From Selaginella moellendorffii (taxonomy: Eukaryota; Plantae; Lycopodiophyta): a stretch of DNA of 64,000 bases. Below are positions 1 to 64,000 of the stretch, piece after piece. The notes under the pieces are model-generated. The model did no database searches and was not told the origin of the DNA. It was given only the letters and a program-made list of their open reading frames with translations. Positions within the stretch are counted from its first letter, which is position 1. Each line of letters starts with the position of its first letter. A program made the translations under genes and the position numbers. Location of the stretch: contig NW_003314347.1 of NCBI RefSeq assembly GCF_000143415.4, forward strand, positions 62,001 through 126,000. The letters run 5' to 3'.

Positions 1-3000
1 TGTACTTTGTAGGTGGACGATGATGGGAGTTGTAACACCGTTGTTGTCCCAATTGTACACGGCCTAAGTGTTCAACAAACTTTGCTAAAACAAGTGGAAG
101 AATGCTTGACAAATACTGATCCTACGGCCTAGCATCGACAGCGTGTAGCAATTGCAAAAGTAAACCTAGCTCCATTGGTAATATTAGATCATGACCATAT
201 AAAAATTTATATGGTGAAAAACCAACAAAACTCTACACCCTTGTGATGTATACATACTGAAGAAATGGCAAAAAATCATCATAATCCAAATGCTAAAAGT
301 TTACATACTTCGCAATCATTCTATTGAATGTTTGAATGAGCCATTCCACCAAACTGTCTGACTGTGGATGATAGACACTTGTGAAAGTATGGTGTATCCC
401 CAACCGAGACGTCAAAACATGAAATGCCTTAGCCATAAATGCAGGACCATTATCTGAAAGAATCCGCTTTAGACAAGAATGTTGAAACACCACTCGATTG
501 AGGAGGAAGTATCCAACAGCAGTGGCAAATGCGCTAGCAAGAGCACCAATTTCCACCTAACGAGTCAAATAGTCAAAAGAAATAATAACATATTCATTGC
601 TAGCAGTCGATCGTGGAAAAGGTCCTATAAGATCAAATGCCACCAACTCAAATAAACGGGAAACTGCAATTGACTCCAACCGTCCTTTTATAGCACAAGG
701 GGGAATATTACGAGCTTGGCACCAAATGCAGCTACGCATATACCAAATAACATCACGTCGCATCTCCAGCCAATAGAAAGACTCACGTAGCTTCTTGGTC
801 ATATAACAATGTTTTATATGCCCGCTTAAAACAAGAGAATTATGATAAACATAAAGAAACCGTGGAATAAAGATGGAAGGCACCACCAACCGTAAATGAT
901 CATCAGGATCTGTCCCCACAAAATAAAGAAGGCCATCTTCAAGGTGATATTAAAAATGCAAATGCCAAAATGGCAAGTCATTAGCAAGTGATGTAGAATT
1001 CTCAAACCCATCTCAAAGCCTTTAAATCCATATCTCAATCGAGCTTTGTGAATTTTATCGAGAGAAGGTAGATTTTGCTTTGCACCTTCTGGACATTGAA
1101 CATCAAGTATAACCATTGTTAATAGCATAGAATCCTCATCTAAAAAATCCACAGATGCTAGAACAACATATTCGTCAAAAATATGAGAAAAGAGTGAAGA
1201 AGGAAGAGAAGCTCAAAAAAGGGCATTAGTATCAGCCATAGAACTCCCTAGGCACTGAACAACATCAAAATCATATATCTGAAATTTCAAAGCCCACCAA
1301 GCAATACGACTAACCAGGTTCTCCTACTTCAATAATGAAGTAATGGCAGCATGATCACCTTCTAATTATGTTCAAGAACCATGTAGATATGCATGAAATT
1401 TCTCAAAACCCTAAACTGCTGCTAAACATTCCTTTTCTATCGTGGAATAGTTCACCTCCGCTGGTTGTAATATACGACTTATATATGTAATATGATGGTG
1501 CTGACCAGACACACTTGGGCTCTCTTGCATCAATACACCTCTAAGACCAATATCAGAAGCATCTATGCGCAAAATGAAAAGTCATGTGTAGTCAGAATAT
1601 GCCAAAACCAGAGGAGTTGTCAATAGTTCTTTGAGATCCATGAACGCTCACTCACAATACAGAGACCAGATGGAAGATGACGTTGATAACCTTAGTAACA
1701 CTCATAACATTGAAGTGCGATCAAAAAGATGATCCACAAAATAACCAAGATACTGCCCTAGAATGCATTACACATCATTCACACACTTTGGAGTCGTGTT
1801 TGGGTCCAAAGACACAACTTATCTTGGGTACCATATTTCTTGTGAGGGTTTGCAAATTGATTTTCACAAACTTGTGGCTATTCTAAAGTTTCCTCACTTC
1901 GACCACTTCAAGTTTAAACTAATGTTCCGTGACCGATCCAACACTTTACAAACATCATGTGTTCCTCCCACGTCCCCTCCAAGTGGATTAAGACATCATT
2001 AATGAAGTTAGCAATCACCTCCAGCATATCATAAAGAGCCTTGTCCATCATTCGCTGGAAAGTTGTTGAAGCATTGTTCAAACCAAATAACATCACCAAA
2101 AACTCATACAAACCACACGATGTATGAAACACAGTCTTAGGAATATCTTCTTCAGCCATCGGTACTTACCAATACCCAGAAACAATATTTAGCTTGGTGA
2201 AGCAACGACTTCTCCCCAGACAATCCAAGAGACCAATAGTGTGAGGAAGAGGGTACACATCCGGGATTGTCACTTCGTTTAACGGATGATAATCAATGCA
2301 GAAACAAATACTCCCATCAAGTTTCATCACAAGATGAAGTTCATATACTCAAAGACTCCACAACTTTCAAATAACACCCTTTTTTAACATTTCCTTAATG
2401 TTTGCATATAAAATCTTGATCTTTTTAGGTGATCGACAATGAATAGGACCCTTAATTGGATGAGCATCCCTAGTTGGACGTGTGGCAATCTTAGCCTTAG
2501 ACAAAAGGTCAAATTCAAAGAGATCGACATACTCCTTTATGAGTCAGTCAACCACTGCAACACAAAGACTGTCAGAGGGATCTAAAAAGGGAAGAGTGGA
2601 ACAAGATGGAAACATAGGAGGAAGTAATGGAGAGACAAAAGTAATGGAAGCAGAGGTAAAAATAGAGGGATGAAGAAGTACAAAAGTTAAAGGAATGGAT
2701 AAAATATAAAAAATTATAAGACAAAAGGGAGAAGCCTCAAAGTCACACTTGGCATAATTGTGCTGCAACTAATCCATACCAAGGATGAGATCAAAAGCTT
2801 GACTCGTCATCACCCGCAATGACTGCAACCCAAGCTTAAGATCACCCACACACACAACTAGGTCTGCCTCATCCCATGCACATGCATGTGTACAGCCGTT
2901 GCCATAAAGAATGAAAATTGGCTCCACCGCATGACATAAGTGTAGACGGCAATGTGTGGCAATAGGTCAAGCAATAGAACTCAAACCTATATCCACCAAT

Positions 3001-3523
3001 ATAAAGAGAATAATAAGAGACCTCTTGTTATAAAAACGGGCTTGGAAAGTAAACATTGGATGAACTAGTGCCAAGTGAACCCCTTGATGATACTCTCGAA
3101 AGAAAGATGGAGGGGCTATTGACTTATTCGCGCAAGGTCCCTCCATTACTCATGCGACTTCTCATTTCCCGGATGCATTTCAATGTTAAGACTTTCCACT
3201 ACAGCAGCACCAACATGACATTGTTGATGCCAAGATCTCCACCTAGGAAATGGAGACTGCCAATCTGGAAAATGCCGATAACGCTAATAAGTGTGACTAA
3301 CTTTATCACATGCTTAGCAATGAACATCACGTCTACAACCACATCCTCACCCTTGTCCTTGGACTTGAGTAGCAGCAGCATTAACCTCCATTGGAACAAG
3401 ACCATTACCCACAGGAAGTAGAACTAAAGGACCTGCAGTGAAAAATGGAAGAGGTGGAAGACTAAACTACATCACCGACTCAAATGGCCCTTGATGAAAA
3501 TGATGTAATTGTTGGAAGGTATT
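1..3523 (-). mobile_element. Decayed Ty3/Gypsy LTR retrotransposon, gag(3')-PR-RT-RH-INT part (host element; runs off the left edge)
   Basis: Minus-strand domain order: gag zinc knuckle (C*ACDKVSH, ~3290-3325), protease (ILVDIG ~2985-3005; FDLILGMD*L ~2770-2797), RT (KTVFHTSCGLYEFLVMLFGLNNASTTFQRMMD...FINDV, 1914-2159), RNase H (IDASDIGLRGVLMQE; YSTIEKECLAAV, ~1415-1570), integrase (HHCC and FDLIGPFP, 557-919; SDNGPAF...YHPQSDSLVE, 293-556). Many stops and frameshifts. Confidence 0.93.
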
Positions 3524-5212
3524 TGTAAGCGACTAAATTTTCCATTTTACTTTAGTCACTTAACCGCACCTCTGACCACTTGGAGGAGTCTCACTCACAA
3601 CCTCCGTAAGACCTATTTTGGACTTGGGCTTACTAGCCCCGAGAATGGCATTCCCGCCACTCAACTTCGTGCACTTGGTCCAAGTGCTCCACGTGTCCGA
3701 TCCCATGACCGACACCCCAAAGTACCACCAACATATCAGCCTATTACGCTAAGGCCATGCCCATTCACCTTGGTCACAACGATAGTCTGACACCACCTGC
3801 ATCCCAGTCCCGTCACTCAAAGACTGGGCCATCCATCCATGAGTGATCATCCCAGATCCACTCCTTAGCATCCTTAGGATGCCCACCGACATGGGGATTA
3901 GCCTTCCCCAATATCTCCGTTCCAATCCCCACTAAGTCCCTTTTCGTCCATGGCCGTGTTCGCCAACACTACCACTGGATCGAGGCCCACAGGCCTGACC
4001 ACTAAGTCCCACGGTCCTCTGGGACTTCCTCACCACACGACTGTGTCCTTGGTCACTACCCCAGAGGACTGCTCCTCTTCCTTTCCACAGTATGGGCCTT
4101 TGGGACAACATTTCGGAACACCGTGGCCTTACGCGAGCCACCTGGGTACTCTCCCCACCTTCCGCCCTTGGGTGCTCTAGCCATGGGCTTAGAGCGAGGT
4201 TCCGTTGAGCCACGCCTGGTATCCAAGTAGGTAGTGCCACCCACACTTGGACTGGGAGCATCGGTCAGTCGATCTCCCGGGGGAACTAGAGCCGGCTCTT
4301 GAACACTTCACCAAGCTACCCCGCTTGTCGGTCCATGTTCACTCTAGTCTTGGACTTCCCAGTGGTCAGCTCATCACCCAACACTGGGTCTGGCCTTCCT
4401 GGGCCAAACTGGCCTTTCCTGGCCAAACTGGCTCCACTGGGCTCCAACCCCCACACTCTCCCTACTATACTTTTGGAACCCCCCACAGCGCCCCCCCCTG
4501 GGAGACGATCACTTTGGGCTTTCACCCAACTGCCTGTATTAGTATTCGGACTCGGACTCGAACTCGAACTCGGACTCAGACTCGGTCTTGGTCCCGGATT
4601 CGAACTCGGTCTCGGTCTCGGTCTCGGCCTCAGTCTCGGTCCCGGTCTCGGTTCCATCTCGGACTCCATCTCAGACTCCATCTCGGGTCCATCTCGGACT
4701 CCATCTCAGGTCCATCTCGGACTCCATCTCGGGTCCATCTCGGACTCCATCTCGGACTCCATATCGGACTCCACTTCGGGTCCATCTCGGACTCCATATC
4801 GGACTCCACTTCGGGTCCATCTCGGACTCCATCTCAGACTCCATATCGGACTCCACTTCGGGTCCATCTCGGACTCCATCTCGGACTCCATATCGGACTC
4901 CACTTCGGGTCCATCTTGGACTCCACTTTGGGTCCATCTCGGACTTCAACTCGGGTCTGCCTCGGACTCCATCTCGGACACTTCCACGTGTCATGTGTTG
5001 GTCCTTTTTGGGTCCCTTTTTGGAGCCTTGCTTATTGGTTGCCTTGTGCTTGCTCCTCGAGCACTTTGTTGGGAGTTCCACTCCCACTCTTGACCTTCCA
5101 AGTCGGAGCTTTTAGTCCAAACGTGTTATGCTCGTTTGGCTTTCGCTTCGGCCACTACCACGTGGCACCCTTTCTGGCTCCACTTTGGGGCCTAGGGATT
5201 TTGTGTCTCACA
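3524..5212 (-). repeat. 3' LTR of the nested element (1689 bp)
   Basis: Begins TGTAAGCGACTAAATTT and ends TGTGTCTCACA on the + strand; highly similar to 9307-11050. Confidence 0.95.
4540..4980. repeat. Degenerate 6/12-bp tandem array (GGACTCCATCTC / GGGTCCATCTC) inside the LTR
   Basis: Direct reading; it generates the low-complexity overlapping ORFs at 4247-5275, 4299-5093 and 4588-5115. Confidence 0.9.
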
Positions 5213-5226
5213 ACTCCACCACCCAT
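5213..5226 (-). other. Putative polypurine tract of the nested element
   Basis: Minus strand reads ATGGGTGGTGGAGT immediately before the 3' LTR. Confidence 0.65.
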
Positions 5227-8200
5227 AGACGAAGTTCGATGTCCTCATCGAACGATAAACTATTTTATAAAGTAACACCCACATGTGTTACCATTTCCAT
5301 CTTTGACACCTAGCCAATATTTGTCAATAGTTTGACATTGAAGGCTCCCCATGCCTTCTCCATATTCGTCAATGGTTTGACACCAAAGGCTCACTATGCC
5401 TTGCCCATCCTTTAAGGAGCATAGTCTTTCCAACATAGAGACTTATTCAACCACCTAGGGTGGTTTGCTCCCTTTTATTGGTTCAGTTCTCACTAAACCT
5501 GTTAGAGACATCTTCTCTAACTCAATTCCCACTACACATTCTCGAGTGGTCTTAATTTCCATCTATTGAACGTTTGCATCTTAGAACTTTTACTCTTTGA
5601 CTTCTAAAAGTCAATTTCTTAGGTGTCTCCAACACCTTCCCTTGCACCTTTTGTGCAACTCCACTTCCCATCCTAGGAAGTTCTCTACTCGAGGGCACCA
5701 TCATCCTCTCTTCTATTTCGTGCCACCCTGGGGCACTAAGTTCCAGTTATCATACTTTGTGCTAGGGCTGTTCATGGCCCTATCATTTGGCTACCTTACC
5801 ACTCCCTGGAGCTTCCCCTTTCGCCAAATTGGAGCAATTTGGAATCCATCCTTGGAAACACACTTCCTTTCCCGCAATTTGTTAGCGTCCAACACATTAG
5901 TGCTCCTCGCCTAACTTTGCCACTTGGATTCCTTCCAAGGGATTCCACGGCCCTATCTTGGCCACTCATCTTTTGCTCCTATCCGTTGATTGTTGCACTA
6001 AGCAACACCGAATCTCTACCTCCCTCCTTGAGGTATTCTTTTGATTCCATAGCAAAGGCTCTACTTTGCCAAGACTAGGGTGTTCACCCCTAGTAAGTCT
6101 CTTTAGCATCTTCTGCTGTGGGCTTTATCCACGGCCCAACTTTGTGACCCTCCCATGGGTCTCTTTAGAGACTACTTTCCTTGGACACACTATGCCATCG
6201 CAATGACATAGCTCATTTCCCTAAGGTGCTTTTCCCACTTGGTCACCTTGACCAAGCCACACCATCATCAATAGTTCAAATCAACACTTTGAACTAAGAA
6301 CTTTATTCTTTAGCCTAAACAAGAACCTTGTCCTTATTTAGCCACAAGATCACCTAGTGATCTTACCTCGGCACCTTAACAGGTTTGCCAATAGGTACTA
6401 AGTCTTCCAGACCTTTAACTTGTTAACTACGACCCCGGGGGCATCCCCCACACTTGGCGGTGCGCCCAAGCCAACTCTTCCGGCCAAGGGTCCATAGCAA
6501 CTGAGACTGGGTGTCCCCATCTCATTCACCACGTCTTTGGTGCCACTTGCACCAAAGTGTTCAAGTTAGATATGCTGAGCCACACTAAACAATCTAACCA
6601 TGTATCACGACTCCAGGGCATCCCCCACTTGGTGGTGTGCCCAAGTCAGTCTCCTCACTGAGAGTCCATGACCACCGAAATATGAGTGTCCTCATATTCC
6701 AAACCATCACCACGCCCTAGTGATTTGGGACTCGAACCCAAGCACTAGAGGGTCGAGACTCGAACCCAACCTCCGTATATGCATCTACGGACGGCATCAC
6801 CCAGGATGTCTGGCATGATTCATCACGCCGGTGCACCAACTTATATTTAAAGCACACTACAGATCACAGCTTAGGAACCTAGTTCCTCCACACTACCAAG
6901 TCCTCTTACTTGACAAGTCTGTGATCATGCATGGACTCCTCCATGCTTGGCCCCATAGCCCACCCTTTTTGAAGTTATCACCTTCAACTAGGGTATTTGT
7001 TCCCCCGACTTGCCAATCTCACTTGGCAAGTCCTCCGACCACTGTAACATGGTTCCTGCATAAGCATGAAAGTCCTTGACCATCGACTTTCGTTCAAAGC
7101 CCTCTCTTTGAACACTCGGGAACTACTTCCCTAACCTTGATAGCCTTGCCTCATGGCAAGCTTCAAACCATGCTTCTGCTGCGCCACTCTGATTTCGCGC
7201 GTTCCATGAACCATTTACACTTGGCCTTTCTAGGTACTAAGCTACCTAAAATCGTCTTTGGGAACCTTGAAGGAATTCTGTCCCTTGCTAAGGCCTCCTT
7301 TTTCGCAAGCTTTATAGTTGCCATATAGTCTAACATGGACAATTCCATATTTTAGACTTTCCATGGCATCACAGTTGCTAGCAACAACATCCTTGAGCAC
7401 CCTCTTGATTCTCCACTCCCAACTCGCATATCCACCGTTGGATATGCCCTTCGATTTCTATGGTTCAGTTCCATCCCAATACTATTTGCCTTTTAGCCCT
7501 ATATGTTTCCTTTGGTTATTCTCCTCCAGATTAGGAGGATAACTTTGCACATTTTACTATGCCTTAGCAAGTATTCTTAGGGATGAACCTACCCGATAGC
7601 CTAGGGAGTGGTTCCTCAATCTTGGGCATGCTCACCTTATAATCTCACACATCGGGATTAATGTTGCTGCTTATGGGCCTTTACATGCCCATCAATAGCC
7701 TTGCCAAAATTCCATTTTTGGCTTTGTCCAATTCGAGTAGACAGTCTTCTCCTGTCTTTGCAACCTTGGACATTTGGATAGCACCTACTATCCATCATTC
7801 GCTAAGGACTTAGTCCCTTGGGCTTTATCTATTGCCCTTGCAACACGAAACACCACCTCCTGGTGTTCTAGAGTGTTTGTGTGTCCCAATGATGGCCTCC
7901 TGACAATGAGCATTCATGTTTACGACATTGACTTACTATATCGCAACATAAGCAATTTATCCCCTGTAAGGGTATATCTAACTTCTTTATGCCATTAAGA
8001 AGTCTTGGGTAGCTACCTTCTACCCATTTAACCAATTATTTTGCACCTCTTGCTTAGTTGCCCTATAGTTGTCAAGTCCTACAACTCATTGCTCGGTGCT
8101 TCCACACCTCCATCATTATCTGGGTCACCACACTCCAACTGCATGTCTTTCAGCTTAGGCCCTGCCATTCCCGCTTCCGTTGGGATTCCCTTGGCAAGGG

Positions 8201-9291
8201 GTTTTTATGAACCCATCATCATAACCTCAAGGTATTACACCTTGGCACATTTGGTGTCTTCACACCATCGGCCCCACGAGCCTACCTTTATGACACTACT
8301 TATTAGTGTCTAGGTCTTGCCAAGACCAATATAGTTGTTCCTCATGCTAACTATTCGTTAGCACCGCACCATAGTGTTTGCACCCTACTCTGGGCCAAAG
8401 TTGCTTTCTTCTGGGAACATCTTTCCCACAACTTTAGTATGGCACATTTTGCCCTCAATGAGATACCTATTATTCTCATACTTGGATCTTATGATCCTCC
8501 CCATACCTCATGGGGCACCATACACTTCAGTCCAAATGCTCCAACCAATCCCTTAGGACCATTCCCTGACTCCGCTTGAGTCATCCAGCATTTTAGACTT
8601 TGCTAATCCAAAAACCTGCGAGGTCTCAGTCTTAGAGATGCCAACTCTCTAGAATACAACTTCTTGTATTCATGTCCTACTCACAAGGACAATCTTTACA
8701 AGTGTTACTCTGACACTTGATGATTTTCTTGGGGTTAACCTTTGCCCCTTATGACTACTTGTCCATGTGATGAGAATAGCAACTCATCTTTAAGTACACC
8801 CCCAACTCCTTGGGTTGTTCTAGCATTTATTAGAGGTAGCCCCGCCTACCATTTCAAGGACTGATGCCCTCTTCTGTATTTGACCTCCCACGGTCAACAA
8901 TTCCGGTCTCAAATTTATGAGTACCAGCCTCAACCATATAAGGGTAATCTTGTGATTCCTTTATTGTTTTGGAGTCTGCATCTTTCCCGTGATCCCAACT
9001 ATAGTTGTTTACCACAACTACATTAGCTCGTTTGCTGCATCAAACGCTCATCTGGATCACATCCTCAACTCTCTGAGGAAACCCTTATACTGTTCCCAAG
9101 ATCCCAAAGTCATTCCATTATTGGCCCTTTTCTATCCACCACCTCACCTACAAGTTCACACATGAACTGTAATGGAGAGCTATGTCTTCCCGACCTACTA
9201 CTCCTCAAGGATAGGCCCACTCTTCGGACCTTCCGATGCAAACACCGGTGGTGATATACTTGAGCACCAATAAAAGTCGGACTAAAGAACA

Positions 9292-9303
9292 GCTCCGATA
9301 CCA
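9292..9303 (-). other. Primer-binding site (tRNA-iMet type)
   Basis: Minus strand TGGTATCGGAGC, 3 nt from the LTR end; one mismatch from the canonical plant iMet PBS TGGTATCAGAGC. Confidence 0.85.
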
Positions 9304-9306
9304 AGT

Positions 9307-10253
9307 TGTAAGCGACTAAATTTTCCATTTTACTTTAGTCACTTAACCACACCTCTGACCACTTGGAGGAGTCTCACTCACAACCTCCGTAAGACCTATT
9401 TTGGACTTGGGCTTACTAGCCCCGAGAATGGCATTCCCGCCACTCAACTTCGTGCACTTGGTCCAAGTGCTCCACGTGTCCGATCCCATGACCGACACCC
9501 CAAGGTACCACCAACATATCAGCCTGTTACGCTAAGGCCATGCCCATTCACCTTGGTCACAACGATGGTCTGACACCACCTGCATCCTAGTCCCGTCACT
9601 CAAAGACTGGGCCATCCATCCATGAGTGATCATCCCAAATCTACTTCTTAGCATCCTTAGGATGCCCACCGACATGGGGATTAGCCTTCCCCAATATCTC
9701 CGCTCCAGTCCCCACTAAGTCCCTTTTCGTCCATGGCCGTGTTCGCCAACACTGCCACTGGATCGAGGCCCATAGGCCCGACCACTAAGTCTCACGGTCC
9801 TCTGGGACTTCCTCACCACACGACTGTGTCCTTGGTCACTACCCCAAAGGACTGCTCCTCTTCCTTTCCACAGTCTGGGCCTTTGGGACAACACTTCAGA
9901 ACACCGTGGCCTTACGCGAGCCACCTGGGTACTCTCCCCGCCTTCCGCCCTTGGGTGCTCTAGCCATGGGCTTAGAGCGAGGTTCCGTTGAGCCACGCCT
10001 GGTATCCAAGTAGGTAGTGCCACCCACACTTGGACTGGGAGCATTGGCCAATCGATCTCCCGGGGGAACTAGAGCCGGCTCTTGAACACTTCACCAAGCT
10101 ACCCCGCTTGTCGGTCCATGTTCACTCTAGTCTTGGACTTCCCAGTGGTCAGCTCATCACCCAACACTGGGTCTGGCCTTCCTGGGCCAAACTGGCTCCA
10201 CTGGGCTTCAACCCCCACACTCTCCCTACTATACTTTTGGAACCCCCCGCAGC

Positions 10254-10284
<31 letters not shown>

Positions 10285-11050
10285 GGGGGACGATCGCTTT
10301 GGGTTTTCACCCAGCTGCCTGTATTAGTATTCGGACTCGGACTCGGACTTAGACTCGGTCTCGGTCCCGGATTCGGACTCAGACTCGGTCTCGGTCTCGG
10401 TCTCGGCCTCAGTCTCGGTTCCATCTCGGACTCCATCTCGGACTCCATCTCGGGTCCATCTCGGACTCCATCTCGGACTCCATCTCGGACTCCATCTCGG
10501 GTCCATCTCGGACTCCATCTCGGACTCCATATCGGACTCCACTTCGGGTCCATCTCGGACTCCATATCGGACTCCACTTCTGGTCCATCTCGGACTCCAT
10601 CTCGGACTCCATATCGGACTCCACTTCAGGTCTATCTCAGACTCCATCTTGGACTCCATATCGGACTCCACTTCGGGTCCATCTCGGACTCCATATCGGA
10701 CTCCATTTCGGGTCCATCTCGGACTCCATATCGGACTCCACTTCGGGTCCATCTTGGACTCCACTTTGGGTCCATCTTGGACTTCAACTCGGGTCCGCCT
10801 CGGACTCCATCTTAGACACTTCCACATGTCATGTGTTGGTCCTTTTTGGGTCCCTTTTTGGAGCTTTGCTTATTGGTTGCCTCGTGCTTGCTCCTCGAGC
10901 ACTTTGTTGGGAGTTCCACTCCCGCTCTTGACCTTCCAAGTCGGAGCTTTTAGTCCAAACGTGTTATGCTCGTTTGGCTTTCGCTTCGGCCACTGCCACG
11001 TGGCACCCTTTCCGGCTCCACTTTGGGGCCTAGGGATTTTGTGTCTCACA
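9307..11050 (-). repeat. 5' LTR of the nested element (1744 bp)
   Basis: Same termini as 3524-5212; contains a ~30-nt poly-C run (~10255-10283) and the 12-bp array (~10330-10815). Confidence 0.95.
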
Positions 11051-12100
11051 GTATTATCACAATCGTCAGCATGTCCAAATGCATGTTTAAAGACATCTAA
11101 AAGAACACTTTAATCCCCACGAGTTTCTACACTCAAACCATTGTACCATTGTAGTGCTGTCCCTTGGAGACACGTGGGAAACTCATGCAAACATCAAGCA
11201 TCATCCCAAGAATGATATGTGGCAATCACTATAAAGTGATTAAATCAACAATACACATCATTCCCAGGATTCCCACAAAAGAACTCGGGCCGAACGCAAG
11301 GATTGGCACCAAGAGCAAGAGCTATACCACTTGCCGTGAATGCCACCATCAATTGAGTTTGGTTGTTCAATTGCAATCTTATAGCATCAAACAATTGCAC
11401 TAACTTTTGCTCTAGAGTCAAAGGAGGAAAAGACTACTGCTCTGCTATAAAGATAAATGAAAAGGAAAGAACAAAATAAGAGAAATGAAAAAATGCTAAA
11501 AGGAAAGGGAGATTTAAATGATGCAAAAACTAAATCTAAACCAAAATCTTAAAAGGAAAGAATAAAAAAAAGGAAATGGAAAAAGTTAAATCTAGATAAT
11601 GCAAAAGGTAGATCTAAACTAAAATCCCAAATCCAAACACTTCTTAGGGACAATGAAAGGTGCACCTCATCTCCACCAATTGAGGGCATTGAATATGGAA
11701 AGGGATATGTATATCAATTAGCCCAAAAATCCTAATTTATATATAAGAGTGAGTGGTCCGAATTGAAATCAATCCGATGGCTACTAAAATCCAATTATGC
11801 TAATATTAGTATACGGTATCATAGCCATACATTTGGACCTCACACACACACACAGATATATATCACCTTTGGTTTGTTCTCATAGAGTTTTATGGTTTTC
11901 AATTGTGTGCCACATTGACACATGGCATACACTTTGGTTTGTGCTCAGAGTTTTATGGTTTTCAATGTGTGCCACATTGACACGTGGCATGTGCTTTGGT
12001 TTGTTCTCATAGTTAGAGTTTAGTGTCCTTGACCTTGTATGCCATGTGACATACATATGTTTGGACTTGCTTGCCATGCCACGTGGTGAAAATCACAACA
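11051..12100 (-). mobile_element. 5' remainder of the host Gypsy element: N-terminal gag, putative PBS and putative 5' LTR (~11332-12100)
   Basis: Minus strand 11131-11190 translates LHEFPTCLQGTALQWYNGLS (retrotransposon gag L.G.A..WY motif). TGGTATAGC at 11321-11329 follows a CA end at 11332; the segment to ~12100 begins TGTTGTG on the minus strand. The partner LTR is outside the window, so the LTR limits are inferred. Confidence 0.6.
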
Positions 12101-13011
12101 CATTCTTTGTGACTTAATAGCTAACTAATGACACAATTTGGCAAATACACCTTACATTCACAATTGTAAATAGGCCCACTCCATGGCTGCAGCCGAGTAG
12201 AGATAGACTTAAGCAGACGTGTCAATCCTGTGCATGAAATGCTCTTTATATATATACCTCTTTATATATATATTATTTACTTATTTACTTATTTATTTAT
12301 CTTGTCACTAGTATAAGAATTATATAGTTATAATATGGTGAGGAAGTCCTAATGGTCAATGGGACTTAGTTATAGATGGTGTCCTATAATACTTTCACCA
12401 CACAATCTTACACTTACACTTAATATAATTTGCCATTATTGCACAATAGAATGCTGTAGGATCATAGGATTAAAATGGAGAATAATCCCTCTACTTTTCC
12501 TTTTAAAAATGTATAAACAATTGCAGATTAATGATTGTTGCAAAACCAATTAAGGTAATGAAAAAGGAAAAACAAACTTTACCTTTTAAAGATTAAAAAC
12601 CAATAATCTGAGTATTTTTCATATTCTGCACTTCCTTTATAAAGTTTTTGTTATTACAGTTTTGAATAAGTTCAATTTGATGCAATTATTTACAGCATTG
12701 TTTGACAACCATTTTTGAGGCAAAAGAGAATTTAAATCCTCTTTATCTTGTGTAGTCATAGTGTGGAAATTAAGCATAGAATGAATATCTCCAAACTGTT
12801 AACCTCAAAAAGCTCAATAAATACTGATCAATCAACATCAATCTTATCAACAATAATCTAGAAAGAAGCGAGGTTTTGACTTCTTGACATTATATTAAAA
12901 TATTACATGATATTTAGTTCATATGCTGGTGATGTTAAATCTATCTTATTTGTGCTGTGTAAATTTGTGCATAGCAATACTCTTCTGATTGTCAATCTAT
13001 ACCTCCTATGT

Positions 13012-13447
13012 AACAACCAAGACTTTTCCATAGCACAATCAATTAAGCATAATTTATACTTTTATAATTGTTTGTGTGGAAATTTGCAACAACCAAGACT
13101 TTTCCATAGCACAATCAATTAAGCATAATTTATACTTTTATAGTTGTTTGTGTGGAAATTTGCAACAACCAAGACTTTTCCATAGCACAATCAATTAAGC
13201 ATAATTTATACTTTTATAGTTGTTTGTGTGGAAATTTGCAACAACCAAGACTTTTCCATAGCACAATCAATTAAGCATAATTTATACTTTTATAGTTGTT
13301 TGTGTGGAGATTTGCAACAACCAAGACTTTTTCATAGCACAATCAATTAAGCATAATTTATACTTTTATAGTTGTTTGTGTGGACTTTTCTATAGCACAA
13401 TCAATTAAACATAATTTATACTTTTATAGTTGTTTGTGTGGAGATTT
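13012..13447. repeat. 76-bp AT-rich minisatellite, ~5.8 copies
   Basis: Unit AACAACCAAGACTTTTCCATAGCACAATCAATTAAGCATAATTTATACTTTTATAGTTGTTTGTGTGGAAATTTGC starts at 13012, 13088, 13164, 13240 and 13316, plus a truncated sixth copy. Confidence 0.95.
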
Positions 13448-14068
13448 TGGGTTCCTCACAATATGCACTACCCTAACCACACCAAAAAGAAATAAATTAA
13501 AAGTCTAGAGACAAAAGATTCACTCTTTACCTTTTTTTAGATTAATATCCTTAAAAGGAAAACCAACACATGTGGGAGATTTAAATTGTCATCATCATAT
13601 CTATTTCACTAACCAGGGAAGTTGATTCTCGCAAAACCCTATGAGCTCAAAAGTGACATTAAGTTTTTAGCAACATTTAGTTTCTGGAAAATTTCAAAAG
13701 AAAGTATGAAAATGAATATGCAAATGTAATGCCCATGCTATCGATATTAAGTAAGTTCATGTATTAACCTACAAGGACATTTAATTCACATCTGGACTGC
13801 CGCATAATGTCCCAAAATTTCAAAAGGAAGTATGAAAATGAATGCGCACATGTAATGCCCAATAACAGTGGATATTAATGTATTAACCTAATGTTTGGGT
13901 TTCACTGGGATACTCTCTCTAAATTAATAATAGCAACCGTTAAAAAGTTGTACTAGTCATTTAGTACTACAATTCTACGCCACTTGAATTCGTTTAGTAC
14001 TACGCTACTTTTAAAAGTTTGACTTTTAAAAGTTTGAATTTTGAAGACGTCCTAGCCACAAGATCCAG

Positions 14069-14076
14069 TATATAAA
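14069..14076 (+). promoter_or_regulatory. Putative TATA box of MTPSL copy 1
   Basis: TATATAAA 48 bp upstream of the ATG; homologous motif upstream of copy 2. Confidence 0.6.
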
Positions 14077-14116
14077 CAAGGCATCTGTGTAAGCATTCTC
14101 TTGTCTAAGAAGAAAT

Positions 14117-15166
14117 ATGGAAAATATTCTAGTTTCCAGAATTTTGGGTGTCACCCATTTCGAGCTCCCATTGCTTCCCAACAACATTGCATTTTATTGC
14201 CACCCGGAATTCCAATCAATCAGCCTCCAAATCGACGAGTGGTTCCTTGGCAAGATGAGAATCACCGACGAGACCTCCAAGAAGAAGGTGTTGGAGTCCA
14301 GGATCGGTTTGTACGCCTGTATGATGCATCCCCATGCTGAGAGAGAGAAGATTGTGCTGGCCGGGAAACATCTCTGGGCCGTCTTCCTCCTTGACGATTT
14401 GCTGGAATCCAGCGGCACACAAGAGATGCCGAAGCTCAACGCCACCATCTCCAACCTTGCCAGTGGAAATTCCAACGAGGATGTCACAAATCCTGTGCTG
14501 CTTCTCTACCGAGAAGTTATGGAAGAGATCCGGGCTGGTATGGAGCCACCATTGCTGGATCGCTACGTGGAGTGCCTGGGAGCTTCACTGGAAGCCGTGA
14601 AGGATCAAGTTCACCACCGAGCCGAGAAAAGTATCCCTGGAGTGGAAGCTTACAAGCTTGCCCGCCGTGCCACTGGATTCATGGAAGCTGTCGGCGGTAT
14701 CATGACCGAGTTCTGTATGGGAATCCGCCTCAACGAAAGTCAAATCCAGTCTCCAGTCTTTCGAGAGCTCCTCAATTCTGTGTCTGATCACGTTGTTCTT
14801 GTCAATGATCTCTTGTCCTTCCGGAAAGAGTTCTATGAAGGTGCTTGTCACCACAACTGGATCTCAGTTCTCCTGCAGCACAGCCCCAGCGGGACCAGGT
14901 TCCAGGATGCAATTGATCAGCTCTGCGAGATGATACAAGAAGAAGAGCTCTCAATCCTGGCCTTGCAGAGGAAGATTTCCAGCAAAGAACATAGCGACTC
15001 GGAGCTGATGAAGTTCGCAAGGGAGTTCCCAATGGTTGCTTCCGGGAGCCTCGTGTGGTCGTATGTCACTGGCCGCTACCATGGCTATGGTAATCCGCTG
15101 CTGACTGGGGAGATTTTCAGTGGAACTTGGCTGCTCCATCCCATGGTCACCGTCGTCTTGCCATAG
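14117..15166 (+). CDS. MTPSL: Microbial terpene synthase-like protein (class I, alpha-domain only), copy 1, 349 aa, intronless
   Basis: DDLLE aspartate-rich motif, effector Arg in RRATG, NSE motif NDLLSFRKE, WSYVTGRY (WxxxxxRY); size and motif set typical of bacterial/fungal-type TPS found in non-seed plants. Confidence 0.95.
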   Translation: MENILVSRILGVTHFELPLLPNNIAFYCHPEFQSISLQIDEWFLGKMRITDETSKKKVLESRIGLYACMMHPHAEREKIVLAGKHLWAVFLLDDLLESSGTQEMPKLNATISNLASGNSNEDVTNPVLLLYREVMEEIRAGMEPPLLDRYVECLGASLEAVKDQVHHRAEKSIPGVEAYKLARRATGFMEAVGGIMTEFCMGIRLNESQIQSPVFRELLNSVSDHVVLVNDLLSFRKEFYEGACHHNWISVLLQHSPSGTRFQDAIDQLCEMIQEEELSILALQRKISSKEHSDSELMKFAREFPMVASGSLVWSYVTGRYHGYGNPLLTGEIFSGTWLLHPMVTVVLP

Positions 15167-15649
15167 CAGTTCAAAATGGATATCAAACATTCTAGTACGG
15201 AAATAAAATCTAAATCATCCATCATCTCCACAATATATACAGTTCCCAAATCGCGAATGTTGATGATGTTCCTCGGCCAATGAGAATGCAGCACAGCCTG
15301 GGTTGCTAGTGGCTGGTGGGAGAGAGGAGACAGCTGACCCCTGGGCATTTCTTGCGAACTTTGTGGCCGCCAGATCTGGCCAATCAGCGCTGCCAGATAA
15401 CTCGGTAAATATCGTTCTTACTTTGGAAAACTTTTTGCATGACACCTGTTTTTTTTCCTCCGCCCACTCACGCAACCGTAAAGCTTCCATCCTCTACCCT
15501 TGTGAGGGATTGGTTTTCTTACCACAGCTCCTAGCGGCGAAGTTTCCCAATTCTCCTAAGCAGCACAAGTGAGGGATAAATTTTCTCTGGCCAGTGTTTC
15601 TTTCTTCCTTGCCCTCTGCTCCAATTTGCCCTGAAATACTTCGAGAGTT

Positions 15650-15800
15650 TTTCATCCCGCGGCGGCAGCGTCTCGATCTTGGTGGTAATGCAGGGAAAGC
15701 TATTTCTCGCCACTGTGGGCGTATGCCACGATCATCATGTTCCACAAACAAGGTGGCCACTGTGGCATGGAATCTAAGATGGATCACACTCAGCTGGAGC
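15650..15800 (-). pseudogene. Short PPR-gene fragment
   Basis: Minus strand reads ILDSMPQWPPCLWNMMIVAYAHSGE, a single PLS-type PPR motif without an intact ORF around it. Confidence 0.45.
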
Positions 15801-18778
15801 ACCAGAGTTTAAGAATTTGAGTCATAAGCCTTAGGTGCATATGTTTCTAGACCTCGATCTCAACGTCAATGCAAGTGTCTGGCAATGAGCTATGTCTCCC
15901 CAGCAATTCTACACTGGCTCTTTCTCTCACAGATCTCGAACCAAAAGTGTTAATATTTGTGTTCGGTTCCAATGTAGCTGTTGTGGAAAGACGAATTGAT
16001 TGTACCTTTTTACTAGCATTTCTTCTCTTGATCCTTGTGCTGTTGGGAGGAAAAACTGATTAGGAGAAGTGTGCCCGTGTTCCCAGAGCACAGGTGCAAG
16101 TTAGTTGGAGCAGGTCAAGGCCATAGGTAAAGGCAAGTTGTTCGAGAGATTTTCCATCTCTATAGAAGTTGGGACATATGATATAGCTTGCATTAATGTT
16201 CTCTTTTGGCTTTCTTCTTTTGCATATTTCGTAAAGCAACTTAAAAGTGAGTTATAAATAATTAATTAAAATTAATTAGAACGAAGACAACTGAAAACGA
16301 ATGAAGATAAACAAAGACATGTGGCAGATTGTGATTGGCTTGGAAATACTTTTGCAGTGTTTTAAGGTTCTAGAATATTCACTTACATCAAAGGGGGCAT
16401 TTATAACATATCAATGCTGTTCATTCTTCTGGTGGGATAATCAGCTTAATGGCATAATTGAGCACAGAGCAATGATGGATGACTCAAGTAGAAAGTTTTA
16501 GTGAAATACTTATGGACTAAGGCAGCTTGACAAGCACAAGTTTGAGGGTCAGCAGGTTATAAACTATTCAGGTCAATAGTGAGGACCTCTTTCTTCCTTA
16601 GTTGCTGTAGATGTGACTTAGTATTGGATTTCCATTTCTTGCAGAACTCCTTTGAAGAGTCTATAGATCATCACCACCTCAGCAGGATTGATGCCTTTTA
16701 AGAACATCTCAAGAATGCTCCATGGGCTCTGGTATGGCAATGATGGATCTAACTTTGAGTTCCCTGTCTCGAGAATTCCAATTAGAGCTTTAGTGGTTCT
16801 AGCATTGCGAGTAGTCTAGCTCTAGTAGCAAAAGCTGTAGCATTGCCTCGTGCATGATGAATTGTCTTCTTCCAAGCAGCATCATGGACAATACAACACC
16901 TGCAACCATCACCATCAAATCTTGCACATCCATAGCAGGGGCCATGAGTTTTAAACCACCTCTGATTCTTGTGACAAAGTCAAGCTCATTGATTACACCA
17001 TGAGTATGGCAGTGGCTTTGACTTCACTAGCACCACCAGCTGTGAGTACTTCACCAAAAACTTCTACTTCACCACTGAGAACAAGTCTCATGAGCTCCAT
17101 TGCCATGAAAAAGTGTAAACATGGGGTGGAGAGGAAAGGAAAGTATATACCCCCACCCCTCACCCAAACACCAAGTTATCAATGACTATCCTTTCAATCT
17201 CCTAGGAACAAGGCAAGAAATTTGCATTTGGTACATGTATGCTAGAGCTGAAGGCAAAGTATCCTTCCATGTTAGATTCTAGAGAATGCTAGACCTTGGA
17301 GTCTGCCACTTTGCATCTCTCCTCTCTCTCACGAAAGGCAAAGAGACTACCTTGTTAATTCTTAATGTCATCTATTGCTAAGTATACCAATTTCATGTCT
17401 ATAGGCATCTCACAAAGATGTAGCTCCTCTACACAAAGATGGGAGTGGTCCACCAAGTACTTCACTAAAAACTTCTACTTGAGTGATGTGACTCTCCCTC
17501 ACTTGCCACAAAAATGATTATCCCACCAGAAGAATGGTCAGCAGTGATGCCATTCATGGATAAGTTATGCCCCCAAAGATGCACATTCATTTTATTTAAA
17601 TTCAAGTTCAATTCATTTCAATTAGTTTGTCTTTATTTGCACTTGAATGCATGAATGGTGATAGGAAATTTGGCTATTCTTTTTCTTTCTTTAGGGAGTG
17701 CAAGATGCTGGCTCTAGGGTTCATCTCCCAACACAAATGCAATTGCACGTGATCGCTTCAGCACAGCTTGCTCTACACGGTTCTTTGCTTTGGCGGCTAA
17801 CATGGCAAGTAATGGCGCCATAGAATTGCTTGGTGAGAGATTTACTCTTAATCAAGAAAAAGTAGGTGAATCATCAACACCAGATTTCATGTCGTTCTTC
17901 TTCTAATCAGCTCCCCACTTGCAATTCTTACCAAATTTTGATGGGGAGTAGTGGTTGTGGCTGAATTCATTGTTGTAGATTGGCTTGGTGTAAACTGCAA
18001 GGCATCCCATAATTCAAATGATTCCATTGTTGCTGTTGCGGCTCTTGACGTCAGTATCTCTTGATCGAGAGCTTCATTGTTTGAGGGAGGAAATTCCTCG
18101 GTCCATCTTAGTGCTCCCACGGGAGAGACTTGTAGAAAATTCGAGACTCCATATTCTTGTCATAGACGTTCCTCTCACCTTCGGATTCCTTCAAGGAGAT
18201 TTGATTGTACTCGTTCTTGCTGTGTAGCCATGGTCCTTGTTGCTTCCCGATCCATATTTGTTGTTGCTACCAATTTGACGGTTTCGCTCAATCCTAGATT
18301 GCTGAGCTGGCGTGATCTCTCAGGATCCTCTCCGGGTTTCTTGCGCGTCATTGGAGTAGGCTATTTCTATCATCTCCACGATGTCGATCTCTAGTTCTGT
18401 TGGTGATGAAGGTTCTTTCTCAATTCTTATAGCTATCTATATTCCCTCTAATCTCTCGTACCAATGACCTCGCTGGTGGAGTACCTCAAGCTCGCTCATT
18501 GCCAGACCTCAAGTTTCTCCTCTCACCAAATGAACCAAATATCAAAGGAGCACAACGCAAAACACCCCGAGAGAGCAATGGTGGTGTCACCTCTGCGAGG
18601 TGGGCATTGAGATGCTATAGCATGTCATCTACTAGTGTTCAGCATATAATATATGGTTCCCCATGGTAGATATCCACACTCGAGACCTCCCAAAAGGCTG
18701 ACTGACGTTTGTTTGCTCCATCCCATGTTTCTATTTTAAGCTCTTGCTGCTATATCGCAATCTCTCTAAAGCACCCCG

Positions 18779-19022
18779 CTTTTGGACCAACCACCGCTCT
18801 CTCTCTCCAACCACCGGACTCTCTCTCACTCTAACCACCGGACTCCCTTTCTCTCTCTCTAAAAACTCATGTACTGCGCCACTTTTGGACCAACCACCGC
18901 TCTCTCTCCAACCACCGGACTCCCTTTCTCTCTCTCTAAAAACTCACTTTTAAAAAGCTTGCATTTCTAAAACGTGCAGAACGCCACTTTCAAAAAGCTT
19001 GCATTTCTAAAACGTGCAGAAC
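18779..19022. repeat. Short direct repeats upstream of MTPSL copy 2
   Basis: TTTTGGACCAACCACCGCTCTCTCTC..CAACCACCGGACTC occurs twice (~18780, ~18883); a ~40-bp unit CACTTT.AAAAAGCTTGCATTTCTAAAACGTGCAGAAC occurs twice (~18945-19022). Confidence 0.8.
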
Positions 19023-19033
19023 TACCATGGCCG

Positions 19034-19040
19034 TATATAA
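19034..19040 (+). promoter_or_regulatory. Putative TATA box of MTPSL copy 2
   Basis: TATATAA 69 bp upstream of the ATG. Confidence 0.6.
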
Positions 19041-19102
19041 GCAGGGTAGCGGATTCAAAACCGAGGCATCCGTGTAAGCATTCTCTTTTCTAAGAATAAA
19101 AT

Positions 19103-20197
19103 ATGGAAGATGTTCTAGTTTCCAGAATTTTGGGTGTCACCCATTTCGAGCTCCCATTGCTTCCCAACAACATTGCATTTTATTGCCACCCGGAATTCCA
19201 ATCAATCAGCCTCCAAATCGACGAGTGGTTCCTTGACAAGATGAGAATCGCCGACGAGACTTCCAAGAAGAAGGTGCTGGAGTCCAGGATCGGTTTGTAC
19301 GCCTGTATGATGCATCCCCATGCTGAGAGAGAGAAGATTGTGCTGGCCGGGAAACATCTCTGGGCCGTCTTCCTCCTTGACGATTTGCTGGAATCCAGCG
19401 GCACACAAGAGATGCCGAAGCTCAACGCCACCATTTCCGACCTTGCCAGTGGAAATTCCAACGAGGATGTTACAAATCCTGTGTTGGTTCTCTACCGAGA
19501 AGTTATGGAAGAGATCCGGGCTGGTATGGAGCCACCATTGCTGGATCGCTACGTGGAGTGCCTGGGAGCTTCACTGGAAGCCGTGAAGGATCAAGTTCAC
19601 CACCGAGCCGAGAAAAGTATCCCTGGAGTGGAAGCTTACAAGCTTGCCCGCCGTGCCACTGGATTCATGGAAGCTGTCGGCGGTATCATGACCGAGTTCT
19701 GTATGGGAATCCGCCTCAACGAAAGTCAAATCCAGTCTCCAGTCTTTCGAGAGCTCCTCAATTCTGTGTCTGATCACGTTGTTCTTGTCAATGATCTCTT
19801 GTCCTTCCGGAAAGAGTTCTATGAAGGTGCTTGTCACCACAACTGGATCTCAGTTCTCCTGCAGCACAGCCCCAGCGGGACGAGGTTCCAGGATGTCATT
19901 GATCAGCTCTGCGAGATGATCCAAGAAGAAGAGCTCTCAATCCTGGCATTGCAGAGGAAGATTTCCAGTAAAGAAAATAGCGACTCGGAGCTGATGAAGT
20001 TCGCAAGGGAGTTCCCAATGGTTGCTTCCGGGAGCCTAGTGTGGTCGTATGTCACTGGCCGCTACCATGGCTATGGTAATCCGCTGCTGACTGGGGAGAT
20101 TTTCAGCGGAACTTGGCTGCTCCATCCCATGGCCACCGTCGTCTTGCCAAAGTCTACAGTCTTTTCATTAAACCATTTGGTATATTCTCATGTTTGA
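19103..20197 (+). CDS. MTPSL: Microbial terpene synthase-like protein, copy 2, 364 aa, intronless
   Basis: Same DDLLE / NDLLSFRKE / WSYVTGRY motifs; 9 substitutions relative to copy 1 over the 349 shared residues, plus a 15-aa C-terminal tail. Confidence 0.95.
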   Translation: MEDVLVSRILGVTHFELPLLPNNIAFYCHPEFQSISLQIDEWFLDKMRIADETSKKKVLESRIGLYACMMHPHAEREKIVLAGKHLWAVFLLDDLLESSGTQEMPKLNATISDLASGNSNEDVTNPVLVLYREVMEEIRAGMEPPLLDRYVECLGASLEAVKDQVHHRAEKSIPGVEAYKLARRATGFMEAVGGIMTEFCMGIRLNESQIQSPVFRELLNSVSDHVVLVNDLLSFRKEFYEGACHHNWISVLLQHSPSGTRFQDVIDQLCEMIQEEELSILALQRKISSKENSDSELMKFAREFPMVASGSLVWSYVTGRYHGYGNPLLTGEIFSGTWLLHPMATVVLPKSTVFSLNHLVYSHV

Positions 20198-20232
20198 TGA
20201 AATAAAAGTTAAAGAATCTTGTTACCGCACTG

Positions 20233-21656
<1,424 letters not shown>

Positions 21657-22957
21657 AGCCCCCGCGCTCCCTTGCCTTGCCCTAGGCGGCAAAAGCCTCT
21701 GCTAGGGCTCTTCGCTAATCTTGAAATCCGGATATTCGATGTAGAGGAGAATATCCTACTGTTTAAAATTCTGGCGGGTAATTTAAAATTCTTCCTCTGT
21801 TTTTGAGAGCTGTCTAGCACGTCCAAAATTCGAGCACGCCAAAAGCAATCATAGTCGCGAGATTCTTCATAACTTGGATCGCCCAAATTTCGCTGTGGAT
21901 CAAAAGTAATCCCTAGGTTGAATTGATCTAGAGCAGCGGTGGGCCTGGTAGTGATGGGAATGGAATTTGTCTCCTACCACTTATCATGCAAGAAAAAAAA
22001 AAAAAAAAAAGAGAGGGAAGAAGAAAGTAAAGCTTTTTAGGTGCAGTGGAAGTGGAGACTTGCTTGAGCCTTGTTCCTCCATGAAATCTTTTCTGAAATC
22101 TTTTCATAGCTTTCTCTCCCCCAAGTTGTTTTGCTGACGAGGACCTTGTAGCTAATGGACACATTGTCGGAGGACCCTAAAATCGCGACGAAATTTTTCA
22201 CTTCTTTTCGTTCAAGTTGCAGCCTTTCAAAGATCATTTAGACGCTTGGACGATCGAATCAGCGGATCGCGTGTGGCTGCTTCTCACAATCACCGACGCT
22301 TGCTCCAATATTTCTAGATGCTTGTCTTGCGCTGGAACAGTGAAAGCTATATAACTTGAAGAACAATTTCAATTTACCATGCCCAGACATGCGGACAAAC
22401 TAGAAGATTCCGTGAAAGGATATGTATAGAATAATTAAAAAATCAAAAGACCTTGCCATGAGATACTAATCAAAGGTGGTGGACTAATGATATATTTAGC
22501 GCTAACTCTAACTTAAAACACCTATTTTACAAGATGGGTCAATAGAACAATGTGAGGCAGCTAACGCGCCAACAAAATTCCTGAAAAAGGTAAATCTCCC
22601 CTCTGGTGACGTGGACACTGGCGGCAGAGCTGGCAGTGCTGACATGTTTTACCGTACGCCAAGCTAGCGCATTTTCTACACTGTGGGTAACTATTAAGGG
22701 TAAATAAAAGCTGGGCGAGTTTAGATAAGGCGCTATTCTTAGGGGCTTCACATGTTCTTGGCCATGGCCGCGCCCGGCTGCGTTGAAAATTTGTGGGTCT
22801 CGAGCTGTGGATGCTTCGCGGAGTGCCTGATTTCCCTCCCCAGTCTAATCGCCGCTCATCGTCTCATCATAGGATAGGGGAAGAAGCGCTAGATCGAAGA
22901 TAACTCCACTTACGATTAGCTAGATCGTCGCGCGAATCGATCGAAGGAGTTTGATTC

Positions 22958-23617
22958 ATGGCCAAGACGGAGTCATCGCTCAAGCACTCGAATCTGAGCT
23001 ACATGCTGCGCGACCACAAGAAGAAGATGCTGTCCTCGCGGGAGAAGATGTTCCTGGGCTGCGATGCCGAGGCCAATGCCGGCGCGGAGGTGGATTTGAG
23101 CGAGCTGGAGGAGCACGACATCTGGGCCGCCATGGAGAACCATCTCAGCGATCTCGATCTCCACCACCACCAGGAGGATCATCGCGAAGATCTGGAGGAG
23201 AACTATCATCGAGGAGGCTATGGATTGGCGTCGTCGCTGAGCAGCAAAGCCACCCCGCAGAACATCGTCTCCGCCACCGAATTCCACGGGCGGAGCTCCG
23301 GGAAGTCGCTGCTCCGCCAGCAATCGGCGCCCATGAACGTCCCCGACTGGTCCAAGATCTTGGGAAGCAGCGCCACCAAATCCTCGGCCCGGCAGAGCGT
23401 TTTCCGCGAGGACGACGGATCCGACGACTCGGAGGACGAGTGGTCGCGGGAGGATCATCTTCCCCGGCGGCTGCCACCGCACGAGGTCGTGGCGCGGGAT
23501 TACGCGCGCAGCCATAGCGTGGCCTTCTCGGTTTGCGAAGGCGCGGGTCACACTCTCAAGGGGAGGGATTTGAGCAGAGTTCGCAATGCTGTTCTCAAGC
23601 AAACGGGCTTCCTGTGA
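22958..23617 (+). CDS. S40: Senescence regulator S40 / DUF584 family protein, 219 aa
   Basis: QSAPMNVPDWSKIL and C-terminal PPHE...SVCEGAGHTLKGRDLSRVRNAVLKQTGFL signature. Confidence 0.9.
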   Translation: MAKTESSLKHSNLSYMLRDHKKKMLSSREKMFLGCDAEANAGAEVDLSELEEHDIWAAMENHLSDLDLHHHQEDHREDLEENYHRGGYGLASSLSSKATPQNIVSATEFHGRSSGKSLLRQQSAPMNVPDWSKILGSSATKSSARQSVFREDDGSDDSEDEWSREDHLPRRLPPHEVVARDYARSHSVAFSVCEGAGHTLKGRDLSRVRNAVLKQTGFL

Positions 23618-24762
23618 AGAACATACACACACGTCCAGTTCTCTGAGGATAGCAATGGTTCATGTGATAGATCGATTTGGAGAGATCGCGTGTCAAAGGT
23701 TTGTGGGTTCCTTGGAAGTTCCTCTCTTGGTCTTTCGTTTTTTTCCTTTCTGGGTCCTTTCGATCGATCGATCCATAGCTTCTCCTATCTGTGATTTGGC
23801 CTGGCCTAGTCTTCTTCTAAGTGTACATACTATGTGGAGGTAACTTGCTAGAACTTTTATGGCTTTGCGGAAGAACTTTTCATCGCTGTTTCTCCCATTT
23901 GCGTGTGAAACCGAAGAAGAAGTTTGTGATTTGTATAAAACAATCTCTTTCTTGAGCTTCACTGACCAGTACGGACAGAGACCCTGTGCTGTACGGCAGC
24001 TCCAAAAGCTGGAGGAAATAACTGACTATGGATCGCGCTGTTGCTTTGTGAGTGGCGAGTGGCAATTTACAACATGAATACATCCACAGAGGAAAAAGGC
24101 CTTTTGTAAGCAATAATTTAAATATTTTTAAACTACTGTTATTTGTATTGTTTGGGTGTTTCTCTGTTTTTAATTTTCTCCCGAATTTTTCAATTGGTCG
24201 CCAGTCTCAGGAAATCAGAAGAAAATGGGCCATGTGTTCCTTGCATGATGTCGAGAGGCTCTTTTGTTTGTTTGGGAGGAGGCCGAGATTCCTTACATGA
24301 ATTCTAGTGATTAGTTCTTTTATCCTATGCGATGATCAGGGGAATTTTAGCCATTTGATCTTTGTGGGCCTGCAGAAAAGCATGCAAATCCAAACTATAC
24401 GAAACATTGCTCTACTAATAAGTAAATGGGATTTTATTGATTGAGAAGGACCCGCATGTGAAATGTGGGCCAAGACAATCAATCATTACAATTAGGATAA
24501 GAGAAAACTATGCCACCTTTTTCTATTTTCACTCAAAAACCAGGATCTATTGACCATAGTGATCAACTGATATGTAATGGAGATTTTGTGACGACAAAAA
24601 ACTCACACCCATTTTATTGCTATCAACGATTTGCCACAGTCTGTTGTTTCTGTTTCAAGTCAAATCCTTTGATTTGCTCGCTGGCGTCAGCAGATATTCT
24701 TGTAGACTCTTTGGTTGGTTGGTGCTGGGAATCGAACCCCTCGCGGAGAATTAGGGCTTTTC

Positions 24763-24770
24763 TAGGGTTT
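24763..24770 (-). promoter_or_regulatory. Telo-box (AAACCCTA) with upstream site II motifs (TGGGCC) in the NSN1-like promoter
   Basis: TAGGGTTT at 24763-24770, 18 bp before the ATG; TGGGCC at ~24226, ~24365 and ~24466. This pairing is typical of plant ribosome-biogenesis genes. Confidence 0.55.
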
Positions 24771-24787
24771 TGGTTTTTCGGGTCGCC

Positions 24788-27057
24788 ATGGTGAAGAAGA
24801 GCAAGAGTATGTATCGTAGCTAGAGCCGAGGTCTGTGATCTAATCGTTTCTTCTTTCCCCAGAGAGCAAGAGCAAGCGCGTCCCATTGCGCAAGAAGTAC
24901 AAGATTATCAAGAAGGTGAAGGAGCACCACAAGAAGAAGGCCAAGGAAGCGAAGAAGCAAATTGGGAAGAAGAAGCCGAAGGTCGAAAAGGATCCAGGGA
25001 TTCCAAATGCGTGGCCTTTCAAGGAGCAAGAGCTCAAGGCGCTCGAGGAGAGGCGTGCCAGAGTTCTTAAGGAGCTAGAAGAGAAGAAACTAGCTAAGAA
25101 ATTACGTGCCAAAGAGCGAGTAAGTTTCTTTCTTTTCTCGTTCTGTGGATTCATTCGGTGCGTGAATGTCTTCTTCTTTTTCAGGCAGAACTTCGGAAGC
25201 GTGGTGTTCCCGAAAAAAATGAGCTCGATGATCTTGTACACGATACCGAAACTAGGACAACGCAGTTTGAGAGAGCCTCACGGAATAAGACTTCTGGTTC
25301 TTCTTCTCAAGGTATTTTTTGAAGTTTTTCTGCTAGCTAGTTTGGCTTAAAGAGGAACTTTGAGCGCAGATGGATCCAAAAGAGCTTTTTACAAGGAGCT
25401 CTTGAAGGTGATCGAGGCGTCTGATGTTATCATCGAGGTTCTCGACGCTCGGGATCCTCTGGGAACACGTTGCCCCGACATGGAACGCCTGGTTTTCAAG
25501 TCGCAAACATCCAAGCGTCTAGTTCTCCTGCTCAACAAGATAGGTTCGTAAAAACGAGTGTGTTTATCGCTGTTGTGATAAAAGTTTTCCCGGCAGATTT
25601 GGTTCCAAAAGAGATTGCCGAGAAGTGGCTCAAGTACTTGAGAGAAGAGCTGCCGACGGTGGCTTTCAAGTGCAACACGCAAATGCAAAGAAGCAATCTA
25701 AGTCGCAAGAAGTCGAAGTCGAAAGTCATTCTGGAGACAAGTAGTGACTGCCTGGGAGCCGATACGCTCTTACAACTCTTGAAAAACTATTCCAGAAGCG
25801 ACGAGGTTAGCTATTGATTTGGCTCTTCTTCCTTCTGACCTTTGTTCTTCGTACGCCAGCTAAAAAGAGCCATCACAGTCGGGATCGTCGGCTTGCCAAA
25901 CGTTGGGAAGAGCAGCCTCATCAACAGCTTAAAGAGATCACGGGCAGTAAGTGCCGGAGGAACGCCTGGATTGACAAGGACGATGCAAGAAGTGCAGCTA
26001 GACAAGCATGTCAAGCTACTCGACTGCCCCGGAGTTGTCTTAGCAAGCGCAACTGACTCCAAACCTCTCATGGACTTGCGAAACTGTACGAGAATCGAGA
26101 AGCTTGCAGACCCTGTGGCACCGGGTAAGTCGTGATTTTGACTGCGTTTTTGTAATGTTCCTGAGTTATTTCTTTGCTCTTGCCTTTACAGTAAAGGAGA
26201 TAGTGAGCAAGTGTGGTCATGAGAAACTGATGACCTTCTACAAAATACCTTCATTCAACACGGTGGACGAGTTTTTGCAGCTCGTGGCCACGATTCGTGG
26301 CAAGTTTAAGAAAGGTGGTGTTGTGGACACTGAGACAGCGGCCCGGATAGTCCTTTACGAATGGAATGAAGGTAAGCAACGATCGAGAGAGAGAAGGGCT
26401 TCTTTCGCAAGATTGCTGACAGGGGAAAATACCTGTTCTTGCTTTGCAGGGAAAATCTCGCATTACACTGTGCCTCCCGTGAGAGAACCAGCAGGGCCTT
26501 CCGAATCAGCCATCGTGACGAGCTGGGGAAAGGAATTTAACGTGGACGAGGTTTTCAAAAGAGAACAGTCCACTGTCATTGCGGGTCTTCCATGTTTAAG
26601 CGATGCGGATCATACGGAACTTCCAGCAGGCGCTCCAATGTCTATGGACGTTACAATGATGGAGGTAAGAAAGTCATTTTTTTCCTCGGGATTCCTTTGG
26701 ATTGAGCCACATCCTTCTTTGTAGAACTCCGACGACGAAGATGAGAAGATTAATGAAGAAGGCGATAGAGTTGCGGAGTCCCAAGCGATGGATACGGCTG
26801 AGCTCCCGGCGAGAAAAGAGAAACAAGCCGTTCAGACTGAGAAGCTGTATGACGAGGAAGGCATTTTCAATCCTCGTCTGGCCAAGGCAGAGAAGAGGCG
26901 ACGGAAAAAGTCGACGAAAGAGTCTGCGGCGATGGAGGGGACTTACGATTTCGACGTGGACTACGTTGACAGTGCTCCCCTCAAGAAGAAACAGCAGAAG
27001 AATCAGAGCAAGTCCAAGCAGAAAACCAGAGCAAGATCAAGCGATATGGAGATCTAA
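24788..27057 (+). CDS. NSN1: Nucleostemin/GNL3-like circularly permuted GTPase (multi-exon)
   Basis: MVKKSKKSKSKRVPLRKKYK basic N-terminus, KDPGIPNAWPFKEQEL, VLDARDPLG, then G4 NKID, G1 GLPNVGKSS, G2 TPGLT, G3 DCPG in permuted order; GT-AG introns. Confidence 0.93.
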
Positions 27058-27731
27058 ACGAGAAACGTTTGGAAATTTGTTATCTCCTGGATTGCATATC
27101 CTCCTGGGATCCTCAAGTTCGTAGAATAGAGTTCAAAAAGGTTTTGGAGTTAGCCTTTTTTGATAGATTATAAGGGATTACCCTCAATGTTGAGGGTTCG
27201 TACATACCACGTCAATGACCCTAGAAATGTTAAGTTTTTAGACAAGGATGAATTAAATGTCTGGTTGGAACTCTTACTTGTGGAGATGTTATGAAATTCC
27301 AAATTCGTGTGGATAAATGTACTAAGAGGATTGTTGAGGCATGTTTTAAGACTTTTGATTGTGGATCTGCTATTGCATCATATTCCTATGGTAAGTTTAT
27401 AATTATATGTTTTTCTTAACTTTTTTTTTCTTTTAGCAACTGATTGAATAAAAGGTAAAATTGTGAATGAAATCATGAAATTTGTTAATAAGAAATTAAA
27501 TATGTAATTTTAAATATCACTTCTAATATTAACTTTTTCAAACAATTGTAAAACACCTTTATTTACTGCTACATTGCAGCTAAGGATGGCATAAAATTTA
27601 CTCTATTAGATTATTTGCCTAAGCAAAACAAAAAACTTACAAAGAGTTTCATGAGCTGTATAATTTTGATGCTTTTTCTCTCTTTTGTAATTGGAATCAC
27701 TTACACCATTATAATATTTTTCAATTCTCAT

Positions 27732-30642
27732 TGTAAGGTTTATAAATACATATACATATATACATTACCTTGCCTAGGTAATACATTAATTATAATACTA
27801 AAGCATATAAACCATCCATTTGAAACTAAATCTAATCCATCCATTTTTGTATATAAACAGGGATCTAAACCCCAGTTAATATATCTATTTTTATATCCGA
27901 AACATTCACATTGATGGAGATAAAAAGCATTACAATTTAAAAGGCAAAGTTTTTTAGCAATGCTTTGCTTTAGTGTTCGGGATCATATTTTTTGTTTTTA
28001 TTTCTTCATTCTCTTTTAAATATAAATTTGTATTAGTTTTTTGCAAGATTTAGAACTCTAGCTATCTCTACTCTTTTTTCTGATCTTTATTATATTCTCT
28101 TCTCTTACCATGCCACACCATCATTGATTAAGGAGTATGTTATTTAAGGTTGTTAATGTTGCTTCATTGAATCGAACTTTTAGTGCTATGAAGTGTGACT
28201 ATGTTAGTGTTTCATCCATCCTTAATCTGTTACCGTCTCTAACTTCTATAGGACATGATTACACAGCTTGTCCTGTTCTTGGTGCTCTACTGTCTTTCGT
28301 TAATATAGAGCATGATTATGACATTGATTGGCGAGCTATGGATAATACAGTCTAGTTCTTAGAGAATATTCAAAGATTGAGTTTATGGAAAGACAATGTG
28401 TATGAGTGGATTCTAGATCGTTTTAATGAGTTTAATTATTATAAAGATAGCTTTGGAGATGAAGTGGAGATTTCATGGAGTAAGTGTCAGTCTTTCAATC
28501 TACCATTTGATCCTTTCTTTTTACCTTTTACTCTTTCCCATTTTTTTTTTTATTTCTTAGCTTAACCCACCTTCTTATGTTTTTAGTATTTTTTCCTTAT
28601 TTATAGTGTTTTCTTCTCTTGGCACATCAATTATTTGTGACTCTTATGATTTTCATTCTTAATCCAGTGTTGAGTTGAATGTTTTATGTCTTCTTTATAC
28701 TAATTTAGATATTATGTATGTGCATGAAGTTGAAAATCTTGTTCTTGTTTCATTAGCAAAGCTTTTGATCAATTCTGGTGTTGAGTATTCTTTTGTTCCA
28801 AAGGTTAAATCACTTTGGTCAGAGTTTCAAGTTAAATGCATATCCCTAATTATGAGTTCTAATAATAGTCTTTATTTTGCTAAGAAGTTTATGTGTTCTC
28901 TTGAGAGTGTGGATATTTCTATTAATTTTCCCATCTTAAGTGTTGAGTTATGTATTAAGGAGGTTGAATAGTATGAATCTTTTATTTATATTGTGGTGGC
29001 CGAAGTATTTTATAATAAGAAGTCCTTTATTTTCCAAGTTTTGAGTATATATCCTTTTGATTTCCTCATTTTTGCATTACCAACTGCTATAATTCCTTTT
29101 TTTATGTTTATTTATCCACTTTTTCTTCTTCCCCAATAGTTTTTCATCAATTTTTCTCATTTTTTCCTTTTTTTTTGACATTTCAAACTTTTTTTTCTTC
29201 GAAAGAAAGGGTAGAAGGGATGGATGGAAGTTTAGCCCCAATGATGGAGTAAGAATGAGTGAATATGGTAATGGAGCGAGGATGAACAATATGAATTATG
29301 GAGTGAAGATGAGTATAATGAATCCAAACAGAACATTTAACCCTAATGTAGTGAGGCTGAATAGATGTGATAATAGAGTGAGGCCAAACATAAATAGTGG
29401 AGTGAGGATGAGTGCAACGAGTCCAAATAGAGCTAGTGCTTCAAAGAAAAAATTCCTTCGAAGAGGGGGTAAAGAGGATGTGGAGGACAAATGAAGTGAG
29501 TTCAATTTCTTATATATAATTCTAAATAAAGATGAAGAAGTGGGTTTTATTTATGCTCATGAGTCCAAGTTAATAGTCATTTTGAAGGATCCTCAATAAA
29601 TAGACTTGGAGACAGGATATATTATTTACTACAATGGTGCTTTATGGATTGTAATGGCTCTCAAAATCCTTTATTTTGGTTCAAAGTTATGGTTTTGATG
29701 TTAGTTTGAACGTTTGGCAATTACACATAAAGTTGCAATTGGTTCATTGGGACTCCGTAATCGATTAATACTTATGTCATGGCTCTGGGTTTTCTTTCAG
29801 TCATGGTTATTAACAACATTATTAGTGGTTTTGTAGGAGTTTCATGTTCTTATGATAGTTTAGAATTGTCCAACAAAAACTCTAAATGTTTCACAAGATT
29901 TATTGTCATCACTTTTTCATCTTCTAGAGAGGAGGATGGTGTAAGATTTGTAAATACATGTATTAGGTAATACATTAATTATAGTACTAAAATATACAGA
30001 CCATCCATTTGGGATTGAATTTAATCCATCTATTTTTGTATATAAGTAGTGGTTTAAACCTTAATTAATATATCCCGAGTAGTTTATATAAGAGAAAAGA
30101 TTTTTTAAACTTTCTTGGTATGATATTATAGAATATTAGCACAAAGATGAGATATTGCTTAGAGATAAGATATATTATTTGCTACAATGATGCTTTATGG
30201 ATTGCAATGGCTCTAGAAATCCCTTGTTTTAGTTTAAAGTTATGACTTCAATATTGGTTTGAGCATTTAGCAGTTGCACATGGAGTTACAATTGATTCAT
30301 TAGGATTCTGTAGTTGACTAATATTTATGTTGTGGCTCTGGGTTTTATTTTAGTCATGGTTATTAACAACTTTGTTAGTGGTTTTATGGGAATTCAGGTT
30401 CTTATGATAATTTATAATCGTCCAACAAAAGCTCCAAATGTTCCACCTGATTTATTATCATTATTTTTTCATCTTTTGGAAGGGAGGATGGTGTAAAGTT
30501 TGTAAATACATGTATATATATACATGTGTTAATACATTATTTATATAAACCATTTATTTGAGACTAAATCTGATCCATCCATTCTTATATATAAACAAGG
30601 GTCTAAACCCCAATTAATATACTTATTCTTATATCCCAAACA
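27732..30642 (+). mobile_element. Degenerate AT-rich element with short (~150-170 bp) LTR-like direct repeats
   Basis: Repeats starting TGTAA at 27732, 29940 and 30493; the first and last end in ...AAACA (27904, 30642); purine tract GGAGGATGG precedes the two downstream copies. No TSD, PBS or coding domain recognised. Confidence 0.5.
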
Positions 30643-30720
30643 GTTTATATAAGAGAAAAGATTTCTTACATCTTCTTAGTATGATATTATAGAATATCGG
30701 CACAAAGATGAGACCTTGCT
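29609..30720. repeat. ~553-bp tandem duplication
   Basis: GAGA(C/T)A(G/A)GATATATTATTT starts at 29609 and 30162; each unit contains the short LTR-like repeat and the first ~25 bp of the DAO-like exon (GCACAAAGATGAGA). Confidence 0.8.
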
Positions 30721-31643
30721 TGCAAAAGTAAAAAGGTGGTCCATGGTTTCCTGTGCAAGGCTCAAGGAGCTCACCACCCTCGACCAAAACTTTGGTGTGA
30801 GAATGCGAATATCCAACTTCTTTATGAATCGAGTGGAGAACTGAGTAAAGTATACGGCTTCTGCCACAGACCCCAAGATCATCCAAGAGCTTGGCATCAG
30901 ACAAAGCTATGGAGTTGTGGACACTTACCAGCACATAGCGCCAGTTATTGACATGGAAGAGTTTATGTTCCAGCTGACAAGCTTTCTCTCCAAGCACCCA
31001 ATGTGCAGCCTTGACACAACCTATGGAAGTATTGACCAGGATTTGCTCGAAGTGGAGGACACTCTTCGCAAGGCTTACAAGGTCGATGCTATTGTGAATT
31101 GCCTGGGCTTGGGATTTTGCCAAGGACGAGCAGGGGAGCTCTTCTTAACGATGGAACCAGGTTCCCAGTTTTGGATCAGTGCTTGTGTGTCTCCCTCCAT
31201 AGGCGAGAGGCCGCTGAAGACAGAAACGAGAAAACACTGGTTGTGGGAGGAATAGCCAAGGAGGGCGAAGTCAATAACATTGAAAAGGTATCAGTGGTAC
31301 TTGTTTGCTGGATCGTTTTTAGCTAGAAATCTTTGCAGGATTATGAACCAGTGAAGAAAATGTTGGCCGGAGTTTGAGCTTCTATCCACCTCTGAGGAAC
31401 ACTGACATGTCCGACTACTCTCTCAGGACTGAGGCAGGCTCGCATAGAAAACATCAGGCTTGGAAGAGAGACAAGGCTGACAAAAGATGGCAATCCTTCG
31501 GCTATAGTCCATACCTATGGTCATGGTGGTGGTAAATGTTTCGTTTTTTTCGTCTTCTTTATTAACCTTGCTTTGATTTTCCAGGATTTGCTCCATTTGG
31601 TTGCGCAGAGAACCTAGTAGCCATCGCTAAGAGCATTCTCTAG
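30693..31643 (+). pseudogene. D-amino-acid oxidase (DAO)-family FAD oxidoreductase, microbial type, copy 1; 5'-truncated and frameshifted
   Basis: Stitched translation: RHKDETLLAKVKRWSM...GVRMRISNFF...YGVVDTYQHIAPVIDM...VDAIVNCLGLG...NDGTRFP...NEKTLVVGGIA...SGLRQARIENIRLGRE...AIVHTYGHGG^GF...GCAENLVAIAKSIL*. Contains DAO hallmarks (IVNC.GLG, GLR, H.YGHGG.G, GCA), an in-frame stop and frameshifts. Confidence 0.8.
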
Positions 31644-31792
31644 CAACAAAAGATCTTGACTAATTATAATGGTAAACGAGAATTTATTGAGACTTTAGCC
31701 CTTAATCTGCTTATGGGATGACTTCTCTTTCATCTCGTCCTTTTGATATGGAACTCGATGTACATTATCAGCCAACCTCCTGGCCTTATGGA

Positions 31793-32827
31793 CTAATCAA
31801 TGGCATAGTAATCGATGGTGATATTTTTACTAAAGTTGTTTTCCAGCCTCTTATTCTCAAATCTCAACTTCAAATAATCTTCCTGCATAAAGCTTTTGTA
31901 CTTTGGGTGACCACTCGCAAATTCTGGAATAGGAGCGATTCGAGTTTTGCCTTCGGGGAGATAGCTGTATACAAATGAGAAACGTTGAGCCTTGTTCGCT
32001 ACTACACGATGAACGGCACCTTTGTAAAGTCCGTTGGTCCACACCTTTTGGGTTGAAAACAATGTGAGAAAAATATTTAAACAAATACCTCCTGATCACT
32101 TACTTGTAAGATGTCTCCAAGGTTTATAATCAGTGAATTTTCTTCTGGCACTACAAGGTGCCAAGTACCATCTTTGAGGACCTGGTAACCAGGAACACGA
32201 TTAAGCTGGGACACCATGGTGAAGATGGTACCATCTTGATGAGGGGCGAGAACTTGGCCCTGATAGTCGGAGCAAGCTGGATAGTGGAGAAAATTGTAGT
32301 AATCTGCATTCTTGTCATAGCACTTGCGGAGAGTTTCGCCAGGAGCTCCCAAGCTTTGGGACAAAATGGTCATCAAGTTGTGGCCCAGGTTTTGCATTTG
32401 TTTTGACAATTCCACGGCATCTGGCCTGTGATTCACTAGCAAGCTATTTAGGAATCTCTAAACTTTTGTGAAAGTACCTGAAGCTCGATATTAAATCTGG
32501 CCACAAGGTGGACTTATCTTCTGCAGCAATCATGAAATGCTCCTTTCGATCTAGAGGTCCTCCTTTAGCACCACTTTGGTGCACGAAACCAACTGAATTG
32601 TTGGCGGTAGTAAATTTGCATTTGTATTCCAGAGGGAGCTCAAAGAAGCTGTGAGCATTTTGGAGTGCCTTGCTCAAGATGTGAGAATCCAAACCATGGT
32701 TAACCAATTGAAATAGACCAAATTCCTTACACGCTTTGTTGATCTTTTCCAACGATTCTAGGCGTTTCCTAGCAATTCCTGGGTCTTCCATAAATAATGC
32801 AAAGTCCACCACTGGAATGCCCTCCAT
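31793..32827 (-). CDS. 2-oxoglutarate/Fe(II)-dependent dioxygenase (DOXC class), copy A, 307 aa; exons 32827-32478, 32425-32104, 32044-31793
   Basis: IPVVDF...ACKEFGLFQLVNHGL N-domain; HQD...H iron triad (LAPHQDG; GAVHRVV) and RFS 2OG-binding motif; two GT-AG introns (52 and 59 nt) restore one open frame. Confidence 0.93.
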
Positions 32828-33063
32828 TTGATTACAACTGAGAATGTATTGGGGTGGAGCTTCTTAAGTACCAATTCTTTGTTCTCGGCTAAAGATTCTT
32901 GCCATGAAACACGACGGGAAACATGCCGGCTGAAGACGACTTCAGAAAGGTATATATAATATAAATCCTTCTTCCTAAAGATTTGTGGTATGAAACACGA
33001 CAAGTGTAATACTAACTTATGTGTTCGAACGCGACATATTATCCAGGTTCATATGATCAGACA

Positions 33064-35901
33064 TTAGCTGGCTGATGCTTCTAGCTTTGCCATGAGCGAG
33101 TAAGTGGATGTTTGTGTAACATCCAGCTTGAGCAACGCAGCATACGCAATCCTCCCAATCACCACATTGTTCCACTTCTCACACGCCGCCAGCAACGTCG
33201 TCCAAGTCACAACGCTGGGATCGTACGGCATCGTCTCCACAAGCCTGAGTGCCTCCTCGAGACGATTCGCGCGACCCAGCATGTCGACGAGGCAGTGATG
33301 GTGCTCGATCCCGGGCACCACCCCGTACACTTGGATCATCGCCCGGAACCATCTCTTCCCGGCGTCCACCATGCCCGCCCGGCTGCACGCCGCCAGCAGC
33401 GAGAGAAAGGTGACGCCGTTTGCATGGACGCCTTCACGTAGCATGGCGTGGAAAACCTCAAGAGCCCGGGTGGTGTTGCCTTGGACCGAGTGCACGGAGA
33501 CGAGGGCGCTCCAGATCACGGGGTCCGACCCCGTCTCGATCGACTCGAAGACCCGCTCGGCGTTTCCGGAGGATCCACACTTCCCGTACAGGTCCACCAG
33601 GCAGCTCGCCACCAGCAAGTCCGTCTCGATCGCCCCGCGGCAAATCTCGGCGTGGATGCTCCTGCCAGTCCCGAGGCAAGCTAAGTTTCCACCGGCCATG
33701 AGCGCTGCCGCGAAAGTCCGAGCGTTTGGAGCTACCATGGAGTTGTGCTTCATCCAAGAGAAGATCTCCAGGCCGAGGACACTCTCGCCGTTTTCCACGT
33801 AGCTGAGGATGAGAGCCGTCCACGAGACAACGTCGTGAAACTCCATCATATCAAACACTTTGCGAGCGTCCAAAACGCTGCCAGACTTCCCGTAAGCGTT
33901 GATCAGGGCACTCTCCACGAAAACATCCCAAGATTCGGACACAAGGGCTTGCGAGTGGATCTTTATCACCTTCTCCAAGCAGCGCGCTTTCACGAGCTGG
34001 GATCCATCCCCGGATCGCTGTGATTCTTCTCTCACCGCCAAACCAGCACAGGCTTGCAACGCAGCCACGAAAGTCCGAGCAGTCGGCTCGCAGTGTTGGC
34101 GCTGGATCATGCTCGAGAAGAGCTCGAGAGCGAGCTGGTCTTGTCCGTTATCGGCATAGCCGAGGATCATCGTGTTCCACGATACAGCGTCGCGACCATC
34201 CAGCATCCGATCAAAGACAGCCCGAGCGCTCTCCAGGCTCCCACACTTGACGTAGAGATCGATCAAAGTGTTGGCAACGAAAGTGTCCGAGTCACAGTGG
34301 CTTTGAGCTGCCAGAGCGTGGATCCTCGTCCCGAGTTCCAGGCAGCAAGCGCGAGTAGCATTGCTTTGCGTCGAAACGGCCAAGTTGGAGGCCGCCACTA
34401 GCACCGAGCTGAAGGTCCGAGCACTGGGAACGCATCCTTCGAATCGCATTTGCTCAAAGAGTTCGATGGCGGTCTCGTCCTGGTCGTTGCCGGCATAGCC
34501 GAGGATCAAAGTGCTCCAGGACACAGCGTCGTGATCCAGCATCCTGTCAAAGACTCTCCTGGCGTCCATCAAGCTTCCACATTTGGAGTACATGTCGACG
34601 AGTGTGTTTGCCACGAAAGTCTCCGACTCGTAGCTCCTCTTCAAGATCTCCAAGTGAAGAGCCATTCCCTTCCTCAAGCTCTCCACCTTGACGAGCTTTC
34701 CATCGATTTGCTGTCCAATTTCTTTCGCTGCCAAGCTCGAGCAAGCGACGAGCGCAGCGACGTAAGTTCTGGCATTTGGTTGACACTGCTGACACTCCAT
34801 CATTTGCTGGAACAATCCAAGTGCTAGCTCGCCAAAACCATTCTCAGCGTATCCCAGGATCAAACACGTCCAAGTCACCACGTCCCTCTGGAGCATTCGA
34901 TCGAAAACTTTGCGAGCTTCTGCAAGGTCTCCACACTTGATGTATAAATTCACTAGCGAGCTCGCCAAGAACATGTCCGACACGCAGCCATCGTCCAGAG
35001 CTCGAGAGTGAATCGCCATCCCTCTTTGCAGGACAGCAACTCTTCTGTCGACTTTCTTCTCTTTCTCGGCCAAGCTCGTGCAGGCCACGAGAGCAGCAAC
35101 GTAAGTCCGAGCATTCGGAGCGCATGCATCCAACTCCATAGTCGAGAAGAGTCCCAAAGCCAGTTCTTCCTCGCGGTTCTCCGCGTAACCGCATATCAAA
35201 GACGTCCAAGAAACCACGTCTCGAGCAGGCATGGTGTCGAACACCTTGCGAGCATCCCGCAAGCTTCCACACTTGGAATACATATCGATCAATGCATTTC
35301 CAACGTAGATATCCAAGAGCAACCCGGCAGCCAGAGCTTGAGAGTGAAAAACCATACCTTTCTCGAGAAACTTGATCATGACAGCCTTTCGTCCATGGCG
35401 GGCCTCTTCTTGCTCCTCTTCATCCCCTCTCTCTTTCTTCAAACCCGTCGAGCTCAAGCTGGCACAGGCCTTCAATCCAGCCACGAAAGTTCGAGCATTG
35501 GGTTTCAGTCCCTCTTGCCGGATCCTTGAGATGGACTCGAGAGCTAGCGTTTCATGCGAGTTCAGCGCAAATGCCAGCACGAGAGCGTTCCAGGAGACGA
35601 TGGTGCGCTCCGGCATTGCCTCAAACACTGCCATGGCATCCACCAGGCCGCCACATTTGGCATACAAGTTGATCAACGAGTTGGCGACGAAGACGCTGGA
35701 GCAGCAGCCATCACTGCCGCCGAGGACGTCGGAATGGATCCTCTTTCCGGCGTTGAGCTCTCTGATTGAGCCGCTACTGCAAGCCTTGATCGCCGCCATT
35801 AGAACCTCCAGAGATGCTTCTTCTTCTTCCTCGCGATAGAGGCGAACCAACGTACCCATGAGGTCTCGCCAGCGCGATTTGCGATGGATGTGGCATCGCA
35901 T
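33064..35901 (-). CDS. PLS-class PPR protein with C-terminal E domain, no DYW (~945 aa, intronless)
   Basis: Repeated ..MYSKCGSL.DAR.VFD.M..RDVVSW motifs; HHHCLVDMLGRANRLEEA...MPYDPSVVTWTTLLAAC ending; first in-frame ATG at 35901. Confidence 0.9.
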   Translation of the reverse strand: MRCHIHRKSRWRDLMGTLVRLYREEEEEASLEVLMAAIKACSSGSIRELNAGKRIHSDVLGGSDGCCSSVFVANSLINLYAKCGGLVDAMAVFEAMPERTIVSWNALVLAFALNSHETLALESISRIRQEGLKPNARTFVAGLKACASLSSTGLKKERGDEEEQEEARHGRKAVMIKFLEKGMVFHSQALAAGLLLDIYVGNALIDMYSKCGSLRDARKVFDTMPARDVVSWTSLICGYAENREEELALGLFSTMELDACAPNARTYVAALVACTSLAEKEKKVDRRVAVLQRGMAIHSRALDDGCVSDMFLASSLVNLYIKCGDLAEARKVFDRMLQRDVVTWTCLILGYAENGFGELALGLFQQMMECQQCQPNARTYVAALVACSSLAAKEIGQQIDGKLVKVESLRKGMALHLEILKRSYESETFVANTLVDMYSKCGSLMDARRVFDRMLDHDAVSWSTLILGYAGNDQDETAIELFEQMRFEGCVPSARTFSSVLVAASNLAVSTQSNATRACCLELGTRIHALAAQSHCDSDTFVANTLIDLYVKCGSLESARAVFDRMLDGRDAVSWNTMILGYADNGQDQLALELFSSMIQRQHCEPTARTFVAALQACAGLAVREESQRSGDGSQLVKARCLEKVIKIHSQALVSESWDVFVESALINAYGKSGSVLDARKVFDMMEFHDVVSWTALILSYVENGESVLGLEIFSWMKHNSMVAPNARTFAAALMAGGNLACLGTGRSIHAEICRGAIETDLLVASCLVDLYGKCGSSGNAERVFESIETGSDPVIWSALVSVHSVQGNTTRALEVFHAMLREGVHANGVTFLSLLAACSRAGMVDAGKRWFRAMIQVYGVVPGIEHHHCLVDMLGRANRLEEALRLVETMPYDPSVVTWTTLLAACEKWNNVVIGRIAYAALLKLDVTQTSTYSLMAKLEASAS

Positions 35902-36006
35902 TCTTGGCGGCCACAAGTGCCCAAATGCCCGCCTCCGCGAGAGCTCATCCTGGAACCAAAAAATAGGGCGTTTGACTAGTCACTGGTCATCAAAAGCCCT
36001 AATATC

Positions 36007-36850
36007 AGCTCCACCCTAATAAAATGTCACCCAGGAATTGTTAGGAAACGCCTAGTATCGTTGGAAACGATCAACAAAACGTAACGAATTTGGTCTGTTT
36101 CAATTGGTTAACCATGGTTTGGACACATCTTGAAAATGCTCACAGTTTCTTTGAGCTCCCTCTGGAATACAAATGCAAATTTACTACCGCCAACAATTTC
36201 AGTTGGTTTCGTGCACCAAAGGAGGACCTCAAAGATCGGAAGGAGCATTTTCTGATTGCTGCGGAAAAAAAATCCACTTTGTGGCCAGATCTACCACCAA
36301 ACTTCAGGTGGTTTGTAGATTATTATATGTTTTTAAGTAGCTTGCAGAATTGTCACAACAAATGCAAAAACTGGGACGTAATGGCAATTTTGTCCCAAAG
36401 CCGCAATTGCTATGACAAGAATGGAGATTATTACAACTTCCTTCACTATCCAGCTTTCTCAGACTACCAGGGCCAAGTTCTCGCCCTCATCAAGACGGTA
36501 CCATCTTCACCATGGTCTCCCAGCTTAAGGTTAACTTGGCATCTTGTGGTGCCAGAAGAAAATTCACTGATTATCAACCTTGGAGACCTTATACAAGTAA
36601 GTGATCTGGATTAACTCATTCTTTGTGGTTTACAACCAAAAAGGTGTGCACAAACGGACTTTACAAAGGTGCTGTTCATCGTGTAGTAGCGAACAAGGCT
36701 CAACGTTTCTCCTTTGTTTACAACTATGTCCCCGAAGGCAAAACTAGAATCGCTCCTCTTCCACCCAAAGTAGATTTATTTGAAGTTGCGATTTGAGAAC
36801 AAGAGGCTGGGAAACAGCTTTAGTAAAAGCATCACTATCAAATTGATTAG
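36007..36850 (+). pseudogene. 2OGD pseudogene, copy of A/B with deletions and frameshifts
   Basis: Collinear with copies A/B (NAHSFFELPLEYKCKFTTANN; YYNFLHYP; HLVVPEENSLIINLGD; same intron sites) but the start is lost and the frame is broken. Confidence 0.88.
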
Positions 36851-36929
36851 TATTGAAATCAATAAAAACTAATTCAATTGTCATGGTCAAGCCGAGGATC
36901 AAAGCTCGGATAAAAGACCCAATTGTACA

Positions 36930-37955
36930 CAAAGACTCTCCAGGTGTCCATCAAGCCTCTGCACCTTGTGTTATCCTGCCAGCGACATCACTTCTGGTTG
37001 ACACTGCTGCAGGAACAATCCAAGTGCTAGCTTGCCAAAGCCATTCTTGTGGAGCATTCTTGCGCCAACTTGACGTAAAAATTCACCAGCAAGCTCGCAA
37101 CGAACATGTCAACTCGCTCATCCAGAAATTGAGAATGAATCATGATCTCCCGTTGCAAGACAAACTTCACAACTCTTCCACTGACTTTCTTCTCTTTCTC
37201 GGCCAAGCAGGGTTTAGAATGAAAGCACGTGGATGTGCTAGACGTGGTGCAGGAAAACATCAGCGGGAGATCGAGCGAGCAGTAAGTCCGAGCATTGGGA
37301 GCGCATACATCCAACTCCGTGTCCCAAAGCCAATTCTACCTCGTGGGTCGCTGCATATCGAAGATGTCCAAGAAACCAGAGAGAAACCCGGCAGCCAGAG
37401 CTTGAGAGTGAAAAAACTATGCCTTTCTCAAGAAACTTGTCCATGGCGGGCCTCTTCTTGTTCCTCTTCGTCGGCTCTTTCTTTCTTCGAACCCATCGAG
37501 CTCAAGCTAGCACAGGCCTTTCAATCCAGCGACGAAAGTTCAAGCATTGGGTTCCAGTCCCTCTTGGCGGATCCTTGAGATGGACTCGAGCGCTATCATT
37601 TCATGCGAGTAATGCCAGCATGAGAGCGTTCCAGGAAACGATGGTGCGCTCCAGCATTCCGCCATGGCATCCACCAGGCTGCCGCATTTGGCATACAAGT
37701 TGATCAGCGATGTTAAAGAAACAAGTTACAGTGCAGGTAGGAAGTGCATATGCTGCGTTTTCCCCCTTGGGCAAGGGAGCGAGTTGGCAGACGCTGGAGC
37801 AGCAGCAATCACTCCGAGGATGTCGGAATGGATCCCTTTCCCGGCGTCGCTTCTTCTTCCTCGCGATGGAGGCGAACCAACGTACCCATGAGCACGATTT
37901 GAGTTGGATGAGCATCCTTGGCGGCTGCAAGGGCCCAAATGCCCGCCTCCGCGCC
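36930..37955 (-). pseudogene. PPR pseudogene, degenerate copy of the 5' part of 33064-35901
   Basis: Shared strings such as CCCAAATGCCCGCCTCCGCG (~35920 vs ~37934) and ERTIVSWNAL; fragmented ORFs. Confidence 0.85.
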
Positions 37956-37999
37956 AGGCTTTTGAGTCAATATTTTAAAAATCAAAACAAGTCAATACA

Positions 38000-38255
38000 A
38001 CTTTCTCAACTATCCCAGTTGCTCCGACTACCCGTGCCAAGTTTTCGCCCCTCATCAAGACGGTACCATCTTAATCGTGTCAAGTTCTCAAATATGATAA
38101 TAGCGGTGCCATCCAACCTTGGAGACATTATATCAGGATTACTGGAGGTTTTAATTTGTTCTTTACAGGTGTACATTACAAGGTGTTTACTGTCCACGTA
38201 TGCCCGACTGAGAAGAAGCATGGGACCGTGTTCATCACGTAATAGCAAACAAGGA
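38000..38255 (+). pseudogene. Short 2OGD fragment
   Basis: CGCCCCTCATCAAGACGGTACCATCTT (PHQDGTI), AACCTTGGAGACAT and GTTCATCACGTAATAGCAAACAAG match 2OGD exons 2-3. Confidence 0.75.
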
Positions 38256-38593
38256 GCCGCCGAGGAGTTTAGTTCTGCCGCCCAGGAAGTCGCTCTTTCT
38301 AGCGTCGAAGTGCTCTGATCGAGCCGCCACTCATTAAGATGCTTCTTTTTCGCGATCTGCGATGGCGCATTGGCGGCCACGACCGTCATTGACTTCGTGT
38401 TCAAATTATAACCCTAGTTCCGAACACGAAAATCAGTCCATAAAGAACCTGTTGTTGGCTTGGATCACTGTCTGCTCATAAATAGTGCACATTGTAAACA
38501 GTCCCTTGTCGTGTTTCAAGCCACGAATCTTTAGCAAAGCACAAAGATTTGCTACTTAAGAAGCCCCACCAACACAAGTCTCAGCGTTGTAAA

Positions 38594-39631
38594 ATGGCGG
38601 CCATTCCAGTGGTGGATTTTGCACTATTTGTGGAAGACAAAGCTGGCCCAGATATTGCTAGGAAACGCCTGGAATCACTGGCAACAATCAACAAAGCGTG
38701 TAGGGAATTTGGTCTGTTTCAAGTGATTAACCATGGTTTGGATTCTCTCCTCTTGAGCAAGGTACTCCAAAACGCTCACAGCTTCTTTGAGCTCCCTCTG
38801 GAGTACAAGTGCAAATTTAGCACTGCCAACAACGGAATGGGTTTCGTTCACCGAAGTGGTGCTAAAGGAGGACCTCCTGATCGAAAGGAACATTTCATGT
38901 TTGCTGCGGAAGGTAAGTCCACCTTGTGGCCAGATCTAGTACCAAGCTTCAGGTACTTTCACAAAATCTTACATATTGTTAAATAGCTTACTCGTGAATC
39001 ACAGGCCAGATGCTGTGGAAGTGTCAAAACAAATGCAAAAACTGTGCGACAACATGATGGCCATTTTGTCCCAAAGCCTAGGATCTCCTGACAAAACACT
39101 CCGGAACTGCTTTGACAAGAATGAAGATTACTACAACTTTCTCCACTATCCAGGTTGCTCTGACTACCAGGGCCAAGTTCTCGCCCCTCATCAAGACGGT
39201 ACCATCTTCACCATAGTGTCACAACTTAATCGTGTTCCTGGTTACCAGGTTCTCAAAGATGGGACTTGGCATCTTGTAGTGCCAGTAGAAAATTCACTAA
39301 TTATCAACCTTGGAGACATCATACAGGTAAGTGGTATTTGTTCAAATCTTTTTCTCTCATTGTCTTCAACGGAAAAAAGGTGTGGACAAATGGACTTTAC
39401 AAAGCTGCCGTTCATTGCGTAGTAGCCAACAAGAAGCAGCGTTTCTCGTTTGTTTACCACCATGTCGCTGAAGGCAAAACTAGGATCGCTCCTCTTCCAG
39501 AATTTGTGAGTGATCAGCCAAAGTACAAAAGCTTTCTCCAGGAGGAGTATTTGAAGTTGCGTTTTGAGAACAAGAGGTTGGGAAACAACTTCGAGAAAAA
39601 CATCACTATTGATTATTATCTTGTTGATTAG
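38594..39631 (+). CDS. 2-oxoglutarate/Fe(II)-dependent dioxygenase, copy B, 310 aa; exons 38594-38952, 39005-39326, 39380-39631
   Basis: Same exon structure as copy A; HQD...H (AAVHCVV) and RFS motifs retained; frame intact after splicing. Confidence 0.93.
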
Positions 39632-39691
39632 GCAATTATCTGTTTTTAGATCTTTTAAGACTCAATAAATTTCTAGGTTTAGGTTTCAAAG

Positions 39692-40105
39692 ATGGTGAAG
39701 GTGACGCTAAAGAGTGCAGAGGGCGATGTGTTTGAGGTTGATGAAGAGTTAGCTTTGGAATCTCTGATGGTGAAAAACATGATTGAGGACGTTGGGTTAG
39801 ATTCGGCGATATCTTTACCCAATGTTTCCAGCACTATCCTGGCCAAGGTGATTGAATACATCAAGTTTCATATGGACGCTCAAAAGGACGGGAGCAAGAA
39901 GACCAGCGAGGAGATCAAGGCTTTTGACGACGACTTTGTTAATGTTGGTATTCCCACGCTCTTTGAAATGGTATTGGCCTCAAACTATCTCAACGTCAAG
40001 AGTTTGCTGAGTTTAACGTGCAACACTGTTGCCAACATGATCAAGACCAAGCCACCTGCAGAAGTTAAGGAGATGTTCACATCTGCTAAACAAGCTAAAG
40101 CGTGA
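39692..40105 (+). CDS. SKP1: SKP1-like protein, intronless, C-terminally truncated (137 aa)
   Basis: KVTLKSAEGDVFEV...ISLPNVSSTILAKVIEY...TLFEMVLASNYLNVKSLLSLTCNTVANMIK; lacks the usual FNIKNDFTPEEE...ENQWAFE end. Confidence 0.88.
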   Translation: MVKVTLKSAEGDVFEVDEELALESLMVKNMIEDVGLDSAISLPNVSSTILAKVIEYIKFHMDAQKDGSKKTSEEIKAFDDDFVNVGIPTLFEMVLASNYLNVKSLLSLTCNTVANMIKTKPPAEVKEMFTSAKQAKA

Positions 40106-40164
40106 TTTATAGAGTTTCTTATGTTTTAGTTTTTTTATTCAGTAGCTCTATTCTTTACTGCTAC

Positions 40165-41294
40165 CTAGAAAAGCCAAGGAATTTTTGTTGGTGGAGGTTC
40201 TCTTGCGCATCCAAACAATAATGAAAATCCTGGCAAATTAAAACCAAAGTTAATATAAAAGAATATTTATTATTTTGAGAAGTTCTACCGCGCACCGTGC
40301 CATCTTGCCTTGTCTCTCTTCCAAGGTTGATGTTTTCTATGCGAGCCGGCCTCAATCCTACACGTCAGAGGTGGACAGAAGCTCAGACTCCGGCCAAACA
40401 TGTGTGTCACATGAGAAAACGATGATTGTGGAGGAATAACCGAGGAGAACGACTGGGAAGTTGGCAATATTGACAAGGTCAGTATGTTTGAGGCGTCTTT
40501 TTCCTGGTTCGTGTTGTAAATTTTAATTCTTTGCAGGAGTATAACACACAAGTACTGATCCAAGGCTGGGAACTTCGTTCCATCATTGGCAATGCTGAGA
40601 AGAGCTCCCCTGAGGGGATAGACGAGGTCGTTGGCAAGCTCCCGGCTAGCCAAGCCAGTGCCTTGTAATCTTTGTGAAGAACGTCCTCAACTTCGACCAA
40701 ATCTCTTCCATAGCTCGTGTCAAGGCTGCACATCGGGTGTTCGGAGAGACAGCTCGTCAGCTGGAACATAAACTGGTCCGTGTTGATAACCAGTGCTAGC
40801 ATCCCCAGCTTTGGCTGATGCCGAGCTCTTGGATAGTCCTGGAGTCATGGCGGAAGTTGTCAACTTGTGTCTGGAGCTCCAGCATCTTCTCCAACAATCC
40901 TCCACCCAGTTCTTAGAAAAGTTGGACATTCATTCTCACTGGGGAGCTCCTTGAACCTCGCATATGAACCATGCACCACATCTTTGCCTTTGCAAGCGAG
41001 GTCTCATCTTTTTGCCGACCTGCAAGAAAAAAAGTATATGAACTCAAATACAAACAGGTTTTTCTTATAGCTTTATAGAAAAAGAAAGGAGGTGTGAGCT
41101 TACCAAGACAAAAGGTGGCCACTCCCAAAGTGCTCCAGCAATCTGAGAAGTGAACTTGATCTCAGCAAAAAGAGAGGCAAATTGCTTGGAGAGGATAGTG
41201 ACTCAAAAGTCCCCAAGCTGTTGTCACTTGCTCCAACAACAAGAATGTGGATGACTTCCTTGTTAACATGTCCATAATTCAATTTTTCATTCAT
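40165..41294 (-). pseudogene. DAO-family FAD oxidoreductase, microbial type, copy 2; near full length but with deletions and frameshifts
   Basis: Stitched translation: HILVVGA..TTAWGLL..VTILSKQF...TSQIAGALWEWPPFV^GRQKDETSLAKAKMWCM...LEKMLELQTQVDNFRHD...ELANDLVYPLRGALLSIANDGTKFP...GLRPARIENINLGRE; GT-AG introns; Rossmann GxGxxG partly deleted. Confidence 0.82.
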
Positions 41295-41339
41295 TCAAAC
41301 TATGACTTTAGCTGTATTTTAAATGGCATTTTGTTTCCT

Positions 41340-44300
41340 TATATCTAAGGACTTTGAGAGTGGTGATACATAAACTTCTTCAGCTCGTCAAGAATTAATT
41401 TATTGAAAGCTTCAATATTTAAAGTTTTATGATCTTCACCAATTTCAAAATCTTTATTGACATATTTCTTATATATCTTGTAACCTTCTTGAAAAATGAC
41501 TTCAATTAAGTCTTCTATAGCCCTATGCTGGACAACCAAGGTGGCTAAGTGCTATTAATATCTTAATCATTGATATATAGATGTTATCTAAGCTTGTGAG
41601 AAGTATTTTTTCTTTTTTTCTCTAAAACTTAGACCTTTTCCATTTTAGGATTAGCTAGAAAAAGCCAAAAAAAAGAAGAAGAAATTTTATGGGCTTACTA
41701 AGTGTAGTAAATGCTTTTAGTGCTTTTTGTGTGGCACACATCTTCTCTTTTTTTTCTGGCTATGTCTTCACTTTAATAAATTTGTTAATATTATTAAATT
41801 TTATCAAAAATTCCTCCTTGATAATCTCGAGTTGCTTATCTTTGAACTAATCTTGTATATGTGATTCACATTTTTTGCTCCCCTTTTGACACTATAGCAA
41901 CACTAAGATTTAACTATCAAAAACAGTTTTCTTGTTTATAGTTTTTGACCTTGATATGTTTAAGTAGCTTCTTGTCCCCATACATGTAAATAGGCGAGGT
42001 AAAGGACAACCATAACTCAATAATGGTTGGAATCCCTTTCTATAAAGATTTGAAATATCTGAAAAATAGAGATAAAGATAGAAAGTGCCTCACGTGATAG
42101 CTTGGGTGGTGGTGCTTGTGAGCACTCAAAGCTATTATAGAGGGAACCATAGCACCACTCCCCCTCATGCAATAGCTTGAGAGGTTGCATTCACCACCAT
42201 TGAAGCTATCATGGGGGGAGGCCATGGCATGCTACCACTTGAGTTGCCATGAGGGGAGCCATGACACTACTCCCCTCATGCAGAGCTTGGGCCTCACCAC
42301 CATCTGAGTTGTTATGGAGGAAACCATGCCACCACTTCTCACCTCGCCACTATCTAAGTTGCTAGCCATGGTGCTGCTCCCTTTCATGTGGCAGCTCAAT
42401 TCATGATTGATTCCTATGATTAAGATTGCCACTAAAACTACCATAGCATCATGCTTTTGCAACAAATCACACTTGCCCAGCTTAAGCAGCTATGCTAAGA
42501 ACTCTAACCCAATTTTAATGTTGACATCAACCCTAGAAACCTTTAAAACTTTAAATAAATTTTTGGAGAAATTTTTATAAAGAGTGTTTTGATTTTCCCT
42601 CATTTTAGGTACAATTAAAGATCCAATAATGAGTGATGTTGTGATGGCAATAATGAAATATCAAGAGAGAGAAATGTTGCTAGAAATAGAATGACGGATA
42701 GAGAAAAGATCCTTATGTGCTTTCTTTAAGTTTCATTTTGATTGGGTTAGAATGTTGCAAAAGGCTCAAGGTATAATATTGTTTTAGGTTACTATGATAA
42801 AGATATTTTTAGGTGGGAAAATATTTCACACCAAATCAGATTGTAGAAGTATATTTTCAACTAAAGAAGCTTATAATAGGTTCAAATGATGCCTCAACCT
42901 AGAGTAAAGAAGTTTTTTCTTTAATGACAAATGAGAAAGAGTTGTGTGCACCCTTGGGAAAAACAAGTTTTTCAATGGCAAATACAACAAAAATGTAAAT
43001 ATAAAAAAATATGTGGGTAGTGGATTTATATTTGAGCTACTAAAGACTATGAAAATTGCAAGCAAACTAATTTGAAGTAATTATGTGGGAACTCTTGTGA
43101 ACCAATCCAAACTTTCTAAATACTATAATAGAAACTTAGTGTTTAAGCTTCCACCTTCTCAAAATTCTATAGAGGGGATGCATTAGGACCAAGATGGGCA
43201 TGTTTAGGTGAAATTTATGGCTTGGAGAGTTGATTATTTTGCTGGAAGAGTCTGAAGGAGTAACTATGTTAGATTTTTTTAATGTTTCAAATTAAACTAC
43301 TTATATTATGATTAGTTTTAAGAGTTTAATTGCAAAGAGTTTCATAACATATTCCATATTTGACCTAAACGTGGTGAGGTACTTATAGCACTTGCAAAGA
43401 GTTTCCACGATGAAGGAGAATGTGGAGCTCATATCTTTAAGTTATCTGAAATAATATGATGTTTACTAGAGCAACAATTCATGTTAATTAATATAATCAT
43501 CAAATGGGGAATGGGATATATTTAGAGTATTTGGACGTGGTTATATCTATTATTTCAAAGGTAATATATTAATCTTCGAGTGCTCAACTTGCATTATAAC
43601 TATTAAAGTAGTAAATGAGTTGACTATTCAAAATTTCTTGTGATTAATTTCAAACACTTTGATGCCTTCACTTTAACAATTGAGTAAAACACTAGATAGT
43701 CTTTCAGCACTTACTAGCAAATAAAAGTATATTTAAAGAGTATCTTTAGTAAACTAATCATAGTATAGTAAAAGTATAAGTAAATACAAAAAATTTATAA
43801 AAACATACTTTATAAAACATGAAGTGATAGTGTGGACTATGAGGGCAGTGCCTCAAATTGCAAAGAAGGGTTGTTAATTGTGATTTGAAATGGTCAGCTT
43901 AAGGCTCACAAAAGTGGCTGCAAATCAACTTGGTGTTGGAGAATGTGCAGCGAAGAATGGGGGGAAATGCAAGTGGCCAAAATGGCTTGAGCATTTACAA
44001 CTTATGCAAGGATTACCTCATAACAAGGCAATGGCATTGAGCTTGGGCATTGTGATGGTGAAGAGGGAAGTGTTTCAAATAGGATTGCAAGTGGTGGAGT
44101 AATTGCCACAGTAGAAGCAAGGGCAAAAGTATTATGATGGTTTTGGAATTTTTAGGTGGTGTGGATGGGAGGTGGTGTTAGAGCTAGATGTTGTGTTTGG
44201 TGTTTAAGTAGCTGTAAAGAAGAATTGGGTGCTATTATTTGTGCATTGAGCCACATGAGTTATATGAGCCACAATTAGGGTGGAAACCTTGTTATAGTAG

Positions 44301-47060
44301 GGTTGGACAACTTGTGTGTCGATCACTAGGTTATTTCTTAGAGCAAGGGAATGTTGTGGAGGATTGCCTTAGTTGCTTAAATCATGACAAAGATGGTGAG
44401 GGCAATCGTCTTAGGAATGTAGGCTTTGCATATTACAAATGCCCCAGATGGGTTGATACTCAACTAGTTGCAAGAACATGTAGGGCTTAGCAATCATTTC
44501 AAGATCAGTGGTTAAATGTTGAAGGTTATTAAAGATTGAAGGAGGTAACAAATTCCCAAGGTAGCCACCCTAAAAGGATTTTTGCTAAGTTGGAAGCAAG
44601 GAAGAAGGCGGCAAAAGAAAATATATCTAGGTGCTAAGTTCTGGCATAGTGGCTTGAAGTTTTACATTTTCTATTTGCAAGTGTAAAGTAGATGATAGAT
44701 TTGGAATTAGATTGTATCCTAAAGAAGTATAGAAAAATAGTTGTAATAGTGGTGGCAGAAAATTATATGCCATGTGTTCTTTTGTCTTTCTGTCTTTGTC
44801 TCGTCCTATAAAGTGTTTACAATTATGATCACTATTTAATCCTGAAAATATGGCCACACTACTTAGTATAGCTCTCCTCACTTGAACTCTATAGGTTTAG
44901 GTGACAAGATTTGGGTAGTGCACTAGAAATGACAATTGAGAAACACCCAAGTCTTTAGAAGTGAGACACTAAATCTCACTCCCTTTACAATATTGTATAG
45001 ACAAAAATCTATATTATAGTCTTTCATGATTTATGTACAAATGCCTTCCCAATGGTAGTGACTATATGGTGACTCTTGACTTGACCATCAGCTATGTGGC
45101 ATATGTAAAGAATATTTTAGAGGATCTATAGTTATGTTTTCAAAATATTGGTGGATGGTATTGAAAATGGAGTTGCTCTTGTTAAGAAGATGTAGCTACA
45201 CATGGATTTACAATACTTATGAATGTGCTTTGACCATACATATAAAATTCCCAAGTGGTCTACAATAACTACCACTATTATAACCCTAGGTAAATGTATA
45301 CTTGTTCACTAATAATGATCCTTTATGTAGAGCACAATCCTTAATGGTGATAGTTGTTTGTGAGATGAAAGGAGAAGATATGCTAGCTTTAGTTCTTTTT
45401 TGAATACTGCTAAACAAAATATATCAAGTTAGATCATAATCTTCAACACCATCAATAAGTGAGGAAACACAAATAAATTGGTAAGTTATTAAAACTGTAT
45501 ACAATAGTGGTCCAAATAAGGTTTTAATCAGTTAAGAGAAGAGTTATCTTTTCCATTGGGAGCAAAGTTTACATGAACACATAGAGAAATGCATTCAAGT
45601 TGAATACTATGATAAACATAAATGGTTGTATTGAAGTTTAAAACTACAAACACTTTAGAAGTTGTAAAAAAGTAGTACAAGTTAATATATTTATGGTGGG
45701 CTAAAGGTAAAGTAATTTTAGGATTATAGACTTGGTTGGCATGGTATTTATTTGTTTTCCACATTGGAGACTTTAGTTATTTCTCATATGAGCAAGTAAT
45801 AATATTAATATTTTTTATTAATTTTCTTTTTTTCATAGATAAAAATAGATGTTGCCTAAGTTCTAATAATAAATATTTTATTAAGAGTTAGTGGCTATAA
45901 AAAACAAGTAACTCTAAATATGTAACTTTATTTGAAGCTTGTTGGACATTTCTATCCTACAATAAGCATTTATGCATGCTTATATAAAAGGCTAAGTTAT
46001 AGGAAATATATCAAATTTTAAAGATTTAATAACACACTTATCTGTTATAATATCAATATGACTTCTTTGATCACAAACTCACAGAAGTGATAAAATCGTC
46101 CTTAGATGATTTTGGAATTCTATTTACAAGAAAACTAATTAAGAACCTTGAAACTGTCAAAGGAAGTGATGAGTAAATAAAATAATGCAGCTGACAACTT
46201 TATATTGTCCCGAGTACAACTATGTCACTAGAGAACAAAGAGGACCAATACTACTAAATAACTATTTTACTTAAGCACTTCCAAGTTAAAAAATAAAAGA
46301 TTTATTAGATTGAGTGGGCTATATATCAACCTGGAGTAGGATGTACAATCAAGTATCTTACCTAGATTAAAGGAAAATTGTGTGATAAGTAGATTGTTAT
46401 AGAAACTTTATACACTTCAGCCCTTTATTTTTGGAAACAATGATAATATGTTAATCCTCTGCAAAATTAATCAATTTATATGGTTTTGTCTAATGAAAAT
46501 TTTACACACATGGTATGTTATAGAGTAAATTATTCAAAAACAGCTTTAGTTGAAGTAAGCTTTAAATTTGAAAAGAACACTTTACAATTATAACCATAAA
46601 TTTAACTTCAACACTTTTCTCAAGGCATGGTCATAATTGCATTTATATATACTTCCTTCAACATCCTTACAAGTATATATATTTTATTTATTGTATGCTT
46701 CTTGGGATGGATTTAAATGTTCACCTTTGGATTCATCACCCTATGATATTTGAATATGAGGTGTTCATGACATTGAAAAAAAATTAAATATTGGTATTAT
46801 ATTTGAATTTAATATAATATAAATAAATTTTATTTATAAATTACACTATAGGGCATTTCTTATAATTAACACAAAGGGATTTTACAGTAATAATAAAATA
46901 TTTCATATAAATATAAATTATAAGAGAATTACTATAATAGTAAATTAAATATTAAAATAATAATTTATTCTGTAAATTAGGTGATAGATACACAGATCTA
47001 AATATTATTAAAATCATTAATTGTTTAAAATACCTATTTAATAAACTAAAACCTTAATAA
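41340..47060. mobile_element. AT-rich degenerate sequence, probably decayed transposon(s)
   Basis: 5.7 kb without an intact ORF in an otherwise gene-dense region; short peptide MCFDHTYKIPK (+, 45223-45255) is reminiscent of a Mutator-type DDE first-Asp motif. No termini identified. Confidence 0.35.
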
Positions 47061-47346
47061 AGTATTCTATCATGTACCTATTAATCTGGCTCACTGTGTT
47101 GGCAGATCTATCCATCCAAAGGAACCAAAACTTGTACTAGCCGCACAATGATAGCCATGACAACTCTTAAAGAATAAAAAACAGGATGCTTATTTATATA
47201 TGACATTGCTAATCATAAAGCCAAAAGAATAGAAAAATTATTGAAACGCTAATGCCCAAATTTAACAGTTTGGACAAGTACATACAAATTTAATGTGTGA
47301 AAGAGCTATTGTGCTTTGTTGGAATATCTGCCATTAGTTGCAATCT

Positions 47347-48509
47347 TTACGCCCATATTCCAATAATCGACATGAGGATTGCTCCGAGGAGAAGTGACGA
47401 GTAGCCCACAACTTGGCGTGGAATGCTGGTGAAGAACTCCTTGCTCAGGAAATCAGTAGCGATCAAGTCCACGAGAGCCATGTAAACCAAAATCCCCGAG
47501 GACGTGGAGTTGAAGAAGCCTTGTATAAGCAGCGCCTTGTGATCGAACTCATTGTACGTGGAAGCGATTCCAAGCCCGATCGCCATCCCAGCGGGCGTTG
47601 TAAAGCTGAAGAAGAAAGCCATGATCGCTTGAGTTTTGATCGTGAAATCGCCCAGGCAAATGCATCCACCGAGTGCCATCCCCTCGAAGAACTGGTGGAA
47701 GCACAGTGCCGCGATAAGGGGCCTGATTGTGCAAGGGCTCTTCAAAACACCCATGCCAATACCAATCACAACCGAGTGAGTGATGATTCCAAGCTCCAAC
47801 ACCTGTGCGTATCCATGAAACCTTTAGACGTATGCGACAGTCCACGATCAAAGACATTGCAAGCGCCCAAGCACAAGTCTAGACAATTCTTGCAACTATA
47901 GAACAGAATTCAATCGAGGTTGTAACCTTGATCGATCCAGAACCCCAAACTCACGAACTCAACTTTAGAGATCATGGAGAGATAACTCACCTGAGCTATA
48001 ACTTTGTTGCGAGCTTCCGCGCTCACGCCAATATCGAGAGTATGCGAGTGCCCGCCATGGCCACGAGGTTCTACAACCGCATTGCCATTATTGCTAGCTG
48101 TGGTTGCAAGCTCCAGATCATTCTTTTGATCCTTGTCCATCCCCGCATTGAGACGAGTGTAGTACGTCATGCCCATGGTGTCCATGCACAGCGTGAAGAT
48201 GACGGCGAGCATGGCGATGAGTCCCGCGAATGGGAACTTCCCCCACGGCATCTCGGGCAGGCAATCGCTGCCGAGCGTGTCAAACGACTCGGGCAGCAAG
48301 TGCACGAAGCCCGTGGCGAGGATGATCCCGGCGGAGAAGCATCGACCCGCGAAGAAGAGCCTGCCTTGCGTGAATCCCTTGACGAGCAGCGGCACGGCGA
48401 CGCCCAGGATGGAAGTGATGAGGATCGCGAAGAGGGCGCCGACGTTGAGGCGCCTGGCGGCATCGGCGTCGATGCAAGAGGTCGCGTCGCTGATACACAC
48501 AGCAGACAT
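47347..48509 (-). CDS. ZIP-family zinc/iron transporter, 324 aa; exons 48509-47991 and 47802-47347
   Basis: FSAGIILATGFVHLLP, His-rich loop HGGHSH, AQ^VLELGIITHSVVIG, FHQFFEGMALGG, GILVYMALVDL, IGIWA end. Confidence 0.94.
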
Positions 48510-50673
48510 TCTCCTCGATTGGAATTGGATCGATCGATCGAGTTGGAATTGGAATCCGGGTTGGATGGAATGGAGCTATAGATTTTGTGTACTAGAGCGT
48601 ACTATCAAATGTACGAGTGGTGTTTTTAAATGCTTTACGCGGCGCGAAAGTCAAACTACCCCGTGCTGGCCCGAGCGGGCGTACGCTCGGCTGTGGCAAC
48701 CTCAGTCAACGCCCACCACCATAGCCAAGTTTGCCCTACCTAGAGCACGCATGTTCGTATTTTTTAGGGGAATCCCATGCGCGGTCCAGTTCTTTGCTGG
48801 AACAGTCTGGGTGCTTTCGAAAGATGTGATTTTGATGATGTAATCCTTGGTCCCAGCAGCAGCAAAAGTGGTGGAAGAGGAGAAGAATTCAGCTGGAGTT
48901 GGAGGGTCCGAACCAAACAACTTGAAAACGAGCGCAGTGCTAAGACAATAGAAAAACAATCTGCGAGCTTCCTTGATCGAGTGAAGGCGATGGAAAACTC
49001 ACCGCGTTTCGAGCGAACGCGATGGAAAACTCACCGCATTTGCATTTGAGAGCTTTTTCTTCTTGAATTTCTAGGAACAAGTTCTTGGTAAAGCTGGACT
49101 ATCACGAAGAAAAGCTTGTCTGCTCTGCGAGACCAAGGAAAAACATTCTTTTAACTTGATGGGGGCCAACTTGATTGGCAAAGGCCAGGCATCCATTTAT
49201 TGCATCGCACAGAACATCTGATTTTCCCCTGTGTGGAGTAAAATCATCCAGGCGAGTCACTGGAACCAGAAAGCATGATCTCTGCTGCTTTGAAAGCTCA
49301 AAAAAAAAAAAAAAAAAGAACTAGCTGTTAAACCTTCGTGGGTTTCAATGTTTCTTTTCTGGGGTTTACAAGAATGAAGCGGCATTTTCTTCCGGGAGGA
49401 GCGGCGCCACCAGGACGAACGAATCCATGATCTCCAGCTCCAAGGTAAGAACACCCATCTGGATTTGAAACTGGGCTTTCTTGTGAAGGGCTTTTGTCTC
49501 CTTGCGTCACAGAGATCATGGGTTTTTTTGTTTTCTTTTTGCTCCTCCCTGGATCTGAGTCTTGGCTCTTGATCTTGACTGGGTCATCAGAGCTGCTGTC
49601 CATCCTTTTTTTCCTGTTACCTCGCTTTTCTTTTCCAAGCATGAAAGTGTTGGATCAAATGTGGTTTTCACTCAGGTCGTCTGAGCATCTTGTCTTGTTT
49701 GCACAGCAGCCATTTCACGGCCGTGTGTTTGTGTTCTTGAATCATGTACATGTGAGCTCATGTCCTTCCTCGTGGCCACTGTCGGTGCGAGTTTTTGGAT
49801 TTTTAGCTCGGCACAGCGTTCTGGTGTTTCAACTGTGCATGAAAACGAAAGTACGCAAGTTTGTGGTGATGTGTACCTTGACCGGTTTTGTTCTTGTGCA
49901 AAGTTGAGCTTGATTCCCTGCTTGCTTTGATCACGACATCTTCCAAAGAGTTGGAGGGTGGAAATAGAAAAACCACTGATGGCTCTCGCTCTTTTGCTTC
50001 TTCAGCTTAGAGAAATGGTCGAGCACGGTGTGGAGAATGGTTAATGGATGGAGCAGTGATACCAAAAGGAATACTCTTTTTTTGCATTCGAAAGGAAGTG
50101 CTGGGGCCGGAGATGGTGATATGATTTGTTTGTGGGCCTCGACACGACGTACCAACACTCGCAAAGGCAATATTTTTTTCGGCACTGTAGCCCTTCGAGG
50201 TGAGCGACCTCTCTCTAGATCTTGTTCTTGTTCGTCTTGCGCGTTTGGAGATGACTTGCTTTCTTGCATTGGGCTGGTGTGGTCTGGATCCAGATTTCAT
50301 GATCTTCATCCGTTTGATATGATTCTTTCCAAAAAAGTGTTTTTTCTCCTTTCATTCTTTAGTCTTTCACTCACTCGATTTTGAATTCGAGCGATAGTGC
50401 CAGTGGTACTTTCTTTGTTTGAGATCTGCGATGGTGGACGAGCTGGAGATGAGGGTGATTTGAGTCGAGAGTGGTCTCTCCTTGCTTGCTCGAGTTTGTA
50501 TCCTTGCGGCATTTGGATTCTTGTGGTACCAGTCATATTCTTGAGCTTGGCGGTGTCTACCAATATACGCTCGGCATTCTCATTCAAGTTCGTGGGTCTG
50601 TTTCTTTCAGAGCATCAGATCTGTCGTTGGTAACCGAGAGTAGAGGAAGAATCAAAGAGGAGAAGAAAAAAAA

Positions 50674-53600
50674 ATGGCACAGAGGGTCGCTCGAGGAAGG
50701 GTCGCCATGGATTTGAAGCTCTCCATTCTCTCAGCATTGAACAAGCTAGCAGACAGGGACACACAGCAGATTGCCACGGACGAACTCTTGAGGATTGCCG
50801 AAACCCTCCAGCCGGACGGGATTTCCGTGTTCCTGGGATGCCTCTACGAGATAAGTTCGGACCAGAAGAGTGTAGTTCGCAGGGAAGGCGTGAAGCTACT
50901 CGGAATCCTGGCAACTTTGTATGGAGATTTGCTCACTCCACACCTCCAGAAGATCATAGCGTCGCTCGTCAAGAGGCTCAAGGAGCCCGACTCCAACATC
51001 AGGGACGCTTGTGTGGATACTTTCGGAACTTTGGTCGCTCACGTCCCGGCTCCGGCGTCCCTGGCTAATGGTGGCAGCGGTGGTGGAAACCAGGATCAAG
51101 TTGCTTTCTCGGGGCCTGTGGGTGTTTTCACCAAGCCGCTGTTTGATACGCTCAACGAGCAGGCGAGGAGCGTCCAGATTGGTGCCGCGATGTCGCTTGC
51201 CAGGGCCATGGATAATGCTCGAGACTTGCCACCCGCTTGTACGCAGCGGCTTTGCGTGAGAATTCTCAAGTTCCTTTCCAGTCCCAACTTCAACGCCAAG
51301 CCAGCTTTGTTGCCGTCTCTCGGTGGACTTTCTCGGGTATGTTCTAAAGCTTTGGCTTTTTTCTACTTCGTTACGTCATGCTTGCTTTTCTACTACCTAT
51401 GCTATGCTCGATCTCTCCCAATTTTTTTTTTCATGCTATTGTGTTCTTATTGTTGTGTGCTCAAGTTTTGGTTTTTCTTTCCCATTTTTGCTTCCAAGCT
51501 TTGGTTTGTGCCTGAATTTTTGGTTTTTTACTTGGTTGTCTTCGAGTCTACGTCGTCGGATGATCGATCTCTAACGTAGATTTTCGCGAACGGGTGGTGG
51601 ATGGCTTGCAGGCATCAGGTGTTGGGATAACTCTGCATTTAGCAGCTATTATAGCGTCCTTGCAAGAGTCGCTGCAGAGCAGCGACTGGGCAACGCGCAA
51701 GGCTGCCGCGGATACTTTCGCCTCCGTCGCATTGAGTGTCGGAGGACCACCTTTGACCAACTTCAAGTCATCGACCATGGCGCTTTTGGATTCATATCGT
51801 TTTGACAAGGTTTCGTGGATCAACCTCTTGTTGCTTGTTTTCTACTTTTTTATGTTCCTGTTTTTGTTTTGTTTCAGGTGAAGCCGGCTCGGGAATCTGT
51901 CGTTGATGCTATCCACATCTGGAAGAATGTTCCTGATCCTCCCGTGGTGGATTCGTCTCCTTCCAGGACCGTTTCCACGAAAAGTAAGTCGTTTGTATAC
52001 GCTTCCACAGCTTGACGTGATCGAATCCCTGAAACTTCACAGGTAATGACTCGAACGGAACGCTGAAATCATCTTCCAACCGGAAGCACTTGACGAGTGA
52101 CCTGCTACGGAGTTGCAGTCCCAATCCCGCTACGAGTGCTCAAGACAAAGGATCCGTGAAGAAGAAGACGACGGGCTCGTCCGGTGTTTCGGAGCGAAAG
52201 ACCAACTTAGATTTCTTCCGGAAACTCTCCATCCGGAACTCGGACGATTGGCAGATCGAGGTGGCTGTTCCTCGAGGGTCTCCGCCAGCTTCTCACAACA
52301 AGGAGAATCACGAAGAGGCGGCAGTGGTGACGCAGCAGGCTCTGGACAAGCATATCCCCGTTCCCGCTGGGAAAGTCGCGGCGGTGGTGAACGCGTTGAG
52401 CAATGGTAGCTTGAGTGAAAGTCACGAGGAGAAAGACAAGCTCGGATTTAACAGGAGGCCGAGTGAGGTGGTGACGAGCAAGTTCGAAGCCGTGGAGACA
52501 AAGCCGCCCGTGGAAGAAGTGAGAAGCATCAACAAGGCCACGAGTAATGGATGGTCTCATCACTCTCACTCTCAGCAATCACAGCAGCAGCAGCAGCAGC
52601 AGCAAAAGCAAGTCGACGCAAGCAACTCAAGCAGCGAGCAGCAGAAGAAGAGCGAGGATTTAGTTTCGATAGGACGTCAGCTCTCACAGCTCGAGAAGGG
52701 GCAGTCGGACTTGATGGAGATGCTCCAGGTAAGTAGCCATTCTCGTTTTCTTTTTTTTTTAATCTTGGTTTTCTTGCAGGAGTTTATGGGAAACAGCCAT
52801 GAGAACACCTTGAATCTTGAGTCTCGGGTCCAGAGATTAGAGAGAGCTCTAGAAGACATGGCACGTCTCACAGCCGCTTCCATTGGAATTTCTAGGAACA
52901 GCTTCTTTGGAGACGAAGGTGGCGATCATATGCCGGAGGTAAATGGCTCAGCCGCGACCACGAGAGTGGCAGGCTACTTCCCGGACAGATCTCCCATAGG
53001 CAGCAACAACAGGTTCTTCAGAGAAAACAGTGAAACTTGGAATGAAGTCTTCCGAGCCGGGAGAGCAAATGGTCGATCTAGTCACATTGAAAACCAGGAT
53101 GGCTCGGAGCGTAGCAGCGGCAGAGCTCACAACACCAGCAATGGCGGTGGTCGCCTCGTCGGCGAAGGCCCGTCGGCTAGAAGTGTTTGGAGAGCCTCCA
53201 AGGACGAAGCTACTCTGGCCGCGATACGAGTTGCCGGCGACGTTGGCGGTGGCAATCCCCTCTGCGAGGCCGACAACTTGAAGCTCTTAAACTCTGCCGG
53301 ATCCATGGAAGCCAGCTCCGAGAGCGCGCAGGGCGGTGGAAATGGTGGTGGCAACGCTCACCACCATCAACTGAACGGGAGCTCTTGGAACGTTTGGAGC
53401 CGGATCATGGAGAGCTTGCAGTCGGGAGATCTGGACTCGGCGTACGAGGAGGTGATTTGCACCGGGGACGAGCTTCTCATGGTTCGTCTCATGACCAGGA
53501 CCGGCCCCGTGCTGGACCAGCTCTCGAGCGAGACGGTCTCGGAGTTACTCCATTCCATCTCCCAGTTTCTGCAGCAGCCGGGCTTTGTGGATTGCGCCTT

Positions 53601-53872
53601 GCCTTGGATTCGACAGGTACGCACACAAATCTCTTGTTTTTTCGGAGTGTTTCTCACTCGAGGATTGGATCCTTTCTTTGCAGCTGACGGAGCTGTTTCG
53701 AGCGAACGGGCCTAAGTGCTTGGCTTTGTCTGCCCAAGTGAAGAAAGAGCTGCTTTCATCCATGCACGAAGCGTCCATGCTGGATTTCCCAGACCGGTGG
53801 ATGGCTGGAGCTGTGACGAAGATGGCGAATCAACTGGGGAGTTCGTGGTCCATGGTGGGAGGACTCGATTGA
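50674..53872 (+). CDS. TOR1: TORTIFOLIA1/SPIRAL2-like HEAT-repeat microtubule-associated protein (multi-exon)
   Basis: LKLSILSALNKLADRDTQQIA, SDWATRKAAAD, RFDK^VKPARES, DDWQIEVAVP, GEGPSARSVWRASKDEATLAAIRVAG, LMTRTGPVLDQL; poly-Q at ~52580-52605. Confidence 0.92.
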
Positions 53873-54164
53873 TCAATCAAAGCGAGAGATTTGTAAATAG
53901 ATATTCGTTCTCCTAGGGTTAGGGTTTAAGCCCTAAAAAAGATTGTCACTCAGTTAGGGTTTCACCCAAAGATGTATTTTTCCGAGCTGTCAACAACCTT
54001 TAGATAGGGACAAATAGGTACCTCTTCATAGTAACCACATGTTGCTAAACAATTTAAAACGTGCCAATACTTTTTACCAGTCACAATCTCAGGCATTGGC
54101 GGGGGATTTAAACTCGTCCATCTTTCTTGTGGCAGCAAACGCTCTTGGGCAGAGGAGCAAAGAA

Positions 54165-55271
54165 ATGGAGGCCACTTTGATCTCCAAATTCTCCACTGTC
54201 ACGCACTTCGAGCTTCCGCGGCTTCCCAACAACATCCCATTCGCCTACCACCCGCAATCCGCGACGATCAGTGCCCAGATCGACGAGTGGATGCTTCGCA
54301 AGATGAAGATCACTGACCAGAGTGCGAGGAAGAAGATGATCCACTCCAAGATCGGACTGTACGCCTGTATGATGCATCCCAATGCCGAGAGGGAGAAGCT
54401 CGTCCTGGCCGGTAAGAATCTCTGGGCCCTCCTCCTCATCGACGATTTGCTCGAATCCAGCAGCAAGGAAGAGATGCCTCGGCTCAACACCACCATCTCC
54501 AACCTTGGCAGTGGAAATTCCAGGGATGGAGCTATCCGGAATCCTGTGCTGCTTCTGTATGAAGAAGTTCTGGGAGAGCTTCGAGCTGCCATGGAGCCAC
54601 CTTTGCTGGACCGCTACTTGCACTGCCTGGCAGCTTCACTCGAAGGCGTCCGGAAGCAAGTCCACCACCGAACCAAGAAGAGCGTCCCTGGACCGGAAGA
54701 ATATAAGCTCACCCGTCGTGCCAATGGATTCATGGACATTCTCGGGGGCATCATGACCGAGTTCTGTATGGGAATCCGCCTCAACCAAGCTCAAATCCAG
54801 TCTCCAACCTTCCGGGAGCTCCTCAACTCTGTGTCTGATTACGTCATTCTCGTCAATGACCTGCTGTCCTTCCGGAAGGAGTTTTACGGTGGCGACTATC
54901 ACCACAACTGGATCTCGGTTCTCTCGTTCCATGGCCCCCCCGGGATCAGCTTTCAGGATGTGATTGACCAGCTGTGTGAGATGATCCAAGCAGAAGAGCA
55001 CTCAATCCTGGCCTTGCAGAAGAAGATTGCCGACGAAGAAGATAGCGACTCGGAGCTGACGAAGTTTGCAAGTGAGCTTGCAATGGTTGCTTCCGGGAGC
55101 CTCGTGTGGTCGTATCTCTCTGGCCGCTACCATGGCTATGATAATCCACTGATCACTGGGGAGATTTTCAGTGGAACATGGCTGCTGCATCCCGTGGCCA
55201 CCGTCGTCTTACCATCCATCAAGGCTCGAGATACATTGCTGGGGCTCAAAGTTCCGGTTCGACTACCTTGA
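54165..55271 (+). CDS. MTPSL: Microbial terpene synthase-like protein, copy 3 (divergent paralogue), 368 aa; in-frame upstream ATG at 54039
   Basis: IDDLLE, RRANG, NDLLSFRKE, WSYLSGRY; MEATLISK aligns with the MENILVSR/MEDVLVSR starts of copies 1 and 2. Confidence 0.94.
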   Translation: MEATLISKFSTVTHFELPRLPNNIPFAYHPQSATISAQIDEWMLRKMKITDQSARKKMIHSKIGLYACMMHPNAEREKLVLAGKNLWALLLIDDLLESSSKEEMPRLNTTISNLGSGNSRDGAIRNPVLLLYEEVLGELRAAMEPPLLDRYLHCLAASLEGVRKQVHHRTKKSVPGPEEYKLTRRANGFMDILGGIMTEFCMGIRLNQAQIQSPTFRELLNSVSDYVILVNDLLSFRKEFYGGDYHHNWISVLSFHGPPGISFQDVIDQLCEMIQAEEHSILALQKKIADEEDSDSELTKFASELAMVASGSLVWSYLSGRYHGYDNPLITGEIFSGTWLLHPVATVVLPSIKARDTLLGLKVPVRLP

Positions 55272-55399
55272 AGGTAAGATGCGTCGATCAAAGTAAACGA
55301 GCAAACTTAATAAAATTCTTTGCTTACCAAGGCCCTGGTATGATCCTGCGTTGCTCCTCCAGCATTCCTACGCTACCATAGATGTTAGCCATGAGGGCA

Positions 55400-56920
55400 A
55401 ACGCTGGGGTGTGGCTGGGATTTATCTTGAGCAGCGACTCAAAAGCATATCTTCCGGTTTTTCACGTCTTTCCACTTCCAGCAAGCTCCCAGTATCCAAG
55501 TCACCAACGTTGGCTTGAAAGGCATGCTTTCGATCATCCCAAGTGCTTCCTCCAGATGATTTGCACGTCCCAAGAGAAGTGGTAGTGCTCGAGGCTTTGT
55601 GCGATGCCATGCTCGGAGAGCATCGCAAAGTACTGCTTCCCTCGTTGTACCAAACCACCATGGCTACACGCCGAGAGCACGCATAAGAATGTGACACTGT
55701 CAACCTGGACACCGTCCTCCCGCATGCTCTCGAATGCTTGGAACACACAGCCATATCCTGCTATCAGAGCGCTCCAAGTGATGGAAGTTCTCGTTGGAAG
55801 CGAGTCGAAAATGCCGCTGCTTCCAGACTTCCCGTAAAAGTCGAGCACTTGGCTCATTGTCGTTTCGAGAAATCTCTACATGGATGGTCTCCCAGAATCA
55901 AGAGCAGCCAGGTTGCCGCATGCGAGAAGAACAGCCACGTACGTCTGCGAATTCGGTGCACAGTTGCGCGCTCTCATTTGCTCAAACAGCTTCAAAGCTG
56001 CGTCTGCTTCGCCGTTCTCTGCGTACCCCTGAATCGTCCAAGTTGCTACGTCGTGTCCTGTTTTGATCCCGTCAAACACTGCTCTGGCGCTCGCTAAGCT
56101 CCCACATGGCGCGTACATGTCGATGAGTCGCCACGAACATGTCCGAATCAAAGCCAAGTTTTGCTGCTCGGGAGTGTAGATGAGTTCCTTTCTGGGCTTC
56201 ACGACGTTGCCATTAACGTGCTTGCCTTCGTCTTTCGTGGCTAGACGACCGCAGGCAACGAAGAGAGCCACGAAGATTCGGGGGTTTGGCAGACAGCCCT
56301 TCTACTCCATGAGCTGGAAAAGCTGCAAAGCGAGCTCCGGCTCACCATTCTCTGCATAGCCGAGTATCAGTGCCGTCCATGAAACAACCTGGACTTACCA
56401 TCTTGTCAAACACCTTGCGAGCATCAGCCAAGTTCCCACACTCGGCATGTATATCAATCAGAGTGCTGGCCACGAGCACGTCCTCGTAGTAACAGGGCAG
56501 CTTTGCTCCTCTTTCCAAGCTCTAGGCTTTGAGTAGTTTCGCGTCAATCTTGAGCTCGAACAGGCCATCATCACAGCTACGAAATTTCTCTCGTTGGGAG
56601 CTCGTTCTCGCCATTGTCGACGTAGCCCATTATCAGGGACGTCCATGAGACAACGCTGTGGAGCTTCATCCCTCGAAAACACCGCGAGCATCGGCCATTC
56701 TCCCACACTTGCCATACATGCTCACTGTTCTCCACGTAAACGCTTCTCCCATGTCCATGGACAAGAGCATCGCCATGGATCTTTCTCCCGGTCTGGAGAT
56801 CTATCGTGCCGAGCCAAGGATCCTCTCTCTCGACAATCGCCTCTTCTTGCAGAGGAAAATGAAGAAACTCCCAGCGATCGTCAAGCTCCTCGCTCGCATT
56901 TCCAAACCTTTTGACACATC
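55400..56920 (-). pseudogene. PLS-class PPR pseudogene
   Basis: Fragments DFYGKSGS...WSALIAGY...VTFLCVLSACSHGGLV...LEHYH, LIDMYAPCGSLASARAVFD and others, in shifting frames. Confidence 0.85.
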
Positions 56921-57005
56921 CTAAGCTGCGTTGCGAGCCCCGGCAAAGCTTATTACTCCAATTTAATTAAAAGATTAAAATTAGCATAGCTTTAGGGCAA
57001 AGGGA

Positions 57006-57816
57006 ATGGGGCTGCTCACGATCATCCGCAAGGTGAAGCGCAAGGAGAAGGAAATGCGCATTCTCATGGTGTAAGCTCTCTCTCTCTCTCTCGATCTTTC
57101 ATGCGGTGCTATGTCCTTGCGCATTTGATTTCCGCCGCAGAGGGTTGGACAATGCGGGAAAGACGACGATCGTCAAGAGAATGAATGGGGAGGACATTAG
57201 CGACATCAGTCCCACGCTTGGGTTCAACATAAAAACGATGCGATACGGCAAGTAAGTGATTCGCGACCTCTTTCGTGATCGTAACTCATCGCTTTCTTCA
57301 GGTATAGGCTAAACATTTGGGATGTTGGTGGCCAAAAAACTCTGAGATCGTACTGGAGGAATTACTACGAGCAAACGGATGGTCTGGTGTGGGTGGTCGA
57401 CAGTGCTGATTTGCGTCGCCTCGACGACTGCAAGAAGGAGCTACACAACCTTCTCAAAGAGGAGGTACGTCAAGCGCGAGAAAATGAAAAAACCCTTGCT
57501 GGAAATCATTATCTTTTTTCGTTTCTTGTTTCAGCGTCTTGCCGGAGCATCACTGCTGATACTGGCCAACAAGCAGGACATAGACGGCGCTCTGGATCTC
57601 GATGAAATCTCAAAGGTCTGCCTTTTCATCTTCCTGCTTTGTATTTTTCAGTTCTTAGGTGGGAAGAAACGAATGCAGGTCCTGCGGCTTGATTTAATGG
57701 ACAAAAGCAGGCATTCTCGCACTGTTGGATGCAGTGCTGTTACTGGGGACGGATTACTGGAAGCGTTCGACTGGTTAGTCTCAGATATAGGATCCCGTAT
57801 TTATCTTCTGGACTAG
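57006..57816 (+). CDS. ARL2: ADP-ribosylation factor-like 2 GTPase (ARL2 / TITAN5), multi-exon
   Basis: [22 protein letters not shown]^GLDNAGKT...[11 protein letters not shown]...[16 protein letters not shown]...ANKQD...CSAVTG...SRIYLLD*. Confidence 0.95.
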
Positions 57817-57832
57817 CTGGCCATTCCTCTGG

Positions 57833-60337
57833 ATGCTTGCACGAAGAAGATCGTTTGAAGTGAAGAGGCTTAAGAATCTATCGACTTCTGCGGCCTTTGT
57901 TTCTAATGAAGCGGTATTCAAGCAGAGGAAATGTGATACTTTTGGAGCTAGAGGGGATGATCGACAGGTGGTTGCTGCACTGAAGGCTTGCAGCGGCTCA
58001 AGAGATTTAGAGAAAGGGAAGGAAATTCACAGGAGACTGGGAAGCAACTTTGGTGTCTTCATCTCGACTGCCTTGGTGGACATGTACTCAAAGTGCGGGT
58101 GCATGGCTGAAGCTCGCCAAGTTTTTGACAGCATACATCGTCGAGATGTTGTTTCTTGGAACGCGATCATCACTGGCTATGCTCATGGTGGAGCTGCTGG
58201 GTCCGCTCTGGAACTATACCTGCTGATGCAGCAAGATGGTTTCGTCCCGAATGGTAGAACTTTCGTTGCTACTCTCAGCGCGTGTGCCAGTTTGGCAGCC
58301 AAGGAAGATCGAAAACAAGTAGTGGCAAGAGGATTTTCTATTCACTCTCAGGTTGCCAAGACAGGATACGAAGAAGACGTTTTCGTTGCGAGCACTCTGG
58401 TGGACATGCACACAAAGTTTGGTCTGATGGATGTTGCGCGTCGGGTATTTGACAGCATCCAGAGTCCCACAGTGGTGCTGTGGACTGCCATGATCATGGG
58501 ATATGCACAAAACGGGGAGAGTGACATTGCTTTGGAGCTGTTTGCCGCAATGCAGGAGCAAGGCTACAGATTAGACTCGCGGACTTTCGTTGCTGCGTTG
58601 ATAGCGTGCACTGGTCTGGCATCGAGAGAAGATGGCAAACAAGTGGACGGGAAGCTTGTAAAGGCCGAGGCTCTCAGGAAAGGCAGGAGCATACACTCGC
58701 TTCTCCAAATGAGTGACAACAGCCAGAAGCTCAATGCCTTCGTAAGAAACAGTCTCGTGGACATGCTTGCAAAGTGTGGGAGCATGCTCGAGGCTCGAGC
58801 AGTGTTTGAGCAGACAAGTCACCACGACGTGGTGCTGTGGAACTCTATCATACATGGCTACGCACAGAGCGGTGACGGCGAGCAAGCTCTAGAGATGTTT
58901 TCGAGAATGCTCGACCGGGGTGTCGATCCAGATGCTCGGACCTTCGTCGCCGCGATAGGTGCTTGCTCAAGCTTGGCTTCAGCGGAAGAAGCAGAGAAAG
59001 TAAATGGGAAGCTAGTCAAGGTGGTGTCGCTTGGAAAGGGCCGAGCTATCCATCTACAGCTTAAAAATCTGGGACGTAAGGTAGCGACTGATATATACGT
59101 GGAAAATTCGCTCGTGGACATGTACGCCAAGTGTGGAAGCTTAGCTGAGGCTCGAGAGGTGTTCGAGGAGATGCAGCAACGAAACGTAGTTTCTTGGACG
59201 ACCATGATTCTTGGATGCGTACAGAATGGCGAGAGTGATGCGGCTCTGGAGCTCTTCACGGCTATGCAAGAGGAAGGCTTGACACCGCAGGCTCGAACTT
59301 ACGTTGCAGCACTCAACGCTTGCTCTAGCCTCGCAGCCCAAGAAGGAAGAGAGCTCGGTGGGGATGCTCGAGTTCTCAAGCTCAAGTCACTCGAGAGAGG
59401 CCGACTGATACACTTGGAGCTCAGGAACAAGGGACACGAGCCAGATGTTTTCGTGGCGAATTCTCTGGTGGACATGTATGCCAACTGCGGGAGCATTGCG
59501 GAGGCTCGGTCGGTCTTTGACAGGAGTGTGATGCTGGGAAGTTCTTCGCTAGCGATGTGGACATCGATGATCCTGGGCTATGCCGAGCTTGGGGAGAACA
59601 GCACTGCTTTGGAGCTGTTCGAGAGTATGATTCAGCAGCAGTTGCATCCGGAGTCTCGGACTTTCGTGGCTGTTATCAAGGCGTGTGGAAATCTCGCAGA
59701 CTTCGAGAGAGGAAGACGAGTTCACGAACAGATTCGAAGCAGAAGAGGTTATATGGATCAGCAAAGTGAGCTTGTCGTTGCAAACTCTCTCATCACTTTG
59801 TACGGCAAATGTGGGTGCATGGAAGAAGCTCGAGCCGTCTTCGACGCCATTCCCGTCAAGAGGAGAGATTTAGTGGCTTGGAGCGCGATCATCTCCGGCT
59901 ATAGCCAACAGGGTGACGCTTGCCAGGTCTTCGACCTCTTCGAGCGCATGCAGCACGAGAAGATACGCCCCGATGGTGTGACTTTTCTCTCGGTGCTCAG
60001 CGCTTGCAACCACACTGGACTCGTCGACCAAGCCAGGAAATACTTTCACGCACTGCTCGAGGACTACAGAGAATATGCAACGATCCAGCACTACTCGTGC
60101 ATGGTCGATCTCCTGGGTCGCGCAAACCATCTTGAGGAGGCACTGGCTGTAGTGAAAAGCATGCCTATGGAGCCGGACTCCACGATCTGGACGAGCATCC
60201 TGGCATCAAGTCGAAAGTGGGAAAACGTAGAAGCTGGAAGAGCAGCCTTCGAGAGGATCCAGGAAAAAGATGGCGCGGCCTTTGTGCTACTGGCAAACAG
60301 CTACGCCGGACGAAGCTCAAACTCTCCTTCGCGATGA
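57833..60337 (+). CDS. PLS-class PPR protein with E domain, 834 aa
   Basis: Repeated DMYxKCGxxxEARxVFD/VVSW motifs; HYSCMVDLLGRA...MPMEPDSTIWTSIL ending; no DYW. Confidence 0.92.
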   Translation: MLARRRSFEVKRLKNLSTSAAFVSNEAVFKQRKCDTFGARGDDRQVVAALKACSGSRDLEKGKEIHRRLGSNFGVFISTALVDMYSKCGCMAEARQVFDSIHRRDVVSWNAIITGYAHGGAAGSALELYLLMQQDGFVPNGRTFVATLSACASLAAKEDRKQVVARGFSIHSQVAKTGYEEDVFVASTLVDMHTKFGLMDVARRVFDSIQSPTVVLWTAMIMGYAQNGESDIALELFAAMQEQGYRLDSRTFVAALIACTGLASREDGKQVDGKLVKAEALRKGRSIHSLLQMSDNSQKLNAFVRNSLVDMLAKCGSMLEARAVFEQTSHHDVVLWNSIIHGYAQSGDGEQALEMFSRMLDRGVDPDARTFVAAIGACSSLASAEEAEKVNGKLVKVVSLGKGRAIHLQLKNLGRKVATDIYVENSLVDMYAKCGSLAEAREVFEEMQQRNVVSWTTMILGCVQNGESDAALELFTAMQEEGLTPQARTYVAALNACSSLAAQEGRELGGDARVLKLKSLERGRLIHLELRNKGHEPDVFVANSLVDMYANCGSIAEARSVFDRSVMLGSSSLAMWTSMILGYAELGENSTALELFESMIQQQLHPESRTFVAVIKACGNLADFERGRRVHEQIRSRRGYMDQQSELVVANSLITLYGKCGCMEEARAVFDAIPVKRRDLVAWSAIISGYSQQGDACQVFDLFERMQHEKIRPDGVTFLSVLSACNHTGLVDQARKYFHALLEDYREYATIQHYSCMVDLLGRANHLEEALAVVKSMPMEPDSTIWTSILASSRKWENVEAGRAAFERIQEKDGAAFVLLANSYAGRSSNSPSR

Positions 60338-61803
60338 TCTCTCGTTCGACCATCGTCCTCGGCCTTACTCCTCATTGCATCGATCTCCAGCTTCTTCTCC
60401 CACATTCCCGCGGCTCCATAGATACTGGCCATCATCACGTAGCACGAGATCGCAACAGGCTCTCGACTTCTCAGCAAAGTATCGAAAGCCAGCCGCCCGA
60501 CTTCTACGTTCTTCCACTTGTGGCAAGCACCAAGGAGAGTGACCCAAGCGACCGAGCTCCAGGGCACCATGTTCGCCATCTGCACGGCTTCTTCCAGCCG
60601 GTTTGCTCGTCCCAGCACGTCCACCATGCAACGGCAGTGCTGAGCGTCGGGAGAGACTCCATAGCTGGAGAGCATCGAGTGGAAGTGCTCGAGTCCCTTG
60701 TCGACGAGACCGGCGTGGCTGCTAGCCGCGAGAAGAGCCGAGAAAGTTACTCCATTCGGCCTCAAAGCTACTCGATCGAGAGCCTCGAAAAGAGCAAAGA
60801 CGCGGGTGGTGTCTCCCTGGCGACTATATCCGACCAGCAAAGAGTTCCAAGTCACGATGGAGCAGTCACTGGAGCTCGTGGAATCGAAAACTCGTTGGGC
60901 ATTGACCATGCTCCCGCATTTGCCGTAGAAATCCACCAAGCAGTTCGTCCGGAGCTCAGGATCCAAGCAGCAGTACCGAGAAATCTCCGCGTGGAGTATC
61001 TTCCCGGTTTGCAACGCTCCGAGCTTGGCAGCGGCCTTTAGCAAGACGGCGAAAGTTTGAGCGCTGGGAGCACAGCCTTGGAACTTCATGCCGACAAACA
61101 AATCGAGAGCTTGCTGCGGATGCCCGTGGAGAGCAAATGCAGCCATCATGGAGTTCCAGCTTACCACATCCCGATTCGGCATTCCCTCAAACACTCTGCG
61201 AGCGTCCTCCAGACTTCCAGACCTGGAGTACACATCCACGAGGCTGTTCGCAAGGAAAACATCCGAATCGAGGCCAAGCTTTGCAGCGCGAGAGTGGAGA
61301 GCCATGCATGTCTCAAGAACGCGATCTTTGCTGCACCTTTCTTCGAGGGTGGCAGCGCAGGCTTGAAGAGCAGCGACGAAAGTTTGAGCGTTTGGAGCTG
61401 CCCGGGCCCTGGAATGCATCTCCTGGAACCTCTCCAGCGCGGTGGTGCCATGCCCGTTCCGGGCATATCCCGCGATGAGCGAGGTCCACGATACAACGTT
61501 GCGCTGCGGGATGGAATCGAAGACCCACTGCGAGTCGTGCATGGTGCCACACTTTGCGTAAACATCCACCAGGCTGCTGGCCACGTAAACGTTCCAGTCG
61601 AGATTTTGGAGCGAGGCCTGCGAGTGTAGTGCCATAGCCTGTTCCAGGGACGTGATCTTGACGAGCTGACCATCAACCTGGGTCCAGTTCTCTCGGAGAG
61701 CTTGATGGCTGCAAGCCTTGATCAGCGAAATTAAAACTAGCGGTTTGCATCCTGGAAGATGGTCACCATTCATGCTACGCGAGGTTGAGAGCTTGACAAG
61801 CAT
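60301..61803 (-). CDS. PLS-class PPR protein with E domain (~500 aa; start uncertain, alternatives 61938 and 61773)
   Basis: DVYAKCGTMHDSQWVFDSIPQRNVVSW, HCRCMVDVLGRANRLEEA, AWVTLLGACHKW, YVMMASIYGAAGMW. Confidence 0.88.
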   Translation of the reverse strand: MLVKLSTSRSMNGDHLPGCKPLVLISLIKACSHQALRENWTQVDGQLVKITSLEQAMALHSQASLQNLDWNVYVASSLVDVYAKCGTMHDSQWVFDSIPQRNVVSWTSLIAGYARNGHGTTALERFQEMHSRARAAPNAQTFVAALQACAATLEERCSKDRVLETCMALHSRAAKLGLDSDVFLANSLVDVYSRSGSLEDARRVFEGMPNRDVVSWNSMMAAFALHGHPQQALDLFVGMKFQGCAPSAQTFAVLLKAAAKLGALQTGKILHAEISRYCCLDPELRTNCLVDFYGKCGSMVNAQRVFDSTSSSDCSIVTWNSLLVGYSRQGDTTRVFALFEALDRVALRPNGVTFSALLAASSHAGLVDKGLEHFHSMLSSYGVSPDAQHCRCMVDVLGRANRLEEAVQMANMVPWSSVAWVTLLGACHKWKNVEVGRLAFDTLLRSREPVAISCYVMMASIYGAAGMWEKKLEIDAMRSKAEDDGRTRDHREGEFELRPA

Positions 61804-61888
61804 ACGGCGCGCCGACAAGACGGAGTTGTCGCTACAATGCGATGATGAAGAATTTTGGTGAGTGTTTCGTTTTGGATCGTCGTTGTGT

Positions 61889-64000
61889 ATGTGGTCATGG
61901 ATTGATCCGAGGCAAAGACCTTCCTGGATCTTCCGCATTTTCTCTCGTGGAATCAAGCTCTCATACGTGACGGATGACTACGGGCAGCGGTTGAGAGGAT
62001 GCCGGGATCTTGACGAGGGGAAGAGGTTGCACTCCGAGATAATCAAGCGTGGCTATGGCGGAGACACCTTCCTTGGGAATCTTCTCGTTAGGATGTATGG
62101 CAGCTTTGAGAGGCTAGAGGAGGCGACGTGGGTGTTTACGAGTCTTCAGGAGCGCAATGTCTTCTCGTGGAACATCCTGCTCCATGCTTTTGCCCAGTCT
62201 GGGCATATGGAAGGATCGAAAGATGCTTTTGAAAAGATGCCCCTGCGCAGCATTGTGTCGTGGAACGACATGCTATGGGCGCTCGGCGAGGACTGCGCAG
62301 CGATGCAGGCGAAGAATGTTTTCGACGAGATGCCTGAGAGGAACGTGATATCGTGGGCGAGCCTCGCTGCAGCATTTGCCCGTGCCGAGAAAGCCGACGA
62401 GGCGGCGCTCGTTTGCGGGCAAATGCCGGGATGGAATGCCGTCGCGTGCACTACGCTGGTGGCGGCGCTGGCGCGGGCCGGGAAGCTGGACGAGTCGCGG
62501 GCCATGTTTGAGGCCATGCCCGAGCGCAGCAGCGTCAGCTGGAACGTTTTCATCTCGGCCTGTGCGCTCTCCGGCCACCTCGAGCGCTGCACTGCCGTGT
62601 TCGAGCGAATGCCGGCCTGGGACGTGGTCTCGTGGAACTCGCTCATGCAAGCTTACGTCGAGAATCACTGCACGGAGCAAGCCAAGGCCGTGTTTGATGC
62701 AATGCCGCTCCACAACCTTGTCACCTGCAATGCGCTCATCGCGGCCTACGGCAGCCATGGGATGCCGGATGACGCCAAGCTCGTGTTTGACGGGATGCGC
62801 GAGAGGGATGCATTGTCATGGGTGCTCGTCGCCAGAGCTACTGCCGCGGCTGGGAGCTTGGTCGTGTTGGAGCGGCTCCTGGACAAGATCCCGTGCCATA
62901 GCCTGGTGGCTCGCAACGTCGCCCTCCATGCAGCTGCTAGGGGCGGAGATCTTCCAGGGGCCGCGAGCATGTTTGCAAGCCAGGAGCTGTGCTATCACCG
63001 GGACTTGTTCTCCTGGACGACGATGGTGATGGCGCTAGCGGAGCAGCAAAACAGTCCCAAGAATCTAGACCTGGCCAGGGAAGTTTTCACCAGGATGGCC
63101 TGCTGGGATGTCACAGCTTGGAACGCCATGCTCGCCGGCTACAGCCGTGCCGGAGACGCTCCGGGGACGAAGCTGCTCTTCGACGAGATGCCCGAGCGGG
63201 ATCTGGTGTCGTGGACGAGCCTGTTGGCGGTGTGCAGCGACGACGCCCTGAACGCGGCCATGCACAGAGTGCCTGCTCGAGACGTGGTGCTGTGGAACAT
63301 CGTGGCGGGGGCGTATGCCCAGCTCGGGCACATCGAGCAGGCGAAGGCCACCTTCGATGCCATGGACGAGCGGGACACCGTGTCGTGGAACACCATCGTT
63401 TCGGCGTATGCCCAAGCCGGGCGTAGCCGGGCATCACTCGCCACCTTCTGCGCCATGGATCTGGAAGGCGTGAAGCTCGACGATGTCAGCTACGTGAGCC
63501 TGGTCGAGGCAGTGAGCGGGAGCAGCGAGAGCAGCCTCAGCGCGATGCGTGGAGTGCACGAGATCATAGCCGGGGTGGACGATGGCCGGCTCCTGGCCCA
63601 GGTGACGAAGGTGGCGAACGCGGTGCTCAACATGTACGCCAAGCGTGGGATGCTCCAGGCCGCGAGGGAGGTGTTCGACGCCATGCAAGCGCAGGCCCGG
63701 GACGTAGTGACTTGGAGCACGCTCATCGCTGCCTATGGCTCGGCCTGTTTCACTCCAGCGGCGCTGGAGCAGACTTTGCATCTCTTTGGCACGATGCAGC
63801 TGCAAGGGATCCAGGCGGACGCCATCACTTTCGTGTCTCTCCTGGCCGCTTGCAGCCAAGCTGGGCATCTCGTCCATGCCATGGCGCTCTTCGCTGCAGT
63901 GGCAGCGAGGGATTTTGCCGGAGTTGCTGCGAGCCTGGAGCACTATGTGTGCTTGATCGATGCACTGGCTCGGGCGGGGGAGCTTTCACAGGCACACGAG
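61889..64000 (+). CDS. PLS-class PPR protein rich in short (S) motifs; open to the end of the window (absent from the ORF track)
   Basis: ATG 61889 MWSWIDPRQRPSWIFRIFSRG...DTFLGNLLVRMYGS...RNVFSWNIL; the same frame gives EHYVCLIDALARAGELSQAHE at 63938-64000. Confidence 0.88.
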   Translation, partial: MWSWIDPRQRPSWIFRIFSRGIKLSYVTDDYGQRLRGCRDLDEGKRLHSEIIKRGYGGDTFLGNLLVRMYGSFERLEEATWVFTSLQERNVFSWNILLHAFAQSGHMEGSKDAFEKMPLRSIVSWNDMLWALGEDCAAMQAKNVFDEMPERNVISWASLAAAFARAEKADEAALVCGQMPGWNAVACTTLVAALARAGKLDESRAMFEAMPERSSVSWNVFISACALSGHLERCTAVFERMPAWDVVSWNSLMQAYVENHCTEQAKAVFDAMPLHNLVTCNALIAAYGSHGMPDDAKLVFDGMRERDALSWVLVARATAAAGSLVVLERLLDKIPCHSLVARNVALHAAARGGDLPGAASMFASQELCYHRDLFSWTTMVMALAEQQNSPKNLDLAREVFTRMACWDVTAWNAMLAGYSRAGDAPGTKLLFDEMPERDLVSWTSLLAVCSDDALNAAMHRVPARDVVLWNIVAGAYAQLGHIEQAKATFDAMDERDTVSWNTIVSAYAQAGRSRASLATFCAMDLEGVKLDDVSYVSLVEAVSGSSESSLSAMRGVHEIIAGVDDGRLLAQVTKVANAVLNMYAKRGMLQAAREVFDAMQAQARDVVTWSTLIAAYGSACFTPAALEQTLHLFGTMQLQGIQADAITFVSLLAACSQAGHLVHAMALFAAVAARDFAGVAASLEHYVCLIDALARAGELSQAHE

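What the first reader, a model, noticed from the sequence alone, without database searches (positions are those of the whole stretch)
30693..41294. Two hidden, intron-containing D-amino-acid-oxidase-family genes of microbial type: candidate horizontal acquisition
Seen: stitching short ORFs at 30.7-31.6 kb (+) and 40.2-41.3 kb (-) yields a DAO-fold flavoenzyme: HILVVGA, TSQIAGALWEWPP, GVVDTYQHIAPVID, DAIVNCLGLG, YPLRGALLSIANDGTKFP, LVVGGIA, GLRPAR, IVHTYGHGG.G..GCA. Established: GLRP and H.YGHGG.G are hallmarks of classical DAO/D-aspartate oxidases, which are typical of animals, fungi and bacteria rather than angiosperms. From recall, unverified: SQIAGALWE.PP and NDGT.FP resemble a fungal/bacterial subfamily. 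Inference: a microbe-derived gene that carries spliceosomal introns, duplicated and decayed here, with a possible intact paralogue elsewhere. Its position among native genes argues against contamination. It would be a second microbe-like enzyme family beside the MTPSLs.
Basis: partly seen in the sequence, partly recalled or inferred. Interest (0 to 1): 0.85.

Follow-up and report, generated by a model that had tools for sequence, protein, structure and literature searches.

The report
Two dead fungal-type DAO-like gene copies
This stretch of the spikemoss Selaginella moellendorffii holds two broken copies, with no transcription detected, of a flavoenzyme gene related to D-amino-acid oxidase; its closest intact relatives are mostly fungal, so it is a relic of a gene that plants probably took up long ago, not a working enzyme.

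Summary
The pieces are homologous to a distinct subfamily of the D-amino-acid/D-aspartate oxidase superfamily (Pfam PF01266).

- **State of the copies.** Copy A (30693-31643, +) has no first exon. Copy B (40168-41294, -) has lost the HxYGHGG motif. Both carry stops, frameshifts and deletions at different places. They lie at the two ends of an old inverted segmental duplication. The same arrangement occurs in the second haplotype, so this is not contamination. Three short GT-AG introns (84, 51, 53 nt) show long residence in the plant.
- **Expression.** No RNA signal was found, but the test was weak.
- **Intact paralogue.** No intact Selaginella protein of this family is in the protein collections searched. 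The genome itself could not be searched.
- **Origin.** Intact relatives are overwhelmingly fungal and bacterial. The family also occurs in Marchantia (an intact, intronless gene) and in a Psilotum transcript, which is the nearest non-Selaginella hit. A single plant clade is rejected (AU p = 0.010). The Selaginella branch is long and its position unstable, so an ancient fungal-type transfer is likely but not proven.
- **Prior record.** The fragments already exist as GenBank hypothetical proteins. The scan has not noted this family before on other DNA.

Interest is modest.

The parts
30693..31287 (+). Copy A, large exon (equivalent to residues about 65-290 of the fungal relative P0007). It has an in-frame stop at 30842-30844, a roughly 24-nt deletion and frameshift around 30840-30870, and deletions at 31115-31131 and after 31215. 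There is no exon 1 upstream.
   Evidence: the AG acceptor at 30691-30692 is shown.
31288..31338 (+). Copy A intron, 51 nt, GT...AG.
   Evidence: The homology to P0007 and P0175 resumes after it. It is conserved in haplotype 2.
31339..31531 (+). Copy A third exon. It has two stops and a frameshift in its first half, then GLRQAR (31426-31443) and IVHTYGHGG (31504-31530).
31532..31584 (+). Copy A intron, 53 nt, GT...AG, phase 1.
   Evidence: with haplotype 2 for comparison.
31585..31643 (+). Copy A last exon (FGCAE motif at 31596-31610; TAG stop at 31641-31643).
41104..41294 (-). Copy B exon 1. It starts at ATG 41294 and contains a Rossmann remnant HILVVGA, then TTAWGLL in a second frame, a stop, and TSQIAGALWEWPP in a third frame.
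41020..41103 (-). Copy B intron 1, 84 nt, GT...AG, lying between the WEWPP motif and the RQKDET motif.
   Evidence: The same acceptor context is seen at the start of copy A.
40168..41019 (-). Copy B, the remaining exons. They are read in three frames with stops and deletions. YPLRGALLSIANDGTKFP, GLRPAR and FGCAR are kept. The HxYGHGG motif and the downstream introns are degraded.
29605..30721 (.). AT-rich tandem repeat of about 553 bp that replaces the 5' part of copy A. One unit duplicates the acceptor site and first 29 nt of the exon (30064-30160 matches 30625-30721 at 86%).
   Evidence: families D1, D2, D6, D7. This stretch is absent from haplotype 2.
31788..32915 (-). Left arm of the inverted duplication: an intact-looking 2OG-Fe(II) dioxygenase gene next to copy A.
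   Evidence: I1 at 89%, I2, I11; Pfam DIOX_N; haplotype 2 annotation.
38508..39636 (+). Right arm of the inverted duplication: the paralogous 2OG-Fe(II) dioxygenase gene. An intronless SKP1-like gene (39692-40105) lies between it and copy B.

Best explanation
The two loci are independently decayed pseudogenes with no detectable transcription. They derive from one ancestral gene that contained introns and encoded an FAD-dependent oxidase of a distinct subfamily of the D-amino-acid/D-aspartate oxidase superfamily. This subfamily is marked by the motifs SQIAGALWEWPP and NDGxKFP.

The intact enzyme would have bound FAD through an N-terminal Rossmann fold. It would have held the substrate carboxylate with the arginine of the GLRP motif (the equivalent of Arg283 in human DAAO). 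It would have oxidised a D-amino-acid-like substrate to the imino acid while producing H2O2. This mechanism is inferred from homology, not shown. The subfamily's real substrate is unknown, because the equivalents of Tyr224 and Tyr228 are Met and Phe.

The gene was copied, together with a 2OG dioxygenase and a PPR gene, in an old inverted segmental duplication. Each copy then broke at different places. Most residues that are invariant across the family are still present, so the gene was under selection for most of its time in the lineage.

Its origin in vascular plants is most likely an ancient uptake of a fungal-type gene, possibly before lycophytes and ferns split. I put this origin sub-claim at about 0.5. 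The pseudogene and family assignment I put at about 0.9.
For: - **Family.** The piece window:30845-31114 hits full-length proteins that match PF01266 at 1e-20 to 6e-38. The fungal relative P0007 aligns end to end with human and pig DAAO and with DDO structures at 8e-25 to 1e-16.
- **Decay.** Stops, frameshifts and non-3n indels lie at different sites in A and B. A lacks exon 1, and B lacks HxYGHGG.
- **Past constraint.** At the family columns that are at least 90% conserved and alignable, the pieces keep 47/57 (A), 37/41 (haplotype-2 A) and 48/59 (B).
- **Duplication.** Inverted repeats I1-I11. A versus B is 72-76% identical, while alleles are 95-97.5% identical. There are 124 A-type versus B-type fixed differences and no mixed patterns.
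- **Residence in the plant.** Gene order is the same on the second haplotype scaffold GL377585. There are three GT-AG introns of 51-84 nt, not shared with the crinoid gene. The Apophysomyces and Marchantia genes are intronless.
- **No RNA detected.** Next to none of copy B's sampled words occur in 19 runs guessed to be RNA, kept as contigs. Copy A received zero reads in three RNA-seq runs.
- **Origin.** The top hits of full-length relatives are fungi of all major phyla plus bacteria. The careful tree places Selaginella with Psilotum inside a group of chytrid, Mucorales, Pythium and Bradysia sequences. Monophyly of all plant sequences is rejected (AU p = 0.010).
Against: - Support for Selaginella plus Psilotum is only 66/75. 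Without Psilotum, Selaginella moves next to Dikarya. Its stem branch is very long (1.8-2.3 changes per site).
- The Psilotum sequence is a 158-aa transcript fragment with an aberrant tail. It could come from a fungal associate.
- The plant clade for the AU test was named after a first quick tree had been seen.
- The expression test is weak. The neighbouring dioxygenase control reached a depth of only 1-2, and only about 12% of each run was read.
- The length rule of the word-indexed protein search and its 120-row display limit mean that moderately similar full-length plant homologues could have gone unseen.
- The whole Selaginella genome could not be searched for an intact paralogue.
Confidence: 0.8

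Rival explanations
1. No transfer took place. The subfamily is an old eukaryotic gene, or two old paralogues, inherited vertically into land plants. It was lost many times, including in seed plants, and is now dying in Selaginella.
For: The family occurs in fungi, an oomycete, a crinoid, an insect, liverworts, a fern transcript and a lycophyte. Deep branches among the eukaryotic groups are poorly supported (49/24 and 36/49). The Selaginella introns show long residence.
Against: Plant monophyly is rejected (AU p = 0.010). Marchantia groups with the crinoid sequence and the bacterial set (94/93), while Psilotum sits in a 97% supported set with early-diverging fungi, Pythium and Bradysia. No algal, moss, hornwort or seed-plant member appeared among the hits. 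Intron positions are not shared between Selaginella and the crinoid, and the Marchantia and Apophysomyces genes have no introns.
Confidence: 0.3
2. This is a recent, Selaginella-specific acquisition from a microbe. It would be parallel to the MTPSLs nearby and perhaps acquired with them.
For: Fungal and bacterial proteins dominate the family. Three MTPSL genes lie in the same window. Without Psilotum, Selaginella sits next to Dikarya fungi.
Against: The best non-Selaginella hit is a fern transcript (70 bits against 54 for the best fungus). It shares a His..Cys segment and a two-residue insertion with Selaginella. Identity to any fungal protein is only about 35-45%. The gene gained three introns and then underwent an old duplication (A versus B 72-76% identical). 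Native genes (UPRTase, a GTPase and others) separate it from the MTPSLs.
Confidence: 0.1
3. The locus is not dead. Either a functional product is made by unusual splicing, or an intact paralogue elsewhere in the genome carries the function and these are merely spare copies.
For: GenBank holds gene models for all four allelic copies (SELMODRAFT_426739, 426743, 413282, 413286). Many conserved residues are retained. The genome outside the window and L001 could not be searched.
Against: The models are 114-192 aa fragments that skip the lesions, whereas intact relatives are about 400 aa. No full-length Selaginella protein appeared in searches of 1.84 and 5.8 billion proteins. Haplotype 2 even has half of the large exon inverted. 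No RNA signal was found.
Confidence: 0.1
4. The DAO-like sequence is microbial contamination or an assembly artefact.
For: None beyond the microbial affinity of the family.
Against: Both haplotype scaffolds carry both copies in the same gene order, at 95-97.5% identity. The copies lie between plant genes (PPR, SKP1-like, 2OG dioxygenase). They contain short plant-type introns.
Confidence: 0.01

Closest known systems
Classical D-amino-acid oxidase (human and pig DAAO, PDB 2du8 and 1dao) and D-aspartate oxidase (PDB 6rkf)
   Same: The same fold family (PF01266) and a full-length alignment of the intact relative P0007 at 1e-24 to 1e-16. Shared features are an N-terminal Rossmann FAD motif, the GLRP/GFRP arginine (Arg283 equivalent) and the HxYGHGGxG motif near the C-terminus.
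   Different: Identity is only about 25%. The subfamily has its own SQIAGALWEWPPAVCG and NDGxKFP motifs. The Tyr224 and Tyr228 equivalents are Met and Phe (alignment; residue roles are from my own knowledge). No NCBIfam family reaches its cut-off, and no member has a solved structure or a tested substrate that I could find. The Selaginella copies are broken.
Marchantia polymorpha MARPO_0095s0060 (annotated 'D-amino-acid oxidase') and its M. paleacea orthologue
   Same: The same subfamily in a land-plant nuclear genome. The gene lies on a 31-Mb chromosome beside fasciclin and NB-ARC genes.
   Different: The Marchantia gene is intact and intronless (a 444-481 aa ORF). It branches with the crinoid sequence and the bacterial set, not with Selaginella and Psilotum. 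It is about 40% identical to the Selaginella piece.
Fungal 'FAD dependent oxidoreductase' proteins such as Apophysomyces ossiformis EC973_000532 and Blyttiomyces helicus
   Same: These are the closest intact full-length relatives of the Selaginella pieces (44% identity over 81 aa). All subfamily motifs are shared.
   Different: They are intact, and the Apophysomyces gene is intronless. Their function is uncharacterised.
Microbial-type gene families of seed-free plants (the MTPSL terpene synthases of Selaginella; the fungal fruit-body lectins of bryophytes, PMC11906373)
   Same: A microbial-type gene sits in plant chromosomes, is patchy among seed-free plants and is absent from seed plants. The lectin paper argues for fungal transfer before land plants diversified, followed by repeated loss.
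   Different: Those families have intact, expressed members in the species concerned. Here only relics remain in Selaginella, and the transfer itself is not demonstrated.

Membership tests
DAAO/DDO superfamily (Pfam PF01266 DAO) | Significant match to the PF01266 profile | tested here: inconclusive
Single exon pieces give no Pfam hit. Their phmmer and tblastn partners P0007, P0018, P0020 and P0029 match PF01266 at 7e-31 to 6e-38 over the whole profile. Membership therefore rests on transitive homology.
DAAO/DDO superfamily (Pfam PF01266 DAO) | N-terminal Rossmann GxGxxG FAD-binding motif | tested here: inconclusive
   Copy B keeps HILVVGA (41229-41249), then shifts frame before TTAWGLL (41204-41224). 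Copy A has no exon 1. Intact relatives have the full motif.
DAAO/DDO superfamily (Pfam PF01266 DAO) | GLRP/GFRP motif with the carboxylate-binding arginine (human Arg283) | tested here: met
   GLRPAR in copy B (40341-40358) and in haplotype-2 copy A; GLRQAR in copy A (31426-31443). It aligns with the GFRPVR segment of human DAAO through P0007.
DAAO/DDO superfamily (Pfam PF01266 DAO) | C-terminal HxYGHGGxG...GCA motif | tested here: met
   IVHTYGHGG (31504-31530) and FGCAE (31596-31610) in copy A. Copy B has lost HxYGHGG by deletion but keeps FGCAR.
Classical D-amino-acid oxidase (EC 1.4.3.3) in the strict sense | Active-site tyrosines equivalent to human Tyr224 and Tyr228 | tested here: not met
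   In the alignment of P0007 to a human-type DAAO chain, these positions are Met and Phe. The haplotype-2 copy reads ...EDMVFIP. I therefore do not file this as a classical DAAO, only as a DAAO-like subfamily.
Classical D-amino-acid oxidase (EC 1.4.3.3) in the strict sense | Demonstrated oxidation of D-amino acids | not testable with these tools
   I found no characterised member of the subfamily. No NCBIfam model reaches its cut-off, and the paper searches found nothing.
Functional protein-coding gene | Uninterrupted reading frame across all exons, and transcription | tested here: not met
   Multiple stops, frameshifts and deletions in both copies and both haplotypes. No RNA signal was found (low sensitivity).
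Horizontally acquired gene in a plant genome | Integrated in host chromosome (synteny, host-type introns, both haplotypes) | tested here: met
Horizontally acquired gene in a plant genome | Nests with strong support inside a donor clade and is absent from the recipient's sister lineages | tested here: inconclusive
   It groups with early-diverging fungi, Pythium and Bradysia, plus Psilotum, but with weak support (66/75, 67/91, 49/97), and the placement is unstable. Plant monophyly is rejected at p = 0.010. Plant genomes could not be searched directly.

The most novel reading that the evidence does not exclude
Land plants acquired this DAO-like subfamily at least twice. One uptake was of an early-diverging fungal type (a chytrid- or Mucoromycota-like donor, the kind of fungus that partnered early land plants) into the vascular-plant stem before lycophytes and ferns split. 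The other was a separate uptake in liverworts. The gene worked for a very long time, gaining three introns, and was then lost in seed plants. It is caught here in the act of dying in Selaginella.
Probability: 0.3. Interest if true: 0.55.

Novelty: new member of a known kind. Interest (0 to 1): 0.33.

Why it matters
If the ancient-transfer reading holds, this adds a flavin oxidase family to the list of microbial-type genes that seed-free plants carried and seed plants lost. It would also suggest that early vascular plants could oxidise D-amino-acid-like compounds with a fungal-type enzyme. In practice, four GenBank 'hypothetical protein' models of S. moellendorffii (SELMODRAFT_426739, 426743, 413282, 413286) should be re-annotated as pseudogene fragments. 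The intact Marchantia gene is the accessible plant member for testing what this uncharacterised subfamily does. As it stands, the locus itself is a non-functional relic, so the finding is of moderate interest only.

Tried and rejected
- **Pfam and PDB on single pieces.** Pfam on ten single exon pieces gave no hits. PDB phmmer on the 136-aa open segment gave only a chance hit to scytovirin. The pieces are too short and too decayed on their own.
- **NCBIfam.** Scans of intact relatives found no family above its cut-off.
- **Papers.** I searched for DAAO with Selaginella, HGT or Marchantia, and for the Marchantia gene id. Nothing relevant turned up. Ma et al. 2022 on land-plant HGT is not in the held library.
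- **Shared intron positions.** The crinoid introns lie elsewhere. The Apophysomyces and Marchantia genes are intronless. The Bradysia gene is not on record.
- **Metagenomic relative P0283.** It looked at first as if it shared Selaginella's intron 1. On inspection it is a frameshifted gene with an in-frame TGA, from an unknown eukaryote, and is uninformative.
- **The 87% BLAST identity between the two haplotypes at copy A.** This looked anomalous against 96% in the flanks. A proper alignment gives 95% plus indels, so it is ordinary allelic variation.
- **Gene conversion between A and B.** Rejected: 124 fixed A-versus-B differences and no mixed site patterns.
- **Earlier scan notes.** None mention a DAO-like gene elsewhere in this genome.


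Full report
**Source organism.** The intronless SKP1-like ORF at 39692-40102 is in the protein collection. It clusters at 90% identity or more with Selaginella moellendorffii XP_002972943 / D8RNY6. The gene models that match the finding are also SELMODRAFT entries. The window therefore comes from an 830,751-bp scaffold of S. moellendorffii. Earlier scan notes say the same.

**Observation.** A motif scan gives their coordinates. The pieces lie in different frames and are interrupted by stops.

Each piece alone is too short for Pfam or PDB. A 90-aa piece of copy A (window:30845-31114) was scored by phmmer against 1.84 billion representative proteins. It gave 32 hits at E <= 1e-3:
- The S. moellendorffii fragment models P0003, P0005 and P0006.
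- A Psilotum nudum transcript, P0004 (1.8e-14, 70 bits).
- Full-length proteins of 320-440 aa.

The full-length hits carry the same motifs and match PF01266 over the whole profile at 1e-20 to 6e-38.

**Anatomy.**

Copy A (+):
- It starts at 30693, directly after an AG acceptor.
- Its large exon runs to 31287.
- A 51-nt GT-AG intron follows (31288-31338), then an exon to 31531, then a 53-nt phase-1 GT-AG intron (31532-31584).
- The last exon ends at the TAG at 31641-31643.
- It has no first exon. Upstream lies an AT-rich tandem repeat of about 553 bp (29605-30721). This repeat even duplicates the acceptor site and the first 29 nt of the exon, and it is missing from the other haplotype.

Copy B (-):
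- It starts at ATG 41294.
- Exon 1 (to 41104) is read in three frames: HILVVGA, then TTAWGLL, then TSQIAGALWEWPP.
- An 84-nt GT-AG intron follows (41103-41020).
- The remainder runs down to about 40168.

The A-versus-B DNA alignment shows many indels that are not multiples of three. The lesions differ between the two copies:
- A has an in-frame stop at 30842-30844. It has deletions of the segment around the FRHD motif, of the segment before the RGALL motif, and of the segment before RNEKTLVVGG. It has two stops early in its third exon.
- B has a stop and frameshifts in exon 1 and around the NFSKNWVED segment, has lost GVVDxYQH and HxYGHGG, and has degraded downstream introns.

I found no lesion shared by A and B. 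The gene was therefore probably still intact when it was duplicated; this is an inference.

**Second haplotype.** Locus L001 (GL377585.1, 817-838 kb) carries the same gene order: MTPSL, UPRTase, senescence regulator, GTPase, DAO-like, 2OG dioxygenase, PPR, 2OG fragment, 2OG dioxygenase, SKP1-like, DAO-like. It is 94-97% identical to the window outside the DAO-like copy A.
- Alleles are 95.0% (A) and 97.5% (B) identical.
- A versus B is only 72-76% identical, with 124 fixed A/B differences and no mixed patterns.
- The duplication therefore long pre-dates the haplotype split, and there has been no gene conversion.
- The haplotype-2 allele of A keeps a continuous 108-aa piece (L001:9887-10210), but half of its large exon is inverted.
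- All four copies are pseudogenes. Contamination is excluded.

**Duplication.** Copies A and B lie at the ends of an inverted segmental duplication. The arms include the two 2OG-Fe(II) dioxygenase genes (31788-32915 and 38508-39636, 82-89% identical, Pfam). The middle holds an intact 950-aa PPR gene (33064-35916, -), a third partial dioxygenase copy and PPR fragments.

**Past constraint.** 95 alignment columns are at least 90% conserved in 66 full-length family members. Where alignable, the Selaginella pieces retain 47 of 57 (A), 37 of 41 (haplotype-2 A) and 48 of 59 (B). Decay is thus recent relative to the age of the family.

**Expression.**
- Next to none of copy B's sampled 31-mers occur in 19 runs of the species kept as contigs (guessed to be RNA).
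- Three raw-read RNA-seq runs were each sampled at about 12% (9.2 million reads). They gave zero reads on copy A and a depth of only 1-2 on the neighbouring dioxygenase gene.
- No transcription was detected, but sensitivity is low.

**What the family is.** P0007 aligns over its whole length with solved human and pig D-amino-acid oxidases (about 1e-24 to 1e-19) and human D-aspartate oxidase (1e-16). In that alignment:
- The GLRP arginine matches the GFRPVR arginine of human DAAO. From established knowledge this is Arg283, which binds the substrate carboxylate.
- HSYGQGGAG matches HNYGHGGYG, which contains Gly313.
- The positions of Tyr224 and Tyr228 are Met and Phe.

No NCBIfam model reaches its cut-off, and I found no characterised member. 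I therefore file this as a distinct, uncharacterised subfamily of the DAAO/DDO superfamily. It probably works like a DAAO: FAD-dependent dehydrogenation of an alpha-amino acid-like substrate, with reoxidation by O2 to H2O2. It is not a classical DAAO.

**Distribution.**
- With P0007 as query, 1,076 proteins score E <= 1e-10. The best 120 are almost all fungal (Mucorales, a chytrid, many Ascomycota and Basidiomycota). They also include Pythium insidiosum and the fungus gnat Bradysia coprophila.
- Name look-ups identify P0021 as Marchantia polymorpha MARPO_0095s0060, annotated 'D-amino-acid oxidase', and P0020 as a crinoid protein.
- With the full-length Marchantia protein (P0175) as query, 5,269 proteins score E <= 1e-10. 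After M. paleacea (90% identity), the next hits are fungi and bacteria at about 50% identity (Priestia, Actinomycetota, Chloroflexi, Bacteroidota).
- The Marchantia gene is one uninterrupted ORF on a 31-Mb chromosome, next to fasciclin and NB-ARC genes.
- A profile of the Psilotum and Selaginella pieces found no further named plant sequence. It found only the model of copy B in this scaffold (P0305) plus fungal or metagenomic fragments.
- No seed-plant, moss, hornwort or algal protein surfaced. Two limits apply. The word-indexed search shows only 120 rows and has a length rule, and plant genomes themselves could not be searched.

**Phylogeny.**
- A quick tree of 90 rows joined Selaginella and Psilotum (SH-aLRT 85). 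They sat inside a set with a chytrid, Mucorales, Pythium and Bradysia. Dikarya formed a separate clade, and Marchantia branched nearer the bacterial grade.
- A careful tree of 63 rows (LG+C20+F+G4 PMSF) gave (P0039,(Psilotum,Selaginella) 66/75) 67/91 in the same neighbourhood. Marchantia grouped with the crinoid sequence and the bacterial set (94/93).
- Holding all five plant rows together costs 17.3 log-likelihood units (AU p = 0.010). The group was named after the quick tree had been seen.
- Psilotum and Selaginella share a His..Cys segment with a two-residue insertion that fungi and Marchantia lack.
- Robustness is limited. Without Selaginella, Psilotum stays in a 97% supported set with early-diverging fungi, Pythium and Bradysia. 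Without Psilotum, the long Selaginella branch moves next to Dikarya (SH-aLRT 74).
- In no analysis does Selaginella join Marchantia or bacteria.
- Only public gene models and single exon pieces were used for Selaginella. Rows left out were near-duplicates above 70% identity, P0030 (odd composition), and most unnamed Dikarya-like rows in the smaller set.

**Reading.** Shown:
- Homology to the DAAO/DDO superfamily.
- Pseudogene state of all four allelic copies.
- An old inverted duplication.
- Residence in the plant genome, with short introns.
- The family is mainly fungal and bacterial, with Marchantia and Psilotum as the other plant holders.

Inferred:
- The ancestral gene was functional in the Selaginella lineage until after the duplication.
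- The vascular-plant lineage obtained it from a fungal-type donor long ago (about 0.5), rather than by vertical descent with massive loss (about 0.3) or by a recent Selaginella-specific transfer (about 0.1).

**Novelty and score.** The fragments are already in GenBank and UniProt as hypothetical proteins, one of them labelled as having an FAD-dependent oxidoreductase domain. No paper on them was found. Patchy microbial-type genes in seed-free plants are a known kind, for example the MTPSLs and the fungal fruit-body lectins (PMC11906373). DAAO activity has also been reported once from maize (cited in PMC4699246). This is a new member of a known kind, dead at this locus, and its interest is about 0.33.

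Noticed in passing
window 14117-15166 (+), 19103-20197 (+), 54039-55271 (+): Three intact, intronless ORFs (349, 364 and 410 aa) match Pfam Terpene_syn_C_2 at 4e-24 to 9e-28. These are microbial-type terpene synthase-like (MTPSL) genes. The first two are a recent tandem duplicate, and both match the same haplotype-2 gene. They share the window with three 2OG dioxygenase copies and the DAO-like relics, but native housekeeping-type genes separate them.
   Followed up: partly
window 39692-40105 (+): An intronless SKP1-like gene (137 aa) lies between the dioxygenase and DAO-like copy B on the right arm of the inverted duplication. It has no counterpart in the 150-bp gap on the left arm. This suggests either insertion of a retrocopy-like gene after the duplication or its loss from the left arm.
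   Followed up: no
window 27775-30721: An AT-rich tandem repeat (units of about 550 bp, 71-86% identical) occupies the place where haplotype 2 has about 870 bp, including a NifU_N-like 66-aa ORF. It is a haplotype-specific insertion or expansion that also copied the first 29 nt of the DAO-like exon.
   Followed up: partly
window 36090-37930: At the centre of the inverted duplication lie a third, decayed 2OG dioxygenase copy (about 36.1-36.8 kb, +) and fragments of the PPR gene (about 36.9-37.9 kb). They are 87-98% identical in blocks to the intact copies, so the region has been rearranged more than once.
   Followed up: no
L001:9638-9857 (haplotype 2, GL377585.1): In the second haplotype, the 5' half of the large DAO-like exon is inverted relative to the rest of copy A. 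This structural difference between alleles is absent from the window.
   Followed up: partly
L006:1560-2761 (JGI metagenome 3300044691 contig): An unidentified eukaryote in a metagenome carries a member of the same subfamily. It has frameshifts near the WEW motif and an in-frame TGA where relatives have Arg (CGA). It is another decaying copy or a low-quality assembly.
   Followed up: partly
window 41345-41539 (-): A 64-aa ORF sits just upstream of copy B and is conserved in haplotype 2. It has no Pfam match and may be an exon of a neighbouring gene.
   Followed up: no
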